Source: a virus (taxonomy: Duplodnaviria; Caudoviricetes). Taken from it: 59,377 bases of DNA. Under the pieces are notes generated by a model. That model saw only the letters and a program-made list of their open reading frames with translations. It made no database searches and was not told the DNA's origin. Positions 1 through 59,377 of this stretch are shown piece after piece. Made by a program: the position numbers and the translations under genes. The stretch's first letter is position 1. Every line of letters starts with the position of its first letter. The DNA lies in the IMG/VR virus record IMGVR_UViG_3300044949_001207, positions 1 to 59,377 of that record, one strand, 5' to 3'.

Positions 1-123
1 CACCTGATGCGGTGCATTGAGGCGGGCGGGGACTATGTCCGTGATGTGTCGCTGCCTGTGGGCGACCCGATCTACACCGGCCACCGATCCTGAGGCTTCG
101 CGGATTTCCGGCAACACACAGTG
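1..123. repeat. Terminal duplication A, identical to 58947..59069
   Basis: Base-by-base identity of 1..123 with 58947..59069; indicates circular assembly. Confidence 0.95.
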
Positions 124-198
124 AGGAGACAACCCATGGCAACGCCATTGCCAACACACATCACGACATGCCCAGACTTCAAGACCGACCACCTCCGC
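100..198. repeat. Terminal duplication B, identical to 59279..59377 (99 bp)
   Basis: Base-by-base identity; 99-bp length fits an assembler k-mer overlap. Confidence 0.95.
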
Positions 199-486
199 CC
201 ACATGAGCGGGTCATCGCTGAGGCTGTACTGCGAGCGCTGCCTGCGGAAGCAACCGGCGGCGGGTGCCAGGCCTTCTGGTCGCCCGACAAGTGGAAGCAA
301 CGGGGCGAGCACTACGGCACGAACAGCCTGCTCATCCTGGTGCATGACGGCGGCGACCTGGCCCCCCTTTGCAACCCCGACTACGGCATGCCGCTGTGTA
401 TGCGGGCGCTGGAGGCGGAACTGCGGGACATGGGTCTGTTCGTGGAGTCATGCACCTGCTGGTACTCCGCCGTCTACCTGGCCTGA
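136..486 (+). CDS. Hypothetical phage protein (GGGCxAF...HDGG motif)
   Basis: GAGGAG SD after repeat; stop codon abuts next repeat at 487. Confidence 0.75.
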   Translation: MATPLPTHITTCPDFKTDHLRPHERVIAEAVLRALPAEATGGGCQAFWSPDKWKQRGEHYGTNSLLILVHDGGDLAPLCNPDYGMPLCMRALEAELRDMGLFVESCTCWYSAVYLA

Positions 487-624
487 GCGGATTTCCGGCA
501 ACCAACCATTGACCTGACCGGACACTACAGGGTGGGGCCACCCGGCCCGCCGACCAGGTGCGAAACGGGTGGCATTCAATACACACAGGCGGATTTCCGG
601 CAACCACTAACGGGAGGACGAGTG

Positions 625-822
625 ATGGACTGCTGCATCTGTTCAAAGCCTATCGCCCCGGTCGGGGATTGGACGCAGGGCAATGACGCATGGCCGGTGG
701 CCGATGGCCGGTGCTGCAACCAGTGCGACATGACGGTGGTGGTGCAGGCCCGACTTATGGAGTGGGCGGCGGAGCGGAGCAAGCGGATTTCCGGCAACTC
801 AAAGCGGGAGGCAACCACATGA
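625..822 (+). CDS. Small Cys-rich putative Zn-binding protein
   Basis: CCIC...GNDAWPVADGRCCNQC; GGAGG SD; reads through repeat as RISGN. Confidence 0.7.
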   Translation: MDCCICSKPIAPVGDWTQGNDAWPVADGRCCNQCDMTVVVQARLMEWAAERSKRISGNSKREATT

Positions 823-1100
823 GCGACATCCTCGCAGACATTGAACGGGTGCTGGATCGATACCACAGATCGACGCCACTGCTGGTTCACGGCACCCTGC
901 TGGATGCAAGGCAGGAGATCAAGGCACTGATGACTGCGGTCGAGAACCTGACGGTCGAGCGGAACCTCCTGTCGCGGGCGCTTGAAGACCTGGCCGGGAG
1001 GTGCGACGGGCCGGATGGCGTGCTGAAAAACGGGGAGAACATACCCACATACCAGGCGCATGCGGCGCTGGGTCACTTCGATGACGGGGAGGATCGCTGA
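819..1100 (+). CDS. Hypothetical coiled-coil protein
   Basis: GGGAGG SD after repeat at 783; MSDILADIERVL. Confidence 0.7.
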   Translation: MSDILADIERVLDRYHRSTPLLVHGTLLDARQEIKALMTAVENLTVERNLLSRALEDLAGRCDGPDGVLKNGENIPTYQAHAALGHFDDGEDR

Positions 1101-1246
1101 TGAGCGTCGGCAGGATCGAAGTCCCATTCGTGGACGGTGTCGAGAGGCTGGCTGAGCTGCTGCTGTCGCTGGCACAGGCGGGGTTCACCTTCGAGGTGCG
1201 GTGCCACGACCAGATGGATGTGTGGGTGGTGTCGCTGAAGTACTGA
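1100..1246 (+). CDS. 48-aa hypothetical protein (below ORF-track cutoff)
   Basis: TGATG coupling; MSVGRIEVPFVDG...VVSLKY; stop abuts repeat at 1247. Confidence 0.65.
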   Translation: MSVGRIEVPFVDGVERLAELLLSLAQAGFTFEVRCHDQMDVWVVSLKY

Positions 1247-1281
1247 GCGGATTTCCGGCAACTCACAACGGGAGAAGACAT

Positions 1282-1478
1282 GCGTGACTTTTGAGAACCG
1301 CCCTGCGGGGTGACTGCGAAGTGGTGAGAGTTCACCGTCACACCGCACCACATGGTGTATGCCTGATCGCATTGAACCGCATCGGCGCAGGCGGATAAGG
1401 CGATCCGAATAGCGAATAGGTGGCATCGCGCAGCCATGTGGAAAAACGCAGCCGCGGGGGGGTTCTCAAGGGTCACGC
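1282..1478 (+). ncRNA. Candidate structured RNA occupying one repeat-bounded unit
   Basis: 1282..1308 pairs with 1452..1478 (27 positions, 1 mismatch, 3 G-U on + strand); nested helices inside; no convincing + strand ORF. Confidence 0.5.
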
Positions 1479-1538
1479 CAGGGTTTGGGCAAGGGGTCGA
1501 ACGGATTTCCGGCAACTGGATGCAGGAGGACAACGGCA

Positions 1539-1907
1539 ATGGTGCGGGTGCGGTTTCATCTTGGTGCCGGTGAGCATTGCAACCACTGGCAAGTGCGGCA
1601 TGCGGATGGACGGGTCGAGTACTTCGATCCCGCCACCTCCGGACTCCGCATGATCGGGTGCCGACTGCGGAACCACCGGGGTACGGCACAGCGAATCCAT
1701 GACGGGGAGCACAAGTCCCCCTGTGCCTGGATCGAGGCGCAGTGGGTCTACCGATACACACCGACCGCCGATGACATGCCATGCGGGGATTGGGTGGGCT
1801 ACAACCCGCGCGTTTCCCCCAACTGGCGGAGCGGAAACGGCGACAACCTGGACGGGCGGGAGTTCAGCGTCATCACAGCGGAAGGTCGAGCACTGTGGGC
1901 GCAGTGA
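1539..1907 (+). CDS. Hypothetical phage protein
   Basis: AGGAGG SD after repeat 1501; MVRVRFHLGAG...CAWIEA. Confidence 0.75.
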   Translation: MVRVRFHLGAGEHCNHWQVRHADGRVEYFDPATSGLRMIGCRLRNHRGTAQRIHDGEHKSPCAWIEAQWVYRYTPTADDMPCGDWVGYNPRVSPNWRSGNGDNLDGREFSVITAEGRALWAQ

Positions 1908-1947
1908 GCTGCGGATTTCCGGCAACACACATCGGGAGGGCGAGCAA

Positions 1948-2280
1948 GTGAGAGCAATCTATTCGGTTCACATCAAGGGCAAGCCGTCCGTCAAGCGGGG
2001 CGGCCTTGAATACACCAAGCAAAACGTCGTGGCTTTCGAGGATCGGGTGCGGGTCGTGGCCTATGCCGATGACTTCTTCGGGGGCGACGAGTCCAAGTCC
2101 TTCCGATCCAGGGTCATGCTGAACCCCACCTGGGGGCAACTGTTCCGCTGCTTTCAGCGGCAGATGCAAGTCACCAAGGACTACCACCATCAGTTCCTGG
2201 AAGGGGCGAGGGTGGTGCGTCGAGAGGTGGACGAGGACGGTGTGTCGTATGCGGTGGTCGCGCTGATCACTGGTTCGTGA
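1948..2280 (+). CDS. Hypothetical protein (DxHHxFLEG motif)
   Basis: GGGAGG SD and GTG start after repeat 1911; stop 3 nt before repeat 2284. Confidence 0.7.
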   Translation: MRAIYSVHIKGKPSVKRGGLEYTKQNVVAFEDRVRVVAYADDFFGGDESKSFRSRVMLNPTWGQLFRCFQRQMQVTKDYHHQFLEGARVVRREVDEDGVSYAVVALITGS

Positions 2281-2338
2281 GCTGCGGATTTCCGGCAACT
2301 GGTTGGTGGATCGGGCAATCACAACAGGAGACTGAGCA

Positions 2339-3220
2339 ATGAACGTCGTGGCAGATGGAATCTCCGCACATGTGCGGGACAGGTACAACTTCACCGTCGA
2401 TAAGTTCCCCCTGTCGGGGCCGGATGGCTTGCGGACTCCCTACTACGGGCTGTTCCGCAGCGACAACGGGCAGGCTGTCGGTGGCAGTTCGGTGTCGGCA
2501 AGGTACTGCCCACACACCACCGGGGATGTGCTGGCCCTGGTCGATGCGGCTGCGGCTGCGTTCGACGGGGTGGCATCCGTCCAGTGTGGGTTTCGCGACG
2601 GCCACTGGCTGTCGATTCAACCCACCAAGGAGCACCGGCTGGCTGTGTTCGGCACCGCGGACAACGTCTTCCCGCGACTGATCCTTGACGCACCATACGG
2701 TGGCAAGGGGTGTTTCGAGGGTGGCATCGGGTACTTCCGGGACACATGCCGGAACCTGGCCCGCATGCACATGGTCACCGGAACGACCGTCAAGATCCGC
2801 CACACCAGCGGGCTGCGGCTGAAGATGGACGAGCTGATCGCCACCTTCGGGCAGCTGCGTGAGGGGTGGAGCAACCTGGTCGAGGCTATCCAGGGGATGG
2901 AGCGCCGACAGGTGAGCATGGTGGAGTTCCTGCGGTCGGTGTACGGGGAACCAGACCGGGACAGCGGTCGCTCCGTCACCATCCACCGCAACCGGACGGA
3001 GGCGATCTTCCGGCGGCTGACTACTGAGCGGCTGCGGACGGGGCGACCCGACATGCAGACCGATTGGGTGGTCAGTGCATGGGAGGCGTTCAATGCGGTG
3101 CAGGGGTACGTCCAGCATGACGCCACCCGACGCGGCAACCCGACGCCAATCGACCGGATCATGATCGCTGCCACCGATCCTGCGGTGGCGAGGGCGGAGG
3201 CTCTGGCACTGTCCGTCTGA
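2339..3220 (+). CDS. DUF932 / TIGR03299-like phage-plasmid protein
   Basis: 293 aa; LFRSDNG..VS.RY, CRN, IRHT and SAWEAFNAVQGYVQH motifs recalled for this family. Confidence 0.65.
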   Translation: MNVVADGISAHVRDRYNFTVDKFPLSGPDGLRTPYYGLFRSDNGQAVGGSSVSARYCPHTTGDVLALVDAAAAAFDGVASVQCGFRDGHWLSIQPTKEHRLAVFGTADNVFPRLILDAPYGGKGCFEGGIGYFRDTCRNLARMHMVTGTTVKIRHTSGLRLKMDELIATFGQLREGWSNLVEAIQGMERRQVSMVEFLRSVYGEPDRDSGRSVTIHRNRTEAIFRRLTTERLRTGRPDMQTDWVVSAWEAFNAVQGYVQHDATRRGNPTPIDRIMIAATDPAVARAEALALSV

Positions 3221-3226
3221 CGGGTG

Positions 3227-3256
3227 CGGGCGGCGGGGACTGACACCCGCCGCCCG
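3227..3256 (+). other. 11-bp perfect GC hairpin between stop codon and repeat
   Basis: CGGGCGGCGGG-N8-CCCGCCGCCCG; no U-tract, so a terminator role is uncertain. Confidence 0.6.
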
Positions 3257-3298
3257 ACCTGGGCGGATTTCCGGCAACCAACATCGGAGGGAGAGGCG

Positions 3299-3529
3299 AT
3301 GAGACTGCAAGACGTTATCCGCAAACACGACCTGCGTGTGTGGCAGGACATCGAAGTGGTTGGGTCTGACCGCTGGATCACCGTCGTTGCCGATCAGTCC
3401 ACGCCGCAAATCTTTGGCGACCTTCACAAGGCCACCGACTACAGCATGTGCAGTGCCCTGCCGCGGGAGCATGGCATGTTGTTCATGTTCCAGCGAAACG
3501 CAAAGCCTGTGCGGCAGGAGGGACAGTGA
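3299..3529 (+). CDS. Hypothetical protein
   Basis: GGAGG SD after repeat 3263; TGATG coupling downstream. Confidence 0.65.
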   Translation: MRLQDVIRKHDLRVWQDIEVVGSDRWITVVADQSTPQIFGDLHKATDYSMCSALPREHGMLFMFQRNAKPVRQEGQ

Positions 3530-3780
3530 TGCATTGCCACCTAGTGATGGAGAAGTTGAACCATCTGGATGACGGCGAGTCGGTGAGCGAAGCCCTGCTC
3601 GACATGGGCGGGAAGGTGGCCGACTGCGACCCTCGCCAGGATGTGGCCCGACTACTGGGGTCGCTTTACATCAAGGCGGCAGACCGCGACGAGCTGCTGA
3701 AGCTGCTGAAGTACGCATACATCCAGATCCGGAAGGCCGAGGTCGCATGCATGCATGCCTACCTGAAGGAGGACGAGTGA
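3529..3780 (+). CDS. Hypothetical protein
   Basis: Coupled at both ends; ends in EDE. Confidence 0.65.
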   Translation: MHCHLVMEKLNHLDDGESVSEALLDMGGKVADCDPRQDVARLLGSLYIKAADRDELLKLLKYAYIQIRKAEVACMHAYLKEDE

Positions 3781-3986
3781 TGCCTCTGTCTGTGCGGGTT
3801 GATGTCTGTTCGCAAGATGCGGAGAGCTATCTGGCACACATGCTTGCCGCCTTGGATGAGGTGGGTTACTCGACCAAGGTGTTCCTGGACATGGATGGCA
3901 GGGGCAACAAGTGGTGGATAGCGGATGCAGCCAAGGACGAGCAGCGGATTTCCGGCAACGCCAGCGGGAGGACGAGTGATGCCTGA
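3780..3986 (+). CDS. Hypothetical protein
   Basis: Junction motif start; reads through repeat 3944. Confidence 0.55.
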   Translation: MPLSVRVDVCSQDAESYLAHMLAALDEVGYSTKVFLDMDGRGNKWWIADAAKDEQRISGNASGRTSDA

Positions 3987-4185
3987 GTTCGACGGGACGG
4001 TGCGGCAGTTCCTTGAGATCACCCGGCAGCTGTACCCCAACTGCCGCATCTGCGAGGACGCGGAGGGGCAGATCGTCATCTACACCGGGGCGACGGTGGA
4101 GATGGGAGGAGAGGTGGTTCGCTGGGAACCTGAAGACGAGGACGATTACCAGGCGTGGCTCGACCGCAACCCTGAGATCGGCTAG
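3979..4185 (+). CDS. Hypothetical acidic protein (EDxEGQIVIYTG)
   Basis: Junction motif start; TAG overlaps first base of repeat 4185. Confidence 0.7.
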   Translation: MPEFDGTVRQFLEITRQLYPNCRICEDAEGQIVIYTGATVEMGGEVVRWEPEDEDDYQAWLDRNPEIG

Positions 4186-4221
4186 CGGATTTCCGGCAAC
4201 AAGAAACGGGAGGACACGACG

Positions 4222-4506
4222 ATGCACATGATCAAGCCGATGCCGCACTGGAACGGAAGCAAGGCCGACGATCTCGCAGCTCAGATGCAGGCTGTCGGCA
4301 ATGCCATCGAAGAGGCGGCGGCACTGATGCGGCAGTGGCAACCGCATGGCCGGGACTACCAGGGGACGGGCGACTACCTGGCTGACCGCGACGAATACAT
4401 GCGTCGGCAGCGGGTGCTGACGGAGATGGCGGATCAGTACAACGCCGAGGCACTGAGGTGCATCGACCTTCACTACGGACGCAAACCAAAGGGGGTGACG
4501 GCATGA
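4222..4506 (+). CDS. Hypothetical phage protein (PHGRDY motif)
   Basis: GGGAGG SD after repeat; helical 94-aa ORF. Confidence 0.7.
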   Translation: MHMIKPMPHWNGSKADDLAAQMQAVGNAIEEAAALMRQWQPHGRDYQGTGDYLADRDEYMRRQRVLTEMADQYNAEALRCIDLHYGRKPKGVTA

Positions 4507-4745
4507 CTGACGAGGACAAGCGGGAGCTGTACCGGATCGTTCGCGACCGGCTGAACGGCAGCGGACTGAGCAGCAAGCGTAAGCATGTGGAGTCGGCAAT
4601 CTTTGCCGCCCACAACGGCAGGCTCGACGGCCAGACGCTGGTCACGACGCGCAACCTTCACCTGTTCCGGCAGTACCGGAACTCAGTGTCGTGCAGCCCC
4701 GCCCACATGGTGGACGCTGCGTTGGCGGACGGAGAGGACGAGTGA
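4503..4745 (+). CDS. Hypothetical protein
   Basis: ATGA overlap; ends in EDE. Confidence 0.6.
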   Translation: MTDEDKRELYRIVRDRLNGSGLSSKRKHVESAIFAAHNGRLDGQTLVTTRNLHLFRQYRNSVSCSPAHMVDAALADGEDE

Positions 4746-4984
4746 TGTCATCCCCATACGAACAGGAGTACGCGGACGGGCTGTACCCCAGCTTCACCCT
4801 GGTGTTCACCCTGCATAAGGAGACCGGCAACTACAGCATCTACTGCCCTGAGTGGAAGTGCGAGCTGGCCGGTGGCAAGCACCCAGGTCATGCGGCATAC
4901 GGGCTGATCATGGAGATCGTCGGTCACAACACAGAAGAGATGCGTCATGCGAATCGCCACGAAACAAATAGCACATGCTCTTAG
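4745..4984 (+). CDS. Hypothetical protein
   Basis: Junction motif start. Confidence 0.6.
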   Translation: MSSPYEQEYADGLYPSFTLVFTLHKETGNYSIYCPEWKCELAGGKHPGHAAYGLIMEIVGHNTEEMRHANRHETNSTCS

Positions 4985-5189
4985 TCTTGAGAGCGACGAA
5001 TCATCAGATTGTATTGCTACAGCACTGCGAAGTATTGAGACAATCCTTGATGCTGTTGCTGAGAATCTTGAGAACGATTTTGAATCGGCGGCATTGGGGG
5101 ATGCATCTAATCTCATCCAACTAATGAGGAATGGGCTGAGAGGTCGAGCGGATTTCCGGCAACACACAGCGGGAGGACGAGACCAATGA
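4947..5189 (+). CDS. Hypothetical protein, AT-richer than flanks
   Basis: 80-aa ORF; reads through repeat 5148 as ADFRQ. Confidence 0.45.
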   Translation: MRIATKQIAHALSLESDESSDCIATALRSIETILDAVAENLENDFESAALGDASNLIQLMRNGLRGRADFRQHTAGGRDQ

Positions 5190-5497
5190 ACAGGCAGCGG
5201 GCGGCTGAGCGCCGCCGGTATGAGCAGGCGATGGGGCTGAAGGCCGAGCACTGGGTTCCACTCAAGGCCAGTGGCATAGCACCTTTTCGCCTCTATCGGG
5301 TGGAGGGAACCTACCAGGTGGAGTTCAACCGCAGCGGTCGGACGCTACCGATCTATGAGTACAAGATGATTTGGGCGAAGGCATTCGAGGTCAGGCATCC
5401 ATGCGGCATAACGCATCGGTTCGCCACCCTCAGGGAAGCCAAGGCATTCGCGATGCAGCAGCTGGCGGGTTCGGGCAAGCGGATTTCCGGCAACTAG
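5186..5497 (+). CDS. Hypothetical protein
   Basis: GGAGG SD; ends RISGN-stop in repeat 5479. Confidence 0.65.
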   Translation: MNRQRAAERRRYEQAMGLKAEHWVPLKASGIAPFRLYRVEGTYQVEFNRSGRTLPIYEYKMIWAKAFEVRHPCGITHRFATLREAKAFAMQQLAGSGKRISGN

Positions 5498-5531
5498 AAA
5501 CGGATCGATAACCACTACGGGAGGATGAGCG

Positions 5532-5945
5532 ATGGTTCACTGGGGGTCTGAGGACTGCAACCCGCCGCTGCCAACTGACGATGTCGATGCGGCGTGGCGG
5601 GCGCATCTGATTGAGTGTGCCGGTGTGGTCGGGCTGTCATCCGTCAAGCACAGCAACGTCGAGGAGTGGCTGTGGCGGATGACGTTCCTGCAGCAGACGC
5701 TGAGCAAGGACTGCGGATGTCTGATCTGGGGTGACGGGCCTGGCAAGACCAAGCGGATGTACCTCACCATCGATGTGCTGCGGAGGTGGGTCGGACTGTG
5801 GACAAACTGGTCAACCCTTAACCGCAAAGAGTTCGTCAAGCTGCGTGTGGATCGGCTGACACAGGAATGCGACGGCACCCTGAAGGAGGCGCTGCGTCGT
5901 GAGGCGGAGACTGCGAAGCCCAAGAAGCGGAGGGTCAAGGTATGA
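5532..5945 (+). CDS. Hypothetical protein
   Basis: GGAGG SD; 137 aa. Confidence 0.7.
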   Translation: MVHWGSEDCNPPLPTDDVDAAWRAHLIECAGVVGLSSVKHSNVEEWLWRMTFLQQTLSKDCGCLIWGDGPGKTKRMYLTIDVLRRWVGLWTNWSTLNRKEFVKLRVDRLTQECDGTLKEALRREAETAKPKKRRVKV

Positions 5946-6283
5946 GGAACTGGAAGCTGGGCGAAGTGGCATGGGGGTGGCCCGACGATGTCGATAAGAA
6001 AGGGACGGAGACAGCAAGCGGCTATCGCTACATACCGATCTGGCAGACAGACGGTGCATTGAGATACCAGGTCGCCCGCGTTTATGTAGACGAGGACGAT
6101 GCCGAGCAGGAACAGGACTTGGCGTTGCTCGTCGCTGCACCGGAGATGCTGGCTGCGTTGCGACTTGCACATGACGCACTGGACTTTGCCCAGGCTCAGG
6201 TCGAGTCAGAGTCTGACGCTCATCAACTGCGTAAGTGGCGTGTGGCTGTGGGGCGGGCGATCTCAAAGGCGGAGGGACTGTGA
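5942..6283 (+). CDS. Hypothetical phage protein (LLxAAPEML motif)
   Basis: AAPEMLAAL...RAISKAEG, a common phage small-protein pattern. Confidence 0.75.
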   Translation: MRNWKLGEVAWGWPDDVDKKGTETASGYRYIPIWQTDGALRYQVARVYVDEDDAEQEQDLALLVAAPEMLAALRLAHDALDFAQAQVESESDAHQLRKWRVAVGRAISKAEGL

Positions 6284-6459
6284 TGAAGTGGGCAAAGTGC
6301 CTGCAGTGTGGAGGAGAGGTGTGGTTCGACGCCTGGGTGTGCCTGAACGGCGACGTTGCGGGCGGGCCTTACTCCAACACATGGTGCTCCACATGCGGGG
6401 GCGAGGCTGACTACTGCGTTGTGACCGAAGATGAGGAGGAAACCAATGTCAATGATTGA
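6283..6459 (+). CDS. Small Zn-ribbon protein
   Basis: CLQCGG...CSTCGG; TGATG coupling. Confidence 0.65.
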   Translation: MKWAKCLQCGGEVWFDAWVCLNGDVAGGPYSNTWCSTCGGEADYCVVTEDEEETNVND

Positions 6460-6694
6460 CACATGGACTGAGGACGAGGTCGAGCAGGCGTTGCGTCTGC
6501 TGCGGATCGGCAATGCGATTGTGTGGGAGCTGATGCGTACCGCGAAGCTGGACAGGGGCATCCGCCCCTCGACGGTGGACAGGTGGATCTTGGACAGCTC
6601 CAGCTTTCTGATGCAGCACAACCCGGAGGGTGGTGCGGATTTCCGGCAACTGACGGTGGAGGGAAAGGTGCATGCGGCGACCGAAGCTAACTGA
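6446..6694 (+). CDS. Hypothetical protein
   Basis: GGAGG SD; reads through repeat 6635. Confidence 0.55.
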   Translation: MSMIDTWTEDEVEQALRLLRIGNAIVWELMRTAKLDRGIRPSTVDRWILDSSSFLMQHNPEGGADFRQLTVEGKVHAATEAN

Positions 6695-6875
6695 CAAGGT
6701 GAAGCAGGGGCTGTGGCTGATCATCGCCCGCTCCCCCACCCTGTACTCCGCTGAGAACGGAGCACCTGGGATGGAGCGGGCGGAGCGGGAAGCGATCCTG
6801 GCGGCGGGCCGGTACGCCGAAGCGTACTGGGGAACCAAGATGAAGATGCGGCTGACCGCCGAGGAGGACGAGTGA
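6672..6875 (+). CDS. Hypothetical protein
   Basis: GGAGG SD after repeat; ends in EDE. Confidence 0.6.
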   Translation: MRRPKLTDKVKQGLWLIIARSPTLYSAENGAPGMERAEREAILAAGRYAEAYWGTKMKMRLTAEEDE

Positions 6876-7060
6876 TGCGTGTGGCTGAGTTGCGGGATGA
6901 TCTGCAGGAGTATGTCTGCCGCTGCATCAGCGACTGCCACCGTCACATGGAGACAGGCGACTACGGCAGGCAGTGGGGATCGATCAAGCATCTGCACAAC
7001 GTACTTACTGCCTGGGCCTTGCTCGACAGTGAGGTCACCAGGCTGGCGGAGGAAGAGTGA
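6875..7060 (+). CDS. Hypothetical protein
   Basis: Junction motif at both ends. Confidence 0.6.
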   Translation: MRVAELRDDLQEYVCRCISDCHRHMETGDYGRQWGSIKHLHNVLTAWALLDSEVTRLAEEE

Positions 7061-7299
7061 TGACGTTCGACAAGTGGCGGGAGACTCGCAGCCGAGTGAA
7101 CGACAACGCCATCATCGAAGATGCGTTCGGGTACATCCCAGAAGGATCGTATTCCGCCTTGGTCTATGACCCCGGCGTGATTGCCATCCTCCCAGACGGT
7201 CGTTATTGCACGCACATCTGGCGGTCGGAATACATCGGCGGGCTGGACGAGGTTGAGCGTCGGCTATGGGAAGACTACGCCAAGGCGGAGTGCGAGTGA
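7060..7299 (+). CDS. Hypothetical protein
   Basis: Junction motif at both ends. Confidence 0.65.
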   Translation: MTFDKWRETRSRVNDNAIIEDAFGYIPEGSYSALVYDPGVIAILPDGRYCTHIWRSEYIGGLDEVERRLWEDYAKAECE

Positions 7300-7502
7300 T
7301 GGCTGGACATGAGCGGGTGAGGATTGAGCTGTCGCGTCGGGACATCGACGTTGTGCTCGAAGCACTGGAACAGATGGCGAGTCTTGTCGTGAGTCAGTGG
7401 GGTGAGGAAGATACTGACGGCGGATATCTGGAGCTGCGTCGGGCGCATCGGTCGATCCGGCAGCAAGCGGATTTCCGGCAACCAGAAGGGGAGGATGAGT
7501 GA
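7299..7502 (+). CDS. Hypothetical protein
   Basis: Coupled; reads through repeat 7467; ends in EDE. Confidence 0.55.
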   Translation: MAGHERVRIELSRRDIDVVLEALEQMASLVVSQWGEEDTDGGYLELRRAHRSIRQQADFRQPEGEDE

Positions 7503-7759
7503 TGGCGAAGAAGAAACGAAAGGCACCGAAGCCCCTGCCGTACTGGCCTGGGCTGACCAAGCTGCATGACAACCGCGTTGGGTGCGGCGCTGTGCTGCTG
7601 ACTGACGATCTCGCCAAGGCTGTGATCACCGCTATCGACATCGCGACTGTGGTCATCCAGGAGGGCGACGTTGCTGCCGGGACAACTGACAAGTGGACAC
7701 TGGGTCGGCTTGAGATGGCCCGCCGGATTCTGGATTGGACGTTCATGGAGGACGAGTGA
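7502..7759 (+). CDS. Hypothetical protein
   Basis: Junction motif at both ends; ends in EDE. Confidence 0.65.
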   Translation: MAKKKRKAPKPLPYWPGLTKLHDNRVGCGAVLLTDDLAKAVITAIDIATVVIQEGDVAAGTTDKWTLGRLEMARRILDWTFMEDE

Positions 7760-7989
7760 TGGCCGATGCGTGGAAAGTCTACGGCGGCATGACAGAGTGG
7801 GAACGCGCGCCGTTGTATGCCGATGCCCGGCAGCGGGTGCTGAAATCACGCAGGCTGTCAAAGTACATGGACATCATCTTGTCCGATGGCTACGCCACCG
7901 ATGACGATCACCTGCGTTGGGTGATTCGCGGACGGGTTGGTGAGATTGAATCCTGGGCCAAACAAATAAAGGAGGACAGCAATGGCTAA
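7759..7989 (+). CDS. Hypothetical protein
   Basis: Junction motif start. Confidence 0.65.
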   Translation: MADAWKVYGGMTEWERAPLYADARQRVLKSRRLSKYMDIILSDGYATDDDHLRWVIRGRVGEIESWAKQIKEDSNG

Positions 7990-8413
7990 GAAGAAGACTG
8001 TGAAGAAGCAGGCGATTAAGGGAGACCACATTCCTGTGCTTGGCGCACAGGACGAATACATCATGGAGTACGCCCCGTCGCTGATGCCGGTGTACTTGAC
8101 GCTGTTACCGTTCTCCTACCTGTTCGGCTCAACGTCTGCTGGGCCACAGAAGCAGGCGAAGAACTACGACCCAGCGGAGCCGCCGCACATTGAGCTGCAC
8201 ATCGATGACCCGCGCTACCCAGGCGGGGATACCGATGGCGTGTCTTTGTACTGCCGCATCACGGCAGAGAAGATCACTCTCCACTGGTACTGCATAAATG
8301 GTGCGGGCGGAGAGAACTACCATGAGGAATCGGAGATCACACTGGCTGGGCTGTGGGATTACCTGCGCCAGATTCCGAAGCCGTATGAGTGCTTCTGCAA
8401 GGGGGATGAGTGA
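7982..8413 (+). CDS. Hypothetical protein
   Basis: AGGAGG SD; 143 aa. Confidence 0.65.
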   Translation: MAKKKTVKKQAIKGDHIPVLGAQDEYIMEYAPSLMPVYLTLLPFSYLFGSTSAGPQKQAKNYDPAEPPHIELHIDDPRYPGGDTDGVSLYCRITAEKITLHWYCINGAGGENYHEESEITLAGLWDYLRQIPKPYECFCKGDE

Positions 8414-16345: not shown

Positions 16346-16661
16346 CGCCGCGCTTCTGGAACTTGACCCACCCGAAGTTGTCGAGGTACTCCCCGTCCTT
16401 ATCCTTCCGCCGCGGATAGAGCGCTCCGTCCTGCTTGCGCTGTCCGAATGCCAGAGTCGCGCCGCACTTCAGGCACCGCAGCTCGAAGAAGTTGTTGCCC
16501 TGCACTTCGCGGCACACAGGCACCACATCCTTGCCACCACAGGCTCCGCATTGGCTCTGCCCGAAGACCTCAACGGCTCCGCTCAGCTGCGTGAATGCGT
16601 CCTTCGTGTCCTTGCCATCGACCTCAATCTCAGCGTTTGCCAGGCGATATCGAACCTTCAT
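16326..16661 (-). CDS. Zn-ribbon hypothetical protein
   Basis: CGAC...CLKC; SD present. Confidence 0.7.
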   Translation of the reverse strand: MKVRYRLANAEIEVDGKDTKDAFTQLSGAVEVFGQSQCGACGGKDVVPVCREVQGNNFFELRCLKCGATLAFGQRKQDGALYPRRKDKDGEYLDNFGWVKFQKRGDAAEPF

Positions 16662-16702
16662 CTGCTCCCCTCCTTGCATGGGTGTTGGTGACAATCAGAA
16701 TT

Positions 16703-17317
16703 TTAAAGGTATGTCAATAGACGCGGGACATCTTCCGGGAACTTTCCAAAGAGCACCGCCTGCCGCCCGTTCTCCCGCCGGATCGGACACATCCAGTTCA
16801 AAGCAGGCCTGCGATCCTTGGGGCTGTAGAGCGACTTCTGAGTCCACAGCGGCTTGGTTGCCGGGATCACCACAGCCACATGCTGGCGGCTTGTAGACGC
16901 AATCCAGTAGGAGTGGAAGGGACGCATCAACGTCTTCTGCTCCTGCACTGAGAGCTTGAGGTAGTCGCCTGGCGTCAGGTTCTGAGGAGCGGTCTTGTAG
17001 ACCTCATTGACGATGAGGTCTGGGTAGGGGAAATCGTCCGCTCCGGTGAAATCGAAGCCGCTCCCCAGCCGCACCTTTGCCTCAATCGACGCGATGGTCT
17101 CGCCGTAGAACTCCCTGTCCCTCTGGTTCACTGCGACCAGGGTCTTGACCGCCATGTCTGGTGTGTAGAGGAACCCGCCCACAACCTTCGCCCCGACCTT
17201 CTCTGCGGCGACAGGAGCGGTCAGCCCGTAGATGTACTTCGACAGCTCAGCCCAGAGCTGCTTCTCCCATTCGTTTCCCTGGTCGATGTCCTGGGCAAAC
17301 TGCTCGTCCGTCTTCAT
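16703..17317 (-). CDS. Putative PD-(D/E)xK nuclease-like protein
   Basis: GxxWE...TPD...IEAK spacing; AGGAGG SD. Confidence 0.5.
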   Translation of the reverse strand: MKTDEQFAQDIDQGNEWEKQLWAELSKYIYGLTAPVAAEKVGAKVVGGFLYTPDMAVKTLVAVNQRDREFYGETIASIEAKVRLGSGFDFTGADDFPYPDLIVNEVYKTAPQNLTPGDYLKLSVQEQKTLMRPFHSYWIASTSRQHVAVVIPATKPLWTQKSLYSPKDRRPALNWMCPIRRENGRQAVLFGKFPEDVPRLLTYL

Positions 17318-17336
17318 CGCTCGACCTCCTTGTCGC

Positions 17337-17604
17337 GCACCCCATCCCTGCTGAAAAGGGCGGGGTTGCCCTCTTCAGTGGCCTTGCGGCCTGCGGTGCA
17401 GTGACGCCTTATGTCTGCGGGTTTCAGCGGTGGCCCAGGACGTTGGGGTTTTCAGCTGGCATCACTAGCCAGCCCGTTGCCTGGAATTCGCGCGTTTGCA
17501 CTGGGTTGTGCGGACTAGCCGCTCCTGCGTAGGCAGGCCTTCTTTAGGCTGGCACTGGTTGATTTCTAGAGCGGTGTCAGACAGCCAGAAAATGAGGCAC
17601 CGCT
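17337..17604 (-). other. Multi-hairpin intergenic element
   Basis: At least five stems including a GCAA tetraloop on the - strand, within ~290 nt lacking a convincing CDS. Confidence 0.4.
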
Positions 17605-17612
17605 GTGGCTTG

Positions 17613-19181
17613 CTACCGGGCTGCGCTCATGCGGCGCATGATCTCCTTGCGGATCGCAGGGAAATATCCTGGGTGATTCTGTGGTGAGGTGCAGTTGGCG
17701 ACCTTCCAGCGGAGGTAGTCCACCGGAACCTTGTGGAAGGGCTGCGACTTGTACTTGCCCCACAGCATCACTGTGTACCTGCGCCCTCTCCGGTCATCGC
17801 GCTCGACCTCTGCGAAGCCGTCCCGCGCGTACAGGCCAAACTCGCCATCCGCCACGACGTTCCGGCGGCGGCTCATCTCCAGCATGTCGATAGCGGCCTG
17901 CTCAGCGGCCATGGCCTTTCGCTCAGCCTCGACTATGGAGTCGATGTCAAGGGTTGGCGCGGCCTCCTGCTTCTTCCGCACCCTCCGCTGCAGATCCCTG
18001 TCCATGTTCGGGTGGAGGAAGTCGGCTGCGGTGATCAGCTTGTTGTGTCTGCTGGCATCGCACAGGTCGAATATCTCGAAAAACGGCTTGGCCGACGCTG
18101 CAATGGCGGCGCGCCGCTCAGTGCTGGTCTTCAGCCCGTCAACCACACCAGGCAGCGGGCGGGTGGCCCTGCCGAAAATCTGGCCGTAGAGGTCGATGCT
18201 CTGCGTGGGCCGTGCGATATAGATTTTTTCGACCGCCGGGCAGTCCCAACCCAATGTCAAGACCTCGACGTTGACCATGACATGCGTGCGCTTCTCCTCG
18301 AAGTCCTGGAGATTGCGACGGCGCTCGTCTTCGGGAAGGCGGTTAACGTCCGAGTGGACGATTGAGCAGAGGATTCCGCGGCGGCGGAGGATGTCGCACA
18401 GCAGCTCCGCATGGTCGATGCTGCGGGCAAAGACCAGCGACTGCTTGCGTTCGTATGTCTGCTCGACCAGTGACGCCACAGCCTGGAGGGCGCTCTCCTG
18501 CTTCAGCCAGCGGTTGAGCTGTTGGCCGTCGTAGTCGCCACAGACGGTCGGGATCTTCGACAGGTCGAGGTTCTGCAGGACGGTCAGCCATATCTTGCAG
18601 TTGACCAAGAACCCCTCGTCCCTCGCCTGCTGGTAGAGGTAGGTATAGGCACAGGTGCCGTAGAAGTCGGACAAGCTCTGCTTCTTGCCCACCCGCGGCG
18701 TGGCGGTCATGCCGACGATCTTCGCACCGTTCTGCCGAAACTCGTCCAGCATGCGGATGGCGGCGCGGGTGAAGTTGATGTGCGATTCGTCAACCAGGAC
18801 GAGCTTCACCCGCTGCAGGAACTTCTCATACCGACGCTTCTTGATGAGGCTGTCGTAGCAGGCAATCGTCACATCGGCGTCGGAGTGGTAGTGCGCCCGC
18901 TCGACCTCGCAGGGTACGCCACGCAAGCGGAATCGCTCAGCCGCTTGATCGACCAGCTCAATGCGTGGCGTGATAACCAGGATGCCGCTGCGTTGTGCAA
19001 CGCGCTCCCAGAGCAGGATGCCGATCTCCGTCTTCCCGCACCCGGTCGCCAGGACGATGAAGCATGAGCTTCTGTCCCGAAGGCAGTTCTCCACTGCTTC
19101 GGCGGCGGCGATCTGGTACGGTCGGGCAACGAACGGCTTGGGCGCAGACTCGTCGCTCAACTCCGGAAATAGGCAGTCCAT
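17613..19181 (-). CDS. SF2 DExH helicase with C-terminal GKY/VPxDYLxW domain
   Basis: ATGCGKT, DESH, TATP, GWD and QIFGRATR motifs. Confidence 0.92.
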   Translation of the reverse strand: MDCLFPELSDESAPKPFVARPYQIAAAEAVENCLRDRSSCFIVLATGCGKTEIGILLWERVAQRSGILVITPRIELVDQAAERFRLRGVPCEVERAHYHSDADVTIACYDSLIKKRRYEKFLQRVKLVLVDESHINFTRAAIRMLDEFRQNGAKIVGMTATPRVGKKQSLSDFYGTCAYTYLYQQARDEGFLVNCKIWLTVLQNLDLSKIPTVCGDYDGQQLNRWLKQESALQAVASLVEQTYERKQSLVFARSIDHAELLCDILRRRGILCSIVHSDVNRLPEDERRRNLQDFEEKRTHVMVNVEVLTLGWDCPAVEKIYIARPTQSIDLYGQIFGRATRPLPGVVDGLKTSTERRAAIAASAKPFFEIFDLCDASRHNKLITAADFLHPNMDRDLQRRVRKKQEAAPTLDIDSIVEAERKAMAAEQAAIDMLEMSRRRNVVADGEFGLYARDGFAEVERDDRRGRRYTVMLWGKYKSQPFHKVPVDYLRWKVANCTSPQNHPGYFPAIRKEIMRRMSAAR

Positions 19182-19198
19182 CCCTCAGCCCTCCTTGG

Positions 19199-19465
19199 CT
19201 AGATAAGTGCGGCGTCAGGCCTGTGCGCCGCTATCCACCTGGCCTGCTCCGTCGCCCGATCCCACCCCCGCTTCAGCTCCGCCGTCGCCCTTTCGATTTC
19301 GTCGGGGCTGGGATCGACTTCGCCGTTTCCGAGCAGGCCGCTCCTCTTGAACTCCGCCACCAGCTCCGCTGGGCTGCAGCGTCCCGACCTCTTCGCCACT
19401 TGGCCCACCCTGTGCGTCTTGCACTTGTCCCACAGCTCCTCGACCGTCAGATACGCCCAATCCAT
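19199..19465 (-). CDS. Hypothetical protein (DPSPDEI motif)
   Basis: GGAGGGAG SD; overlaps the tail of the upstream ORF. Confidence 0.6.
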   Translation of the reverse strand: MDWAYLTVEELWDKCKTHRVGQVAKRSGRCSPAELVAEFKRSGLLGNGEVDPSPDEIERATAELKRGWDRATEQARWIAAHRPDAALI

Positions 19466-19703
19466 TGGTGACTCCCTCCATGAAGAAATTGGTGAGGTTG
19501 GTAGCGAACATGCCACGCAGAACGTCCAGCTCTGCGAGGACGCGGGTGATGTCACCCTTCATGCACTGCAGAGCTTGGTACACCCGCCCGTACTCCTCCT
19601 CGTCGTAGTAGACGGGCGAGGCACTGGACGCGATTGCGCGGGCAGACTCAGCAGCTGTGATCAGTCGAGCCTTGATCTCAAGCAGTTCCTGTGGGGCGAT
19701 CAT
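19215..19703 (-). CDS. Hypothetical protein
   Basis: AGGAGG SD; ATGA coupling with ERF-like gene. Confidence 0.55.
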   Translation of the reverse strand: MIAPQELLEIKARLITAAESARAIASSASPVYYDEEEYGRVYQALQCMKGDITRVLAELDVLRGMFATNLTNFFMEGVTNGLGVSDGRGAVGQVQDAQGGPSGEEVGTLQPSGAGGGVQEERPARKRRSRSQPRRNRKGDGGAEAGVGSGDGAGQVDSGAQA

Positions 19704-20365
19704 GCCGTCACCTCCTGAGCGTTCAGCTCATCCATCCGGTTCGCGGCTGCGTCCTCCATGGCACCGATGCAGTTGGGGTTCATGTCTCCGCCTTCGATCT
19801 TCTTTGCGATCTTTGCCAGGATGCTCTCGACCGCAGCCGGGGTCTTGGCAGCGGCGATGGCATCTCTCGCCAGCCGCTCCTGTGCCGCCCAGGTGGCGTT
19901 CGACGGAGCCTCCTCAGACTTCTCGACGGCATCGGCACCGTCCGCATCGTCCTCAGCAGACAGGCACAGCAATGCCTCCAGTGCCGTGCGCCGCATGTAG
20001 GACATGTGGGCCTTCAGCCGCTGGCTGTCATCGAACTGCTTGATGGGCAGCGTCGAGCTGAGGAACTCGTCGCCAAAGCTCAGCGTCGTGACCAGCGTCA
20101 CGCCCTCATCACTGACGCAGTACTCCTGCGACGGCACGACGCCGTGCTTGAGCAAGAATTGCTTGGTGCTGCGGTTGATGCTGTCGAGGGTCGAGTAGCG
20201 GTAGGTCACAGGCTTGCCGTGACGCACCACAGTCCCCTCAGCATCACGCACCACAGGCGTGAACTCACTCATCGCCTTCGCCAGCTGAGACATCAGCCGA
20301 GCGACGGACTGACTGCGCTCCCGGTAGACGGTCAGCTTCCTTGGCCTTGAGAACGAACTCTCCAT
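19700..20365 (-). CDS. ERF-family ssDNA-annealing protein
   Basis: YRYSTLD...Q...SYMRRTAL...EDDADG. Confidence 0.8.
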   Translation of the reverse strand: MESSFSRPRKLTVYRERSQSVARLMSQLAKAMSEFTPVVRDAEGTVVRHGKPVTYRYSTLDSINRSTKQFLLKHGVVPSQEYCVSDEGVTLVTTLSFGDEFLSSTLPIKQFDDSQRLKAHMSYMRRTALEALLCLSAEDDADGADAVEKSEEAPSNATWAAQERLARDAIAAAKTPAAVESILAKIAKKIEGGDMNPNCIGAMEDAAANRMDELNAQEVTA

Positions 20366-20366
20366 G

Positions 20367-21287
20367 TCAGTTTCCCTCCCTCATGTAGTGCGGAACCTCC
20401 AGCTCATGCTCCTCGCCATACCCAGACGGGAGCCACGAATCCCACTCACGGCGCTGCTTCAGTTCGGCAAGCAACGCCAAGCATTTCCGCCGTCCGCGCT
20501 CTTGCAGATCGGCAGGCAGATAGACCACCGCACAGAGGTGCGGCCAGACGTTCGAGGTGAAGATGAACCGCATGGCATGCGGCTCCCATCCACACTGGAT
20601 GGCGGCTTCCCCGTACATCGCGGACTGAAGGTCGTAGTGCCACTTCCGCATCGCCAGCATGGCGGTCTTCTGCGGGTCGGCCTCCGACGTTGTCTTCAGA
20701 TCGTAGAACTTGCTGGCCGTCGCACCGTCGATGCGGCTGCGGCAGTCATGGCCGTTCCACCGAAAGCGGACGTTGAACTCCCGATCCACAGACTCATCAA
20801 GCAGTCGGGCAGCGGCCTTGTTCGCCAGGATCTGACGAGTCTGATTCCAGAGCTGAGCGCGGTCAGCTGGGCTGACGATGATCGCTCCCTCAGGTTGCTC
20901 AGCGATCCATGCCTTGGCGGCTTTGCCAACCTGTCCTGTTGGAGTCAGGAGGTCATCGCTGGGGCAAGCAACCCTGCTCCAAAAAGTTTCCTCACCGACC
21001 TCCGCCCAGAGGTGCAGGAGAGTCCCGTATTCAAGAGATTGTCCTCTCTTGGCAGGGGCTGACCCGGCTATGTGCCGGGCGTAGAATTCGAGCGGAGAGG
21101 CGGCGAGCGCCTTGAGCTGCGAACAGGAGACCTCAGACCAGCGGTGGTAATCCTCCGCTGGCGAATGGCAGACTGTGACCGAATCGTTTGTGACTAGCGG
21201 CGGCCGGACTTGAACCGGCGACACCCGGCTTATGAAGCCGGGTCGCTTGTCACCCTCAATTCGGTCGGGGTTTGTCCCGACCGTCAT
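20367..21287 (-). CDS. RecE/exonuclease VIII-like PD-(D/E)xK exonuclease (DUF3799-like)
   Basis: YH..VSCSQLK, GTLLH, CRSRID, YDLKTT, YDLQSAMY; GGGAGG SD before ATG at 21287. Confidence 0.85.
   Translation of the reverse strand: MTVGTNPDRIEGDKRPGFISRVSPVQVRPPLVTNDSVTVCHSPAEDYHRWSEVSCSQLKALAASPLEFYARHIAGSAPAKRGQSLEYGTLLHLWAEVGEETFWSRVACPSDDLLTPTGQVGKAAKAWIAEQPEGAIIVSPADRAQLWNQTRQILANKAAARLLDESVDREFNVRFRWNGHDCRSRIDGATASKFYDLKTTSEADPQKTAMLAMRKWHYDLQSAMYGEAAIQCGWEPHAMRFIFTSNVWPHLCAVVYLPADLQERGRRKCLALLAELKQRREWDSWLPSGYGEEHELEVPHYMREGN
21195..21242 (-). other. 3' half of a tRNA(CAT), candidate attP core
   Basis: - strand: CCGGC-TTCATAA-GCCGG anticodon arm, GTGTC, GCCGG-TTCAAGT-CCGGC T arm, CGCCGCT-A; no complementary 5' acceptor strand or D arm. 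Confidence 0.6.
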
Positions 21288-21315
21288 CGTTATCCTCCCT
21301 TGGGTGAAGTTGCGG

Positions 21316-21345
21316 ATCGTAAGGCGTCTTCCGTTTTTTCGTCAA
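21316..21345 (-). promoter_or_regulatory. Sigma-70-type promoter for recombination/replication operon
   Basis: TTGACG-N18-TACGAT on - strand, upstream of SD and ATG 21287. Confidence 0.55.
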
Positions 21346-21475
21346 GAGCGTTTTCCTCCCCCTGGCTGGCTAGCTTGCCCCGCTAATTTTCGTGACAGGG
21401 AGGTTGCATACCCCAAAAGGTGGTGCAATGGTATCGTCGTCCAAAATTAACTTTGTTTCGTTACCGTTAAAGACC

Positions 21476-22306
21476 ATGACCGTTCGCGAACTCCTCCAGG
21501 AGTACGGAATGTCCCACGAAATGAGCTTTCGCTACCTGGAGAGCATGCGTCGGACAGTCAAAAAACTTGAAACTAGCGGCATCACTGAAGTGGGTCAACT
21601 GACCGCGGAGCGGATAAACAATTTCCTGGCGATGCTTCCTCTGTCGGCCACGACGCGAAGCAACATTCGCCGGGAGCTGCTGACTTTGTGGCGTTTCGCG
21701 CACGAAGAGGGACTCACTGATGTACAGCCGTGCAGGATACGAAAGATCCGGCAGGCGTCAACACCCCCTACCTGTTGGACGAGAGAGGAACTGCAGCGAC
21801 TCATGGAGTGCGCCAGGCAGGACAACGGGCGTATATCCAATCGGCTGCGGAACCTAAAGCGGTGCGACGTTTTGCCCGCCTGGGTTGGAGTTGGGTTTGA
21901 AACGGCGGTCAGGTTCTCTGACATCCTGCACCTCAAGCGGGAGAACATTCGCAACGGATGCGTCGTGCTCACCGCTCGAAAGACCGGCAAGGGTCTGGTG
22001 CGGCAGCTCAGCCCTGGGACGATCAAGGCAGTCACTCGTCTGCTGGATCGTTCACCAGACGATACGGTGTTCCTCTGGTGCCTGCCTCGCCGCAGGGCTG
22101 TGAAGATGTGGAAGGAGTTCCTCAAGGAGCATGGGTTCGCAGGCTCCAGCAAATGGCTGCGCCGAGCTGCCGCAACGCAGTCGGAGCTGAGGGAGAGGGG
22201 CAGTGCCACTCAATTCCTTCAACACAGCCAAGCCCACCTGGCGACCCGCCACTACATCGATCAGTCGCAGCTCACCGCGCCTGTCGGCCCTGCTCCCCTG
22301 GATTAG
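21476..22306 (+). CDS. Tyrosine recombinase/integrase
   Basis: Catalytic set AVRFSD (R), RKTG (K), KWLRR (H replaced by K), LQHS (H), RHYID (Y); SAM-like N-terminal domain; ORF open from 21392. Confidence 0.88.
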   Translation: MTVRELLQEYGMSHEMSFRYLESMRRTVKKLETSGITEVGQLTAERINNFLAMLPLSATTRSNIRRELLTLWRFAHEEGLTDVQPCRIRKIRQASTPPTCWTREELQRLMECARQDNGRISNRLRNLKRCDVLPAWVGVGFETAVRFSDILHLKRENIRNGCVVLTARKTGKGLVRQLSPGTIKAVTRLLDRSPDDTVFLWCLPRRRAVKMWKEFLKEHGFAGSSKWLRRAAATQSELRERGSATQFLQHSQAHLATRHYIDQSQLTAPVGPAPLD

Positions 22307-22496
22307 TTGAGGGGGTGCGAGGGCGGAGTCGCTCAATCAAATCGCGGATGTGGAAGCCGGGCGCTGGATCGCGCCGCAGGACGGAGTGCGTCTGCTGCGG
22401 AATCGGCGGCTCGTCTGGCGTTATGACTTGCGTTGGTTCGCCGTAGCGACGGGGATTGGCGTACTCAGCGTAACTCAGCGGTTGATACATGATCAC
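22272..22496 (-). CDS. Small hypothetical protein
   Basis: Coupled last gene of late operon. Confidence 0.45.
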   Translation of the reverse strand: MIMYQPLSYAEYANPRRYGEPTQVITPDEPPIPQQTHSVLRRDPAPGFHIRDLIERLRPRTPSTNPGEQGRQAR

Positions 22497-22699
22497 CTTC
22501 TGATGGCAGGGGGCATGTTGGTGACGAGGACGGGGACAATGAAGTTTGGGTATTGTGGCCGCATGGGAGGCGGCGGCGGAGCGTAGGTCTGCTGCTGGCC
22601 CTGCCTGACAGCGCGGGTCAGTCGTGCGATCTGCCGCTGGTTCTCCCGCTGCTCCTGCTCACAGCTCTTGCAGCACATTTGTCGAATGAGGTCGCTCAT
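22493..22699 (-). CDS. Small protein, MSDLIR N-terminus
   Basis: ATGA coupling. Confidence 0.6.
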   Translation of the reverse strand: MSDLIRQMCCKSCEQEQRENQRQIARLTRAVRQGQQQTYAPPPPPMRPQYPNFIVPVLVTNMPPAIRR

Positions 22700-22863
22700 T
22701 TTCGTTTCGCAGTCTTCGCGGAGTTGACGAAATCTTGCTTTGATGGCGCGCCTTCTTGTCCCGGCTTGCGCATCTTTTCGCCAGAGCCGCTGGCTATCCG
22801 CGCCCTCTTGGCGTGGATGTTTGCGTAGAGACCCTTTTTCGCCGCCCGAATGATGTCGCTCAT
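22696..22863 (-). CDS. 55-aa basic phage protein (GLYANIHAKR motif), MSDIIR N-terminus
   Basis: Translated by hand: MSDIIRAAKKGLYANIHAKRARIASGSGEKMRKPG...SAKTAKRK; coupled at both ends. Confidence 0.8.
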   Translation of the reverse strand: MSDIIRAAKKGLYANIHAKRARIASGSGEKMRKPGQEGAPSKQDFVNSAKTAKRK

Positions 22864-23252
22864 CGCTCGACCCTCACTATGCTTCCGTCCGGTGCGCGGC
22901 CAATGGCGAAACCAACACCATCTCGAACCCCTGAGCTGACGGTCTGGACGCCGTCTGTGAGTGCAGCCAGGACAGCCGGGATGGCCTGCCGCTGCACCAT
23001 GTTATTGGCGAGCGCCATCTCAGTCGGCACATAGGGGCCAGCGATGGAGCCGTCCTCCCTGGTCTGCATCGGCTCACCTTCGAGGGCGGCAGGCCCGCCG
23101 TCAGCGTAGGCCTGGACGCGCTCAGGGGAGTAAACGTCCGCGGGATCTCCGCCGCCCGCAACGTACTCAGCCTTGATCTGCCCGGCGTCCTGCATCATGG
23201 TGTCGAATGCAGGGCCGTACATGGCCCTCGCCTGTCGGATGATGTCGCTCAC
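22860..23252 (-). CDS. Hypothetical protein, MSDIIR N-terminus
   Basis: AGGAGG SD; GTG start. Confidence 0.7.
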   Translation of the reverse strand: MSDIIRQARAMYGPAFDTMMQDAGQIKAEYVAGGGDPADVYSPERVQAYADGGPAALEGEPMQTREDGSIAGPYVPTEMALANNMVQRQAIPAVLAALTDGVQTVSSGVRDGVGFAIGRAPDGSIVRVER

Positions 23253-23470
23253 AGTAGCCTCCTACCTGGCGGCGGGTTGCGGAACCGTTCCATTGGATCT
23301 CCGATCCGAGGGACACCTTCGACCTTGGGCGATGGCATTTCTTCGATGCGTGGGGATGTGGGGTAGGGCTGGAGCAGCTCAGGCTTAGCAGACCTGCGCA
23401 TCGCCTGGTCGTTCGGGAGGTACAGAAGGTTGCGCTGCATCTTTTGGTATTCGCGAATCACCTTGCTCAT
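23249..23470 (-). CDS. Small protein, MSKVIR N-terminus
   Basis: GGAGG SD. Confidence 0.55.
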   Translation of the reverse strand: MSKVIREYQKMQRNLLYLPNDQAMRRSAKPELLQPYPTSPRIEEMPSPKVEGVPRIGDPMERFRNPPPGRRLL

Positions 23471-23510
23471 TGCGGCCTCCGGCACTTGGCATTGATTCCG
23501 TCACTCATGG

Positions 23511-23777
23511 TCAGCAGTTCCAGGCCCGCAAGGATTTGTTGATCCGGGAGTTCGGATCGTTGGCTGTCTCTTTGCTCGTCAGCTTGCCCTTCATTCCCTT
23601 CATTCGGGCGCAGAAGCTGTCGCGACGAGGCCCACCCTCAGGCTGCGGTCGCTGAAGATTGGCACCATGCTCCCTGTTGTACGAGGCCCGACCCCTGTCA
23701 TTCAGACCGCCATCTGGGTCTTTGCCCTCCTTGCGAGTCCAGGCAGCAGTCTTGTGCTTGCGAATGATGTCGCTCAT
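23511..23777 (-). CDS. DUF6321-like basic phage protein, MSDIIR N-terminus
   Basis: AWTRKEGK...GGLN..GRASY...SFCARMKG...SLRAWNC. Confidence 0.8.
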   Translation of the reverse strand: MSDIIRKHKTAAWTRKEGKDPDGGLNDRGRASYNREHGANLQRPQPEGGPRRDSFCARMKGMKGKLTSKETANDPNSRINKSLRAWNC

Positions 23778-23779
23778 GG

Positions 23780-26700
23780 TCAGTACCCAAGTATGGAAAG
23801 TGATGTCGCCTTGCGTTTGCGTGGCTTTTCCGCGGCGCGAGCCTTGCGTTGCTCTGCAGCCAGCACTTGATCCAGCAGAGCCTTCCTCTGCAGATCGGGA
23901 GGAGCGTCCTGGATGCGCTCCTTGTCGATGGTGGAGATCACCATGTCGTTCGTGTAGCCGCGGAGATCCTTGGCAAGCTCTCGACGCGCTTCGGTGTCCG
24001 CATAATCCGGATCGATGACCGCGGCCTGAATGCCAGCGGTCGTGTTGAACCCCTCCTTGACGAGCCGCTGCGGCAGGGGGAGCCGGTCATCCAGCAGGCC
24101 ACCGGCCAGGTTCACAAGTCGCTGTGTGCCTGGGATGTTCGAGCCGATCACCTTCGCCAACGGGGACAGGTTGTCGCCGCCGCTGATGGCCCGATAAATC
24201 TTGTTGATCGCCGGGTTGCTCTGGTCGAGCGGCCTCTTCGAGAACAGGTCTTGGTTGAACGCAAGCTCCGCTGCACCCTTGATGAACGGATTGGTCTGCC
24301 CAAAAAGATTGCCAATCGTCCCCTGGATGCTGTCGGGTTGCCACAAAGACAACGCATCGACGCCTGGGTAGTCGAAGTTCCGGAGCACAGTCTGCGTCCC
24401 AGGAGGCTGCGTCATTCCGAGGGACTCCATCACGCCGTCCGGAATGCGGATGGTGAACTGCTGCCGCATCCCCTCTGGGATATAGGTCTCCTCTGTCGGT
24501 CGCTGCAGGATGTCCATGCCCCGTAGCGCCTGGGCATACTGACCGCCGGGGTTCTGCAGCAGGCTCTCGACAACGTACTTGCCAATGCGGCTCTGGTATG
24601 TCCACCAAGGAAAAATTTTCTTGGCGAATCCGCGCTCGAAGGTGGTGAGAGACCCGTAGTCCACCAGGCTACGCTTGATGCGGTCGGCGCTTTGCAGCGG
24701 ACTGTTGCCCTGAGACAGAAGTGCGATCCACCCGCCGAGCCGAGCGATAGAGTCGTTGGCATCGCTCAGCTTTTGTGACCAGTTGAGTACGGGATTGCGA
24801 GTCTCGAACTTGTTGGTCAGGCCGCGAATCTGAGCAACGTCGCCCAGCATCTGCAGCGGATTGCGGCTACCATCCGGCAGCAGCTCACGAAACGCACCAG
24901 ACCTGGTGACGGGCGTGACGCCAGGCAGTACGCGGCTCACATCACCGGCCTGCCGGGCGGTCAGCAGATCGGATTGGGCCAGCGACTGCAGGACACCGGA
25001 CGAAGCAGCGTCCTCGAAGAACCGACGCTTGAGCAGCGCGGTGTCGTTGATGCCCTGGTACTGCGGAAGTTTGGCGATGCGAGGCAGCACATCATCGATG
25101 TTCCCGGCCAGCACCGATTTGGCGATGGAGAATCCCTGGTAGGTGACCGCTGGGTTGCCGGTCTCCAGCCACACCGACAGGACGTTGCTATACATGTCCC
25201 TGACATGGCGGGCGGGCCAGGCGAGAACCGCACTTTTGAATAGGTTGGTGAAGCTGTCCAGCAGTCCGCTCACCTCCTGCTGCGCGCGGGGCGAGCTGTA
25301 GAAGTCCTGGATTCGGCCCAGGCGGTTGTAGACCTCTTCGGGAATGGACAGCTGCGACAGATCGACCTGGCTGGGATTCATTCCAAACTTTGCCGCCACC
25401 CGATCTACGATCTGCTTGCGAACAGCTGAGTCGAGACCGGCGGCACCCGTCTTCAGGCCGACCTTTCCGGCGATCTCCTGAGCTGCTGCGTCGAGATTCC
25501 GGAAACCGCTGCCACCCACCTGTCGGTACTGGGCGGGAATGGCCGAATCCACCAGGCTGTCGTAGACATACTTGGCGTTCTCCCGCGCCACAGCCTGACT
25601 GACGATGACGCGGGTCTGCTCATTGAGGGGATGACCAGCAAACGCCGGGACGTTGGCTGGCAAGTCCTTGTTCAGGCGGTACATGACGCCAGCAATAGCC
25701 TCGCCCTGAGCCTGGTCGATGGCCTGGCGTCCTGCCCTGCCGTTCACGAACCTGACGATCTCTGCACCAACGGACGCGGCGCTCTGCGGCGACTCCCGGC
25801 CTTGCATCGCGTAGTCGCGGACAACCTGGAGCATCGATATCTCACGCAGCTCCGAGGTTCCACCAGGCGTGGACAGCGCCGGATTCCGGCTCATGCCCTC
25901 CAGTGTGCGAGTGTTGAAGAGCGACCGCCCGTACCCCTCTCCGTACTCACCGAAATCGAACTCCGACCCGGTGCGCGGCGAATAGAGGGTGCCGTGCTTG
26001 TCCTTGATTTCGGTGTAGTTCAGGCCGAGCCGCTTCGCCTCAGCGACGTTGGTGCGCCGCAGCCTGTCCCAGCTCTGCACCGCACTATCAAAGCCTGGCA
26101 GAGCCTGTGCGACGGCCCTGTCGGTAGCCGTCATCTTCCCCTCGAATGCCCGCTGCAGCAGATCATTCCCCTGAGGGGACATTAAGGAGTCGGCACCCAA
26201 CAGGGACTTCGCCCGGTCGGTCATTGGGATCGACGTTGCGGTGAACGCATGGCTGGCGGCGGCGGCACGACCCATCTGCTTTGCGCCTTCCAGCCGATTC
26301 CAATGTTTGAGCGCCTCAAGCTGGTCGCCAGCCTCCGTCATCCCAGCAACGCGCTGATCGAACAGGGAGCTGGCAAGCCGCGCGGGCTTGCTCCATGCGA
26401 TAGCCTGCCCGGCGGCATCCAAGGCGTCCGCTACCTTCGAGCTTCCTGGCGGTGCGAACGTAAAAGGCCCAAACCCGAATAGCCCGCCAAGCTTCTCGCC
26501 CTTGATATCGTCGTACCCAAGACCCTTGTTGCCGAGGTACTGAGTGACGCGCGTAAGTGCCTCTTGCGGGTCTGGCGCAGCCTGCACAGCCTCGTCCAGG
26601 GTGGTGCTGAGCCGGGCGGCGCGGGGGCCGACAAGCGGGCGAATCGCGTAGTTGGCTTCATTTTTCGCCAGCCCCATCGGCAGCAGATCATCAAGGGCAG

Positions 26701-27181
26701 CGTCGGCAGCTCTGCCAGTGAGCGTCTGCTTGGCCGCAGCACCCATCCGCCGCTGCGCCGCAATCGGAGCGTAGTCGAGCACCCCGGCGGCTCTTGCCGC
26801 CTTGCCCGCGCGGGTCAGTGCGGACATCGGCAGCGCTGCCCAAGTCATTGGGTCTGTCAGGACGGAGACCCCGAAGTCTGCCGCCGCCGTGGCGTAGGGA
26901 TTCTTCCAGTCCTTCGTCAGGCCGTAGCTCTTGAGCAGCTCATCCCCTGTGACCCGACGCTCCGAGTCCCAGGAAAACCCCGACAGTGGATCTCCAGCAA
27001 GTACGCCGCGGGCGATAGCGCCAGGCGTGTCGAGCGTCTTGGCGATGGTGTCGAGCGCACCCCAAGAGTTCGAGACCAGGCTGCGCAGCAGATCCTGCTT
27101 CTCCTCCTCAGGCATGGTCGGGCCGCGGCGCGGCGAGGCCAGCCGACCGTACTCGTCGTAGATTGGCGTGATGCCGATCAT
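23780..27181 (-). CDS. Large virion/ejection-like protein
   Basis: 1133 aa; DYGSLTTFER..KKIFPWWTY motif typical of large ejected proteins; position after tail genes. Confidence 0.65.
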   Translation of the reverse strand: MIGITPIYDEYGRLASPRRGPTMPEEEKQDLLRSLVSNSWGALDTIAKTLDTPGAIARGVLAGDPLSGFSWDSERRVTGDELLKSYGLTKDWKNPYATAAADFGVSVLTDPMTWAALPMSALTRAGKAARAAGVLDYAPIAAQRRMGAAAKQTLTGRAADAALDDLLPMGLAKNEANYAIRPLVGPRAARLSTTLDEAVQAAPDPQEALTRVTQYLGNKGLGYDDIKGEKLGGLFGFGPFTFAPPGSSKVADALDAAGQAIAWSKPARLASSLFDQRVAGMTEAGDQLEALKHWNRLEGAKQMGRAAAASHAFTATSIPMTDRAKSLLGADSLMSPQGNDLLQRAFEGKMTATDRAVAQALPGFDSAVQSWDRLRRTNVAEAKRLGLNYTEIKDKHGTLYSPRTGSEFDFGEYGEGYGRSLFNTRTLEGMSRNPALSTPGGTSELREISMLQVVRDYAMQGRESPQSAASVGAEIVRFVNGRAGRQAIDQAQGEAIAGVMYRLNKDLPANVPAFAGHPLNEQTRVIVSQAVARENAKYVYDSLVDSAIPAQYRQVGGSGFRNLDAAAQEIAGKVGLKTGAAGLDSAVRKQIVDRVAAKFGMNPSQVDLSQLSIPEEVYNRLGRIQDFYSSPRAQQEVSGLLDSFTNLFKSAVLAWPARHVRDMYSNVLSVWLETGNPAVTYQGFSIAKSVLAGNIDDVLPRIAKLPQYQGINDTALLKRRFFEDAASSGVLQSLAQSDLLTARQAGDVSRVLPGVTPVTRSGAFRELLPDGSRNPLQMLGDVAQIRGLTNKFETRNPVLNWSQKLSDANDSIARLGGWIALLSQGNSPLQSADRIKRSLVDYGSLTTFERGFAKKIFPWWTYQSRIGKYVVESLLQNPGGQYAQALRGMDILQRPTEETYIPEGMRQQFTIRIPDGVMESLGMTQPPGTQTVLRNFDYPGVDALSLWQPDSIQGTIGNLFGQTNPFIKGAAELAFNQDLFSKRPLDQSNPAINKIYRAISGGDNLSPLAKVIGSNIPGTQRLVNLAGGLLDDRLPLPQRLVKEGFNTTAGIQAAVIDPDYADTEARRELAKDLRGYTNDMVISTIDKERIQDAPPDLQRKALLDQVLAAEQRKARAAEKPRKRKATSLSILGY

Positions 27182-27891
27182 CGTTTGTAGCTGAAGGAGG
27201 GCGTCAGGGCAGTCCAGCTGCCCATGGTTTGGTAGTGGTAGCTGGGAGACCCCTGCGTGTACGCAGCCTGGCTCGTCGTGTCAGCCGGTTTCGACGGGTT
27301 CGGATCTTCCATCGGGAACGACCGGCGATCTGGGATTTCGCTGATCTTGTCCACCAGCCCAGACAGGGCCAGCTGCGGAGCGTTTGGGAACTTGTCCTCC
27401 GCAGGCATCGCCACAGGCGTCGGTGCCTCAGTCTGGTTGACCAGGGACTCAGCCTGCGGCGGAGCGTCAGAGCCAAGGCGAGGCGTCTGGGTGGCGGCGG
27501 TCGGCTGATCGTCCAGCAGGGCGGCTGTCACAGGCCTCTGCTCCTGAGGTTTCTGCGGCTGTTCAAGCGACTCCTGTCGCTGGGTCGCCACCTTCTGCAT
27601 GTCGCTCGACGCCTTTTCCACAAGCGGCGGCGGAGCCGGGGCGGTTTGCTGCGGTGCCTGCTCTGCCTGAGCCGCCTGCTCCTGCTCTTGCTGCTGCTGT
27701 TCCTCCTGCTTCTTCTCCTGCTGCTGCTGCTCCTGCTGCTGCTGAACCTGGTTGCGCGGTGCAGACGAGGACTGCTGCGTGGAAGACCCAGACCTAGACA
27801 TCCGATTAGCCAGCAGTCCGAGGAGCGGCCTGCGCATCGGCATGCTGCGCCGCAGTCCACCACCCAGCAACCCACCAAGTAGGCCAAACAT
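27178..27891 (-). CDS. Gln/Pro-rich low-complexity protein
   Basis: MFGLLGGLLGGG N-terminus, poly-Q/E tract; coupled. Confidence 0.6.
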   Translation of the reverse strand: MFGLLGGLLGGGLRRSMPMRRPLLGLLANRMSRSGSSTQQSSSAPRNQVQQQQEQQQQEKKQEEQQQQEQEQAAQAEQAPQQTAPAPPPLVEKASSDMQKVATQRQESLEQPQKPQEQRPVTAALLDDQPTAATQTPRLGSDAPPQAESLVNQTEAPTPVAMPAEDKFPNAPQLALSGLVDKISEIPDRRSFPMEDPNPSKPADTTSQAAYTQGSPSYHYQTMGSWTALTPSFSYKR

Positions 27892-28142
27892 TATTTCTTA
27901 CCCGTTGCCATGCCGTTGTTTCGCGCAGCAGCCTGCCGGTACTGCTCAGCCAGGTCTTCGAGCTGCTTGATGGCGTTGCCGCCCTCGTCATCACCACCCG
28001 CCTCCCGGTTGCCCCAGCGAACCGCGGCATCCCAGGCTCTTTCCTCAGGCGACTTCTGATAGCCGCCGCGACCGCCTCCACCTCCTCCGCCGCGCTGCTT
28101 CAGCAGATACTGGATCAACGCAGGAATTAACGCAGACATCAC
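27891..28142 (-). CDS. Small Gly-rich protein
   Basis: Coupled at both ends. Confidence 0.55.
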   Translation of the reverse strand: MMSALIPALIQYLLKQRGGGGGGGRGGYQKSPEERAWDAAVRWGNREAGGDDEGGNAIKQLEDLAEQYRQAAARNNGMATGKK

Positions 28143-29476
28143 TCAGCTCCTGTTGGCTGCGGCTCTTGGTCGCGGGGGAAGACATACTTGTAGGGGGTCT
28201 CATTGACAGGGTCTGCGATCATTCGCTCAAGCGCCGCCCTGTGCTGGGTGAGCTTGGTGAGGACAGCAGACTGAACCTGTGCCGCGTTAGCCCGACCGTC
28301 TTCGCCAGCCATGCGCTTCTGGTAGACGTTGATGTAGACAGGCCCAAGCTCTCCTTCTATTGCCTGGCGTCGTGCCTCAGGCGTCGGAAGGGTGCTGTAT
28401 CGGTCAGACAGCAGTTGACGCATCTTGCCGTCAATCAGCCTCATCTTCGCGTATGCGGGATTCGCATCCTGCCCAGCACCGGCTGCAGCGCGGTGCTCAT
28501 CCAGGGCAGACAGGTATCCCTCCAAATAAAAGCTGGTGTCTTGAGCGGCGATGATGCCGCGTTCCATCGCCTCTTCCTTCTTTGCAGCATCCTCATTCAT
28601 CACAAACCCAGGTATCTGCGACCTCGCCGCCATCCTGCGGGCGAGAATCTCTCGCACGCGCTCATCGGAAGGCTTGGTGACATCGGAGCGAATCGTCTGC
28701 TCTGCGTTCTGGGCAAAAGCGCCAGACTTGATCTCCAGCTCCTGTTGCTGCAGATCAAGTGATCGCTTTACGTTGGTCTGCGATGCCTCATGCAACTCCT
28801 GCTGCGCCTTGAGGGTCGCGGCGGCGATCCCGATGTTGAGCGCTTGCTTGGCAAACTCAGTCTCAGTGCGGGAGGTGACGGCATCGCGCATGCCGATTGC
28901 GGCCCGCGCACGCCGGATGTGCTCGTCGCCGCGCGACATCCACATCTGATCGTCCAGCACCGAAGGCCTAGCTGCCGCCTGGGGAGCTGCGGCCTGGGCA
29001 GGGGCTTGCTGAGGTGCTGCGGGCTGGGGGGTCGGCGCAGCCTGACCAGACGGCACCTCCCGTAGCGACCCAGGAACAAACGACTCCCCAGGCCCAAGAG
29101 TCACGCCCTCTGGCAACGCTTGAGACTGCGACTGCATGACGGGTACGCGGCGGCACCCGCCAGGGCCGCACTCAATGCGGTACGCCTGCGACTGCTGCGG
29201 AGCGCTTGCCAGCCGGATCGTCGGGCCTGGGGCATCAGCCGCTGGCGCTTCCTGCTGGCCGTAGACATCGTCCATGTTGGCCGAGGCTAGGCGAGTTGGC
29301 GGCACCACAGACGAGATGTCGATCCCCTGCGCCCGATCCGTCATGGCCTGGGTGTCGAGAGCATTCAACGCTCCGCGCATGCCGGGATTGTCGCCGCCGG
29401 TTTGGGACATCGGGCTGTACTGCATCCGCTGCCGCGGGCGGCGAATCTTCGCCATGAGCTGTTCGAGCATTTCCAT
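28139..29476 (-). CDS. Putative internal virion/ejection protein
   Basis: 445 aa, Ala/Gln-rich helical; AAGGAG SD. Confidence 0.55.
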   Translation of the reverse strand: MEMLEQLMAKIRRPRQRMQYSPMSQTGGDNPGMRGALNALDTQAMTDRAQGIDISSVVPPTRLASANMDDVYGQQEAPAADAPGPTIRLASAPQQSQAYRIECGPGGCRRVPVMQSQSQALPEGVTLGPGESFVPGSLREVPSGQAAPTPQPAAPQQAPAQAAAPQAAARPSVLDDQMWMSRGDEHIRRARAAIGMRDAVTSRTETEFAKQALNIGIAAATLKAQQELHEASQTNVKRSLDLQQQELEIKSGAFAQNAEQTIRSDVTKPSDERVREILARRMAARSQIPGFVMNEDAAKKEEAMERGIIAAQDTSFYLEGYLSALDEHRAAAGAGQDANPAYAKMRLIDGKMRQLLSDRYSTLPTPEARRQAIEGELGPVYINVYQKRMAGEDGRANAAQVQSAVLTKLTQHRAALERMIADPVNETPYKYVFPRDQEPQPTGAE

Positions 29477-29493
29477 CGTCGTACTCCTTTGCC

Positions 29494-29745
29494 TTACTGT
29501 GCCGGTGTCGGCCTTGTGCGCGGTGCGGGGCGAACCACTGGGGCAGGCTCATCGTCGGTGGGCGTTAGTGCTGCGTACCATTCCGCGAAACGCTGTAGCG
29601 GCCCTCCTGGAACAGCGTCTGTCAGTGCGTCATCGCAGGCCAGCCAGCCGCCCTGCTTGCCGCGCACGACGCTGACGCGAACGCTGCCTGTGTTGAACGC
29701 CGCAAGCGATGCGCGCTGCCCGTCCGTCACCGTCAGCCAGCCCAT
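29494..29745 (-). CDS. Hypothetical protein
   Basis: GGAG SD; MGWLTVTD. Confidence 0.55.
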   Translation of the reverse strand: MGWLTVTDGQRASLAAFNTGSVRVSVVRGKQGGWLACDDALTDAVPGGPLQRFAEWYAALTPTDDEPAPVVRPAPRTRPTPAQ

Positions 29746-29758
29746 TAGACGACTCCAC

Positions 29759-30724
29759 TCATGGGTGATTAGTTGTGATCGCGCGGCCAAGCGCAGTTTG
29801 GAATGCCGCCATCGCGGTGTTGTACGCAGATCGGGCGGCGCTAGAGCCAAGCGACTTGCCGACCGAATACGCGGCGATGGTTGCGGACGCGCCGTAATAG
29901 TCAGTGAATGGAGTATAGTCTGGGTCTGATACGTTAGTCTGCGCAAAACCGCCAGCCACAAGCGGGGTCGGATAGTTTGTGGCGTTTTGAAACGACACTA
30001 GGGAGCCAGTTGTAGTCCCGTATGTAATGTCAGTGCCGTTCCGGGTGTACACGCCTGTGTTGGACGAAGGGAATTCAGCAAGGTGAAACCCATATCCCCT
30101 GCTGTTCTTGTTCGCCTCAACGAAGTGGTTTGCTGTTCCCGTAGAGCCTGCGCCTGCCACCATTGTGTTGCAGGGCATGTTAGAGAGCGTCGTGCTCAAC
30201 ACGCCGCCGCCGTACGAGGCGTCAATCACAAGCCCGCAATCGTCAGCCCAGCCGCCCCAATCCATATAGCCAAACAGGAAAAGTTCGCCGTAGTCGCGGT
30301 TGTAGACCGCCAGATGCACGTCGTTGTATTGGCAGCCGAATGTGTAGGCAGTTGGAAGGTCAAGCCCAGTGTCCAGCACCTTGTAGTAATCGCCAGCAAG
30401 GCCCGTTGCCTCTGAGTAGTTCGCGGACACATACGGCCCGATGTTTGCGTCTATGGTGCCGCCGTACTGCGTGCCGCTTGCCGACGCACCGCGGTAAAGC
30501 GGCGTTCTGGCGGCTGCGAGGTTGCCGCCGCAGATGAGGTTGAGTCGCAGGAACTTGCTGCGGATGCCAGCCGCGTCGATGGCCCTACAAAAGGCGGAAA
30601 CCGCCGACATCACAGAAGGCGTGATGCCCGTTCCGCCGTTTGCCAGAGCAGCAGTACGCCACGCCACAGCCTCTGGGTGGTAGCTGCGCTTCCTTGGGCG
30701 GTTTGTGCGCGGGTTGTACGGCAT
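29759..30724 (-). CDS. Putative tail-associated/receptor-binding protein
   Basis: HPEAVAW...ANGG...AARTPLY...AFQTALGR pattern; G/T/S-rich. Confidence 0.6.
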   Translation of the reverse strand: MPYNPRTNRPRKRSYHPEAVAWRTAALANGGTGITPSVMSAVSAFCRAIDAAGIRSKFLRLNLICGGNLAAARTPLYRGASASGTQYGGTIDANIGPYVSANYSEATGLAGDYYKVLDTGLDLPTAYTFGCQYNDVHLAVYNRDYGELFLFGYMDWGGWADDCGLVIDASYGGGVLSTTLSNMPCNTMVAGAGSTGTANHFVEANKNSRGYGFHLAEFPSSNTGVYTRNGTDITYGTTTGSLVSFQNATNYPTPLVAGGFAQTNVSDPDYTPFTDYYGASATIAAYSVGKSLGSSAARSAYNTAMAAFQTALGRAITTNHP

Positions 30725-30796
30725 AGCTGCGCCTGTCTAGCGGGCGGGTGCTGTGCCGCCTCCTAGTGTTTGTGGGCGGGAGGCCTGCCTCATCAG

Positions 30797-31144
30797 CTAC
30801 CCAATCGCAGCCCTGCGGGAGGCGTATTCCGCCGACAGCTCAGCCCTCGCCTGCCCATAGGCCAGCATCATCGCCGTCATGTCTTCGAGGCTGGAGAAGG
30901 TGCGGGGGACGCCATCCTTGTCGATCACCGGGGGCAGGGCAGCACCGGCAGCGTCGGCCTCCTTGGCGAGGACGAACACACCAGTGAGAAGGCTCACATC
31001 CTGCTCCGTCAGGCCCAGCCTCCAGCCGTCTGGAGTGGGCCAGCCATCGGCAATGACGTTTGCCCACCAGAAGTCCAGGTTGGCGAGGTCGGTCGCCTTC
31101 TGGATCTCAGCCTGACGCTCTGGGTCGATGCTAATTAGCGGCAT
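30797..31144 (-). CDS. Tail fibre-associated protein
   Basis: GAGG SD; follows fibre chaperone. Confidence 0.55.
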   Translation of the reverse strand: MPLISIDPERQAEIQKATDLANLDFWWANVIADGWPTPDGWRLGLTEQDVSLLTGVFVLAKEADAAGAALPPVIDKDGVPRTFSSLEDMTAMMLAYGQARAELSAEYASRRAAIG

Positions 31145-31385
31145 TGTTCCTCTCCGCATGCCAGGCTTCCGCACCGATCCCATGTCCGTGCGGGTTGGAA
31201 AAGTCTGCCGTCCAGGCGTCCCGGTAGATGCTGTCCTCCGGAAGGTCTGAGTGCTGGATGATGAGGTACGGACGCCCGGCGGGAACGTCCTTTCGTGCGA
31301 TCTCCTCTACCGACAGGCCGCAGGCCACAGGGAAGATGATCGCGATTCCGCCATCGTCGTTCGGGTAAATGATTCGCTCGTCCAT
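31131..31385 (-). CDS. Tail fibre assembly chaperone-like protein
   Basis: IIYPNDDGGIAII...IARKDVPAG.PY...LP.D..YRDAW; AGGAGG SD. Confidence 0.7.
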   Translation of the reverse strand: MDERIIYPNDDGGIAIIFPVACGLSVEEIARKDVPAGRPYLIIQHSDLPEDSIYRDAWTADFSNPHGHGIGAEAWHAERNNAAN

Positions 31386-31393
31386 GAGTCCTC

Positions 31394-32599
31394 CTAGCGG
31401 AATACGGCAACACTCATTGTCGTGGGGTTGGCATACGCCGCAGAGTCCACATGGGCGATCTGGCAGTACGCCACATTGCGCGAAGTCACTGTGTCGTAGG
31501 TCGAGCCTCTTGAGTTGACCGCTTCGGCGGTGCTCGAACCAAACACGACCGCGTAGTTGGTGTCGGGCATGGTGTTGAGGAAGTTGACCTGATACCGGCC
31601 TGCGCCAGTGATCTGCACAACAGAGGTCACGCCACCAGACGCAAGCAGTGGGTAGTTCGTATTGGACGAGAAGGTGATGCTTCCAATCCAGGATCGACCC
31701 GTTGCGGCCACCCGATACCAAGCCCCGGTGGTGGCATTCCATGCCCAGTGCGTGTTGTCGGCGGGTGTGGTGTAATTCGTCCGTCCATCCGCTGCCGTGG
31801 CGGAGACCGCCGACAGGGTGTTGCTGTACAGGGAGTTTTCCAGATCCTTGATCTTCGTGACCGTAGCGCCTGACGCTACGTCAGCAGTGATCGTTCCGTC
31901 GAGGTACAGCGAATTGGTCTTGCCGTACCTGGCCGCGATGGTGGCCTGGTTGTTGATCGTCGTGCTACCAGAGGTGTTGCCGGTGAAAAACGCCCATGCA
32001 CGAACCGCGTACTGCGGACGCATGACCGGGGTGTAGTCTGGCGAACCGGAACTTTGGCCGGGAATGGCCGACCAGGTGGTGCCTTCCGAGTCGATCTGCC
32101 ACCGAAGCTTGCCTTCCGTAGCGATGCCGACAGTGTTCTCGTCGGGGAAGAAGACTCCAGTGTCGCCGTCGAGCGTCGTGCTGTACGCGGGCGCAGCCGA
32201 GGTTCCGGCGTCGGTCTTGAGCTGGCCGGTGAACACCGGGCTGGCAAGGCTCTGCATGCCGTCCAGGAACACCCGCGCGGCGGCGGCAGTGGCGCATGCC
32301 AGCAGGCCGCGACCAACTGAAGTGCAGGCGATCTCCTCGACAACACCTGAGCCGCTGCTGGCCCTGCCCAGGATCTTGTCCGTCGCACTGACGTTCTGGA
32401 TCTTGGCGTAGGTCACCGCATTGTTGACGAGCTTCGCCGTCGTGACCGTACCGTCGCCTGGAGGCCCGCCGCCAATCGCGGCGATGGTTCCGGCGCTGAT
32501 CCGCACAGTCTGGCTGAACGTACTGTCGATGGCCGGGAGGAAGTCGGTCGAATTCGCAGACCGGGTCTCCAGCTCACTGATCTTCACTGCATCTGGCAT
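31394..32599 (-). CDS. Tail fibre protein
   Basis: KISEL N-terminus, VTTAKL/VTYAKI repeats, DTGVF motif, C-terminal RAW..F...GRYQVNF...MPDTNYAV. Confidence 0.8.
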   Translation of the reverse strand: MPDAVKISELETRSANSTDFLPAIDSTFSQTVRISAGTIAAIGGGPPGDGTVTTAKLVNNAVTYAKIQNVSATDKILGRASSGSGVVEEIACTSVGRGLLACATAAAARVFLDGMQSLASPVFTGQLKTDAGTSAAPAYSTTLDGDTGVFFPDENTVGIATEGKLRWQIDSEGTTWSAIPGQSSGSPDYTPVMRPQYAVRAWAFFTGNTSGSTTINNQATIAARYGKTNSLYLDGTITADVASGATVTKIKDLENSLYSNTLSAVSATAADGRTNYTTPADNTHWAWNATTGAWYRVAATGRSWIGSITFSSNTNYPLLASGGVTSVVQITGAGRYQVNFLNTMPDTNYAVVFGSSTAEAVNSRGSTYDTVTSRNVAYCQIAHVDSAAYANPTTMSVAVFR

Positions 32600-32600
32600 G

Positions 32601-32942
32601 TCAGCCCTTCAGCAAAAGTTGACAAGTGACCGTCCCCGATCCGGTGGTCGCGGTAACGTAGAACGCCCCAAACAGCTCATCGGGGATCGGGTAGCACCGA
32701 CCGCCAACAACGCTCAGCGTCACCGCCGTGCCGGTGGAGTCGTAAGCCTGAAACGATGTCGATGAATCGGACTGCGTCTTCACATAGAAAGTCAGGGTCG
32801 TGGACGCTGACCCAGAGGCTACCAGGATCATCCCGCCGCAATAGGTGTTCAGGGCGAACCCACCGCTGGTGGACAGGCTTGTGGTGAACACGACGGAGTT
32901 CGATGTCAGGTCGTTGAACCGACAGGTCTGGATGAGGGTCAT
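32601..32942 (-). CDS. Small beta-rich structural protein
   Basis: T/S-rich 113 aa; TGATG coupling. Confidence 0.6.
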   Translation of the reverse strand: MTLIQTCRFNDLTSNSVVFTTSLSTSGGFALNTYCGGMILVASGSASTTLTFYVKTQSDSSTSFQAYDSTGTAVTLSVVGGRCYPIPDELFGAFYVTATTGSGTVTCQLLLKG

Positions 32943-33922
32943 CAGTAGCTCCTGCTCCGCTGAATGCGGTCTAGTGTGGTCGGCTGCGCAGGCGAGGTGC
33001 CAGCGGGTTTTTGCTGCGGGGCCAGGCCCATCTCCTGAAGATGCGCGGCCTCAGCTGCAGCCAGGTCTGGATCGAATCCGCCGCCTTTCTGCGATTGCTG
33101 CGGCTGAGGAGTCCCGCCAAGGACACCGGCACCCTTCAGGGCGTAGTAACCGATGGGCAGCATTGACCCGCCGAGCATGGCACCGGCGACCCGCTTGATG
33201 GTCGGCATGTTGCGGTTGAGCGCCGACTCAATGCCTAAAGACGCTGGCGGCACCTGCCCCTTGTCGAAGTACCTGTTCCTCGCAGCCTCATCCTGCGCAT
33301 CCGCCCACTGCTTCGAGCCTGGCTGCGGCCCCTTCTTCCCCTTGCTTGGCTTTGGGTCAGCGGCTGCGGTGCCTGCGTCAACGGTATCCCCAGCGGCAGC
33401 GGCTACGCCGGGCTTGCGAAACACCACTGCCACATTTACGCCATTTGCGTCGAGATCGAACTGCTTCAGGTCTCCGCCCGTCATGGCGGCTTGAATGCCG
33501 TTTCCGATAACTCGCCCTAGCACCTCAGGATCGACGGTTCGTCGCCGCTTCTTGGTCGAGCCGGGCTTCGTTGCGGCTGTCGCCGGGTCAGCTCCGACAT
33601 CAGCATCCGATGCAGGCGTGGACGGATTGACGTTCGTCTGCAGCTGCGGCCCGCCTGGTGCGGGGTTGTTGGCGTTCCAGGTCAGCAGCGCCTCGCCGTC
33701 TGCCATGAGCGGGGCGATCTGGTCGGGCGGGACTCCGCGGGTTTCCAAGTGGTCGATCACATCGACAAGCGTTGTGGTCTTGGGGTCAAGGCCCAGATTC
33801 GTGGCGACGAATGGAAGCGGCACTGTCCCAACCATCGGCGGAGGAGCGCCGATGGCAGGGCCGCTAGGCTTCGTTGGCGTCTTCGGCTTGGCACTGGGCG
33901 GAGTCTTCGGAGGCTTTGCCAT
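32942..33922 (-). CDS. Hypothetical virion-module protein
   Basis: 326 aa, P/A/K-rich. Confidence 0.6.
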   Translation of the reverse strand: MAKPPKTPPSAKPKTPTKPSGPAIGAPPPMVGTVPLPFVATNLGLDPKTTTLVDVIDHLETRGVPPDQIAPLMADGEALLTWNANNPAPGGPQLQTNVNPSTPASDADVGADPATAATKPGSTKKRRRTVDPEVLGRVIGNGIQAAMTGGDLKQFDLDANGVNVAVVFRKPGVAAAAGDTVDAGTAAADPKPSKGKKGPQPGSKQWADAQDEAARNRYFDKGQVPPASLGIESALNRNMPTIKRVAGAMLGGSMLPIGYYALKGAGVLGGTPQPQQSQKGGGFDPDLAAAEAAHLQEMGLAPQQKPAGTSPAQPTTLDRIQRSRSY

Positions 33923-33930
33923 GGTGAGTC

Positions 33931-35502
33931 CTAAGCAAGGAGGGCGGCAAGTACGTTCGGGTTCCTCAGCATCGCCGGGCTGAGGTAACTGGTATCACCG
34001 CTGGACGGGGTGATCTGCGGGGGTGCCGCATCTGGTGTGGTTATGGTCTGGTCAGCCTGTGCGGATGTATCCCGCAGGCCGTCCAGCAGGACATCGCGGA
34101 GGGACGGAGCCGCCTGCGGGCCTTCCCGGTTCATGCGGACATCGGAGTACTGCTCGAAAGGCATGCCCTGTTCCGCGGCCCGTCTGAGGTAAATCTCGCC
34201 GTTGCGGCCCGGCGTGAGCGGGTCTTGCGCGAAATCCAGTGCCGAGGTGTAGCCTTCGCGGAAACCTGTGGGCTTACGCGGAAGCGGTGCCTGCTGAGCG
34301 ATAGACCTGTCCAGCAGCCGGGCGACGAGGTTCACGAACTGCGGGTCATCCCAGCGGCCTCCGGTGCGAATCCACCGGGCCAGCAGCTCACCAGAGTTGG
34401 CGTTCTGGCTGTAGGCAAGACCACCTGTGTCGCGGTTCCAGTGCGGGGACGGAGCGGCCCAGAACGGCAGCACCTCATCAAGATTGACGGTGGCCTGCGG
34501 GTCTCCGCTAGCCGCCATATTGACCAGCATCTCCAGCTTCTTCTTCGCAGACGAGCTGGTGCGAACGTCCATCCCCAGATCCTCGCCTGCCGTCCTGTTC
34601 GACATGGAGGCAATCTGCGCTGGCGTCAGCTGCGGTTCTCCAACAAGAGCTGCCCGCTGCTTGTAGCCCAGAGACTTGATCACATCGTCGGTGAGCTGCT
34701 GCCCGTAGATTGCCTGCATGACCTCAGGCGTAATCTGATCCGGCGCAATCCCCGACAGCATGGCGATCTGCTCAGGGGTCAGCGTTCCTATGTTCGCGTC
34801 ACCAACGGTCAGTCCGCGGAGGAGCGGTTCTTGGTAATCGCGTCGTGCGATAAACAGGTCGGGGTTGGACTGCCACAGAACTTGGCGCTCCTCCCATGGG
34901 CGCAGCTGGTCTCCAGGCTTGCTGCCATACCGCATCGCACCACTGCGCTGCTCTAGGCTGCGTTCGACTGCCTTGGAGAAGTTCGCCCCGTATGTGCCAG
35001 GACGATCCAGGGGGTCTTGTTTGGACGCGAAGTTGGATCGCTTCAGGTCTCCCTCAGCCACATACCGCGGGTTCTTCGATGCCTTGGCCGGGGCAGGCTC
35101 AGCCTCAAACGCACTCTGCGCACCAGGATCGGTCGGCCCTGCAAGAGAGGCATCTGCGCCAGATGCGTAGGCCTGCATCAAACCCGCCGGGCTACCGGCA
35201 TCCGCAATCAGAGACTCCCGCTGGCTGGGTGATAGGAAGTCCAGGACGGCGCGAACCGCCTCGACCTCCTGGGGATTCGCGTCCTTCCCAAGCCGGGACA
35301 TGGCAGATACGAAGTTGCTGCGGGCCTGGGCGCTCGAAGCAATGGCATCAGCTGCCCGCGACAGCATGTTGTCGCTGGCTTCGAGGTCGCGTCCGCTTAC
35401 CGACTGCAAGCCCTCGTCGGTCGTGTAGGCGTCCTGCTCGACATCCGCCATCGACCGGCGAATGCCCTTGATGTTCCCGCCGCCAAATGACTTGGGAGCC
35501 AT
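33931..35502 (-). CDS. Hypothetical virion-module protein
   Basis: 523-aa ORF in operon. Confidence 0.65.
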   Translation of the reverse strand: MAPKSFGGGNIKGIRRSMADVEQDAYTTDEGLQSVSGRDLEASDNMLSRAADAIASSAQARSNFVSAMSRLGKDANPQEVEAVRAVLDFLSPSQRESLIADAGSPAGLMQAYASGADASLAGPTDPGAQSAFEAEPAPAKASKNPRYVAEGDLKRSNFASKQDPLDRPGTYGANFSKAVERSLEQRSGAMRYGSKPGDQLRPWEERQVLWQSNPDLFIARRDYQEPLLRGLTVGDANIGTLTPEQIAMLSGIAPDQITPEVMQAIYGQQLTDDVIKSLGYKQRAALVGEPQLTPAQIASMSNRTAGEDLGMDVRTSSSAKKKLEMLVNMAASGDPQATVNLDEVLPFWAAPSPHWNRDTGGLAYSQNANSGELLARWIRTGGRWDDPQFVNLVARLLDRSIAQQAPLPRKPTGFREGYTSALDFAQDPLTPGRNGEIYLRRAAEQGMPFEQYSDVRMNREGPQAAPSLRDVLLDGLRDTSAQADQTITTPDAAPPQITPSSGDTSYLSPAMLRNPNVLAALLA

Positions 35503-35504
35503 GA

Positions 35505-35801
35505 CTACTTCTTGCCCTTCTTGACCTTGGACATGAGCTTGTCAGAGACCTCCTCACGAAGGTCTTCGTCGGTCACCGGGATCGGTGCGGGAGCGCCGCG
35601 GGTCTGGTGCAGCTCGACCAGCTTGTCGTTCTCCGACTCCTGCTCCTCAGTGGCGGCGTCTGGGTTGGGGTCATTCTTTTTGCCGCGCTTGTGCATGGGC
35701 AGCTCAAGCTCGTCATGCGTGGCAAGGGCCGCCTGCAGCATCTTGCGAATGACCGGATCTTTCAGTGACCCGAAGTTGAGGGCGATGTAGTCTGACTTCA
35801 T
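35505..35801 (-). CDS. Hypothetical protein
   Basis: GGAG SD. Confidence 0.6.
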   Translation of the reverse strand: MKSDYIALNFGSLKDPVIRKMLQAALATHDELELPMHKRGKKNDPNPDAATEEQESENDKLVELHQTRGAPAPIPVTDEDLREEVSDKLMSKVKKGKK

Positions 35802-35819
35802 AGCACTAGGCTCCAATCG

Positions 35820-36329
35820 TTAAAACAACGAAGACATGATTTCGACTTCGCGATTCTTTGCTGCAATCGCATCGTCTACGGCGCGCTGGAAGTTGGCGGT
35901 CTTGGTGTCGGCAAACCGCTTGTAAGAGGCCTTGCGCTCCTGGGTGCGGACATCGTCGCGGTCGAGCAGCAAGTCGCGCAGCCACCCTTGCTCCCCGGCC
36001 TGCCGCTCCTGGAACAACAGGTCGGCAGTCGCGTTGCCCGAATAACGATTGAGCAAATCCTGCTGGGCCTGGGCGTAGTTCTTCGAGGACTCAGTGTCGG
36101 CAAGCAGGCCAGCCCGGTAGGCGGAGTTCTTCGACCCCGCCTGAACGCCCTTCCCGGCCTGCCCCAGGTAGCCGCGCATGTCGCCGCTGTACGCGGCGCG
36201 GGACATGGATTCGTTCCTGGCCTGACGCTGGAAGTCTTGGTTCGGGCGGATCGCGCCAGAGAACGTCGGCGCATAAATCTGCGGCGTGCGGTAGGCAACC
36301 GGCGTCTTGGTGCTGGGCGTGGAAAACAT
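35820..36329 (-). CDS. Putative small ejection/internal protein
   Basis: A/Q/R-rich helical; coupled. Confidence 0.55.
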   Translation of the reverse strand: MFSTPSTKTPVAYRTPQIYAPTFSGAIRPNQDFQRQARNESMSRAAYSGDMRGYLGQAGKGVQAGSKNSAYRAGLLADTESSKNYAQAQQDLLNRYSGNATADLLFQERQAGEQGWLRDLLLDRDDVRTQERKASYKRFADTKTANFQRAVDDAIAAKNREVEIMSSLF

Positions 36330-36859
36330 CAGAGGAACCCGCCAACCATGCGAAGGATCGATGCCGCCATCTTGGCGTCAGCGTTCTTGAATTCCCGATC
36401 TTGGTATGCCTTGAGGTCTGCAATCTTCGTGCGGTAGCCCTGCTGCACATCCGCACCGAAGACATCAAACAGATTCTCCAACCTGAACCTGTCGGAGGCG
36501 TTCTGCCGCTGCGCCAGGATGTCATCGGCGCGAGACTTCTCCGCCTGCGTCTGGTAATCGACGTTGAACTTGTCAACCGACCTGTTCATGGCGTTGCGGC
36601 TAGTGTCTGTCAGCGCGCGGGAAAAGGCGGTGCGAGACCTGTCGCCTGAGGATGCGGTGTAGCCCTTGTACGGGGTCGGCACATCGGAGATCCGCCCCAG
36701 GAGGGCAGAGCCGATGGGGCTGGCCGTCGAGATTTGGCTGCGGTAGTCGCCGCGGGGCGTCTGAACGTCGAGCTTGCCAATCGTCGGATACCTGGAGTTC
36801 TCGAACCCAGGTCGCGGCTGAAGCCCAAGCGGAGGCGGCGGTGTTGCTTTCTTTGCCAT
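36329..36859 (-). CDS. Putative small ejection/internal protein
   Basis: Helical; ends in GGFL; coupled. Confidence 0.55.
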   Translation of the reverse strand: MAKKATPPPPLGLQPRPGFENSRYPTIGKLDVQTPRGDYRSQISTASPIGSALLGRISDVPTPYKGYTASSGDRSRTAFSRALTDTSRNAMNRSVDKFNVDYQTQAEKSRADDILAQRQNASDRFRLENLFDVFGADVQQGYRTKIADLKAYQDREFKNADAKMAASILRMVGGFL

Positions 36860-36862
36860 GTG

Positions 36863-37573
36863 TCAGGTTGTCCAGGCTCTGAGCTGCCCGCCGTTCTGTC
36901 CGGTGAACTGGGCGATGTTCGGTAGCCGAATCTTCAGTGAGGTTCCCGTTGCCGTAGGCTCGAACACTGCGGTGATGAGGTCGGTCTGGGTGATGTCCAC
37001 TGAGAACAGTTGGTGCAAATTCCGCAGCCGCAGCTTCAGTACGGTCGCCTCAGGTCGCTCCTCGAAAGTGGCCTCAATAAACTGTTCTTGGTCGTTTTCG
37101 ATCAAAAACGGCACCGCTTCGATTGCCTTTGTTGCCTGGTTCAGCCGGGCGTGAGTGCCGCCCTTCTGGGTGACTCGCAGGCCGACGCTCGACTGCACCA
37201 CAGAATCCTTGGTTCCTGAGGCGACGGAGATGTAGTCCCCGTCTTTGACCGATGGCTCCGTCAGGGTGGGCTGCGCCGTGGCGGGCTGGCTCCCGTCATA
37301 GGGGTGCGAGGTGTCGCGGGGCTGATAGGAGTTGCCGCGCGTCTTCAGCGTTCTGGCAAAGGTAGCGTCCACCGGGTGGTCGATGTTGGTCAGCAGATAC
37401 TTCCTGGTGTCGGCATCCACCATCCTGAGCTGCTTCCGCGGCGTGGCGTCACCGTAGGCCCGGCCCAGAGACAGCTTGGCCGAAGAAGCATTGGCAATCG
37501 CGTTCGCGATCACCTTGGCGGCGGCTGGGGAGATCCCGCCATTGACCAGGTTGGCTTCGAGGTCACTCGCCAT
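36863..37573 (-). CDS. Hypothetical tail-module protein
   Basis: Internal tandem similarity EATFEE..EATVLKLRL.N / TAVFEP..TGTSLKIRL.N. Confidence 0.6.
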   Translation of the reverse strand: MASDLEANLVNGGISPAAAKVIANAIANASSAKLSLGRAYGDATPRKQLRMVDADTRKYLLTNIDHPVDATFARTLKTRGNSYQPRDTSHPYDGSQPATAQPTLTEPSVKDGDYISVASGTKDSVVQSSVGLRVTQKGGTHARLNQATKAIEAVPFLIENDQEQFIEATFEERPEATVLKLRLRNLHQLFSVDITQTDLITAVFEPTATGTSLKIRLPNIAQFTGQNGGQLRAWTT

Positions 37574-40500
37574 TTTCGATGACCCCGTTGATGGCAAGGG
37601 AATGCATCACAAACTTGTGCGGCACCCTATCCTCGCCGCCGTTTGCGGAGAGCGGGCGACCCAGCAGCTCGACTTGCACATGCTGGTCTTCGCCTACCAT
37701 GTCGGTGTAGACGCGGCTGGCGAACTTCGCCTTGGCAACGCCAGTGGCGATCCCTAGATTCGATGCGTTGCGGGAGGTGTTGAGCACCGTAGAGGCGCTG
37801 TCCTGTCGGTGCGTAAAGCCCTGCGGGCCTCCTCGACTTCGGCGCATGATGTTGGGCCGCGGCGTGGACGAGTCGTTGAAGTACTCAATGATCTCGACCT
37901 CTTTGTCGGACGGAGTCGGCGCGTACACCAGGGTGATCGACCTGTCGATCAGACTGTCTCCGCCCTTGGCGACGTTGTCCTCATTCGCCAGCTGCAGCGC
38001 CCCGGTAGCCAGGCGGAACGGGATGTGCGTGTAGAACGGCTTGCGGAAGTAGACGATAGTCCTGGTGCCGCCAGTGGACTGCCCGGTGCGAACGTCGCCG
38101 CCGAGCATCGACACCGCAGTCCCGTCCGGGTGCTCCAGGTAGATGTCCTGGCCGATGATCTTGCTGACGAAGCAGTTAAGGGGCAGATAGTCACCTATCG
38201 CCTCCATGCCGATCTCCACAGGCGGCGGCTCCGTCTGCAGCGGAACACCGTCGATGTCGCCGCCGTTCGCATCCAGTAGGTCTCCGTCCTCTGTGGTGAG
38301 CAGCGGGATCGGATTCGTCAGGATTGGATTGGTGACAAAGCTGGCGATGCGAACAAACGACTCGCCCTCACTGACGGTGACATCGCGGGCAAGGCGTGTG
38401 GTGACTGAGAAGTGCGCGACCGCAGCGGCCTGTGCGCCTGCGCCAGACGGGGCGGCGATGTCCAGGTTGATCGGGGCGTATTCCACGCCCTTGATGTTCT
38501 TGCCGTCATGGCCCGCCAGCGGAGATCCATTTTCCGCCAGGAGCTGCACACCCCACTTGCAGTCCCACCCGCCAGACAACACAAGGATGTCCACCAGGCG
38601 ACCTTCGCTAACGACTCCCTTGAGCTGGACGCCCTTCGAGCTGGGGCATGTGATCTCAGGGGATTCGTTGTATCCGCTGCCAACTGATGTCACGACGCAG
38701 TGCGTCAGCGTCTGGTTGGCGTGATCCTTGTCATCTGAGAACTCATAGAGGTTCCCGTCCACGGCCCCGTAGATGCTGCTGTTGATCCTGGTGATGCCGG
38801 GACGCCCGGTCACAGCGCTGCAGAAGCTGTTCGGATACCGCTCCGTCCACCATGCCTTGCGCGGAATGTCGTAGCACAGTGCGTGAGTCGGCGTGTCCTC
38901 CGACTGCGCGGCCATGCAGAAGAAGAACCGCAGGATGTGCGTCCGCGGGCAGATGGTCAGGAAGAACGACTCCCGCTTGCTGAAGTCAATCAGCTCCGAG
39001 GTGAAGTAATCGCGGATCGGGTCGCTGATCGGCAGGATCTCGCCGCTGCGGCTGAGCGAATAGATACCGTTCTCGTCCACTGCGTAGAGGGTGTTTTCGT
39101 GAATGTCCCAGCACCGCTGGTGCAGGCACCCCCGATGGCTGAGCATCTGGATCGATGAGTCGATTGACGGGTCGGTGTTGTATGTGACGCCGTAAGTGTG
39201 CATGTGCTGCATCGCCAGCAGCAGGCTTCCAAACGGCACAAGTGCGGTAATGCTGTCGGTGGCCCGCTGGTTGTTCTGGATCGGGAGGTCGTTGACATCC
39301 GGACAGGACTCAAACTCATCGAACTCAGAGTAGAAGAGGGTGTTTCTGGCCTCGCCGCTGGTGGTCACTGCGTACCAAAGCCGATCCTGGAACGCCACGC
39401 AGACGCTCATGTCGCTGCGCGGGACTCCGAATCGGTAGGCGTTGACGTTTCCGTTGGGAAGCACCACCGGCATGGCTGCGTAGTTCGGGCGGTCGGAGTC
39501 AAACAGTTCCTCGTCCGTCATGGTGTCAGTCCCAACGATCTCGACGCCGCTATCGGAGGGTACGCCATACGCCTCAAGCCTGTAGAACACCAGCGATTGA
39601 TCCGCCGAAGTTCGCCACAGCTCAACCATGTCGGCGCGCGCCGGGGGGTTCGCACCGGACAGCGTCCACTTCAGCTCACTGCAGTGGTCGCGCTCGTCGT
39701 TTGGGCCAGCGTCAACGTCGAAGATTGGGGAGAAGTCGCTGTACGCAATCGGCTTGGTCATGTCGCGGACGATGACAGACCTGTCGTAGGACGCTGATGT
39801 GTCAAACCTGTCGATGGCAGCGTACCCGCTTGCCGTAGACCCGCCAGCGGCTGGGGGCGAGAACTGAACAGCAATCTTCCCAACCCCAAGCATCCCTGTT
39901 CCGGCAGAGGTCACAACGACCTCCTTGACGGAGTAAGAGCCGTAGTCGTTGGCCGCAAGCCTGACGGACAGGACGGCATTCGAGGCACCTGTGACGGTGC
40001 AAGTGACAGCCTCATCCAATGCGTAGCCGCTGCCGCCGTTCTCAACGACAACTCGACCCAGCGGCCCGACCCCTGAGGCGGGCTGATTGAGTTCCACCTG
40101 TCCTTGATTGCGGCTCAGCACCCTGGTGTTCGGAGGCAGTCTGGGGGACTCTAGGATCACCCCAGGCTCGACACCCACAGTGGAGCTGAGCACCACAGTT
40201 GTGGGCGACTCTCCCCGTAGGGAGTTGAGTGTGCATGTCGCCACTTGGGTTTCGGATCGGTCGGCGTATCGATACGCACACCGATACTTCCCCCGCATCG
40301 CAGGCCGCATCACCGGGACAGCCGTGGCGGCGGTGCTGTCGGTGTACAGCTCAGGTTGTGCCGTGTAGGCGCGGCCTGGATCTACGATCTCGACGCTGGT
40401 GACCTTGCCGTCCGAGACAGTGGGCGTGACAGCCAGGCCGTAGCCATTGCCGCCGCCCTTGGTGATGATTGTCGGTGGCGTGTTGTAGTTCCGCCCGCCG

Positions 40501-43418
40501 CTGATAATCCGGATGCTTGTGACCCGCTGCTCACCCGTCCCGCTGGCTATTTCGGCGGCAGTCCAGGTCAGCGTTTGCCCAGAGACAGTGCCAGCATTTG
40601 CCGTGAGCGACAGCACTGGCAGGAATGTCCGCGTCCCCGCCGTGACACTGCCCGATACCTGGGCTGCGGTGTACAGATCATTGCCAACGGTGTAGGTGTT
40701 GATCGCCGTGATGGTGCAGACCTGAGCGGAGGTCGTGTCGTACAGCTTGCGACCAACGGCGATGAAGCTACTCAGGGTGGCGGTGCCAAAGTTGATGCCG
40801 TAGGTCGTGCCGCTCGAACCCTCCGACGAAGACACAAACCCTCCCACCGTTGCCGAGGGGTCGATGGCGACATCCCGCATTTTGTCCAGGGTGATGGATG
40901 TGGCGGTTCTCGACAGCACCTGGGAGAACGGCTGCAGGACACCGCTATCCGCACAGGTAATGACATCCCCGACGTTCACCTGCAGGCCGGTCGAGTCCAG
41001 ATTCGTGAGCACAGCACCGGCATTCTGGACGTTCGAGGTGTAAGTGAACTCCGTCGATTGCCCGCCCGCCGTCATGACGCCGTCAAACTTCAGGGACGCA
41101 GTGCTCTCCGCAGACGAGATGCTGCGCTTGAGCAGCGTCACCGAAGCCGTGTCGCCAGTGCGGTATCCGGTGCCGGGAACGTCGATGTACTGGTTGCCAG
41201 CCAGGGTATTCGGCGGGCCTGCGGGCGTGAGATCGTCAGGCTCCGACGCCTCGAACACAAATGTGGCGAACCGCGAAGCATTGCTGAACGCTGCGTGGCT
41301 ACCCTTGATCTTCGATTCGCGAACCGCCGTGTTGTAGTCCTGGGTCTGCGAGTATGGATTTGCTTGGTAGAACCGGATGGCAAAGGTAGTTCCCCTCTCC
41401 CACCCCGCACCGGGATCTACGACCTGAACTGTCTGGGAGTCGGGATTGCTGCTGGCGCTATAGAAGTCAACAATCGGGCGAGGCGTCACCCCAGAGGTGT
41501 GCCACCAGGCAAGGCGATTCGACTGCGACTCCTTGACGGAGAAGGGGAGGTTGTAGCTGCCGTTGTCCGTCGAGGTCGTGACCCAGGAGTCGGGGCAGAA
41601 CGACAGATTGACTCGCACCACCGGGTAGCGGAAGTTCGGTGCCGTGGAGTTCTGCTTGTTGACGGTGGCATACGACATCTTGCCGGTGGCCGATGACAGC
41701 CTGGCCTTGAGTGTCGGCGTCAGGGTGACCAGGATGTATGGCCGACCGCCATTCGCGGCGTCGTAGTAGACGGGAACGTCCTGCCGCTTCCACTGGGAAA
41801 TGCCGGTAATCAGATTCCCTGTGCATGTCCAAACGCTGAGGCTGGAGTAGTCGGGCCAGTACACATCCGCCCGGCGATTGATCGCCTTGCCGCTGCCTTG
41901 CGTGGATACGGTGCCGGTGTAGCCAAACGCCAACGTCTTGCCCGATGCCTGCAGACCGGCGTAGGTCTTGTTCTCCGAGCTGTTCTTGACGTTTGCCTGG
42001 CTTCCGGCCCAGTACTCGCCGTACAAATAGGTCTGCCACCCAGCCTTCAGGTAGGCATACTTGACCGGCTCAACAGTGGACGTTGGGGTGGTGTATCCGT
42101 TGCGGGAGAAGGTGCCGAGTCCGTAGCTGTACGCTGCCGGGGAGAACGTCAGTGTGGCCTCAGCACCGCGGCCCACACCCCTTGTCGTTCGCAGCGGAAC
42201 GGAAGCCCGGAACCGCTTGGTCGTGGCATCCCACTGGGCATCCGCGTATCCGATGTCGGTGCTGGAGCGGAACTGGACGAAATACGATACGCCAACCGCA
42301 GGAGTCCACTGCTTGGACAGCGTCAGGACTTTCGTGCTTTCGTTGATGTCCAGGACGCGAATCACCGCTCCGGAGGCAAATGCGGTCGGAACAGTTCCGG
42401 AGTAGACCGTTGCAACGTCACCGACGTTGATGCCAGCAATCGACTCGACCGTCATTGCGGTCGTGGCCGAGCTGGACTGAACGGCGACGGTGCGGGTCGA
42501 GGCGCTGACCGCGGACGCAAGATACATGATCTTGTTTCCGGTCAGGGTGTTGGCGCTGCCGTAGGTTTCCGACTCTGTCGGGGCCGTACCGGAGACAGTG
42601 CCTGGAACGGTGCCGAGGAAGCCCTGCACACCTGGGTCGGTCTCCAGGTTTCCTATCGCCCGAAATCCGGAGCCGATCTTGTCGGAGCCAACGACCACCT
42701 TGGGGAAGCTCTTGTATCCGGCACCGCCGTCAATCACATCGACGCCGACAAGGTTTCCAGCCTGGACGATTGCCTTGACCTTTGCTGGCCGCGACGGATC
42801 ACCGCCGTCCACCGTTATCGTCGGCGGCCCCCAGTACGACCCGCCCCCAGAAAGAACGTCTACGCTCTCCAGGAAATAGCCGGTGCCGCTGGGGTCTACC
42901 TGCGGTGCCGACGCAGGTGCGTCAACTCCCATGCTCACGGCGACATTCGCGATGGAGCCTGGGCGGTACATGACGGGCCGAGCACCATGCCCGTAGAAGA
43001 TGAACAGCCTGCCGTGGCGATCCTCAGCGACACAGAAGTTTGTGATGTTCGTCAGGCCGCTTGGGGAAATCTCCTGCTGGTTGATGACCCGCTCTTGGAA
43101 CCCCTGGATTCTGCGAACGACCCACACATCCTTTTCGGGGAATTCATTGGCGGCGATCTGAGCTGCTGTCAGCTCCCTGTCGATTCGCAGCTTCTGGAAA
43201 CACAGGAAATCGGTGGCATCGTTCACCAGGGTATCCCGGCGGTACAGGCCGTATATGCCCTCGTCATCGTATTTGCCATACAGCTTCAGGATGCCCTGGC
43301 GGGAGATCAGCATCCCATCCCGACGCGGCTGAAGATTGACCAACGCACGCAGCTCGCCCTTCCGCAGCAGATACTGCGAGGAGTTCTCATTGAAGCCGAG
43401 CCACTGCGTTATTTTCAT
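37563..43418 (-). CDS. Giant tail nozzle/stabilization-like protein with GGxGY repeats
   Basis: 1951 aa after adaptor; beta-propeller-like termini (AFQDRLW, LFYSE, ITALVP); several V..GGxGY..P units. Confidence 0.65.
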   Translation of the reverse strand: MKITQWLGFNENSSQYLLRKGELRALVNLQPRRDGMLISRQGILKLYGKYDDEGIYGLYRRDTLVNDATDFLCFQKLRIDRELTAAQIAANEFPEKDVWVVRRIQGFQERVINQQEISPSGLTNITNFCVAEDRHGRLFIFYGHGARPVMYRPGSIANVAVSMGVDAPASAPQVDPSGTGYFLESVDVLSGGGSYWGPPTITVDGGDPSRPAKVKAIVQAGNLVGVDVIDGGAGYKSFPKVVVGSDKIGSGFRAIGNLETDPGVQGFLGTVPGTVSGTAPTESETYGSANTLTGNKIMYLASAVSASTRTVAVQSSSATTAMTVESIAGINVGDVATVYSGTVPTAFASGAVIRVLDINESTKVLTLSKQWTPAVGVSYFVQFRSSTDIGYADAQWDATTKRFRASVPLRTTRGVGRGAEATLTFSPAAYSYGLGTFSRNGYTTPTSTVEPVKYAYLKAGWQTYLYGEYWAGSQANVKNSSENKTYAGLQASGKTLAFGYTGTVSTQGSGKAINRRADVYWPDYSSLSVWTCTGNLITGISQWKRQDVPVYYDAANGGRPYILVTLTPTLKARLSSATGKMSYATVNKQNSTAPNFRYPVVRVNLSFCPDSWVTTSTDNGSYNLPFSVKESQSNRLAWWHTSGVTPRPIVDFYSASSNPDSQTVQVVDPGAGWERGTTFAIRFYQANPYSQTQDYNTAVRESKIKGSHAAFSNASRFATFVFEASEPDDLTPAGPPNTLAGNQYIDVPGTGYRTGDTASVTLLKRSISSAESTASLKFDGVMTAGGQSTEFTYTSNVQNAGAVLTNLDSTGLQVNVGDVITCADSGVLQPFSQVLSRTATSITLDKMRDVAIDPSATVGGFVSSSEGSSGTTYGINFGTATLSSFIAVGRKLYDTTSAQVCTITAINTYTVGNDLYTAAQVSGSVTAGTRTFLPVLSLTANAGTVSGQTLTWTAAEIASGTGEQRVTSIRIISGGRNYNTPPTIITKGGGNGYGLAVTPTVSDGKVTSVEIVDPGRAYTAQPELYTDSTAATAVPVMRPAMRGKYRCAYRYADRSETQVATCTLNSLRGESPTTVVLSSTVGVEPGVILESPRLPPNTRVLSRNQGQVELNQPASGVGPLGRVVVENGGSGYALDEAVTCTVTGASNAVLSVRLAANDYGSYSVKEVVVTSAGTGMLGVGKIAVQFSPPAAGGSTASGYAAIDRFDTSASYDRSVIVRDMTKPIAYSDFSPIFDVDAGPNDERDHCSELKWTLSGANPPARADMVELWRTSADQSLVFYRLEAYGVPSDSGVEIVGTDTMTDEELFDSDRPNYAAMPVVLPNGNVNAYRFGVPRSDMSVCVAFQDRLWYAVTTSGEARNTLFYSEFDEFESCPDVNDLPIQNNQRATDSITALVPFGSLLLAMQHMHTYGVTYNTDPSIDSSIQMLSHRGCLHQRCWDIHENTLYAVDENGIYSLSRSGEILPISDPIRDYFTSELIDFSKRESFFLTICPRTHILRFFFCMAAQSEDTPTHALCYDIPRKAWWTERYPNSFCSAVTGRPGITRINSSIYGAVDGNLYEFSDDKDHANQTLTHCVVTSVGSGYNESPEITCPSSKGVQLKGVVSEGRLVDILVLSGGWDCKWGVQLLAENGSPLAGHDGKNIKGVEYAPINLDIAAPSGAGAQAAAVAHFSVTTRLARDVTVSEGESFVRIASFVTNPILTNPIPLLTTEDGDLLDANGGDIDGVPLQTEPPPVEIGMEAIGDYLPLNCFVSKIIGQDIYLEHPDGTAVSMLGGDVRTGQSTGGTRTIVYFRKPFYTHIPFRLATGALQLANEDNVAKGGDSLIDRSITLVYAPTPSDKEVEIIEYFNDSSTPRPNIMRRSRGGPQGFTHRQDSASTVLNTSRNASNLGIATGVAKAKFASRVYTDMVGEDQHVQVELLGRPLSANGGEDRVPHKFVMHSLAINGVIENGE

Positions 43419-44557
43419 TGCAGATCCTGCTGCAGCTGCGAATGCCAGCCCATGGAGCGGGGAGTCGGGTAGTAGCCCCCAGGTGGCCTGCCGGAAAGCG
43501 GGGCCACGACATCGTTCTCCATCGCAATCCTCAGGTCGCGCACATAGGTCTGCATCGCGGCGTCATACGGCTTGCCAGCGATTCGGGCGTACCACATCTC
43601 CGCGGCAGAAAGGATCGCCGTGTACATCTGTGGGGATGCGTCCAGAGGGTCTGAGATGGAGTACTTGGTCAGCGCCGGGAGTCCGGTGACCACATCGACC
43701 GTCATCGATGTGGTGCTGGTGACATCGACAACGGTTCGCTCGACCCGGTACGGGGTCAGGGAGCCAACCGGCTCAGGCTCCGTAGTAGTCGTGCCAAACC
43801 GAATGATGCAGCCCTCCATCGCTGCACGAAACCCGGTGCCGTCGCCAGTGACGGTCGTGCCTGACGCCGAGACAGTCCCCCTGCGGCAGGGATGTTCGTA
43901 CCCCATGAACGCAATAGCTCTGGGGATATAGCGGTATGTGTAGTGGACGGTAGTGCCGTTGGCGGGTATGCCGACGAAGCGGATCTGGTAGCGATCCGGA
44001 TTAGCGTCCGACCGCATGATGGTGTAGTAGTACGGCTCACCTGTGCCGCGGGTGTTGACCTCCAGCCGCTGCCACTCCTGCGGCGACAGGTAGCAGTGCA
44101 GGGTGCCGACAGTGTGCGTGACGAGGGTGTCGATGTCCTTGAGATCGGCGGGCAGATCGTAGAACGTCTGCATGGTGAGGGTGAGCGGCAGTTCACCGGC
44201 CTGGATGTTTCGCTTAGCCGTCTTGTCCACCGTAATGACGTTGCCCTGGATGGAGACAATCCGGCACGGCTCATCAAAGAAGTCGCCGCAGGCCACAAGA
44301 CGGCCAACGACCATCTGCGCGGCGCTACTCAGCGCCACTGTGCGAGACCCCTCTGTGATGCCGTTTGAAATTACCGTCGCCGTGACGTTGGCAGACACGA
44401 ACGAATTCGTCTTGGTGTGCCACAGCCACTGCTTGCACTGCATCACATCGCGGACGCCATTCACGACGGCCAGCCGCACAGCCTGGTGTTCGCCGTCCTG
44501 AGCGCCGCCGCCAGTGGCGGCAAGCAAGTAATCGACAACGTCCTGGGCAGTGTTCAT
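43415..44557 (-). CDS. Head-tail adaptor-like protein
   Basis: W.W..., YDLPAD, GEPYYY motifs; position after portal. Confidence 0.65.
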   Translation of the reverse strand: MNTAQDVVDYLLAATGGGAQDGEHQAVRLAVVNGVRDVMQCKQWLWHTKTNSFVSANVTATVISNGITEGSRTVALSSAAQMVVGRLVACGDFFDEPCRIVSIQGNVITVDKTAKRNIQAGELPLTLTMQTFYDLPADLKDIDTLVTHTVGTLHCYLSPQEWQRLEVNTRGTGEPYYYTIMRSDANPDRYQIRFVGIPANGTTVHYTYRYIPRAIAFMGYEHPCRRGTVSASGTTVTGDGTGFRAAMEGCIIRFGTTTTEPEPVGSLTPYRVERTVVDVTSTTSMTVDVVTGLPALTKYSISDPLDASPQMYTAILSAAEMWYARIAGKPYDAAMQTYVRDLRIAMENDVVAPLSGRPPGGYYPTPRSMGWHSQLQQDLQ

Positions 44558-45108
44558 TTGTGCTTCCTGCCGTACTTGGCTACCACCATCTCCCGCAGCT
44601 CACCGCTTTTCATGGTCGGGTGACGCTGAGACTCGACCCGCATCATCTCCCTGGTCAGCCGCTCACTCAGCGCCTTGCGCTTGGGGGCGACTTGATGCCC
44701 CTTGTGCTCGACCGCACCGGACACCGTCAGGTTGCGGTCAATCGCGACCCGCTTGATATCCGCGGTGCTGTCCACCCAGGCGGCAGGGTCTGCCGGGCCT
44801 CGACGGTCAGCCAGTGAGCTGGCGTAGTACTTGCCGCTAGGATTTATTCCGGCCCGCTTTGCGGCGGCGATGATCTGGCGGGCATGGTCGGGAGGCATCG
44901 CGTCCAGCTGCTGGTTGTTGTACCGGCCCTGCATGTAGGCCCGATCCGTCCCCTTGACCCCTGGCGGTTGCTGCAGCGCGCACATCTCCGCCCATTTGTG
45001 AGATAGGCCTTCTGACCGCAATCGTTCGTACATTTCCAATGCGTCCCTTCCAGCCAGGCGGATGCTTGCTGGAACGTCTACTGTGTCGCTGGAGGTATCT
45101 GAGGGCAT
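44554..45108 (-). CDS. Conserved portal-adjacent hypothetical protein
   Basis: AAGGAG SD; PPGVKGTDRA...DPAAWV. Confidence 0.7.
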   Translation of the reverse strand: MPSDTSSDTVDVPASIRLAGRDALEMYERLRSEGLSHKWAEMCALQQPPGVKGTDRAYMQGRYNNQQLDAMPPDHARQIIAAAKRAGINPSGKYYASSLADRRGPADPAAWVDSTADIKRVAIDRNLTVSGAVEHKGHQVAPKRKALSERLTREMMRVESQRHPTMKSGELREMVVAKYGRKHK

Positions 45109-45340
45109 TCCGTACTCCTTCAATGCAGTCGCCAAGGCGGGCCAATCCGACGTTGCACTCACGACAAATCAGCCCGCGAACAGCTCCTGTGGCGTGGCAG
45201 TGGTCAACAAAGTTCCCAGGCTTGATGCGGCATATCTCGCACTTCCCCTTGTTTTTGGCCTGCATGGCCTCAAACGACGCTAGGGTGATCCGGTATCTCA
45301 CCCACAGGTTGGCGCGGCGTTTGTTGATGTCCGGTGCCAT
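44837..45340 (-). CDS. Endonuclease VII-like (homing) endonuclease
   Basis: Y.IT...CEIC...VDHCHATGAVRGLICRECNVGL. Confidence 0.85.
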   Translation of the reverse strand: MAPDINKRRANLWVRYRITLASFEAMQAKNKGKCEICRIKPGNFVDHCHATGAVRGLICRECNVGLARLGDCIEGVRNALRYLQRHSRRSSKHPPGWKGRIGNVRTIAVRRPISQMGGDVRAAATARGQGDGSGLHAGPVQQPAAGRDASRPCPPDHRRRKAGRNKS

Positions 45341-47364
45341 TACGCAACCGGGGGCTGCAGCTCAGGAGGGACTTCGGGCGGCATGTCCGCAGGAGGTGAA
45401 CCAGCATCCGCCCCCCCAGCGACCGGCCCACCGGAGGGAGGTTGCGGCGGCGGCGCTGGGGGAGGCGGAGGTGGGAGAAGGTATGGGGTGACATCGATGT
45501 CCAAGGAATCCGCCCAATCTTTCATCAAGGCGTTGAAAGGATCGACAACACCGGCACCGACGAGATTGGAAAGGATCGGCCCAAGCGTCTGAACGCTGAG
45601 CTGCATCTGTTCGACGCGCGTTGCCTTGTTGGGCTTGCGGGCGCTTCCGGCCTCGACGCGGTACAGGAAGTCGCGCGTCAGGCGAACGATGTCCTGCTGA
45701 GCCACCGTCTGCTGCCATGCAACCGCGCCAAGCGGGCCGAGCACAGGGGCAACGTCCTGGGGTTCGAGCAACCACCGCACAGCCAGAGCCTCTCTCCTGG
45801 CGAGAAGGCCCATGCAGTCTTCGAGTTCGTTCGCCATGTTGTCCGGACGAACGCTGATGTTTTCGTTCTTGATCTGTGCTTCTGCGGCACTGCGGAACTG
45901 GTTCCTTGTGTAACCGTACACCAGCTCAGAAAGCCCGGTGCGCTGGGCGAACTGATCCATGATCGCGGAGATGATGTCCCACAGATCCCGCGTCACTTGC
46001 GGGAATTGGAAGACCGACATCACATCCTCAATGCGTCGGCCCAGCAGCTCAGAGAGTTCGATGATCTTAAAGCCACCCTCAGACGGGGCGAGGATCTGAT
46101 CCTTGATCGTCTGGTCAGCGGCCTTCTGCACCGCCACCATGGTCTCGCAGCTCGTCGCGATCCTGGTCGCCAGGAACGAAAAGCACCAATTCAACAGCCG
46201 CAGCTCACCAATGGCAGGGCGAATGTGGCTCACCGGCCAGGCGTACCCAGGCTTCCAGTGGAACGCCAAGCCCGTAAACGGCCATCCATTCGGGTCGGCG
46301 TAGAACGGGATGGGCCAGGCCACCCTTGGCAGCAGGCTCTGCGGGATGCCCAGCTGCTCGTCCACCTCTTCGTCCATCACCGCAGGCGGGACGTTCAGCG
46401 GGTAGTGGACGCCTTCGCAGATCACCAGATAGCAGTACTTGCCGAGGGAATCGAATACCCCCTTCGACTCTTTCGGGGCATCCTTGAGCCTGTCGCCCAT
46501 TCCCGTCTTCGACCAAATCTTGTAGAAGGTGACGAGCTGGTTGGTGTTCTCGACCTTCTTCTTGCGAGGCTCCCGGCCCAGCTTGTGGTCTTCCCGGTCA
46601 AAGTGCTTCTGGAGATCCTCAACCGGGACGCCGTAGGTTTCCGCGACTTCCGCCAGCGGGCGAACGCACTTGCGGGCGCACCAGAGCATGTCATCGGCAT
46701 TGTCGAAGTCGGGGTCGATGAGGAGGTTATCGACGGTGTCGTAGAAGCTACCGACCATCTTCATCGGCGGGGTGCTGCCGTCGCTCGAAGTGTCGAGCAC
46801 AACCAGCTCCGTCCAGAAAACACCCATCCCCTTGATCATCGCCTCATTCACGACCTTGCGGGCCTGCCGCTTCAGGTCGAGTTCCTGGCAATTCCAGTTC
46901 AGGTAGCTCTGCATCAGCTGGGCGGCGATCTTCCGCTGTGCCTTGCCGCGGATCTCGCCCTCGACCACCTGGATGATTTCCTGCTGCTCAGGCGACGGCA
47001 TGCCGTTCTCGCCCGCAGGCTCCGCCAGGCCAAACTGCTCGAAGGGCAGCTCAGGGTGCTCCATCACCGTCACTGTGCGGACGGGATTCCGGTGATAGAT
47101 CACCGACGCAAAAATCTCGACCAGCTCAAACACCTTGTTGAGCTGCATCCGAAAGCTGGGCGGGGCGATGGACGAGTTGTACCCGCGCTCGCCGCGGGCA
47201 TACCCGTCCTTCCACATCCAGTTGTGCTCACCATCGAAGAACTGCGAAGCCTCCTTCGCGTCCTCCGTAAACGACTTTTTGTAATCTGTCGCTGCTTTGA
47301 GCTTTTTGACCCAGGTCGCAACGACCTGTCGCAGCGGATTACTTGTCGGCAGTGTTTCGGCCAC
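45340..47364 (-). CDS. Portal protein
   Basis: 674 aa after terminase; IKGMG, IDPD, TGLSE, SAAEAQI; Pro-rich tail. Confidence 0.85.
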   Translation of the reverse strand: MAETLPTSNPLRQVVATWVKKLKAATDYKKSFTEDAKEASQFFDGEHNWMWKDGYARGERGYNSSIAPPSFRMQLNKVFELVEIFASVIYHRNPVRTVTVMEHPELPFEQFGLAEPAGENGMPSPEQQEIIQVVEGEIRGKAQRKIAAQLMQSYLNWNCQELDLKRQARKVVNEAMIKGMGVFWTELVVLDTSSDGSTPPMKMVGSFYDTVDNLLIDPDFDNADDMLWCARKCVRPLAEVAETYGVPVEDLQKHFDREDHKLGREPRKKKVENTNQLVTFYKIWSKTGMGDRLKDAPKESKGVFDSLGKYCYLVICEGVHYPLNVPPAVMDEEVDEQLGIPQSLLPRVAWPIPFYADPNGWPFTGLAFHWKPGYAWPVSHIRPAIGELRLLNWCFSFLATRIATSCETMVAVQKAADQTIKDQILAPSEGGFKIIELSELLGRRIEDVMSVFQFPQVTRDLWDIISAIMDQFAQRTGLSELVYGYTRNQFRSAAEAQIKNENISVRPDNMANELEDCMGLLARREALAVRWLLEPQDVAPVLGPLGAVAWQQTVAQQDIVRLTRDFLYRVEAGSARKPNKATRVEQMQLSVQTLGPILSNLVGAGVVDPFNALMKDWADSLDIDVTPYLLPPPPPPAPPPQPPSGGPVAGGADAGSPPADMPPEVPPELQPPVA

Positions 47365-47668
47365 TGTTGGTCTTCTCAGCGGACTTGGCGGGTTGCATCA
47401 GTTCGCGGAGGGTGGCCGTTCCTGGTGTGAACTGCCAGCATCCCAGTTCGTGCCAACCATGGTCGCCCAGGAGGTCAGGGTCACTCTTGTGGTGAACGCT
47501 GTTTCGCTGAACGAATCCGGCTGTGGTGAACGTCAGGATGCTTATGGTCGTGTCACCCACTCCAATTACCCAGCCAACCGCCGGGTCGGAGAATCCCCTC
47601 AGGTCGTTGCTGTAGAGGACGCAATCCCCAAGGGACGGAACGGGCATTTTCCACTCAGTTGAAGTCAT
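47339..47668 (-). CDS. Hypothetical protein
   Basis: AGGAG SD; PSLGDCVLY...VHHKSDP. Confidence 0.7.
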   Translation of the reverse strand: MTSTEWKMPVPSLGDCVLYSNDLRGFSDPAVGWVIGVGDTTISILTFTTAGFVQRNSVHHKSDPDLLGDHGWHELGCWQFTPGTATLRELMQPAKSAEKTNSGRNTADK

Positions 47669-49388
47669 TTCTGTCTCCTTGCGGGCCTAAGAATACATAG
47701 CTGCCATGCTGGTCTGTCAGCCGCTTTTTGCGGTCGGCCTGCCACTTCACCCACCATGGATCTGGCTCTTTGTATTGGGGCGGCGGCTTGTGGTAACGCG
47801 GGCGATATGCGCAGAGGTACTCAAGCGTCTGGCACAAATGCACCTCGCCCCTGGTGTTCGGCTTGTCGGTGACGATGGCCGCGCCGGAAACGTAGTTCAC
47901 CAGCTTCCTGTAGCGCTTGATCTCCCGCTCCAGGTCGGGGCAGCTGTTGGAAAGCACCCGCAGGATCGGGGTTCCCTCTGGGCGGATGTGCATGGCCGTC
48001 CTGGTGGCCTCCATACGGGCGGGGATGTCATCACACCCGGCAAGAAAACTGGCCCCTGTGATCTGGCTGCGGATGCCCCGCTTGACGAGCTGCTCTGTGT
48101 ACTGCTCGACGGGGAGGCGACCGGAGCCGATGTCTCTCAGCCTGCCGCCGTGGGCATCGATGAGGAACGCATGGAAGTGCCAGCCCTTGACCTTCTTCTC
48201 GAACTCCTCACCAAAGATGACGGCATTGGACTGCCTGAGGTAGAGCTGGTCGTACACCAACCAGAAGTCCTCTGACGGCGGGACGGCGGCGAACAGGACA
48301 GCCGTCACCGCATGGCCTGGGTCGATGACCGCGTATCGCGTCCAATCATGGGGGATCTGGCTATCGGGCAGGTCAGACCGGCTCATCCCATGAATCCGCA
48401 TGTCGAAGTTGGGATAGCACAGGACGGAGTCGGTGATGAAGTCGCCCTCAGCCCGCATGCGGAGAACGTCCTCACCGGCAGCTGCCCACCGCTCCAACGA
48501 CTTCCGCTTCTCATCGTCATCGATGTAGGGGTTGTCCAAGAACCGGAGCTTGAACAGCCGGATGTTGGACTTGTCGCCCAGAGCCTGCTCACTGGCGTCG
48601 GCCCGCTCCTTGAGAGAGAGCAGGGCGTTATTGGTCGAGTGCGGCATAGCCGACCAGCAGAAGACACCCTTGCGGTCGGACAGACGGGCCTGGGCTTCGG
48701 GGATATGCCGCTCGTCGTTCAAGTCCTCATCGACATGAATCCGATCCGCTTGATACCCCTGCGCTGGCTCACCCTCAGACGAGAAGAAGTGGATCACCCA
48801 ACCATTCACAAGGGTGCATTGCTGGATGTAGTTGGCGCTCTTGAGCACCCAGCTGGTGGACTTGATCATCCGCTTGGGGATCAGCGGCGGAGCTGGACGC
48901 GACTCGCCCTTGCGGTGCTTGTCCTCGACCGGATTGAACGCCCGCCACTCGCCGGTCTGCTCGTCCTTGATGATCCGGAACGCCCCCTTATTGAAGAGCA
49001 TCGGATACACCACCAGGCCGATGTGCTTCCAATCCCGACCAATGATGATGAGGATGCCGTTCTCTTTGGGGTACTTGTTGAACGGGTCTTGCCCCGTCAC
49101 CGCCCTGGCGTCCTCCACGAAGGTGCAAAGACTCTTGCCGGATCGATTGCCGCCGATCACCAGGATTTCACTGGCCTTGCACTTGTGGATCTCCTCCTGC
49201 TGCGGGTTCGGGCGGTACAGCCTTAGCGCTTCGATTCGCCTTTCGCGGAGTTCGTTTTGAATGTCCTTGAGGCCGTCCCGCTGGAACTGCGTCAGGGATG
49301 GCGTCTGCGGGATCGCAGGCGGGGAGACCTTCGGGTGCCGAGGCTGGCGTTTCCGCGGTGAGCCGCCGGGGTTCTTCTGCTTTGACAT
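47655..49388 (-). CDS. terL: Terminase large subunit
   Basis: Walker A GGNRSGKS, Walker B IHVDE, coupling SAMP, DNPYI, nuclease AVIDPG. Confidence 0.92.
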   Translation of the reverse strand: MSKQKNPGGSPRKRQPRHPKVSPPAIPQTPSLTQFQRDGLKDIQNELRERRIEALRLYRPNPQQEEIHKCKASEILVIGGNRSGKSLCTFVEDARAVTGQDPFNKYPKENGILIIIGRDWKHIGLVVYPMLFNKGAFRIIKDEQTGEWRAFNPVEDKHRKGESRPAPPLIPKRMIKSTSWVLKSANYIQQCTLVNGWVIHFFSSEGEPAQGYQADRIHVDEDLNDERHIPEAQARLSDRKGVFCWSAMPHSTNNALLSLKERADASEQALGDKSNIRLFKLRFLDNPYIDDDEKRKSLERWAAAGEDVLRMRAEGDFITDSVLCYPNFDMRIHGMSRSDLPDSQIPHDWTRYAVIDPGHAVTAVLFAAVPPSEDFWLVYDQLYLRQSNAVIFGEEFEKKVKGWHFHAFLIDAHGGRLRDIGSGRLPVEQYTEQLVKRGIRSQITGASFLAGCDDIPARMEATRTAMHIRPEGTPILRVLSNSCPDLEREIKRYRKLVNYVSGAAIVTDKPNTRGEVHLCQTLEYLCAYRPRYHKPPPQYKEPDPWWVKWQADRKKRLTDQHGSYVFLGPQGDRNDFN

Positions 49389-49899
49389 TGATGGTTGTCC
49401 CCTTGAACGATGCCAGGGCTTCCTGGAATCGGTTGTTGAGTTCCTGCTCCAGCTCCTCTTCAGACCACAGGGACAGGGGTTTCTTGGCCCCGCCCTGCTC
49501 GACGTTCTTGCTTACCAGGCGGCAGAGGGTCTCAAGCAATCTGTTTCTGGCCGACCCGCCAGGCGGAGAGTCCCAGTACTGCTTGACCATGACCGCAGAG
49601 AACCCGGCCACTCCGCCGAAGTACTGGAAGACCCGCTCAATCACCTCAGCGGAGTGCGGAATGTTCGAGCCACCCTTGGCGGATGACTGCAGGAACAGAT
49701 CCACACCGGCAGCTTCGATCTGCCGCAGGCTGGCTTCCCGTTTGGCCTGCTTCCGCTCAGCACTGGCCCGCCGAGCCTTGGCCCGACAGGAGAGGCACTC
49801 CGCCGTGAAGTGACCCTTGCCGTCCTTGGTCTTCCAGCGGAAGTGCTGTTTGTCGAGCGGGTACTCAGTGCCGCAGACAGAGCATGTACGGTTGTCCAT
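49168..49899 (-). CDS. Candidate terminase small subunit with N-terminal Zn finger
   Basis: CSVC...CLSC; SEEELEQEL C-terminal motif; immediately upstream of terL. Confidence 0.5.
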   Translation of the reverse strand: MDNRTCSVCGTEYPLDKQHFRWKTKDGKGHFTAECLSCRAKARRASAERKQAKREASLRQIEAAGVDLFLQSSAKGGSNIPHSAEVIERVFQYFGGVAGFSAVMVKQYWDSPPGGSARNRLLETLCRLVSKNVEQGGAKKPLSLWSEEELEQELNNRFQEALASFKGTTINVKAEEPRRLTAETPASAPEGLPACDPADAIPDAVPAGRPQGHSKRTPRKANRSAKAVPPEPAAGGDPQVQGQ

Positions 49900-49976
49900 G
49901 CCTATAAAGCATAACACCCCGCGGGTTCAAACCGCAGGGTGCCAGAGGCGATTCTTCTTCCGGTTCGATCAAGCGA

Positions 49977-50600
49977 TCAGATCTGATCGCTCCACAGATT
50001 GATGCGAATGGAGGTCGCGGCGGAGGCGACGTTGGCGGCGGCACCAGTGTGCTGGCCGATCATCACCGTACCAGTGCTGGAGGTGGCGTCACCCTTGTAG
50101 GTGACCGACCCAGCCGTCGCACTGACCACCGCAGCCAGGCCAGCGGTGTAGGCCGTCGAGCCGCTGGCACCAGCGGTCTTCAGCACCGTCACCGGCCCCT
50201 TCACCACCACCCAGACGATGTCGTTCTGCCGGATGTCCACACCGGAGGGGATGTATTCATCCACCACCCCGTAGGCACGACCGTCAGCGACGTTCGTCGC
50301 AGTGGCGGCGGCAGAAAACTCCGTCATCGACGCATTGGCCTTGCCGGTGTCAAACGCCACCAGCTTGCCAGCCAGGGACGCACCCGTCGTGTTCGACCCC
50401 TTGTAGCGGGCCGCGACACAGTAGACGAGGCGGTTGCTGTTCCGCGCACCCGTCGAGGGGTTCACATCCTGGAAGGCCTTGATCTGGCCGACGATCTCAC
50501 CACCGGCAATCGGGTTGCTATCGCCGTCGAGTTCAATCGCCTCGCCACTCAGAAGAGTAGTGCCGCGACGGAAGAACGGATCACTGAAAATGCTCGACAT
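49977..50600 (-). CDS. Capsid decoration/cement-like protein
   Basis: A/G/T-rich, directly after major capsid gene; GVVDEY...WVVVKGP. Confidence 0.6.
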   Translation of the reverse strand: MSSIFSDPFFRRGTTLLSGEAIELDGDSNPIAGGEIVGQIKAFQDVNPSTGARNSNRLVYCVAARYKGSNTTGASLAGKLVAFDTGKANASMTEFSAAATATNVADGRAYGVVDEYIPSGVDIRQNDIVWVVVKGPVTVLKTAGASGSTAYTAGLAAVVSATAGSVTYKGDATSSTGTVMIGQHTGAAANVASAATSIRINLWSDQI

Positions 50601-50618
50601 GGTTCAGATGTCTCCTTA

Positions 50619-51785
50619 TCAGGCTTGAGCCGTAACGGGGGCGAGGAGGAAGAAGTTACGCGGCGAACGGAAACGCAGGTTGCCGAGTGTGGAGCAGGCA
50701 TACCGATAGCTTTGGGTCTCTTCCGAAAAGAACGGCCCCTCAGCCACCATCAGCTGATTCTCCAGGCAACGCAGCTCCATATTTCCGATGGAAATGCCGT
50801 AACCGCGGCCCGCCGGGCAGGCGTATTCCGAAGTCACCTCGACCCCGTCGAGGCTGACGGTGTCGCTGAAACCCAGAGCCTTCAGGCCGTTCTCCTTCGA
50901 CACGACGATCCGCTCTTGATCCTTGTAGGAATTCAAGAACTGGATGTAGAGCTGGCGATCCAGCACCACCATGTCAATCTGGGCCTCCTTCGTGTCGTTC
51001 CGCTTGCACTGCGTGATGCCTTCACGCATCGCGAAGACGCTGTTGGCCCGCCAGCTGCGAGTGCCAGCCGAGTTAAACGACGAGGCGTTGTAGTTGATGA
51101 TCACAGGCGAATAGAAGTCGAACTCCGGATCGACCGGGACGTTCGGCCACTGGCCGGTGGTGGCGTTGATACGACCACCACCGTAGTAGCCGAGCTTCGT
51201 GGACAGCCCGGCGTAGTTGTCATCCGGGAAGCCATAGCGGTCGGCAGTGCCGCCCAGGAAGGGGGCAGTGCCGGTGCTGTCGAGCGTTGCCACGCCGGAA
51301 TCCGACTCATCGACGGTGCCGGTGTAGTTCAGGAAGGAGTCCATGCCGTGGAAGTCGTTCTCCGCGCCCGTCGCGTTGCCGTCCTTGTACGGCTGATACG
51401 ACAGGTGCTGTTCGAGCGACTCCTTGAGCCGCTCCGCCATCTTCGACGCCACATCGACCAGCGCCTGCTGGCCGCGGTTCTCCAAAAGCTCTCGACGGTA
51501 GATGGCGTCGGTGGTCGTAAAGCCGCGCCAAGGAAGCTCGACGCGCTTCCACATGTTGACCCGGCTGAACGTCCGAGGGGTGTCCCCGGTGTTCCCGGTC
51601 ACAGGCGCGTTGCGATAGCGCACATTCCAGTCGAAACCTCGACCGGACTGATTCATGATGACGTTGCCGCTCGACTCGAGCATCGCAAAGATTTTGAACT
51701 TCCGGAACGTCGTCAGCTCTTCCTCACGAAGATGGTTGACGATGGTCGTTCCGATAACGCGACTCCAGTCGGTGGGCGAAGCCAT
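50619..51785 (-). CDS. Major capsid protein
   Basis: 388 aa between scaffold-like and decoration genes; HK97-like layout (DFHGMDS, GNLRFRSPR). Confidence 0.8.
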   Translation of the reverse strand: MASPTDWSRVIGTTIVNHLREEELTTFRKFKIFAMLESSGNVIMNQSGRGFDWNVRYRNAPVTGNTGDTPRTFSRVNMWKRVELPWRGFTTTDAIYRRELLENRGQQALVDVASKMAERLKESLEQHLSYQPYKDGNATGAENDFHGMDSFLNYTGTVDESDSGVATLDSTGTAPFLGGTADRYGFPDDNYAGLSTKLGYYGGGRINATTGQWPNVPVDPEFDFYSPVIINYNASSFNSAGTRSWRANSVFAMREGITQCKRNDTKEAQIDMVVLDRQLYIQFLNSYKDQERIVVSKENGLKALGFSDTVSLDGVEVTSEYACPAGRGYGISIGNMELRCLENQLMVAEGPFFSEETQSYRYACSTLGNLRFRSPRNFFLLAPVTAQA

Positions 51786-51807
51786 GTGTGCTTTTCCTCT
51801 TACGGGG

Positions 51808-52899
51808 TCAGATCAAACCTTCGCGCTGCAGATTCGCTGCAAGCTTTTCCGCGAAGGTCATCGGCTTTGAGGGAACTCTGGCGTCTGTGGTTGCCGCGGG
51901 CCTCTGACTCGCAGTTCGCATGGCTTGCTGTCGCAAGTACTCCATGTTCCTTTGAGCAGTTGCATCGGCAGGACTTGGAGCTTGAGGTGCCGCCTGCATC
52001 GCTGCCTGCGGAGCCTGCGGCTGGGCCTGTTGGTGCTGTGCCTGCTGGGCGGATTGCGAACGAAGGCTGGCGAGCATCAGATCCCGCTCGACCATCTTCG
52101 TTGCAAAGTCCCAGCGGGCCTGCGCACCGGCAATGCCCAACTGCTTTGCGTCCTGTATGTATTTCTGGACAGCCAACCCCTCCGGAGATACATTCCCACT
52201 TTGGTCGTACAGCCAATCAGCGTTTTCCCGCTCCAATTTCGTGACAAAATCTTCGTCACGCATGCGCTGAATCTGCTCACCGACGATGGCTTGGGCGCGC
52301 TGCACGGCGACCTTCTCCACCATCGGGCCGAGCGTCTGCTCAGGATTCTCAAGGAACTTCTTGGCGAAGTCGGCCCGGTAGGCCAGGTGCTCAGTGAGAG
52401 CACTCTTCGCCTCCAGCGGTGCGTTTTCCGCGATCACCTCCCGCCCGTTCTCGTCGCGGACGAGCCACTGGCGGTATGAGTCCTTGATTTTCGGCGGGTT
52501 CCACCAGCTCGACTCTTCTGGCTGCGGCTGGCGGGGAGCTGCTACCGGAGCGGCCTGGCCCTGTTCGCGGGATGACTTCCACTGCTCGAAGGCCTCCCGG
52601 TTGCTCAGGTAGTCGCTGGCAAACGGGATGATCTGCTGGTACTGCTGAAGCGCGCGGGACGCGGCCTGCTCCCGCTGCAGCGATTCGTACAAGCCAGCGG
52701 CGACAGCTCTATCGTCCTGGCCCTGGAACTGGGGGAGCGACTTGAACGCGCCCCACAGGTCGGTGACGCTGTAGCCCTGCTCCTGAACCGGCGCGGCCTC
52801 TGCGGATGCCACCGCAGCCGCCTCTGACTGCTCCGATTCAACTGGTGCCGCCGATACTTCCTCAGCGACCTCTGCGGACTGAACCTCTTCCTCTGACAT
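51808..52899 (-). CDS. Capsid scaffolding-like protein
   Basis: Acidic A/E/Q-rich, upstream of capsid gene; AGGAGG SD. Confidence 0.65.
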   Translation of the reverse strand: MSEEEVQSAEVAEEVSAAPVESEQSEAAAVASAEAAPVQEQGYSVTDLWGAFKSLPQFQGQDDRAVAAGLYESLQREQAASRALQQYQQIIPFASDYLSNREAFEQWKSSREQGQAAPVAAPRQPQPEESSWWNPPKIKDSYRQWLVRDENGREVIAENAPLEAKSALTEHLAYRADFAKKFLENPEQTLGPMVEKVAVQRAQAIVGEQIQRMRDEDFVTKLERENADWLYDQSGNVSPEGLAVQKYIQDAKQLGIAGAQARWDFATKMVERDLMLASLRSQSAQQAQHQQAQPQAPQAAMQAAPQAPSPADATAQRNMEYLRQQAMRTASQRPAATTDARVPSKPMTFAEKLAANLQREGLI

Positions 52900-52959
52900 G
52901 GCATTCCTCCTGGGCTGCGCCAAGTGTTGGCGTGCCAGGAGTGGAGGTGCCAGCCATTT

Positions 52960-55602
52960 TTAGCCAGCGTTCATCTTTGGAACGCCAGAGATTTCCCTTG
53001 GCCTGCTCGAACCTCCATCCCACAGGCGGAAGATGTCGGTGGCCTTCTTGCCCCAGTGCTCCCTGGATCGCCTGAGCTGCTCCCAGTAATCCTCGTCCTC
53101 CGCCTTCACAGGCGAATTGTCGGGGCGGGGGAGCAAGTACGGGCTGTTTTCCGGAGGGGCGACCATTCCATGGACACCCTGTGCAAGGTTTCCAGATTCA
53201 AGGGCCAGCATGCCTGGGCCGTAGGCAAGGTCTTCACTGACCTCTTCACCGATTGCATGCCGCACCGGCTGACCAAACGCCCTAGCTCCCGCCAGCACCG
53301 CTGTCGCGGCATATGGATCAGAGGCGATCCCCTGTGGTGTCTCCGACAGCGTCTGCATCCAGGGCGGTGTATAGGCCCGCTTCTTGCCGTGAATTTCCTG
53401 CATGGCCGGTGCGACGTTGGCAGCAGTCCACCCTGTCATCGCGTTGTTCAAATCCTTCCGGTCACGCAGCAGGCCGCGGAATTCGTCGCGGGTCATGTTG
53501 CCTGGGATGACGGGGGTGACGCCATCGGCCCGGTTGGCGAGGTCTGTCTGCATGGCGAACGGCTTCAGCACCCCAGCCGGGCCGTCCTTGCTGACCGCCT
53601 CAGGCACAAGCGACAGCGTTGTCCCGATATTGCTGGCCCATGGGGTGATGGCACCGGCGATATTCCTGCCCGCCGGGTAGGCCGGGTTGTACATCCGCTT
53701 GAAGAACCCGTTCCAGGTGCGCGGGTCGTACTGCTCAGACGTTCTGCCGCTCACCACAGCGGGAGGAGTGTCATCCGTTTGCGAATCGCGAACGATTCCG
53801 TTCCTGTTCGCGCCCCACTTCTCCAGGGCCATGTTGATCCGGCCCAGCGGGGCGCTTTTGTTGGTGAGATCGTAGAACCGATCCGTCGCGCCGCCGAGGC
53901 CTGGGGTGTCAAACGCACCGGCCACAAGATTTCCTATAGCCTGGGTGGTGGTAACGCCAGAAGGCGTGTGCTCGCCGTCCTGCAGGGCTGATGCCAGCTC
54001 ATAAACAGCCTGGCGACGGTGGTTGTTTTCACCACCTGGGGTCAGCATGAAGTTGGCCTGGTCACCATTCTTCTGCTTCAGTGCGTCAAACTCCGCCTGC
54101 GTCCTGGCTGGATCGTCCTCGAACTCTCCGCCAGGCGTCCCCGACTTGATAGCCCCCAGCAGTGTGTTCACCGCACCCTGAATGTACGGGTTTCCTCTGG
54201 GATGGGTCGATCCTGTGAGCGCGGCGTGGACATCCGCCTGCACTTGCTCTGCATTCTGGAAATACTTGATCTGCTGCTTGGCTTCTTCGTCATTCGGGTT
54301 CAGTGCCAAGGCCACAATCGCCTGCCGCTGCATGACCCAAGGCAGGCCGGTCAGCATCTGCCGCATCGTCATGTCCCCGCCCTCGTAGCCGGGGAAGAAC
54401 TGCGGCCACTTGTCGCCCTTCGGCAGATTGGCGGCTACGAACTTCTCCGGAATGGAGGGAACGTCGAGAGCTTGGTTCACGGCATCGACATAGGCGTTGT
54501 GCTCCTTGCCGCCGTACCCATAGGACGGCACTGTCTCCCAGTTTTTCCACTCATCTGGGCTGATGGACATGGAGAAATCGAACCACCCCTGTGGACTTGC
54601 GCCTTCCGGAGGCGGAACGGGCCTGGTTTTGCCAATAGTGGCCGACTCAGTGGCAAGCGGCTGTCCAGCAGTGGCGACCGCCGAAGCACCTCCCGCAGCC
54701 AGTGCCGGGATCAGCCAATTGTAGATCGGCCCGGCGGGGAGCTTCAGAGGCCACCGCACCTTGTTCGTGCCAACGCTCACCGACCCGCCGTCAATCACGA
54801 CGGGACGCCACTCTTCTCCAGGGAGCATTCCCCAGTTGCCGTCGTGATCGTCGTGCCAATCGAATCCCTGCTTCTGCAGCCCAAACCGCAGGCCCATTTT
54901 GTCGGCGTTCGTCCCCTGGCCGAGCAGCGCCTTGGGGTAAATGCCAGCGGCCAGCTGCCCAGGAAGGTCTGCCGAGCGCGGAACCTGGACATCCTCAGCC
55001 ACCCGCGGCGTCAAGATGCCCCAGACATCCCGCATGGTCGTTGGGTATTGGCTCTTCCCGTCCAGCGTCAGCTTCACAATTTCATTTGTGTCGGGAGAAA
55101 CGAACGCCGTGGAAAACGCACCCTTCGAGTGCGGGATGAGCCGGTCTGCGGGGATTCCGCTATCCGTCAGAAGTGCATGCAGATCCCGGATCACCCTGTC
55201 CCGGTCAGGGGACTGCATGATTTCCTGGGCGACCTTCGATGGATCTAGCCCATGCCAATCGTTCCGCTTTGCGATGTCGTACCCCCACGGCACACCCCGC
55301 TCCGCGGCAAGACGCAGGGCTTCGTCAAGTGGAACTGTGAACTGGTAAAGCGGTTTGCTGCGATCCGGCACCAGCGGCAGTTCGAGCTGCCGCTCTCCCC
55401 TTGGAGCTTCCGGAACCTCAACCGATTCGAGCGCCGCCCGTATGGAGTCAGGTACGTTTTCGCTGCCGAGCTGACTGCTGCGCGGGAGGTAGTTGCCGGA
55501 AGTCAGCGCAAAGTCGCCGCCGACATTGAGTCGGACGGGATCGCCGCCTGGGGCTTGCTTCTTGATCCAGCTGGGCAGTGACCTAGCCTTCGGTGGTGCC
55601 AT
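52960..55602 (-). CDS. Large protein with protein-kinase-like domain
   Basis: KGAFSTAF (G-loop), IVKL, WHDDHDGNWG (catalytic loop), VVIDGG in N-terminal third. Confidence 0.6.
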   Translation of the reverse strand: MAPPKARSLPSWIKKQAPGGDPVRLNVGGDFALTSGNYLPRSSQLGSENVPDSIRAALESVEVPEAPRGERQLELPLVPDRSKPLYQFTVPLDEALRLAAERGVPWGYDIAKRNDWHGLDPSKVAQEIMQSPDRDRVIRDLHALLTDSGIPADRLIPHSKGAFSTAFVSPDTNEIVKLTLDGKSQYPTTMRDVWGILTPRVAEDVQVPRSADLPGQLAAGIYPKALLGQGTNADKMGLRFGLQKQGFDWHDDHDGNWGMLPGEEWRPVVIDGGSVSVGTNKVRWPLKLPAGPIYNWLIPALAAGGASAVATAGQPLATESATIGKTRPVPPPEGASPQGWFDFSMSISPDEWKNWETVPSYGYGGKEHNAYVDAVNQALDVPSIPEKFVAANLPKGDKWPQFFPGYEGGDMTMRQMLTGLPWVMQRQAIVALALNPNDEEAKQQIKYFQNAEQVQADVHAALTGSTHPRGNPYIQGAVNTLLGAIKSGTPGGEFEDDPARTQAEFDALKQKNGDQANFMLTPGGENNHRRQAVYELASALQDGEHTPSGVTTTQAIGNLVAGAFDTPGLGGATDRFYDLTNKSAPLGRINMALEKWGANRNGIVRDSQTDDTPPAVVSGRTSEQYDPRTWNGFFKRMYNPAYPAGRNIAGAITPWASNIGTTLSLVPEAVSKDGPAGVLKPFAMQTDLANRADGVTPVIPGNMTRDEFRGLLRDRKDLNNAMTGWTAANVAPAMQEIHGKKRAYTPPWMQTLSETPQGIASDPYAATAVLAGARAFGQPVRHAIGEEVSEDLAYGPGMLALESGNLAQGVHGMVAPPENSPYLLPRPDNSPVKAEDEDYWEQLRRSREHWGKKATDIFRLWDGGSSRPREISGVPKMNAG

Positions 55603-55969
55603 TTATCCACTTCCTTCGCCAGATTCGGACGCGACCCTTGTGCTCCTTCCGCCGCCGCCACCACTTCAGCATCTGGTCGATAATGACGGGGAGGAGCAGC
55701 TGGAGTGCGATAATCCACAGTGAGCCGAATTTCTCGTCGCCGTAGACGAGCTGCAGATGCCTGCGAACGTCCTCCTTGAGCTTCTGAATCAGAGCGGTTT
55801 CCTCGTCGCTGCCAGCCTTGGCGGAGCTGAGCAGCTCGTCGGGCCACTCCTGGACAGCGGCGCTCACGACATCCCGCACAACCTCCCTGCCAGCCATGCT
55901 CCGCTGGAGCGGAAGCCCTGCCCAGATGTAGTCCTGGAACTGAAGAAGGGTCGTTGTGGGGAGGGCCAT
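55583..55969 (-). CDS. Hypothetical protein with hydrophobic segment
   Basis: FGSLWIIALQLLLPVII followed by basic tail. Confidence 0.7.
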   Translation of the reverse strand: MALPTTTLLQFQDYIWAGLPLQRSMAGREVVRDVVSAAVQEWPDELLSSAKAGSDEETALIQKLKEDVRRHLQLVYGDEKFGSLWIIALQLLLPVIIDQMLKWWRRRKEHKGRVRIWRRKWINGTTEG

Positions 55970-55970
55970 G

Positions 55971-56123
55971 TCATTTCCCGCAGTCGCATCCCTTGCAGTT
56001 GGGATCGCCGCAGTCGCAGGCAGCTTGCCCCTTCTCCTTCATCCGCTTGGCCTTCATCTCAACGTAGGCCTCATTGAACTTGTCCTTGAGGCTCTTCGGC
56101 TTGGCCTTGCTCTTCTTCGCCAT
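55971..56123 (-). CDS. 50-aa basic, Cys-rich protein
   Basis: Hand translation MAKKSKAKPK...CDCGDPNCKGCDCGK; GGAG SD. Confidence 0.6.
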   Translation of the reverse strand: MAKKSKAKPKSLKDKFNEAYVEMKAKRMKEKGQAACDCGDPNCKGCDCGK

Positions 56124-56265
56124 GGGTATCTCCGCCCTGGTGGTGATGGGTGGTCAGCCTGTTTATGGACACGAAAAGGGCCGGTAGGCGGCTCCGCCAC
56201 CCCCGGCCCAATCGCTGCAGCGAATTGCTAGTGTCTTGCCGCTGGCAACTCCGGTGCCAGCCGGA

Positions 56266-56526
56266 TTAGTGCGACAGGTCGCTCATGAAGCGAACTGCGA
56301 TGTATGTCCCCAGGAATGCACCGCATGCCAGCGGAACCAAATACCAGGGGTTGTCCAGGTAGGTCATCACCCCATACGCGCCCAGGCTGTACAGGGCCGA
56401 GCTGATCGCACTGGCCTGCACAGCCTGCTTCCTGGCTACGCACAGCACATAGAGGGCGTAGAGAACGTCGAAGACCACATAGACGCAAAAGACGGTCGCC
56501 GCCTGCAACAGGCTGAAATCGCTCAT
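56266..56526 (-). CDS. Small 3-TM membrane protein
   Basis: Three hydrophobic spans; GAFLGTY. Confidence 0.75.
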   Translation of the reverse strand: MSDFSLLQAATVFCVYVVFDVLYALYVLCVARKQAVQASAISSALYSLGAYGVMTYLDNPWYLVPLACGAFLGTYIAVRFMSDLSH

Positions 56527-56768
56527 CGGAACTTCCTCCGGTGGGGCTTCAGAAACGGAACACCGTCCAGCTCAGGGTCTGGGCCATGGTAGTGCCAGAC
56601 CACAACCGACCGCCGCGTCTTCTCGTCCACTATCTCGACCCGCTTGTAGTAGTGCTCGTCGTAGGGCGACTTCCTCGCCCGAATGCAAAACCAGCAGCTG
56701 TCGCTGTCCTCGACCCTCGCACCGTCCACAGGCCCGCCCAGGCACTCAAGCTTCTTGAGCCGCGTCAC
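56523..56768 (-). CDS. Hypothetical protein (GGPVDG motif)
   Basis: AGGAG SD; GTG start. Confidence 0.6.
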   Translation of the reverse strand: MTRLKKLECLGGPVDGARVEDSDSCWFCIRARKSPYDEHYYKRVEIVDEKTRRSVVVWHYHGPDPELDGVPFLKPHRRKFR

Positions 56769-57090
56769 TGGCAGTCTCCTGGATGCTCTGGCTGGCAATG
56801 GCATCCGCCCAGCCCATGCGATACGCCCGCTCCGTACCGGCAATAGCCCTCCAGGCCGGGGAGGCCCACAGCTCCTCCTCCTCGCCCTCAGCGGCTTCGT
56901 CAGGGCCGAGCATCGCACAGTGCAGGAAGAAGGCCCGCATCGCCAGATAGTGCGTCGGGTACTGGAATTCATTGCCGTACTCGCCGTCGATGAACGACCT
57001 GGCCCGCTCGACCTCCTCTTTCGTCCAGCCCATCTGCTGGCAGGCGGAGACCCACTCGCCAACAAGCCGCTCGAACCATGCATTGCTCAT
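56746..57090 (-). CDS. Hypothetical protein
   Basis: GGGAGG SD; first gene of - strand late block. Confidence 0.65.
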   Translation of the reverse strand: MSNAWFERLVGEWVSACQQMGWTKEEVERARSFIDGEYGNEFQYPTHYLAMRAFFLHCAMLGPDEAAEGEEEELWASPAWRAIAGTERAYRMGWADAIASQSIQETASDAAQEA

Positions 57091-57185
57091 CAGATCCTCC
57101 CTTCGAGCAGCGTTATGCAGCTCACGAATCTGATTGTCAGAGCCGGTCAAGAGATGCATCGACCCCTTTGCGATTTCAGAAAAAA

Positions 57186-57220
57186 TCCAGGAGCGGCACA
57201 TATATATATGTGTTCCAGGA
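57186..57220. promoter_or_regulatory. AT-rich 16-bp palindrome flanked by TCCAGGA direct repeats
   Basis: CACATATATATATGTG at 57197..57212; TCCAGGA at 57186 and 57214; lies at strand divergence point. Confidence 0.5.
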
Positions 57221-57568
57221 ATTGGGGGGCCGGGGCTTCGGGCCTGCCGCCACCCGCCGCAACTCCAGCCGCCGCCGCCGGTTGCGACGGTGCCGGTGGA
57301 GCCGCATGCCCCCTCGACCCGCGCACGCCCGCGACGGTCGTGTGCCGCCCCTCCGGATTTCCGGCAACGACTCTTCTGCGCTTCTCTTCGCGCGCTGACG
57401 GCGGCTGACCCGTCTGCGGATTTCCGGCAACGCCCAGTGTCGGCGGTTCAACCCGCCGCGGATTTCCGGCAACGGTGATTCGGCAGCGGTCAACGGAGAC
57501 CGCAACGGATTTCCGGCAACGGTGATTCGACAGCGGCACACGCCGCACAACTCAACGGGAGACATGTC

Positions 57569-57658
57569 ATGTCCGTTCGTCAAGTCTGGCAGGCGCTGGT
57601 TGCTCTTGGATTCTCCAACTCTGAGGCCTTTGTGCTGGCGCTGAAGTACGCGGGCTAA
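57569..57658 (+). CDS. 29-aa micropeptide
   Basis: GGGAG SD; MSVRQVWQALVALGFSNSEAFVLALKYAG; fills one repeat-bounded unit. Confidence 0.5.
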   Translation: MSVRQVWQALVALGFSNSEAFVLALKYAG

Positions 57659-57780
57659 GCCCCTGCGGATTTCCGGCAACGACACACATCAAGGGGTCGG
57701 ATAGGCCACATGACGGTTCGAGTCCGTCGCCCCTACTTCCTGCGGTTTTCCGGCAACGGAGCGTACCTGGAGCAACCACA

Positions 57781-58695
57781 ATGCAAACCACAATTCGGCG
57801 GCGGCGGCGGAAGTCGCCGGGGGATACGACAGCGTACCCCTATGTGGTCGAACGATTCGACTACAGGGTGGTTGTCCACTCGAAACACAAGGCTACGGTC
57901 TACGACTTGCGGGGCGGGGATACACGAATCCTCCCGCACGAAGTGACGGTCGCCAAACTGCTGGGCGAGGGCGACCTCAACCCTAAGACGGCGAAGAACG
58001 AAGTCGCCACTATGGGGCTGTCGCTCTACCCTGCGGACGGTGCGGGGGTCGGGAATGTCTGCCCCCTGTCGAAGTGGTGCCGTGTGCCATGTCTGGCACA
58101 TCAGGGGCAAGGGCCGGTGCCGTCCGTCAAGGCGGCGAGGGTGGCGAAGACGGTGTTGTTCAACGTAGTGAGGGATTGGTTTCTCGCCAAACTGAACCGG
58201 GAGTTGACCCGATTCCGACAGCGGGTGCCTGTCGACATGGTGGCCGGGGTGCGCCTGAACATGTTCAGTGACCTACGGTGGGAAGAATACGGGGTCATCG
58301 ACGCCCACCCCGACATAGCATTCTACGACTACACCAAACTGCCAGACCGGGCGGGGCAACTGCGCCCCAACTATTGGGTGACGTTCAGTTACGACGGCCA
58401 CAATTGGGCGGACGCTGAGCGCATCCTGCAGGCCGGGGGCAACGTATCGGTCGTGTTTTACAACGACACCGACAGGCCCGTATGCGGCAAAGCCGCGCAC
58501 CGTCAAACCCTGCCGGATTCGTGGCGCAAGTATCGGGTCATCGACGGCGGGAAAAGCGATTGGCGACCGGGCGATCCGCGCGGGGTCATCGTCGGCCTGC
58601 GACTACTCGCACGCACCTACGCTTCGCGGCAGTCTGCAATCGACAGCGGGTTCGGGGTGCTGGCCGATGGATGCCAAATGGCGGCGGCTGCCTGA
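57781..58695 (+). CDS. Gp88-like protein
   Basis: VCP....C...CL, VRLN..SD, FYDYTK, NY.VTFS, GGNVSVVF, VIDG..SD.R..DP..VIVGL; stop abuts repeat. Confidence 0.7.
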   Translation: MQTTIRRRRRKSPGDTTAYPYVVERFDYRVVVHSKHKATVYDLRGGDTRILPHEVTVAKLLGEGDLNPKTAKNEVATMGLSLYPADGAGVGNVCPLSKWCRVPCLAHQGQGPVPSVKAARVAKTVLFNVVRDWFLAKLNRELTRFRQRVPVDMVAGVRLNMFSDLRWEEYGVIDAHPDIAFYDYTKLPDRAGQLRPNYWVTFSYDGHNWADAERILQAGGNVSVVFYNDTDRPVCGKAAHRQTLPDSWRKYRVIDGGKSDWRPGDPRGVIVGLRLLARTYASRQSAIDSGFGVLADGCQMAAAA

Positions 58696-58736
58696 GCGGA
58701 TTTCCGGCAACTACCTACAGAAGGGGACACACGACC

Positions 58737-59039
58737 ATGGACTACTATCCGGACGAACATGGGGCAACCTGTATCTGCCCAGACATGCCGCGTCGGCGGT
58801 TCGAGGCCAACGCTGAGGCTATCCGCCAACGGCACGGCTTCCTGACCAAGTCAGACCTGGCAGACATCGTCGGCTTTGACCGGCTGCGCAAGGTGCTGGT
58901 GCGGTGCGGCGGCTGTCGGTTCGTGGCAGCGGCGCAGGATGTCGCCCACCTGATGCGGTGCATTGAGGCGGGCGGGGACTATGTCCGTGATGTGTCGCTG
59001 CCTGTGGGCGACCCGATCTACACCGGCCACCGATCCTGA
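58737..59039 (+). CDS. Hypothetical protein
   Basis: AGGGGA SD after repeat 58696; its 3' end is also seen at 1..93. Confidence 0.7.
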   Translation: MDYYPDEHGATCICPDMPRRRFEANAEAIRQRHGFLTKSDLADIVGFDRLRKVLVRCGGCRFVAAAQDVAHLMRCIEAGGDYVRDVSLPVGDPIYTGHRS

Positions 59040-59078
59040 GGCTTCGCGGATTTCCGGCAACACACAGTGGAGGGACAA

Positions 59079-59303
59079 GTGGAAACCATCAACGCTGAAG
59101 ACCTGGGGAAACGCGCCGCCACCGGCAGTAATGAGCTGCTGGTCAGCATGCCTGACCTTCACCTGTTGTCCGAAATCGCGCGGCTGACCAAGTCGGTTGC
59201 AAGTTTCGGCGGCGCGGTGCTGCTGGCAGCGTACCAGGAGGAAGCACGGCGGCGCGGGTTCAAGGTGATTCGTGAACTGCGGATTTCCGGCAACACACAG
59301 TGA
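59079..59303 (+). CDS. Hypothetical protein on the variable cassette
   Basis: GGAGGG SD and GTG start; reads through closing repeat (RISGNTQ-stop). Confidence 0.6.
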   Translation: METINAEDLGKRAATGSNELLVSMPDLHLLSEIARLTKSVASFGGAVLLAAYQEEARRRGFKVIRELRISGNTQ

Positions 59304-59377
59304 GGAGACAACCCATGGCAACGCCATTGCCAACACACATCACGACATGCCCAGACTTCAAGACCGACCACCTCCGC

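What the first reader, a model, noticed from the sequence alone, without database searches (positions are those of the whole stretch)
59046..59302. Contig ends capture two alleles differing by exactly one 233-bp repeat-bounded cassette
Seen: at the window start the upstream gene joins the downstream gene through a single 24-bp sequence GCGGATTTCCGGCAACACACAGTG (100..123). At the window end the same two flanks are separated by that 24-mer (59046..59069), a 74-aa ORF with its own SD, and a second identical 24-mer (59279..59302). The start allele is the precise product of recombination between the two 24-mers. The junction has 99 nt of left flank and 75 nt of right flank matching the end allele, so it is unlikely to be a simple repeat collapse if k is well above 24. 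Inference: the population contains cassette-plus and cassette-minus genomes, i.e. excision or insertion is active.
Basis: partly seen in the sequence, partly recalled or inferred. Interest (0 to 1): 0.88.

Follow-up and report, generated by a model that had tools for sequence, protein, structure and literature searches.

The report
Phage gene present or absent between repeats
A lake-water phage population holds genomes with and without one small gene that sits between two identical 24-base copies of a repeated intergenic motif, a known kind of phage gene turnover caught here in nature.

Summary
Window 1..99 equals 58947..59045 and 100..198 equals 59279..59377. The 24-mer stands at 100, 59046 and 59279. 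The window is a whole IMG/VR phage record whose ends overlap across a 233-bp indel.

The indel is real. Logan k=31 contigs of three lake metagenome runs show a 269-nt cassette unitig and a 36-nt unitig. A simulation of the two alleles predicts exactly these. Cassette depth is 0.33, 0.50 and 0.69 of the flank depth.

The 24-mers are copies of a 16-nt motif. It has 20 exact copies, all on one strand, each just upstream of the ribosome-binding site of a small early gene. Two relatives carry different motifs in the same layout.

The phage encodes an Erf annealing protein and an exonuclease. Short-homology recombination is therefore the likeliest cause, as with PeSL shuffling in T4-like phages.

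"Active excision" is not shown. I saw no circle junction and no other repeat-to-repeat junction. The serine recombinase is a core gene also found in relatives without motif arrays.

This is a new variant of a known kind, of moderate interest.

The parts
1..99 (+). Copy of the 3' end of gene A and the spacer, identical to 58947..59045. This is the left flank of the cassette-minus junction.
   Evidence: string identity
100..123 (+). Single 24-mer R at the cassette-minus junction (A-R-D).
124..198 (+). Ribosome-binding site and start of gene D, identical to 59303..59377. This is the right flank of the junction.
136..486 (+). Gene D, 116 aa, no family. A 61% identical homologue lies in relative L017.
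58737..59039 (+). Gene A, 100 aa, no family. A 73% identical homologue lies in relative L018.
59046..59069 (+). R1, the left 24-mer. It consists of the 16-nt motif GCGGATTTCCGGCAAC plus ACACAGTG.
59079..59303 (+). Cassette ORF C, 74 aa, GTG start after GGAGGGA. It is an orphan, and its last 8 codons and stop lie in R2.
59279..59302 (+). R2, the right 24-mer, identical to R1.
57353..57520 (+). Four tandem motif copies (57353, 57416, 57458, 57505) with no ORF between them, at the head of the + strand early block. Further copies lie at 57665, 57742 and 58696.
487..9577 (+). The rest of the motif array: 15 copies (13 exact, 1501 with one mismatch, 9562 with two), most of them 7-26 nt upstream of the ribosome-binding site of a small ORF.
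19700..20365 (-). Erf-family single-strand annealing protein.
   Evidence: phrog_155, 4.9e-18; PF04404, 9e-11
20367..21287 (-). PD-(D/E)XK exonuclease (exonuclease VIII-like), the partner of Erf.
   Evidence: phrog_412, 6.3e-36; PF12684, PF12705
15417..15929 (-). RusA-like Holliday junction resolvase.
   Evidence: phrog_244, 5.8e-13
10104..10877 (+). Small serine recombinase (resolvase/invertase type), a core gene of the phage group.
10874..11395 (-). Sigma-70-family sigma factor, 173 aa.
   Evidence: weak PHROG hit; 219 relatives, many named sigma-70 family by JGI, one with PF04545

Best explanation
The window is an assembler's walk once around the circular assembly graph of a ~59-kb podovirus-like lake phage. 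The walk enters through one branch of a bubble and leaves through the other, so its two ends carry the two alleles of one locus. The alleles are real and coexist. The unit is 233 bp: a ribosome-binding site, a 74-aa orphan early ORF and one motif copy. It is present in roughly one third to two thirds of the genomes in three lake samples. The unit is bounded by two identical 24-nt copies of a phage-specific 16-nt motif that precedes most small early genes. The indel is most likely the product of homology-guided recombination between these two copies. The favoured route is deletion by single-strand annealing or replication slippage, plausibly helped by the phage's own Erf and exonuclease pair. 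The reverse route, gain by exchange with a related genome through the same motif, cannot be excluded. The motif thus acts as a portable recombination handle around accessory early genes, as PeSLs do in T4-like phages. Shown: both alleles, their exact junctions, their approximate frequencies, the motif array and the recombination genes. Inferred: the enzyme, the direction of the event and the primary function of the motif (a binding site for a phage-specific regulator, either promoter or stoperator-like operator).
For: Sequence identities are.

Read-derived evidence comes from Logan k=31 contigs, with 4 of 4 runs laid. In 3 of 4 runs (X1, X2, X3) the long upstream contig ends exactly at 59069. 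A 269-nt unitig covers 59040..59308 at depths 13.8, 60.8 and 6.2. A 36-nt unitig matches 59040..59069 with its first 30 letters, at depths 13.8, 95.8 and 2. The downstream contig starts exactly at 59279.

The simulation of the two circular alleles at k=31 predicts just these: 269 nt at 59040..59308, and 36 nt whose first 30 letters equal 59040..59069 and whose last 30 equal 59279..59308.

The cassette-to-flank depth ratios are 13.8/42.4, 60.8/122.8 and 6.2/8.93 (table 2).

R1/R2 ties for the longest exact direct repeat in the genome at 24 nt.

Erf, a PD-(D/E)XK exonuclease and RusA are present.

The slot after the GP88-family gene differs among relatives: L018 has GP88-A-other and L017 has GP88-other-D. 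The genes between motif copies are orphans: 0 Pfam families in 20 small early ORFs.

PeSL precedent: Arbiol et al. 2010, PMC2839356 (abstract and passages read).
Against: The last 6 letters of the 36-nt unitig were not shown, so its identity as the A-R-D junction rests on its length and on its first 30 letters.

The depths of the two branches do not add up well to the flank depth in X1 (27.6 versus 42.4) or X2 (156.6 versus 122.8).

X1-X3 may include the source sample. They test the assembly, but they are not all independent populations.

Two other repeat pairs of equal or near-equal length (57458/57505 with 24 nt, 1911/2284 with 23 nt) show no variant in X1. Homology alone therefore does not predict where indels are seen; selection or rarity must be invoked.

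There is no outgroup with A next to D or with C, so the direction of the event is unknown.

No experiment links Erf or the exonuclease to the event.
Confidence: 0.7

Rival explanations
1. Ongoing, reversible excision and integration of the cassette as a small circle.
For: Both alleles coexist at high frequency in three runs. PeSL mini-circles are documented in T4-like phages (PMC2839356, passages).
Against: The cassette unitig is unbroken from 59040 to 59308 in X1-X3, so no cassette-R-cassette junction stood in the contigs. No other repeat-to-repeat junction appears in X1. The frequencies differ between samples (0.33-0.69), as expected for lineages rather than for a fixed rate. Contigs drop rare variants, so this is not excluded.
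Confidence: 0.1
2. Site-specific recombination at the 16-nt motif by the phage's serine recombinase, giving an integron-like cassette array.
For: A resolvase-type recombinase lies at the end of the motif-bearing block. The motif has a central CCGG.
Against: Recombinase homologues lie next to the sigma gene in 16 of 17 sigma loci and in L021. Yet none of those 17 loci has any 11-mer at 5 or more copies, so the recombinase is not tied to motif arrays. The motif is asymmetric and forms no hairpin. Only the one pair with 24-nt identity shows a variant, not the other 16-nt sites.
Confidence: 0.04
3. Assembly artefact: the minus junction is a collapse or chimera across the 24-nt repeat.
For: The junction sits at a contig end, and the flanks are 99 and 99 nt, which looks like k-mer graph boundaries.
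Against: An independent k=31 graph built from reads (31 is larger than 24) holds the junction k-mers in three runs at depths 13.8, 95.8 and 2. These match the simulation.
Confidence: 0.03
4. One genome type with unlike terminal repeats: every virion DNA carries the cassette in one terminal copy only.
For: The duplicated region lies at the ends of the record. Podoviruses often have direct terminal repeats (general knowledge).
Against: The cassette would then be at about 1.0 times genome depth in every sample. It is at 0.33, 0.50 and 0.69 times.
Confidence: 0.03

Closest known systems
PeSL (promoter-early stem-loop) cassettes of T4-like phages (Arbiol et al. 2010, PMC2839356; Comeau et al. 2014, PMC4122927, search listing only)
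   Same: Both are short repeated intergenic motifs in one orientation that flank small orphan early genes. In both, recombination between neighbouring copies deletes or inserts single ORFs between very close relatives.
   Different: The motif here holds no sigma-70-like promoter (0 sites) and no stem-loop. The phage is an unrelated ~59-kb podovirus-like virus. The motif sequence differs between close relatives. The variant is seen as a standing polymorphism in environmental populations, not between two isolates. No mini-circle junction was seen.
Stoperators of Cluster A mycobacteriophages (Mavrich and Hatfull 2019, PMC6550527, passages read)
   Same: Both are asymmetric sites of about 13-16 bp, present in dozens of copies and oriented with transcription. 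Both include copies at the early promoter region, and both have a consensus that differs between related phages. A GP88-family early gene is shared (238 Mycobacterium phage records).
   Different: No repressor was identified here, and a temperate lifestyle is not shown. The sites are confined to one early block, and they sit at a short distance from the ribosome-binding site. Stoperators are not known (to my recollection) as indel boundaries.
Promoters of phage-encoded sigma factors (phiEco32, 7-11; PMC4331800, passages read)
   Same: Both are well conserved phage-specific intergenic motifs that may overlap the 3' end of the upstream gene. This phage encodes a sigma-70-family factor.
   Different: Copy number is far higher here (about 25 versus about 6). 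The sigma factor is 62-79% identical in the 17 viral-contig loci, none of which has a high-copy motif.
Integron gene cassettes (recalled; compared in the PeSL paper's discussion)
   Same: Both are arrays of promoterless small ORFs, each with one recombination handle, and both have single-ORF units of gain and loss.
   Different: There is no tyrosine integrase among the 56 ORFs scanned with Pfam. There is no attC-like hairpin. The handle is 16-24 nt.

Membership tests
PeSL cassette | Contains a strong sigma-70-like early promoter | tested here: not met
   0 promoter-like sites in 1..10000 and in 56000..59377. Shuffles give 2.3 and 0.7.
PeSL cassette | Contains a stem-loop that terminates transcription | tested here: not met
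   No terminator-like site lies at any motif copy. DNA folds of 54-nt stretches around R1, R2 and the minus junction reach -2.4 to -2.6 kcal/mol, weaker than the shuffle means.
PeSL cassette | Flanks non-essential orphan ORFs, and recombination between copies makes indels between close relatives | tested here: met
PeSL cassette | Excised mini-circles | tested here: inconclusive
   No cassette-R-cassette junction appears in the contigs of X1-X3. However, contigs drop rare variants, and a 233-bp circle is unlikely to enter a library.
Integron cassette array | IntI-type tyrosine recombinase next to the array | tested here: not met
   No tyrosine recombinase family appears among 56 distinct ORFs scanned with Pfam. 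Not every ORF was scanned.
Integron cassette array | attC: an imperfect palindrome that folds as a single-strand hairpin | tested here: not met
Stoperator/operator array | Many asymmetric sites in one orientation relative to transcription, with a lineage-specific consensus | tested here: met
   20 exact copies, all on the + strand. At up to 2 mismatches, 25 of 26 are on the + strand. L017 and L018 have their own motifs, 13 and 12 copies.
Stoperator/operator array | A cognate immunity repressor that binds the sites and blocks elongation | not testable with these tools
   No repressor-like family was found in the scanned ORFs. Binding needs an experiment.
Serine-recombinase crossover site (res/hix type) | The site co-occurs with its recombinase across relatives | tested here: not met
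   The recombinase is present in 16 of 17 sigma loci plus L021. None of the 17 has an 11-mer at 5 or more copies.
Promoter of a phage-encoded sigma factor or RNA polymerase | A cognate polymerase or sigma factor whose specificity tracks the motif | tested here: inconclusive
   A sigma-70-family gene is present. No single-subunit RNA polymerase was found. The sigma genes of L017 and L018 are not on the DNA held.

The most novel reading that the evidence does not exclude
The motif array is a dedicated cassette system. In this reading a phage-encoded protein, either the conserved serine recombinase or an unknown factor, cuts and joins at the 16-nt motif. Single early genes would then be excised, reinserted and exchanged between co-infecting phages at will, making a phage analogue of the integron. 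The plus/minus polymorphism would be its first visible product.
Probability: 0.04. Interest if true: 0.85.

Novelty: new variant of a known kind. Interest (0 to 1): 0.4.

Why it matters
The finding shows single-gene presence/absence microdiversity in an uncultivated freshwater phage. Its words were found in 20 runs of 18 studies, of which only four were laid. The exact breakpoints lie in a repeated regulatory-looking motif. This extends the idea of repeat-mediated modular shuffling of accessory early genes, so far documented for PeSLs of T4-like phages, to an unrelated phage group and a different kind of motif.

The varying allele share between samples invites a test of whether the orphan gene is under host-dependent selection, for example as an anti-defence or takeover function.

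There is also a practical point. An indel inside the terminal overlap makes a circularly closed genome look 'linear' to end-repeat detection. Such imperfect overlaps could be mined systematically as a cheap detector of structural polymorphism.

Tried and rejected
1. Cassette in another slot in run X4. Record 19 joins the upstream flank of the 5148 motif copy to a stretch listed as 0 'other letters' against 59046..59075. I first read this as the cassette start at another slot. I rejected it because the 'other letters' column is not reliable for these short paralogous pieces. The X1 piece that maps to the 3263 copy is listed with 0 although the window sequences differ at 4 of 30 positions. The same 6635 locus is listed with 3 in X1 and 0 in X2. 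All loose ends of table 7 match flanks of other motif copies. The 'skips 559' joint has side 21, below the tool's own limit of 30.

2. X4. The upstream contig also ends at 59069 and cassette pieces lie at lower depth, but no 36-nt record is among the listed rows (21 rows not shown). I make no claim from it.

3. Closer relatives that carry the cassette.
- Viral contigs with protein C gave 0, with D 0 and with A 0.
- The 24-mer gave 0 in metagenome contigs and 0 in viral contigs.
All 80 listed rows have a single match, which is chance level, so the result is useless.
- GP88 in genome contigs gave 0.
- The phage collection gave no DNA match. The portal gave only a 23.6% match to a Microcystis phage.

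4. A phage RNA polymerase as the reader of the motif. No family or PDB match was found for the 880-, 1133- and 1951-aa proteins. The Atlas gives only weak kinase-like leads for the 880-aa protein, at score 0.80, below its own bar.

5. tRNA or a known RNA family in the leader: none. The fold of 57660..57790 is not better than shuffles.

6. Function of the cassette protein. There is no PHROG. There is no homologue other than itself among 5.8 billion proteins at lengths 40-130 (longer and shorter forms were not searched). The best Atlas score is 0.78. There is no paralogue in the window.

7. The assembler's k. The 99/99-nt flanks suggest k=99 boundaries, but the start at base 1 does not fit a simple unitig model, so I left this open.

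8. Supplementary files of the papers were not consulted. The PeSL primer tables and the stoperator site lists might refine the comparisons.

Full report
**Observation.** The window is a whole IMG/VR virus record of 59,377 bp. It is classed 'linear', with a CheckV completeness of 100. A script check shows that bases 1..99 are identical to 58947..59045 and that 100..198 are identical to 59279..59377. The 24-mer GCGGATTTCCGGCAACACACAGTG occurs exactly three times, at 100, 59046 and 59279. None of 100 shuffles gave a match, even at up to 3 mismatches. The identity of the two end copies stops at exactly 24 nt.

Between the two copies lie a GGAGGGA ribosome-binding site, a GTG start at 59079 and a 74-codon frame. 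The last eight codons and the stop of that frame run into the second 24-mer. Positional GC (0.65/0.44/0.72) is like that of the neighbouring genes. The upstream gene A is 58737..59039 (100 aa), and the downstream gene D is 136..486. The record is therefore a circular walk whose overlap holds a 233-bp indel. The two implied genome lengths are 59,179 and 58,946.

**Is the minus allele real?** Twenty public lake or freshwater metagenome runs from 18 studies hold words of this region. Three of them hold 99-100% of the words and may include the source. I laid the Logan k=31 contigs of four runs on 56500..59377.

In X1, X2 and X3:
- The long upstream contig ends exactly at 59069, the last base of the first 24-mer.
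- The downstream contig begins exactly at 59279, the first base of the second 24-mer.
- A 269-nt unitig covers 59040..59308.
- A separate 36-nt unitig matches 59040..59069 with its first 30 letters and then departs.

I simulated a k=31 graph of the two circular alleles. It predicts a 269-nt cassette unitig at 59040..59308. It also predicts a 36-nt minus-junction unitig whose first 30 letters equal 59040..59069 and whose last 30 equal 59279..59308. Because 31 is larger than 24, these junction words must stand in reads.

The last six letters of the observed 36-mer were not printed, so that identification rests on its length and its first 30 letters. Cassette depth over flank depth is 13.8/42.4, 60.8/122.8 and 6.2/8.93, that is 0.33, 0.50 and 0.69. 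The 36-mer depths (13.8, 95.8, 2) agree only roughly.

This excludes a repeat collapse. It also excludes a genome with one cassette per molecule in an unlike terminal repeat, which would give a ratio near 1 in every sample. X4 has cassette pieces and the same contig end at 59069, but no listed junction unitig.

**What was not seen.**
- The cassette unitig is unbroken, so no cassette-repeat-cassette junction (circle or tandem copy) stood in these contigs.
- In X1 two contigs of 37,858 and 21,125 nt cover the genome without a break at any other motif copy.
- Two other repeat pairs show no variant there: 57458/57505 (24 nt, 47 bp apart) and 1911/2284 (23 nt, 373 bp apart).
- All loose ends and the one 'joint' are paralogous alignments of other motif copies.

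My first reading of X4 record 19 as a cassette in another slot was withdrawn (see Tried and rejected). Contigs drop rare variants, so rare events remain possible.

**The repeats.** The 24-mers are copies of a 16-nt motif, GCGGATTTCCGGCAAC. It has 20 exact copies, all on the + strand. At up to 2 mismatches there are 26 matches, 25 of them on the + strand, against 0.06 expected. All + strand copies lie in the block 57353..59377 plus 1..9577.

Four copies stand in tandem without ORFs at the head of the block. Most of the others lie 7-26 nt upstream of the ribosome-binding site of a small ORF, and several overlap the end of the preceding ORF.

The motif contains no sigma-70-like promoter and no hairpin. 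Twenty small ORFs of the block have no Pfam family.

**Relatives.** Five viral contigs encode a GP88-family protein 53-78% identical to the one at 57781..58695. Two of the five have the same architecture with a different motif:
- L017 has YGAACTAACGGCAAGGG, 13 copies, with four in tandem at the head.
- L018 has YTGACCCCGCGACATAG, 12 copies, with three in tandem at the head.

The other three have no high-copy motif. Gene content between the motifs differs: L018 has GP88-A-other and L017 has GP88-other-D, and neither has the cassette ORF.

**Phage genes that bear on mechanism.**
- An Erf annealing protein (19700..20365), a PD-(D/E)XK exonuclease (20367..21287), a RusA-like resolvase and a helicase are present.
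- A small serine recombinase lies at 10104..10877.
- A sigma-70-family factor lies at 10874..11395.
- The recombinase lies next to the sigma gene in 16 of 17 further relatives and in L021. None of those 17 loci has any 11-mer at five or more copies. The recombinase is therefore a core gene that is not tied to the motif arrays.
- Capsid, portal and an SU10-type adaptor point to a podovirus-like virion.

**Mechanism.** The best reading is recombination guided by the 24-nt identity. The favoured route is deletion by single-strand annealing or slippage, for which the phage brings its own Erf/exonuclease pair. That such systems act on homologies of a few tens of bases is established knowledge that I recall; I did not check it here. 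Gain through exchange with a relative at the same motif would leave the same junctions, and no outgroup decides the direction.

The primary function of the motif is unresolved. It is asymmetric, strand-specific and lineage-specific, and it is tandemly repeated at the head of the block. This fits binding sites for a fast-evolving phage-specific regulator. Stoperator-like operators are one option (PMC6550527, passages). Promoters of a phage-specific transcription factor are another (PMC4331800, passages). My rough odds are 40% operator-like, 30% promoter, 15% RNA-level signal and 15% other.

**Comparison and verdict.** Functionally this is closest to PeSL-mediated modular shuffling in T4-like phages (PMC2839356, abstract and passages). 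It is not a PeSL, because both defining parts, the sigma-70 promoter and the stem-loop, were tested and not met. It is not an integron either.

Its claim of active excision is not shown. I rate it a new variant of a known kind, with interest 0.4.

Noticed in passing
L017:9536-13955 and L018:9662-14999: Relatives with 78% and 68% identical GP88 proteins carry their own, different high-copy motifs (13 and 12 copies). The layout is the same: 3-4 tandem copies at the head, then one copy before each early gene. The W and L017 motifs share only CGGCAA at the 3' side. This looks like concerted turnover of a whole site array.
   Followed up: partly
window 10874-11395 (-) and 10104-10877 (+): A sigma-70-family sigma factor and a small serine recombinase lie tail to tail. 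Both are conserved across the phage group: 219 sigma relatives at E<=0.001, and the recombinase is in 16 of 17 sigma loci.
   Followed up: partly
window 1-10000 and 56000-59377: There is no sigma-70-like promoter match at all in the 13.4 kb of the early block and its leader (0 found; shuffles give 2.3 and 0.7). How this block is transcribed is open.
   Followed up: no
window 57715-57725: GGTTCGAGTCC, a tRNA T-arm-like string, lies between two motif copies just upstream of the GP88 gene. L018 has a similar string in the same place. ARAGORN and Rfam find nothing, and the fold is no better than shuffles.
   Followed up: partly
window 57198-57213: The AT-rich palindrome CACATATATATATGTG lies in the non-coding stretch between the divergent gene blocks. 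It could be an origin, a packaging site or an operator.
   Followed up: no
window 57781-58695: A GP88-family (PF17338) early protein has tblastn matches in 267 phage records. 238 of them are Mycobacterium phages, where it is gene 85-90 near the right end. Others include HMO-2011, pelagiphages and roseophages, where it is among the first genes.
   Followed up: partly
window 57458/57505 and 1904-1926/2277-2299: There are two further exact direct repeat pairs of 24 and 23 nt, 47 and 373 bp apart. They could give analogous deletions, but none was seen in the contigs of X1.
   Followed up: partly
window 52960-55602 (-): An 880-aa protein has no family. The Atlas gives only weak kinase-like leads (score 0.80, below its own bar).
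   Followed up: partly
whole window: The record is classed 'linear' although it closes on itself. The 233-bp indel inside the terminal overlap defeats end-repeat detection.
   Followed up: yes
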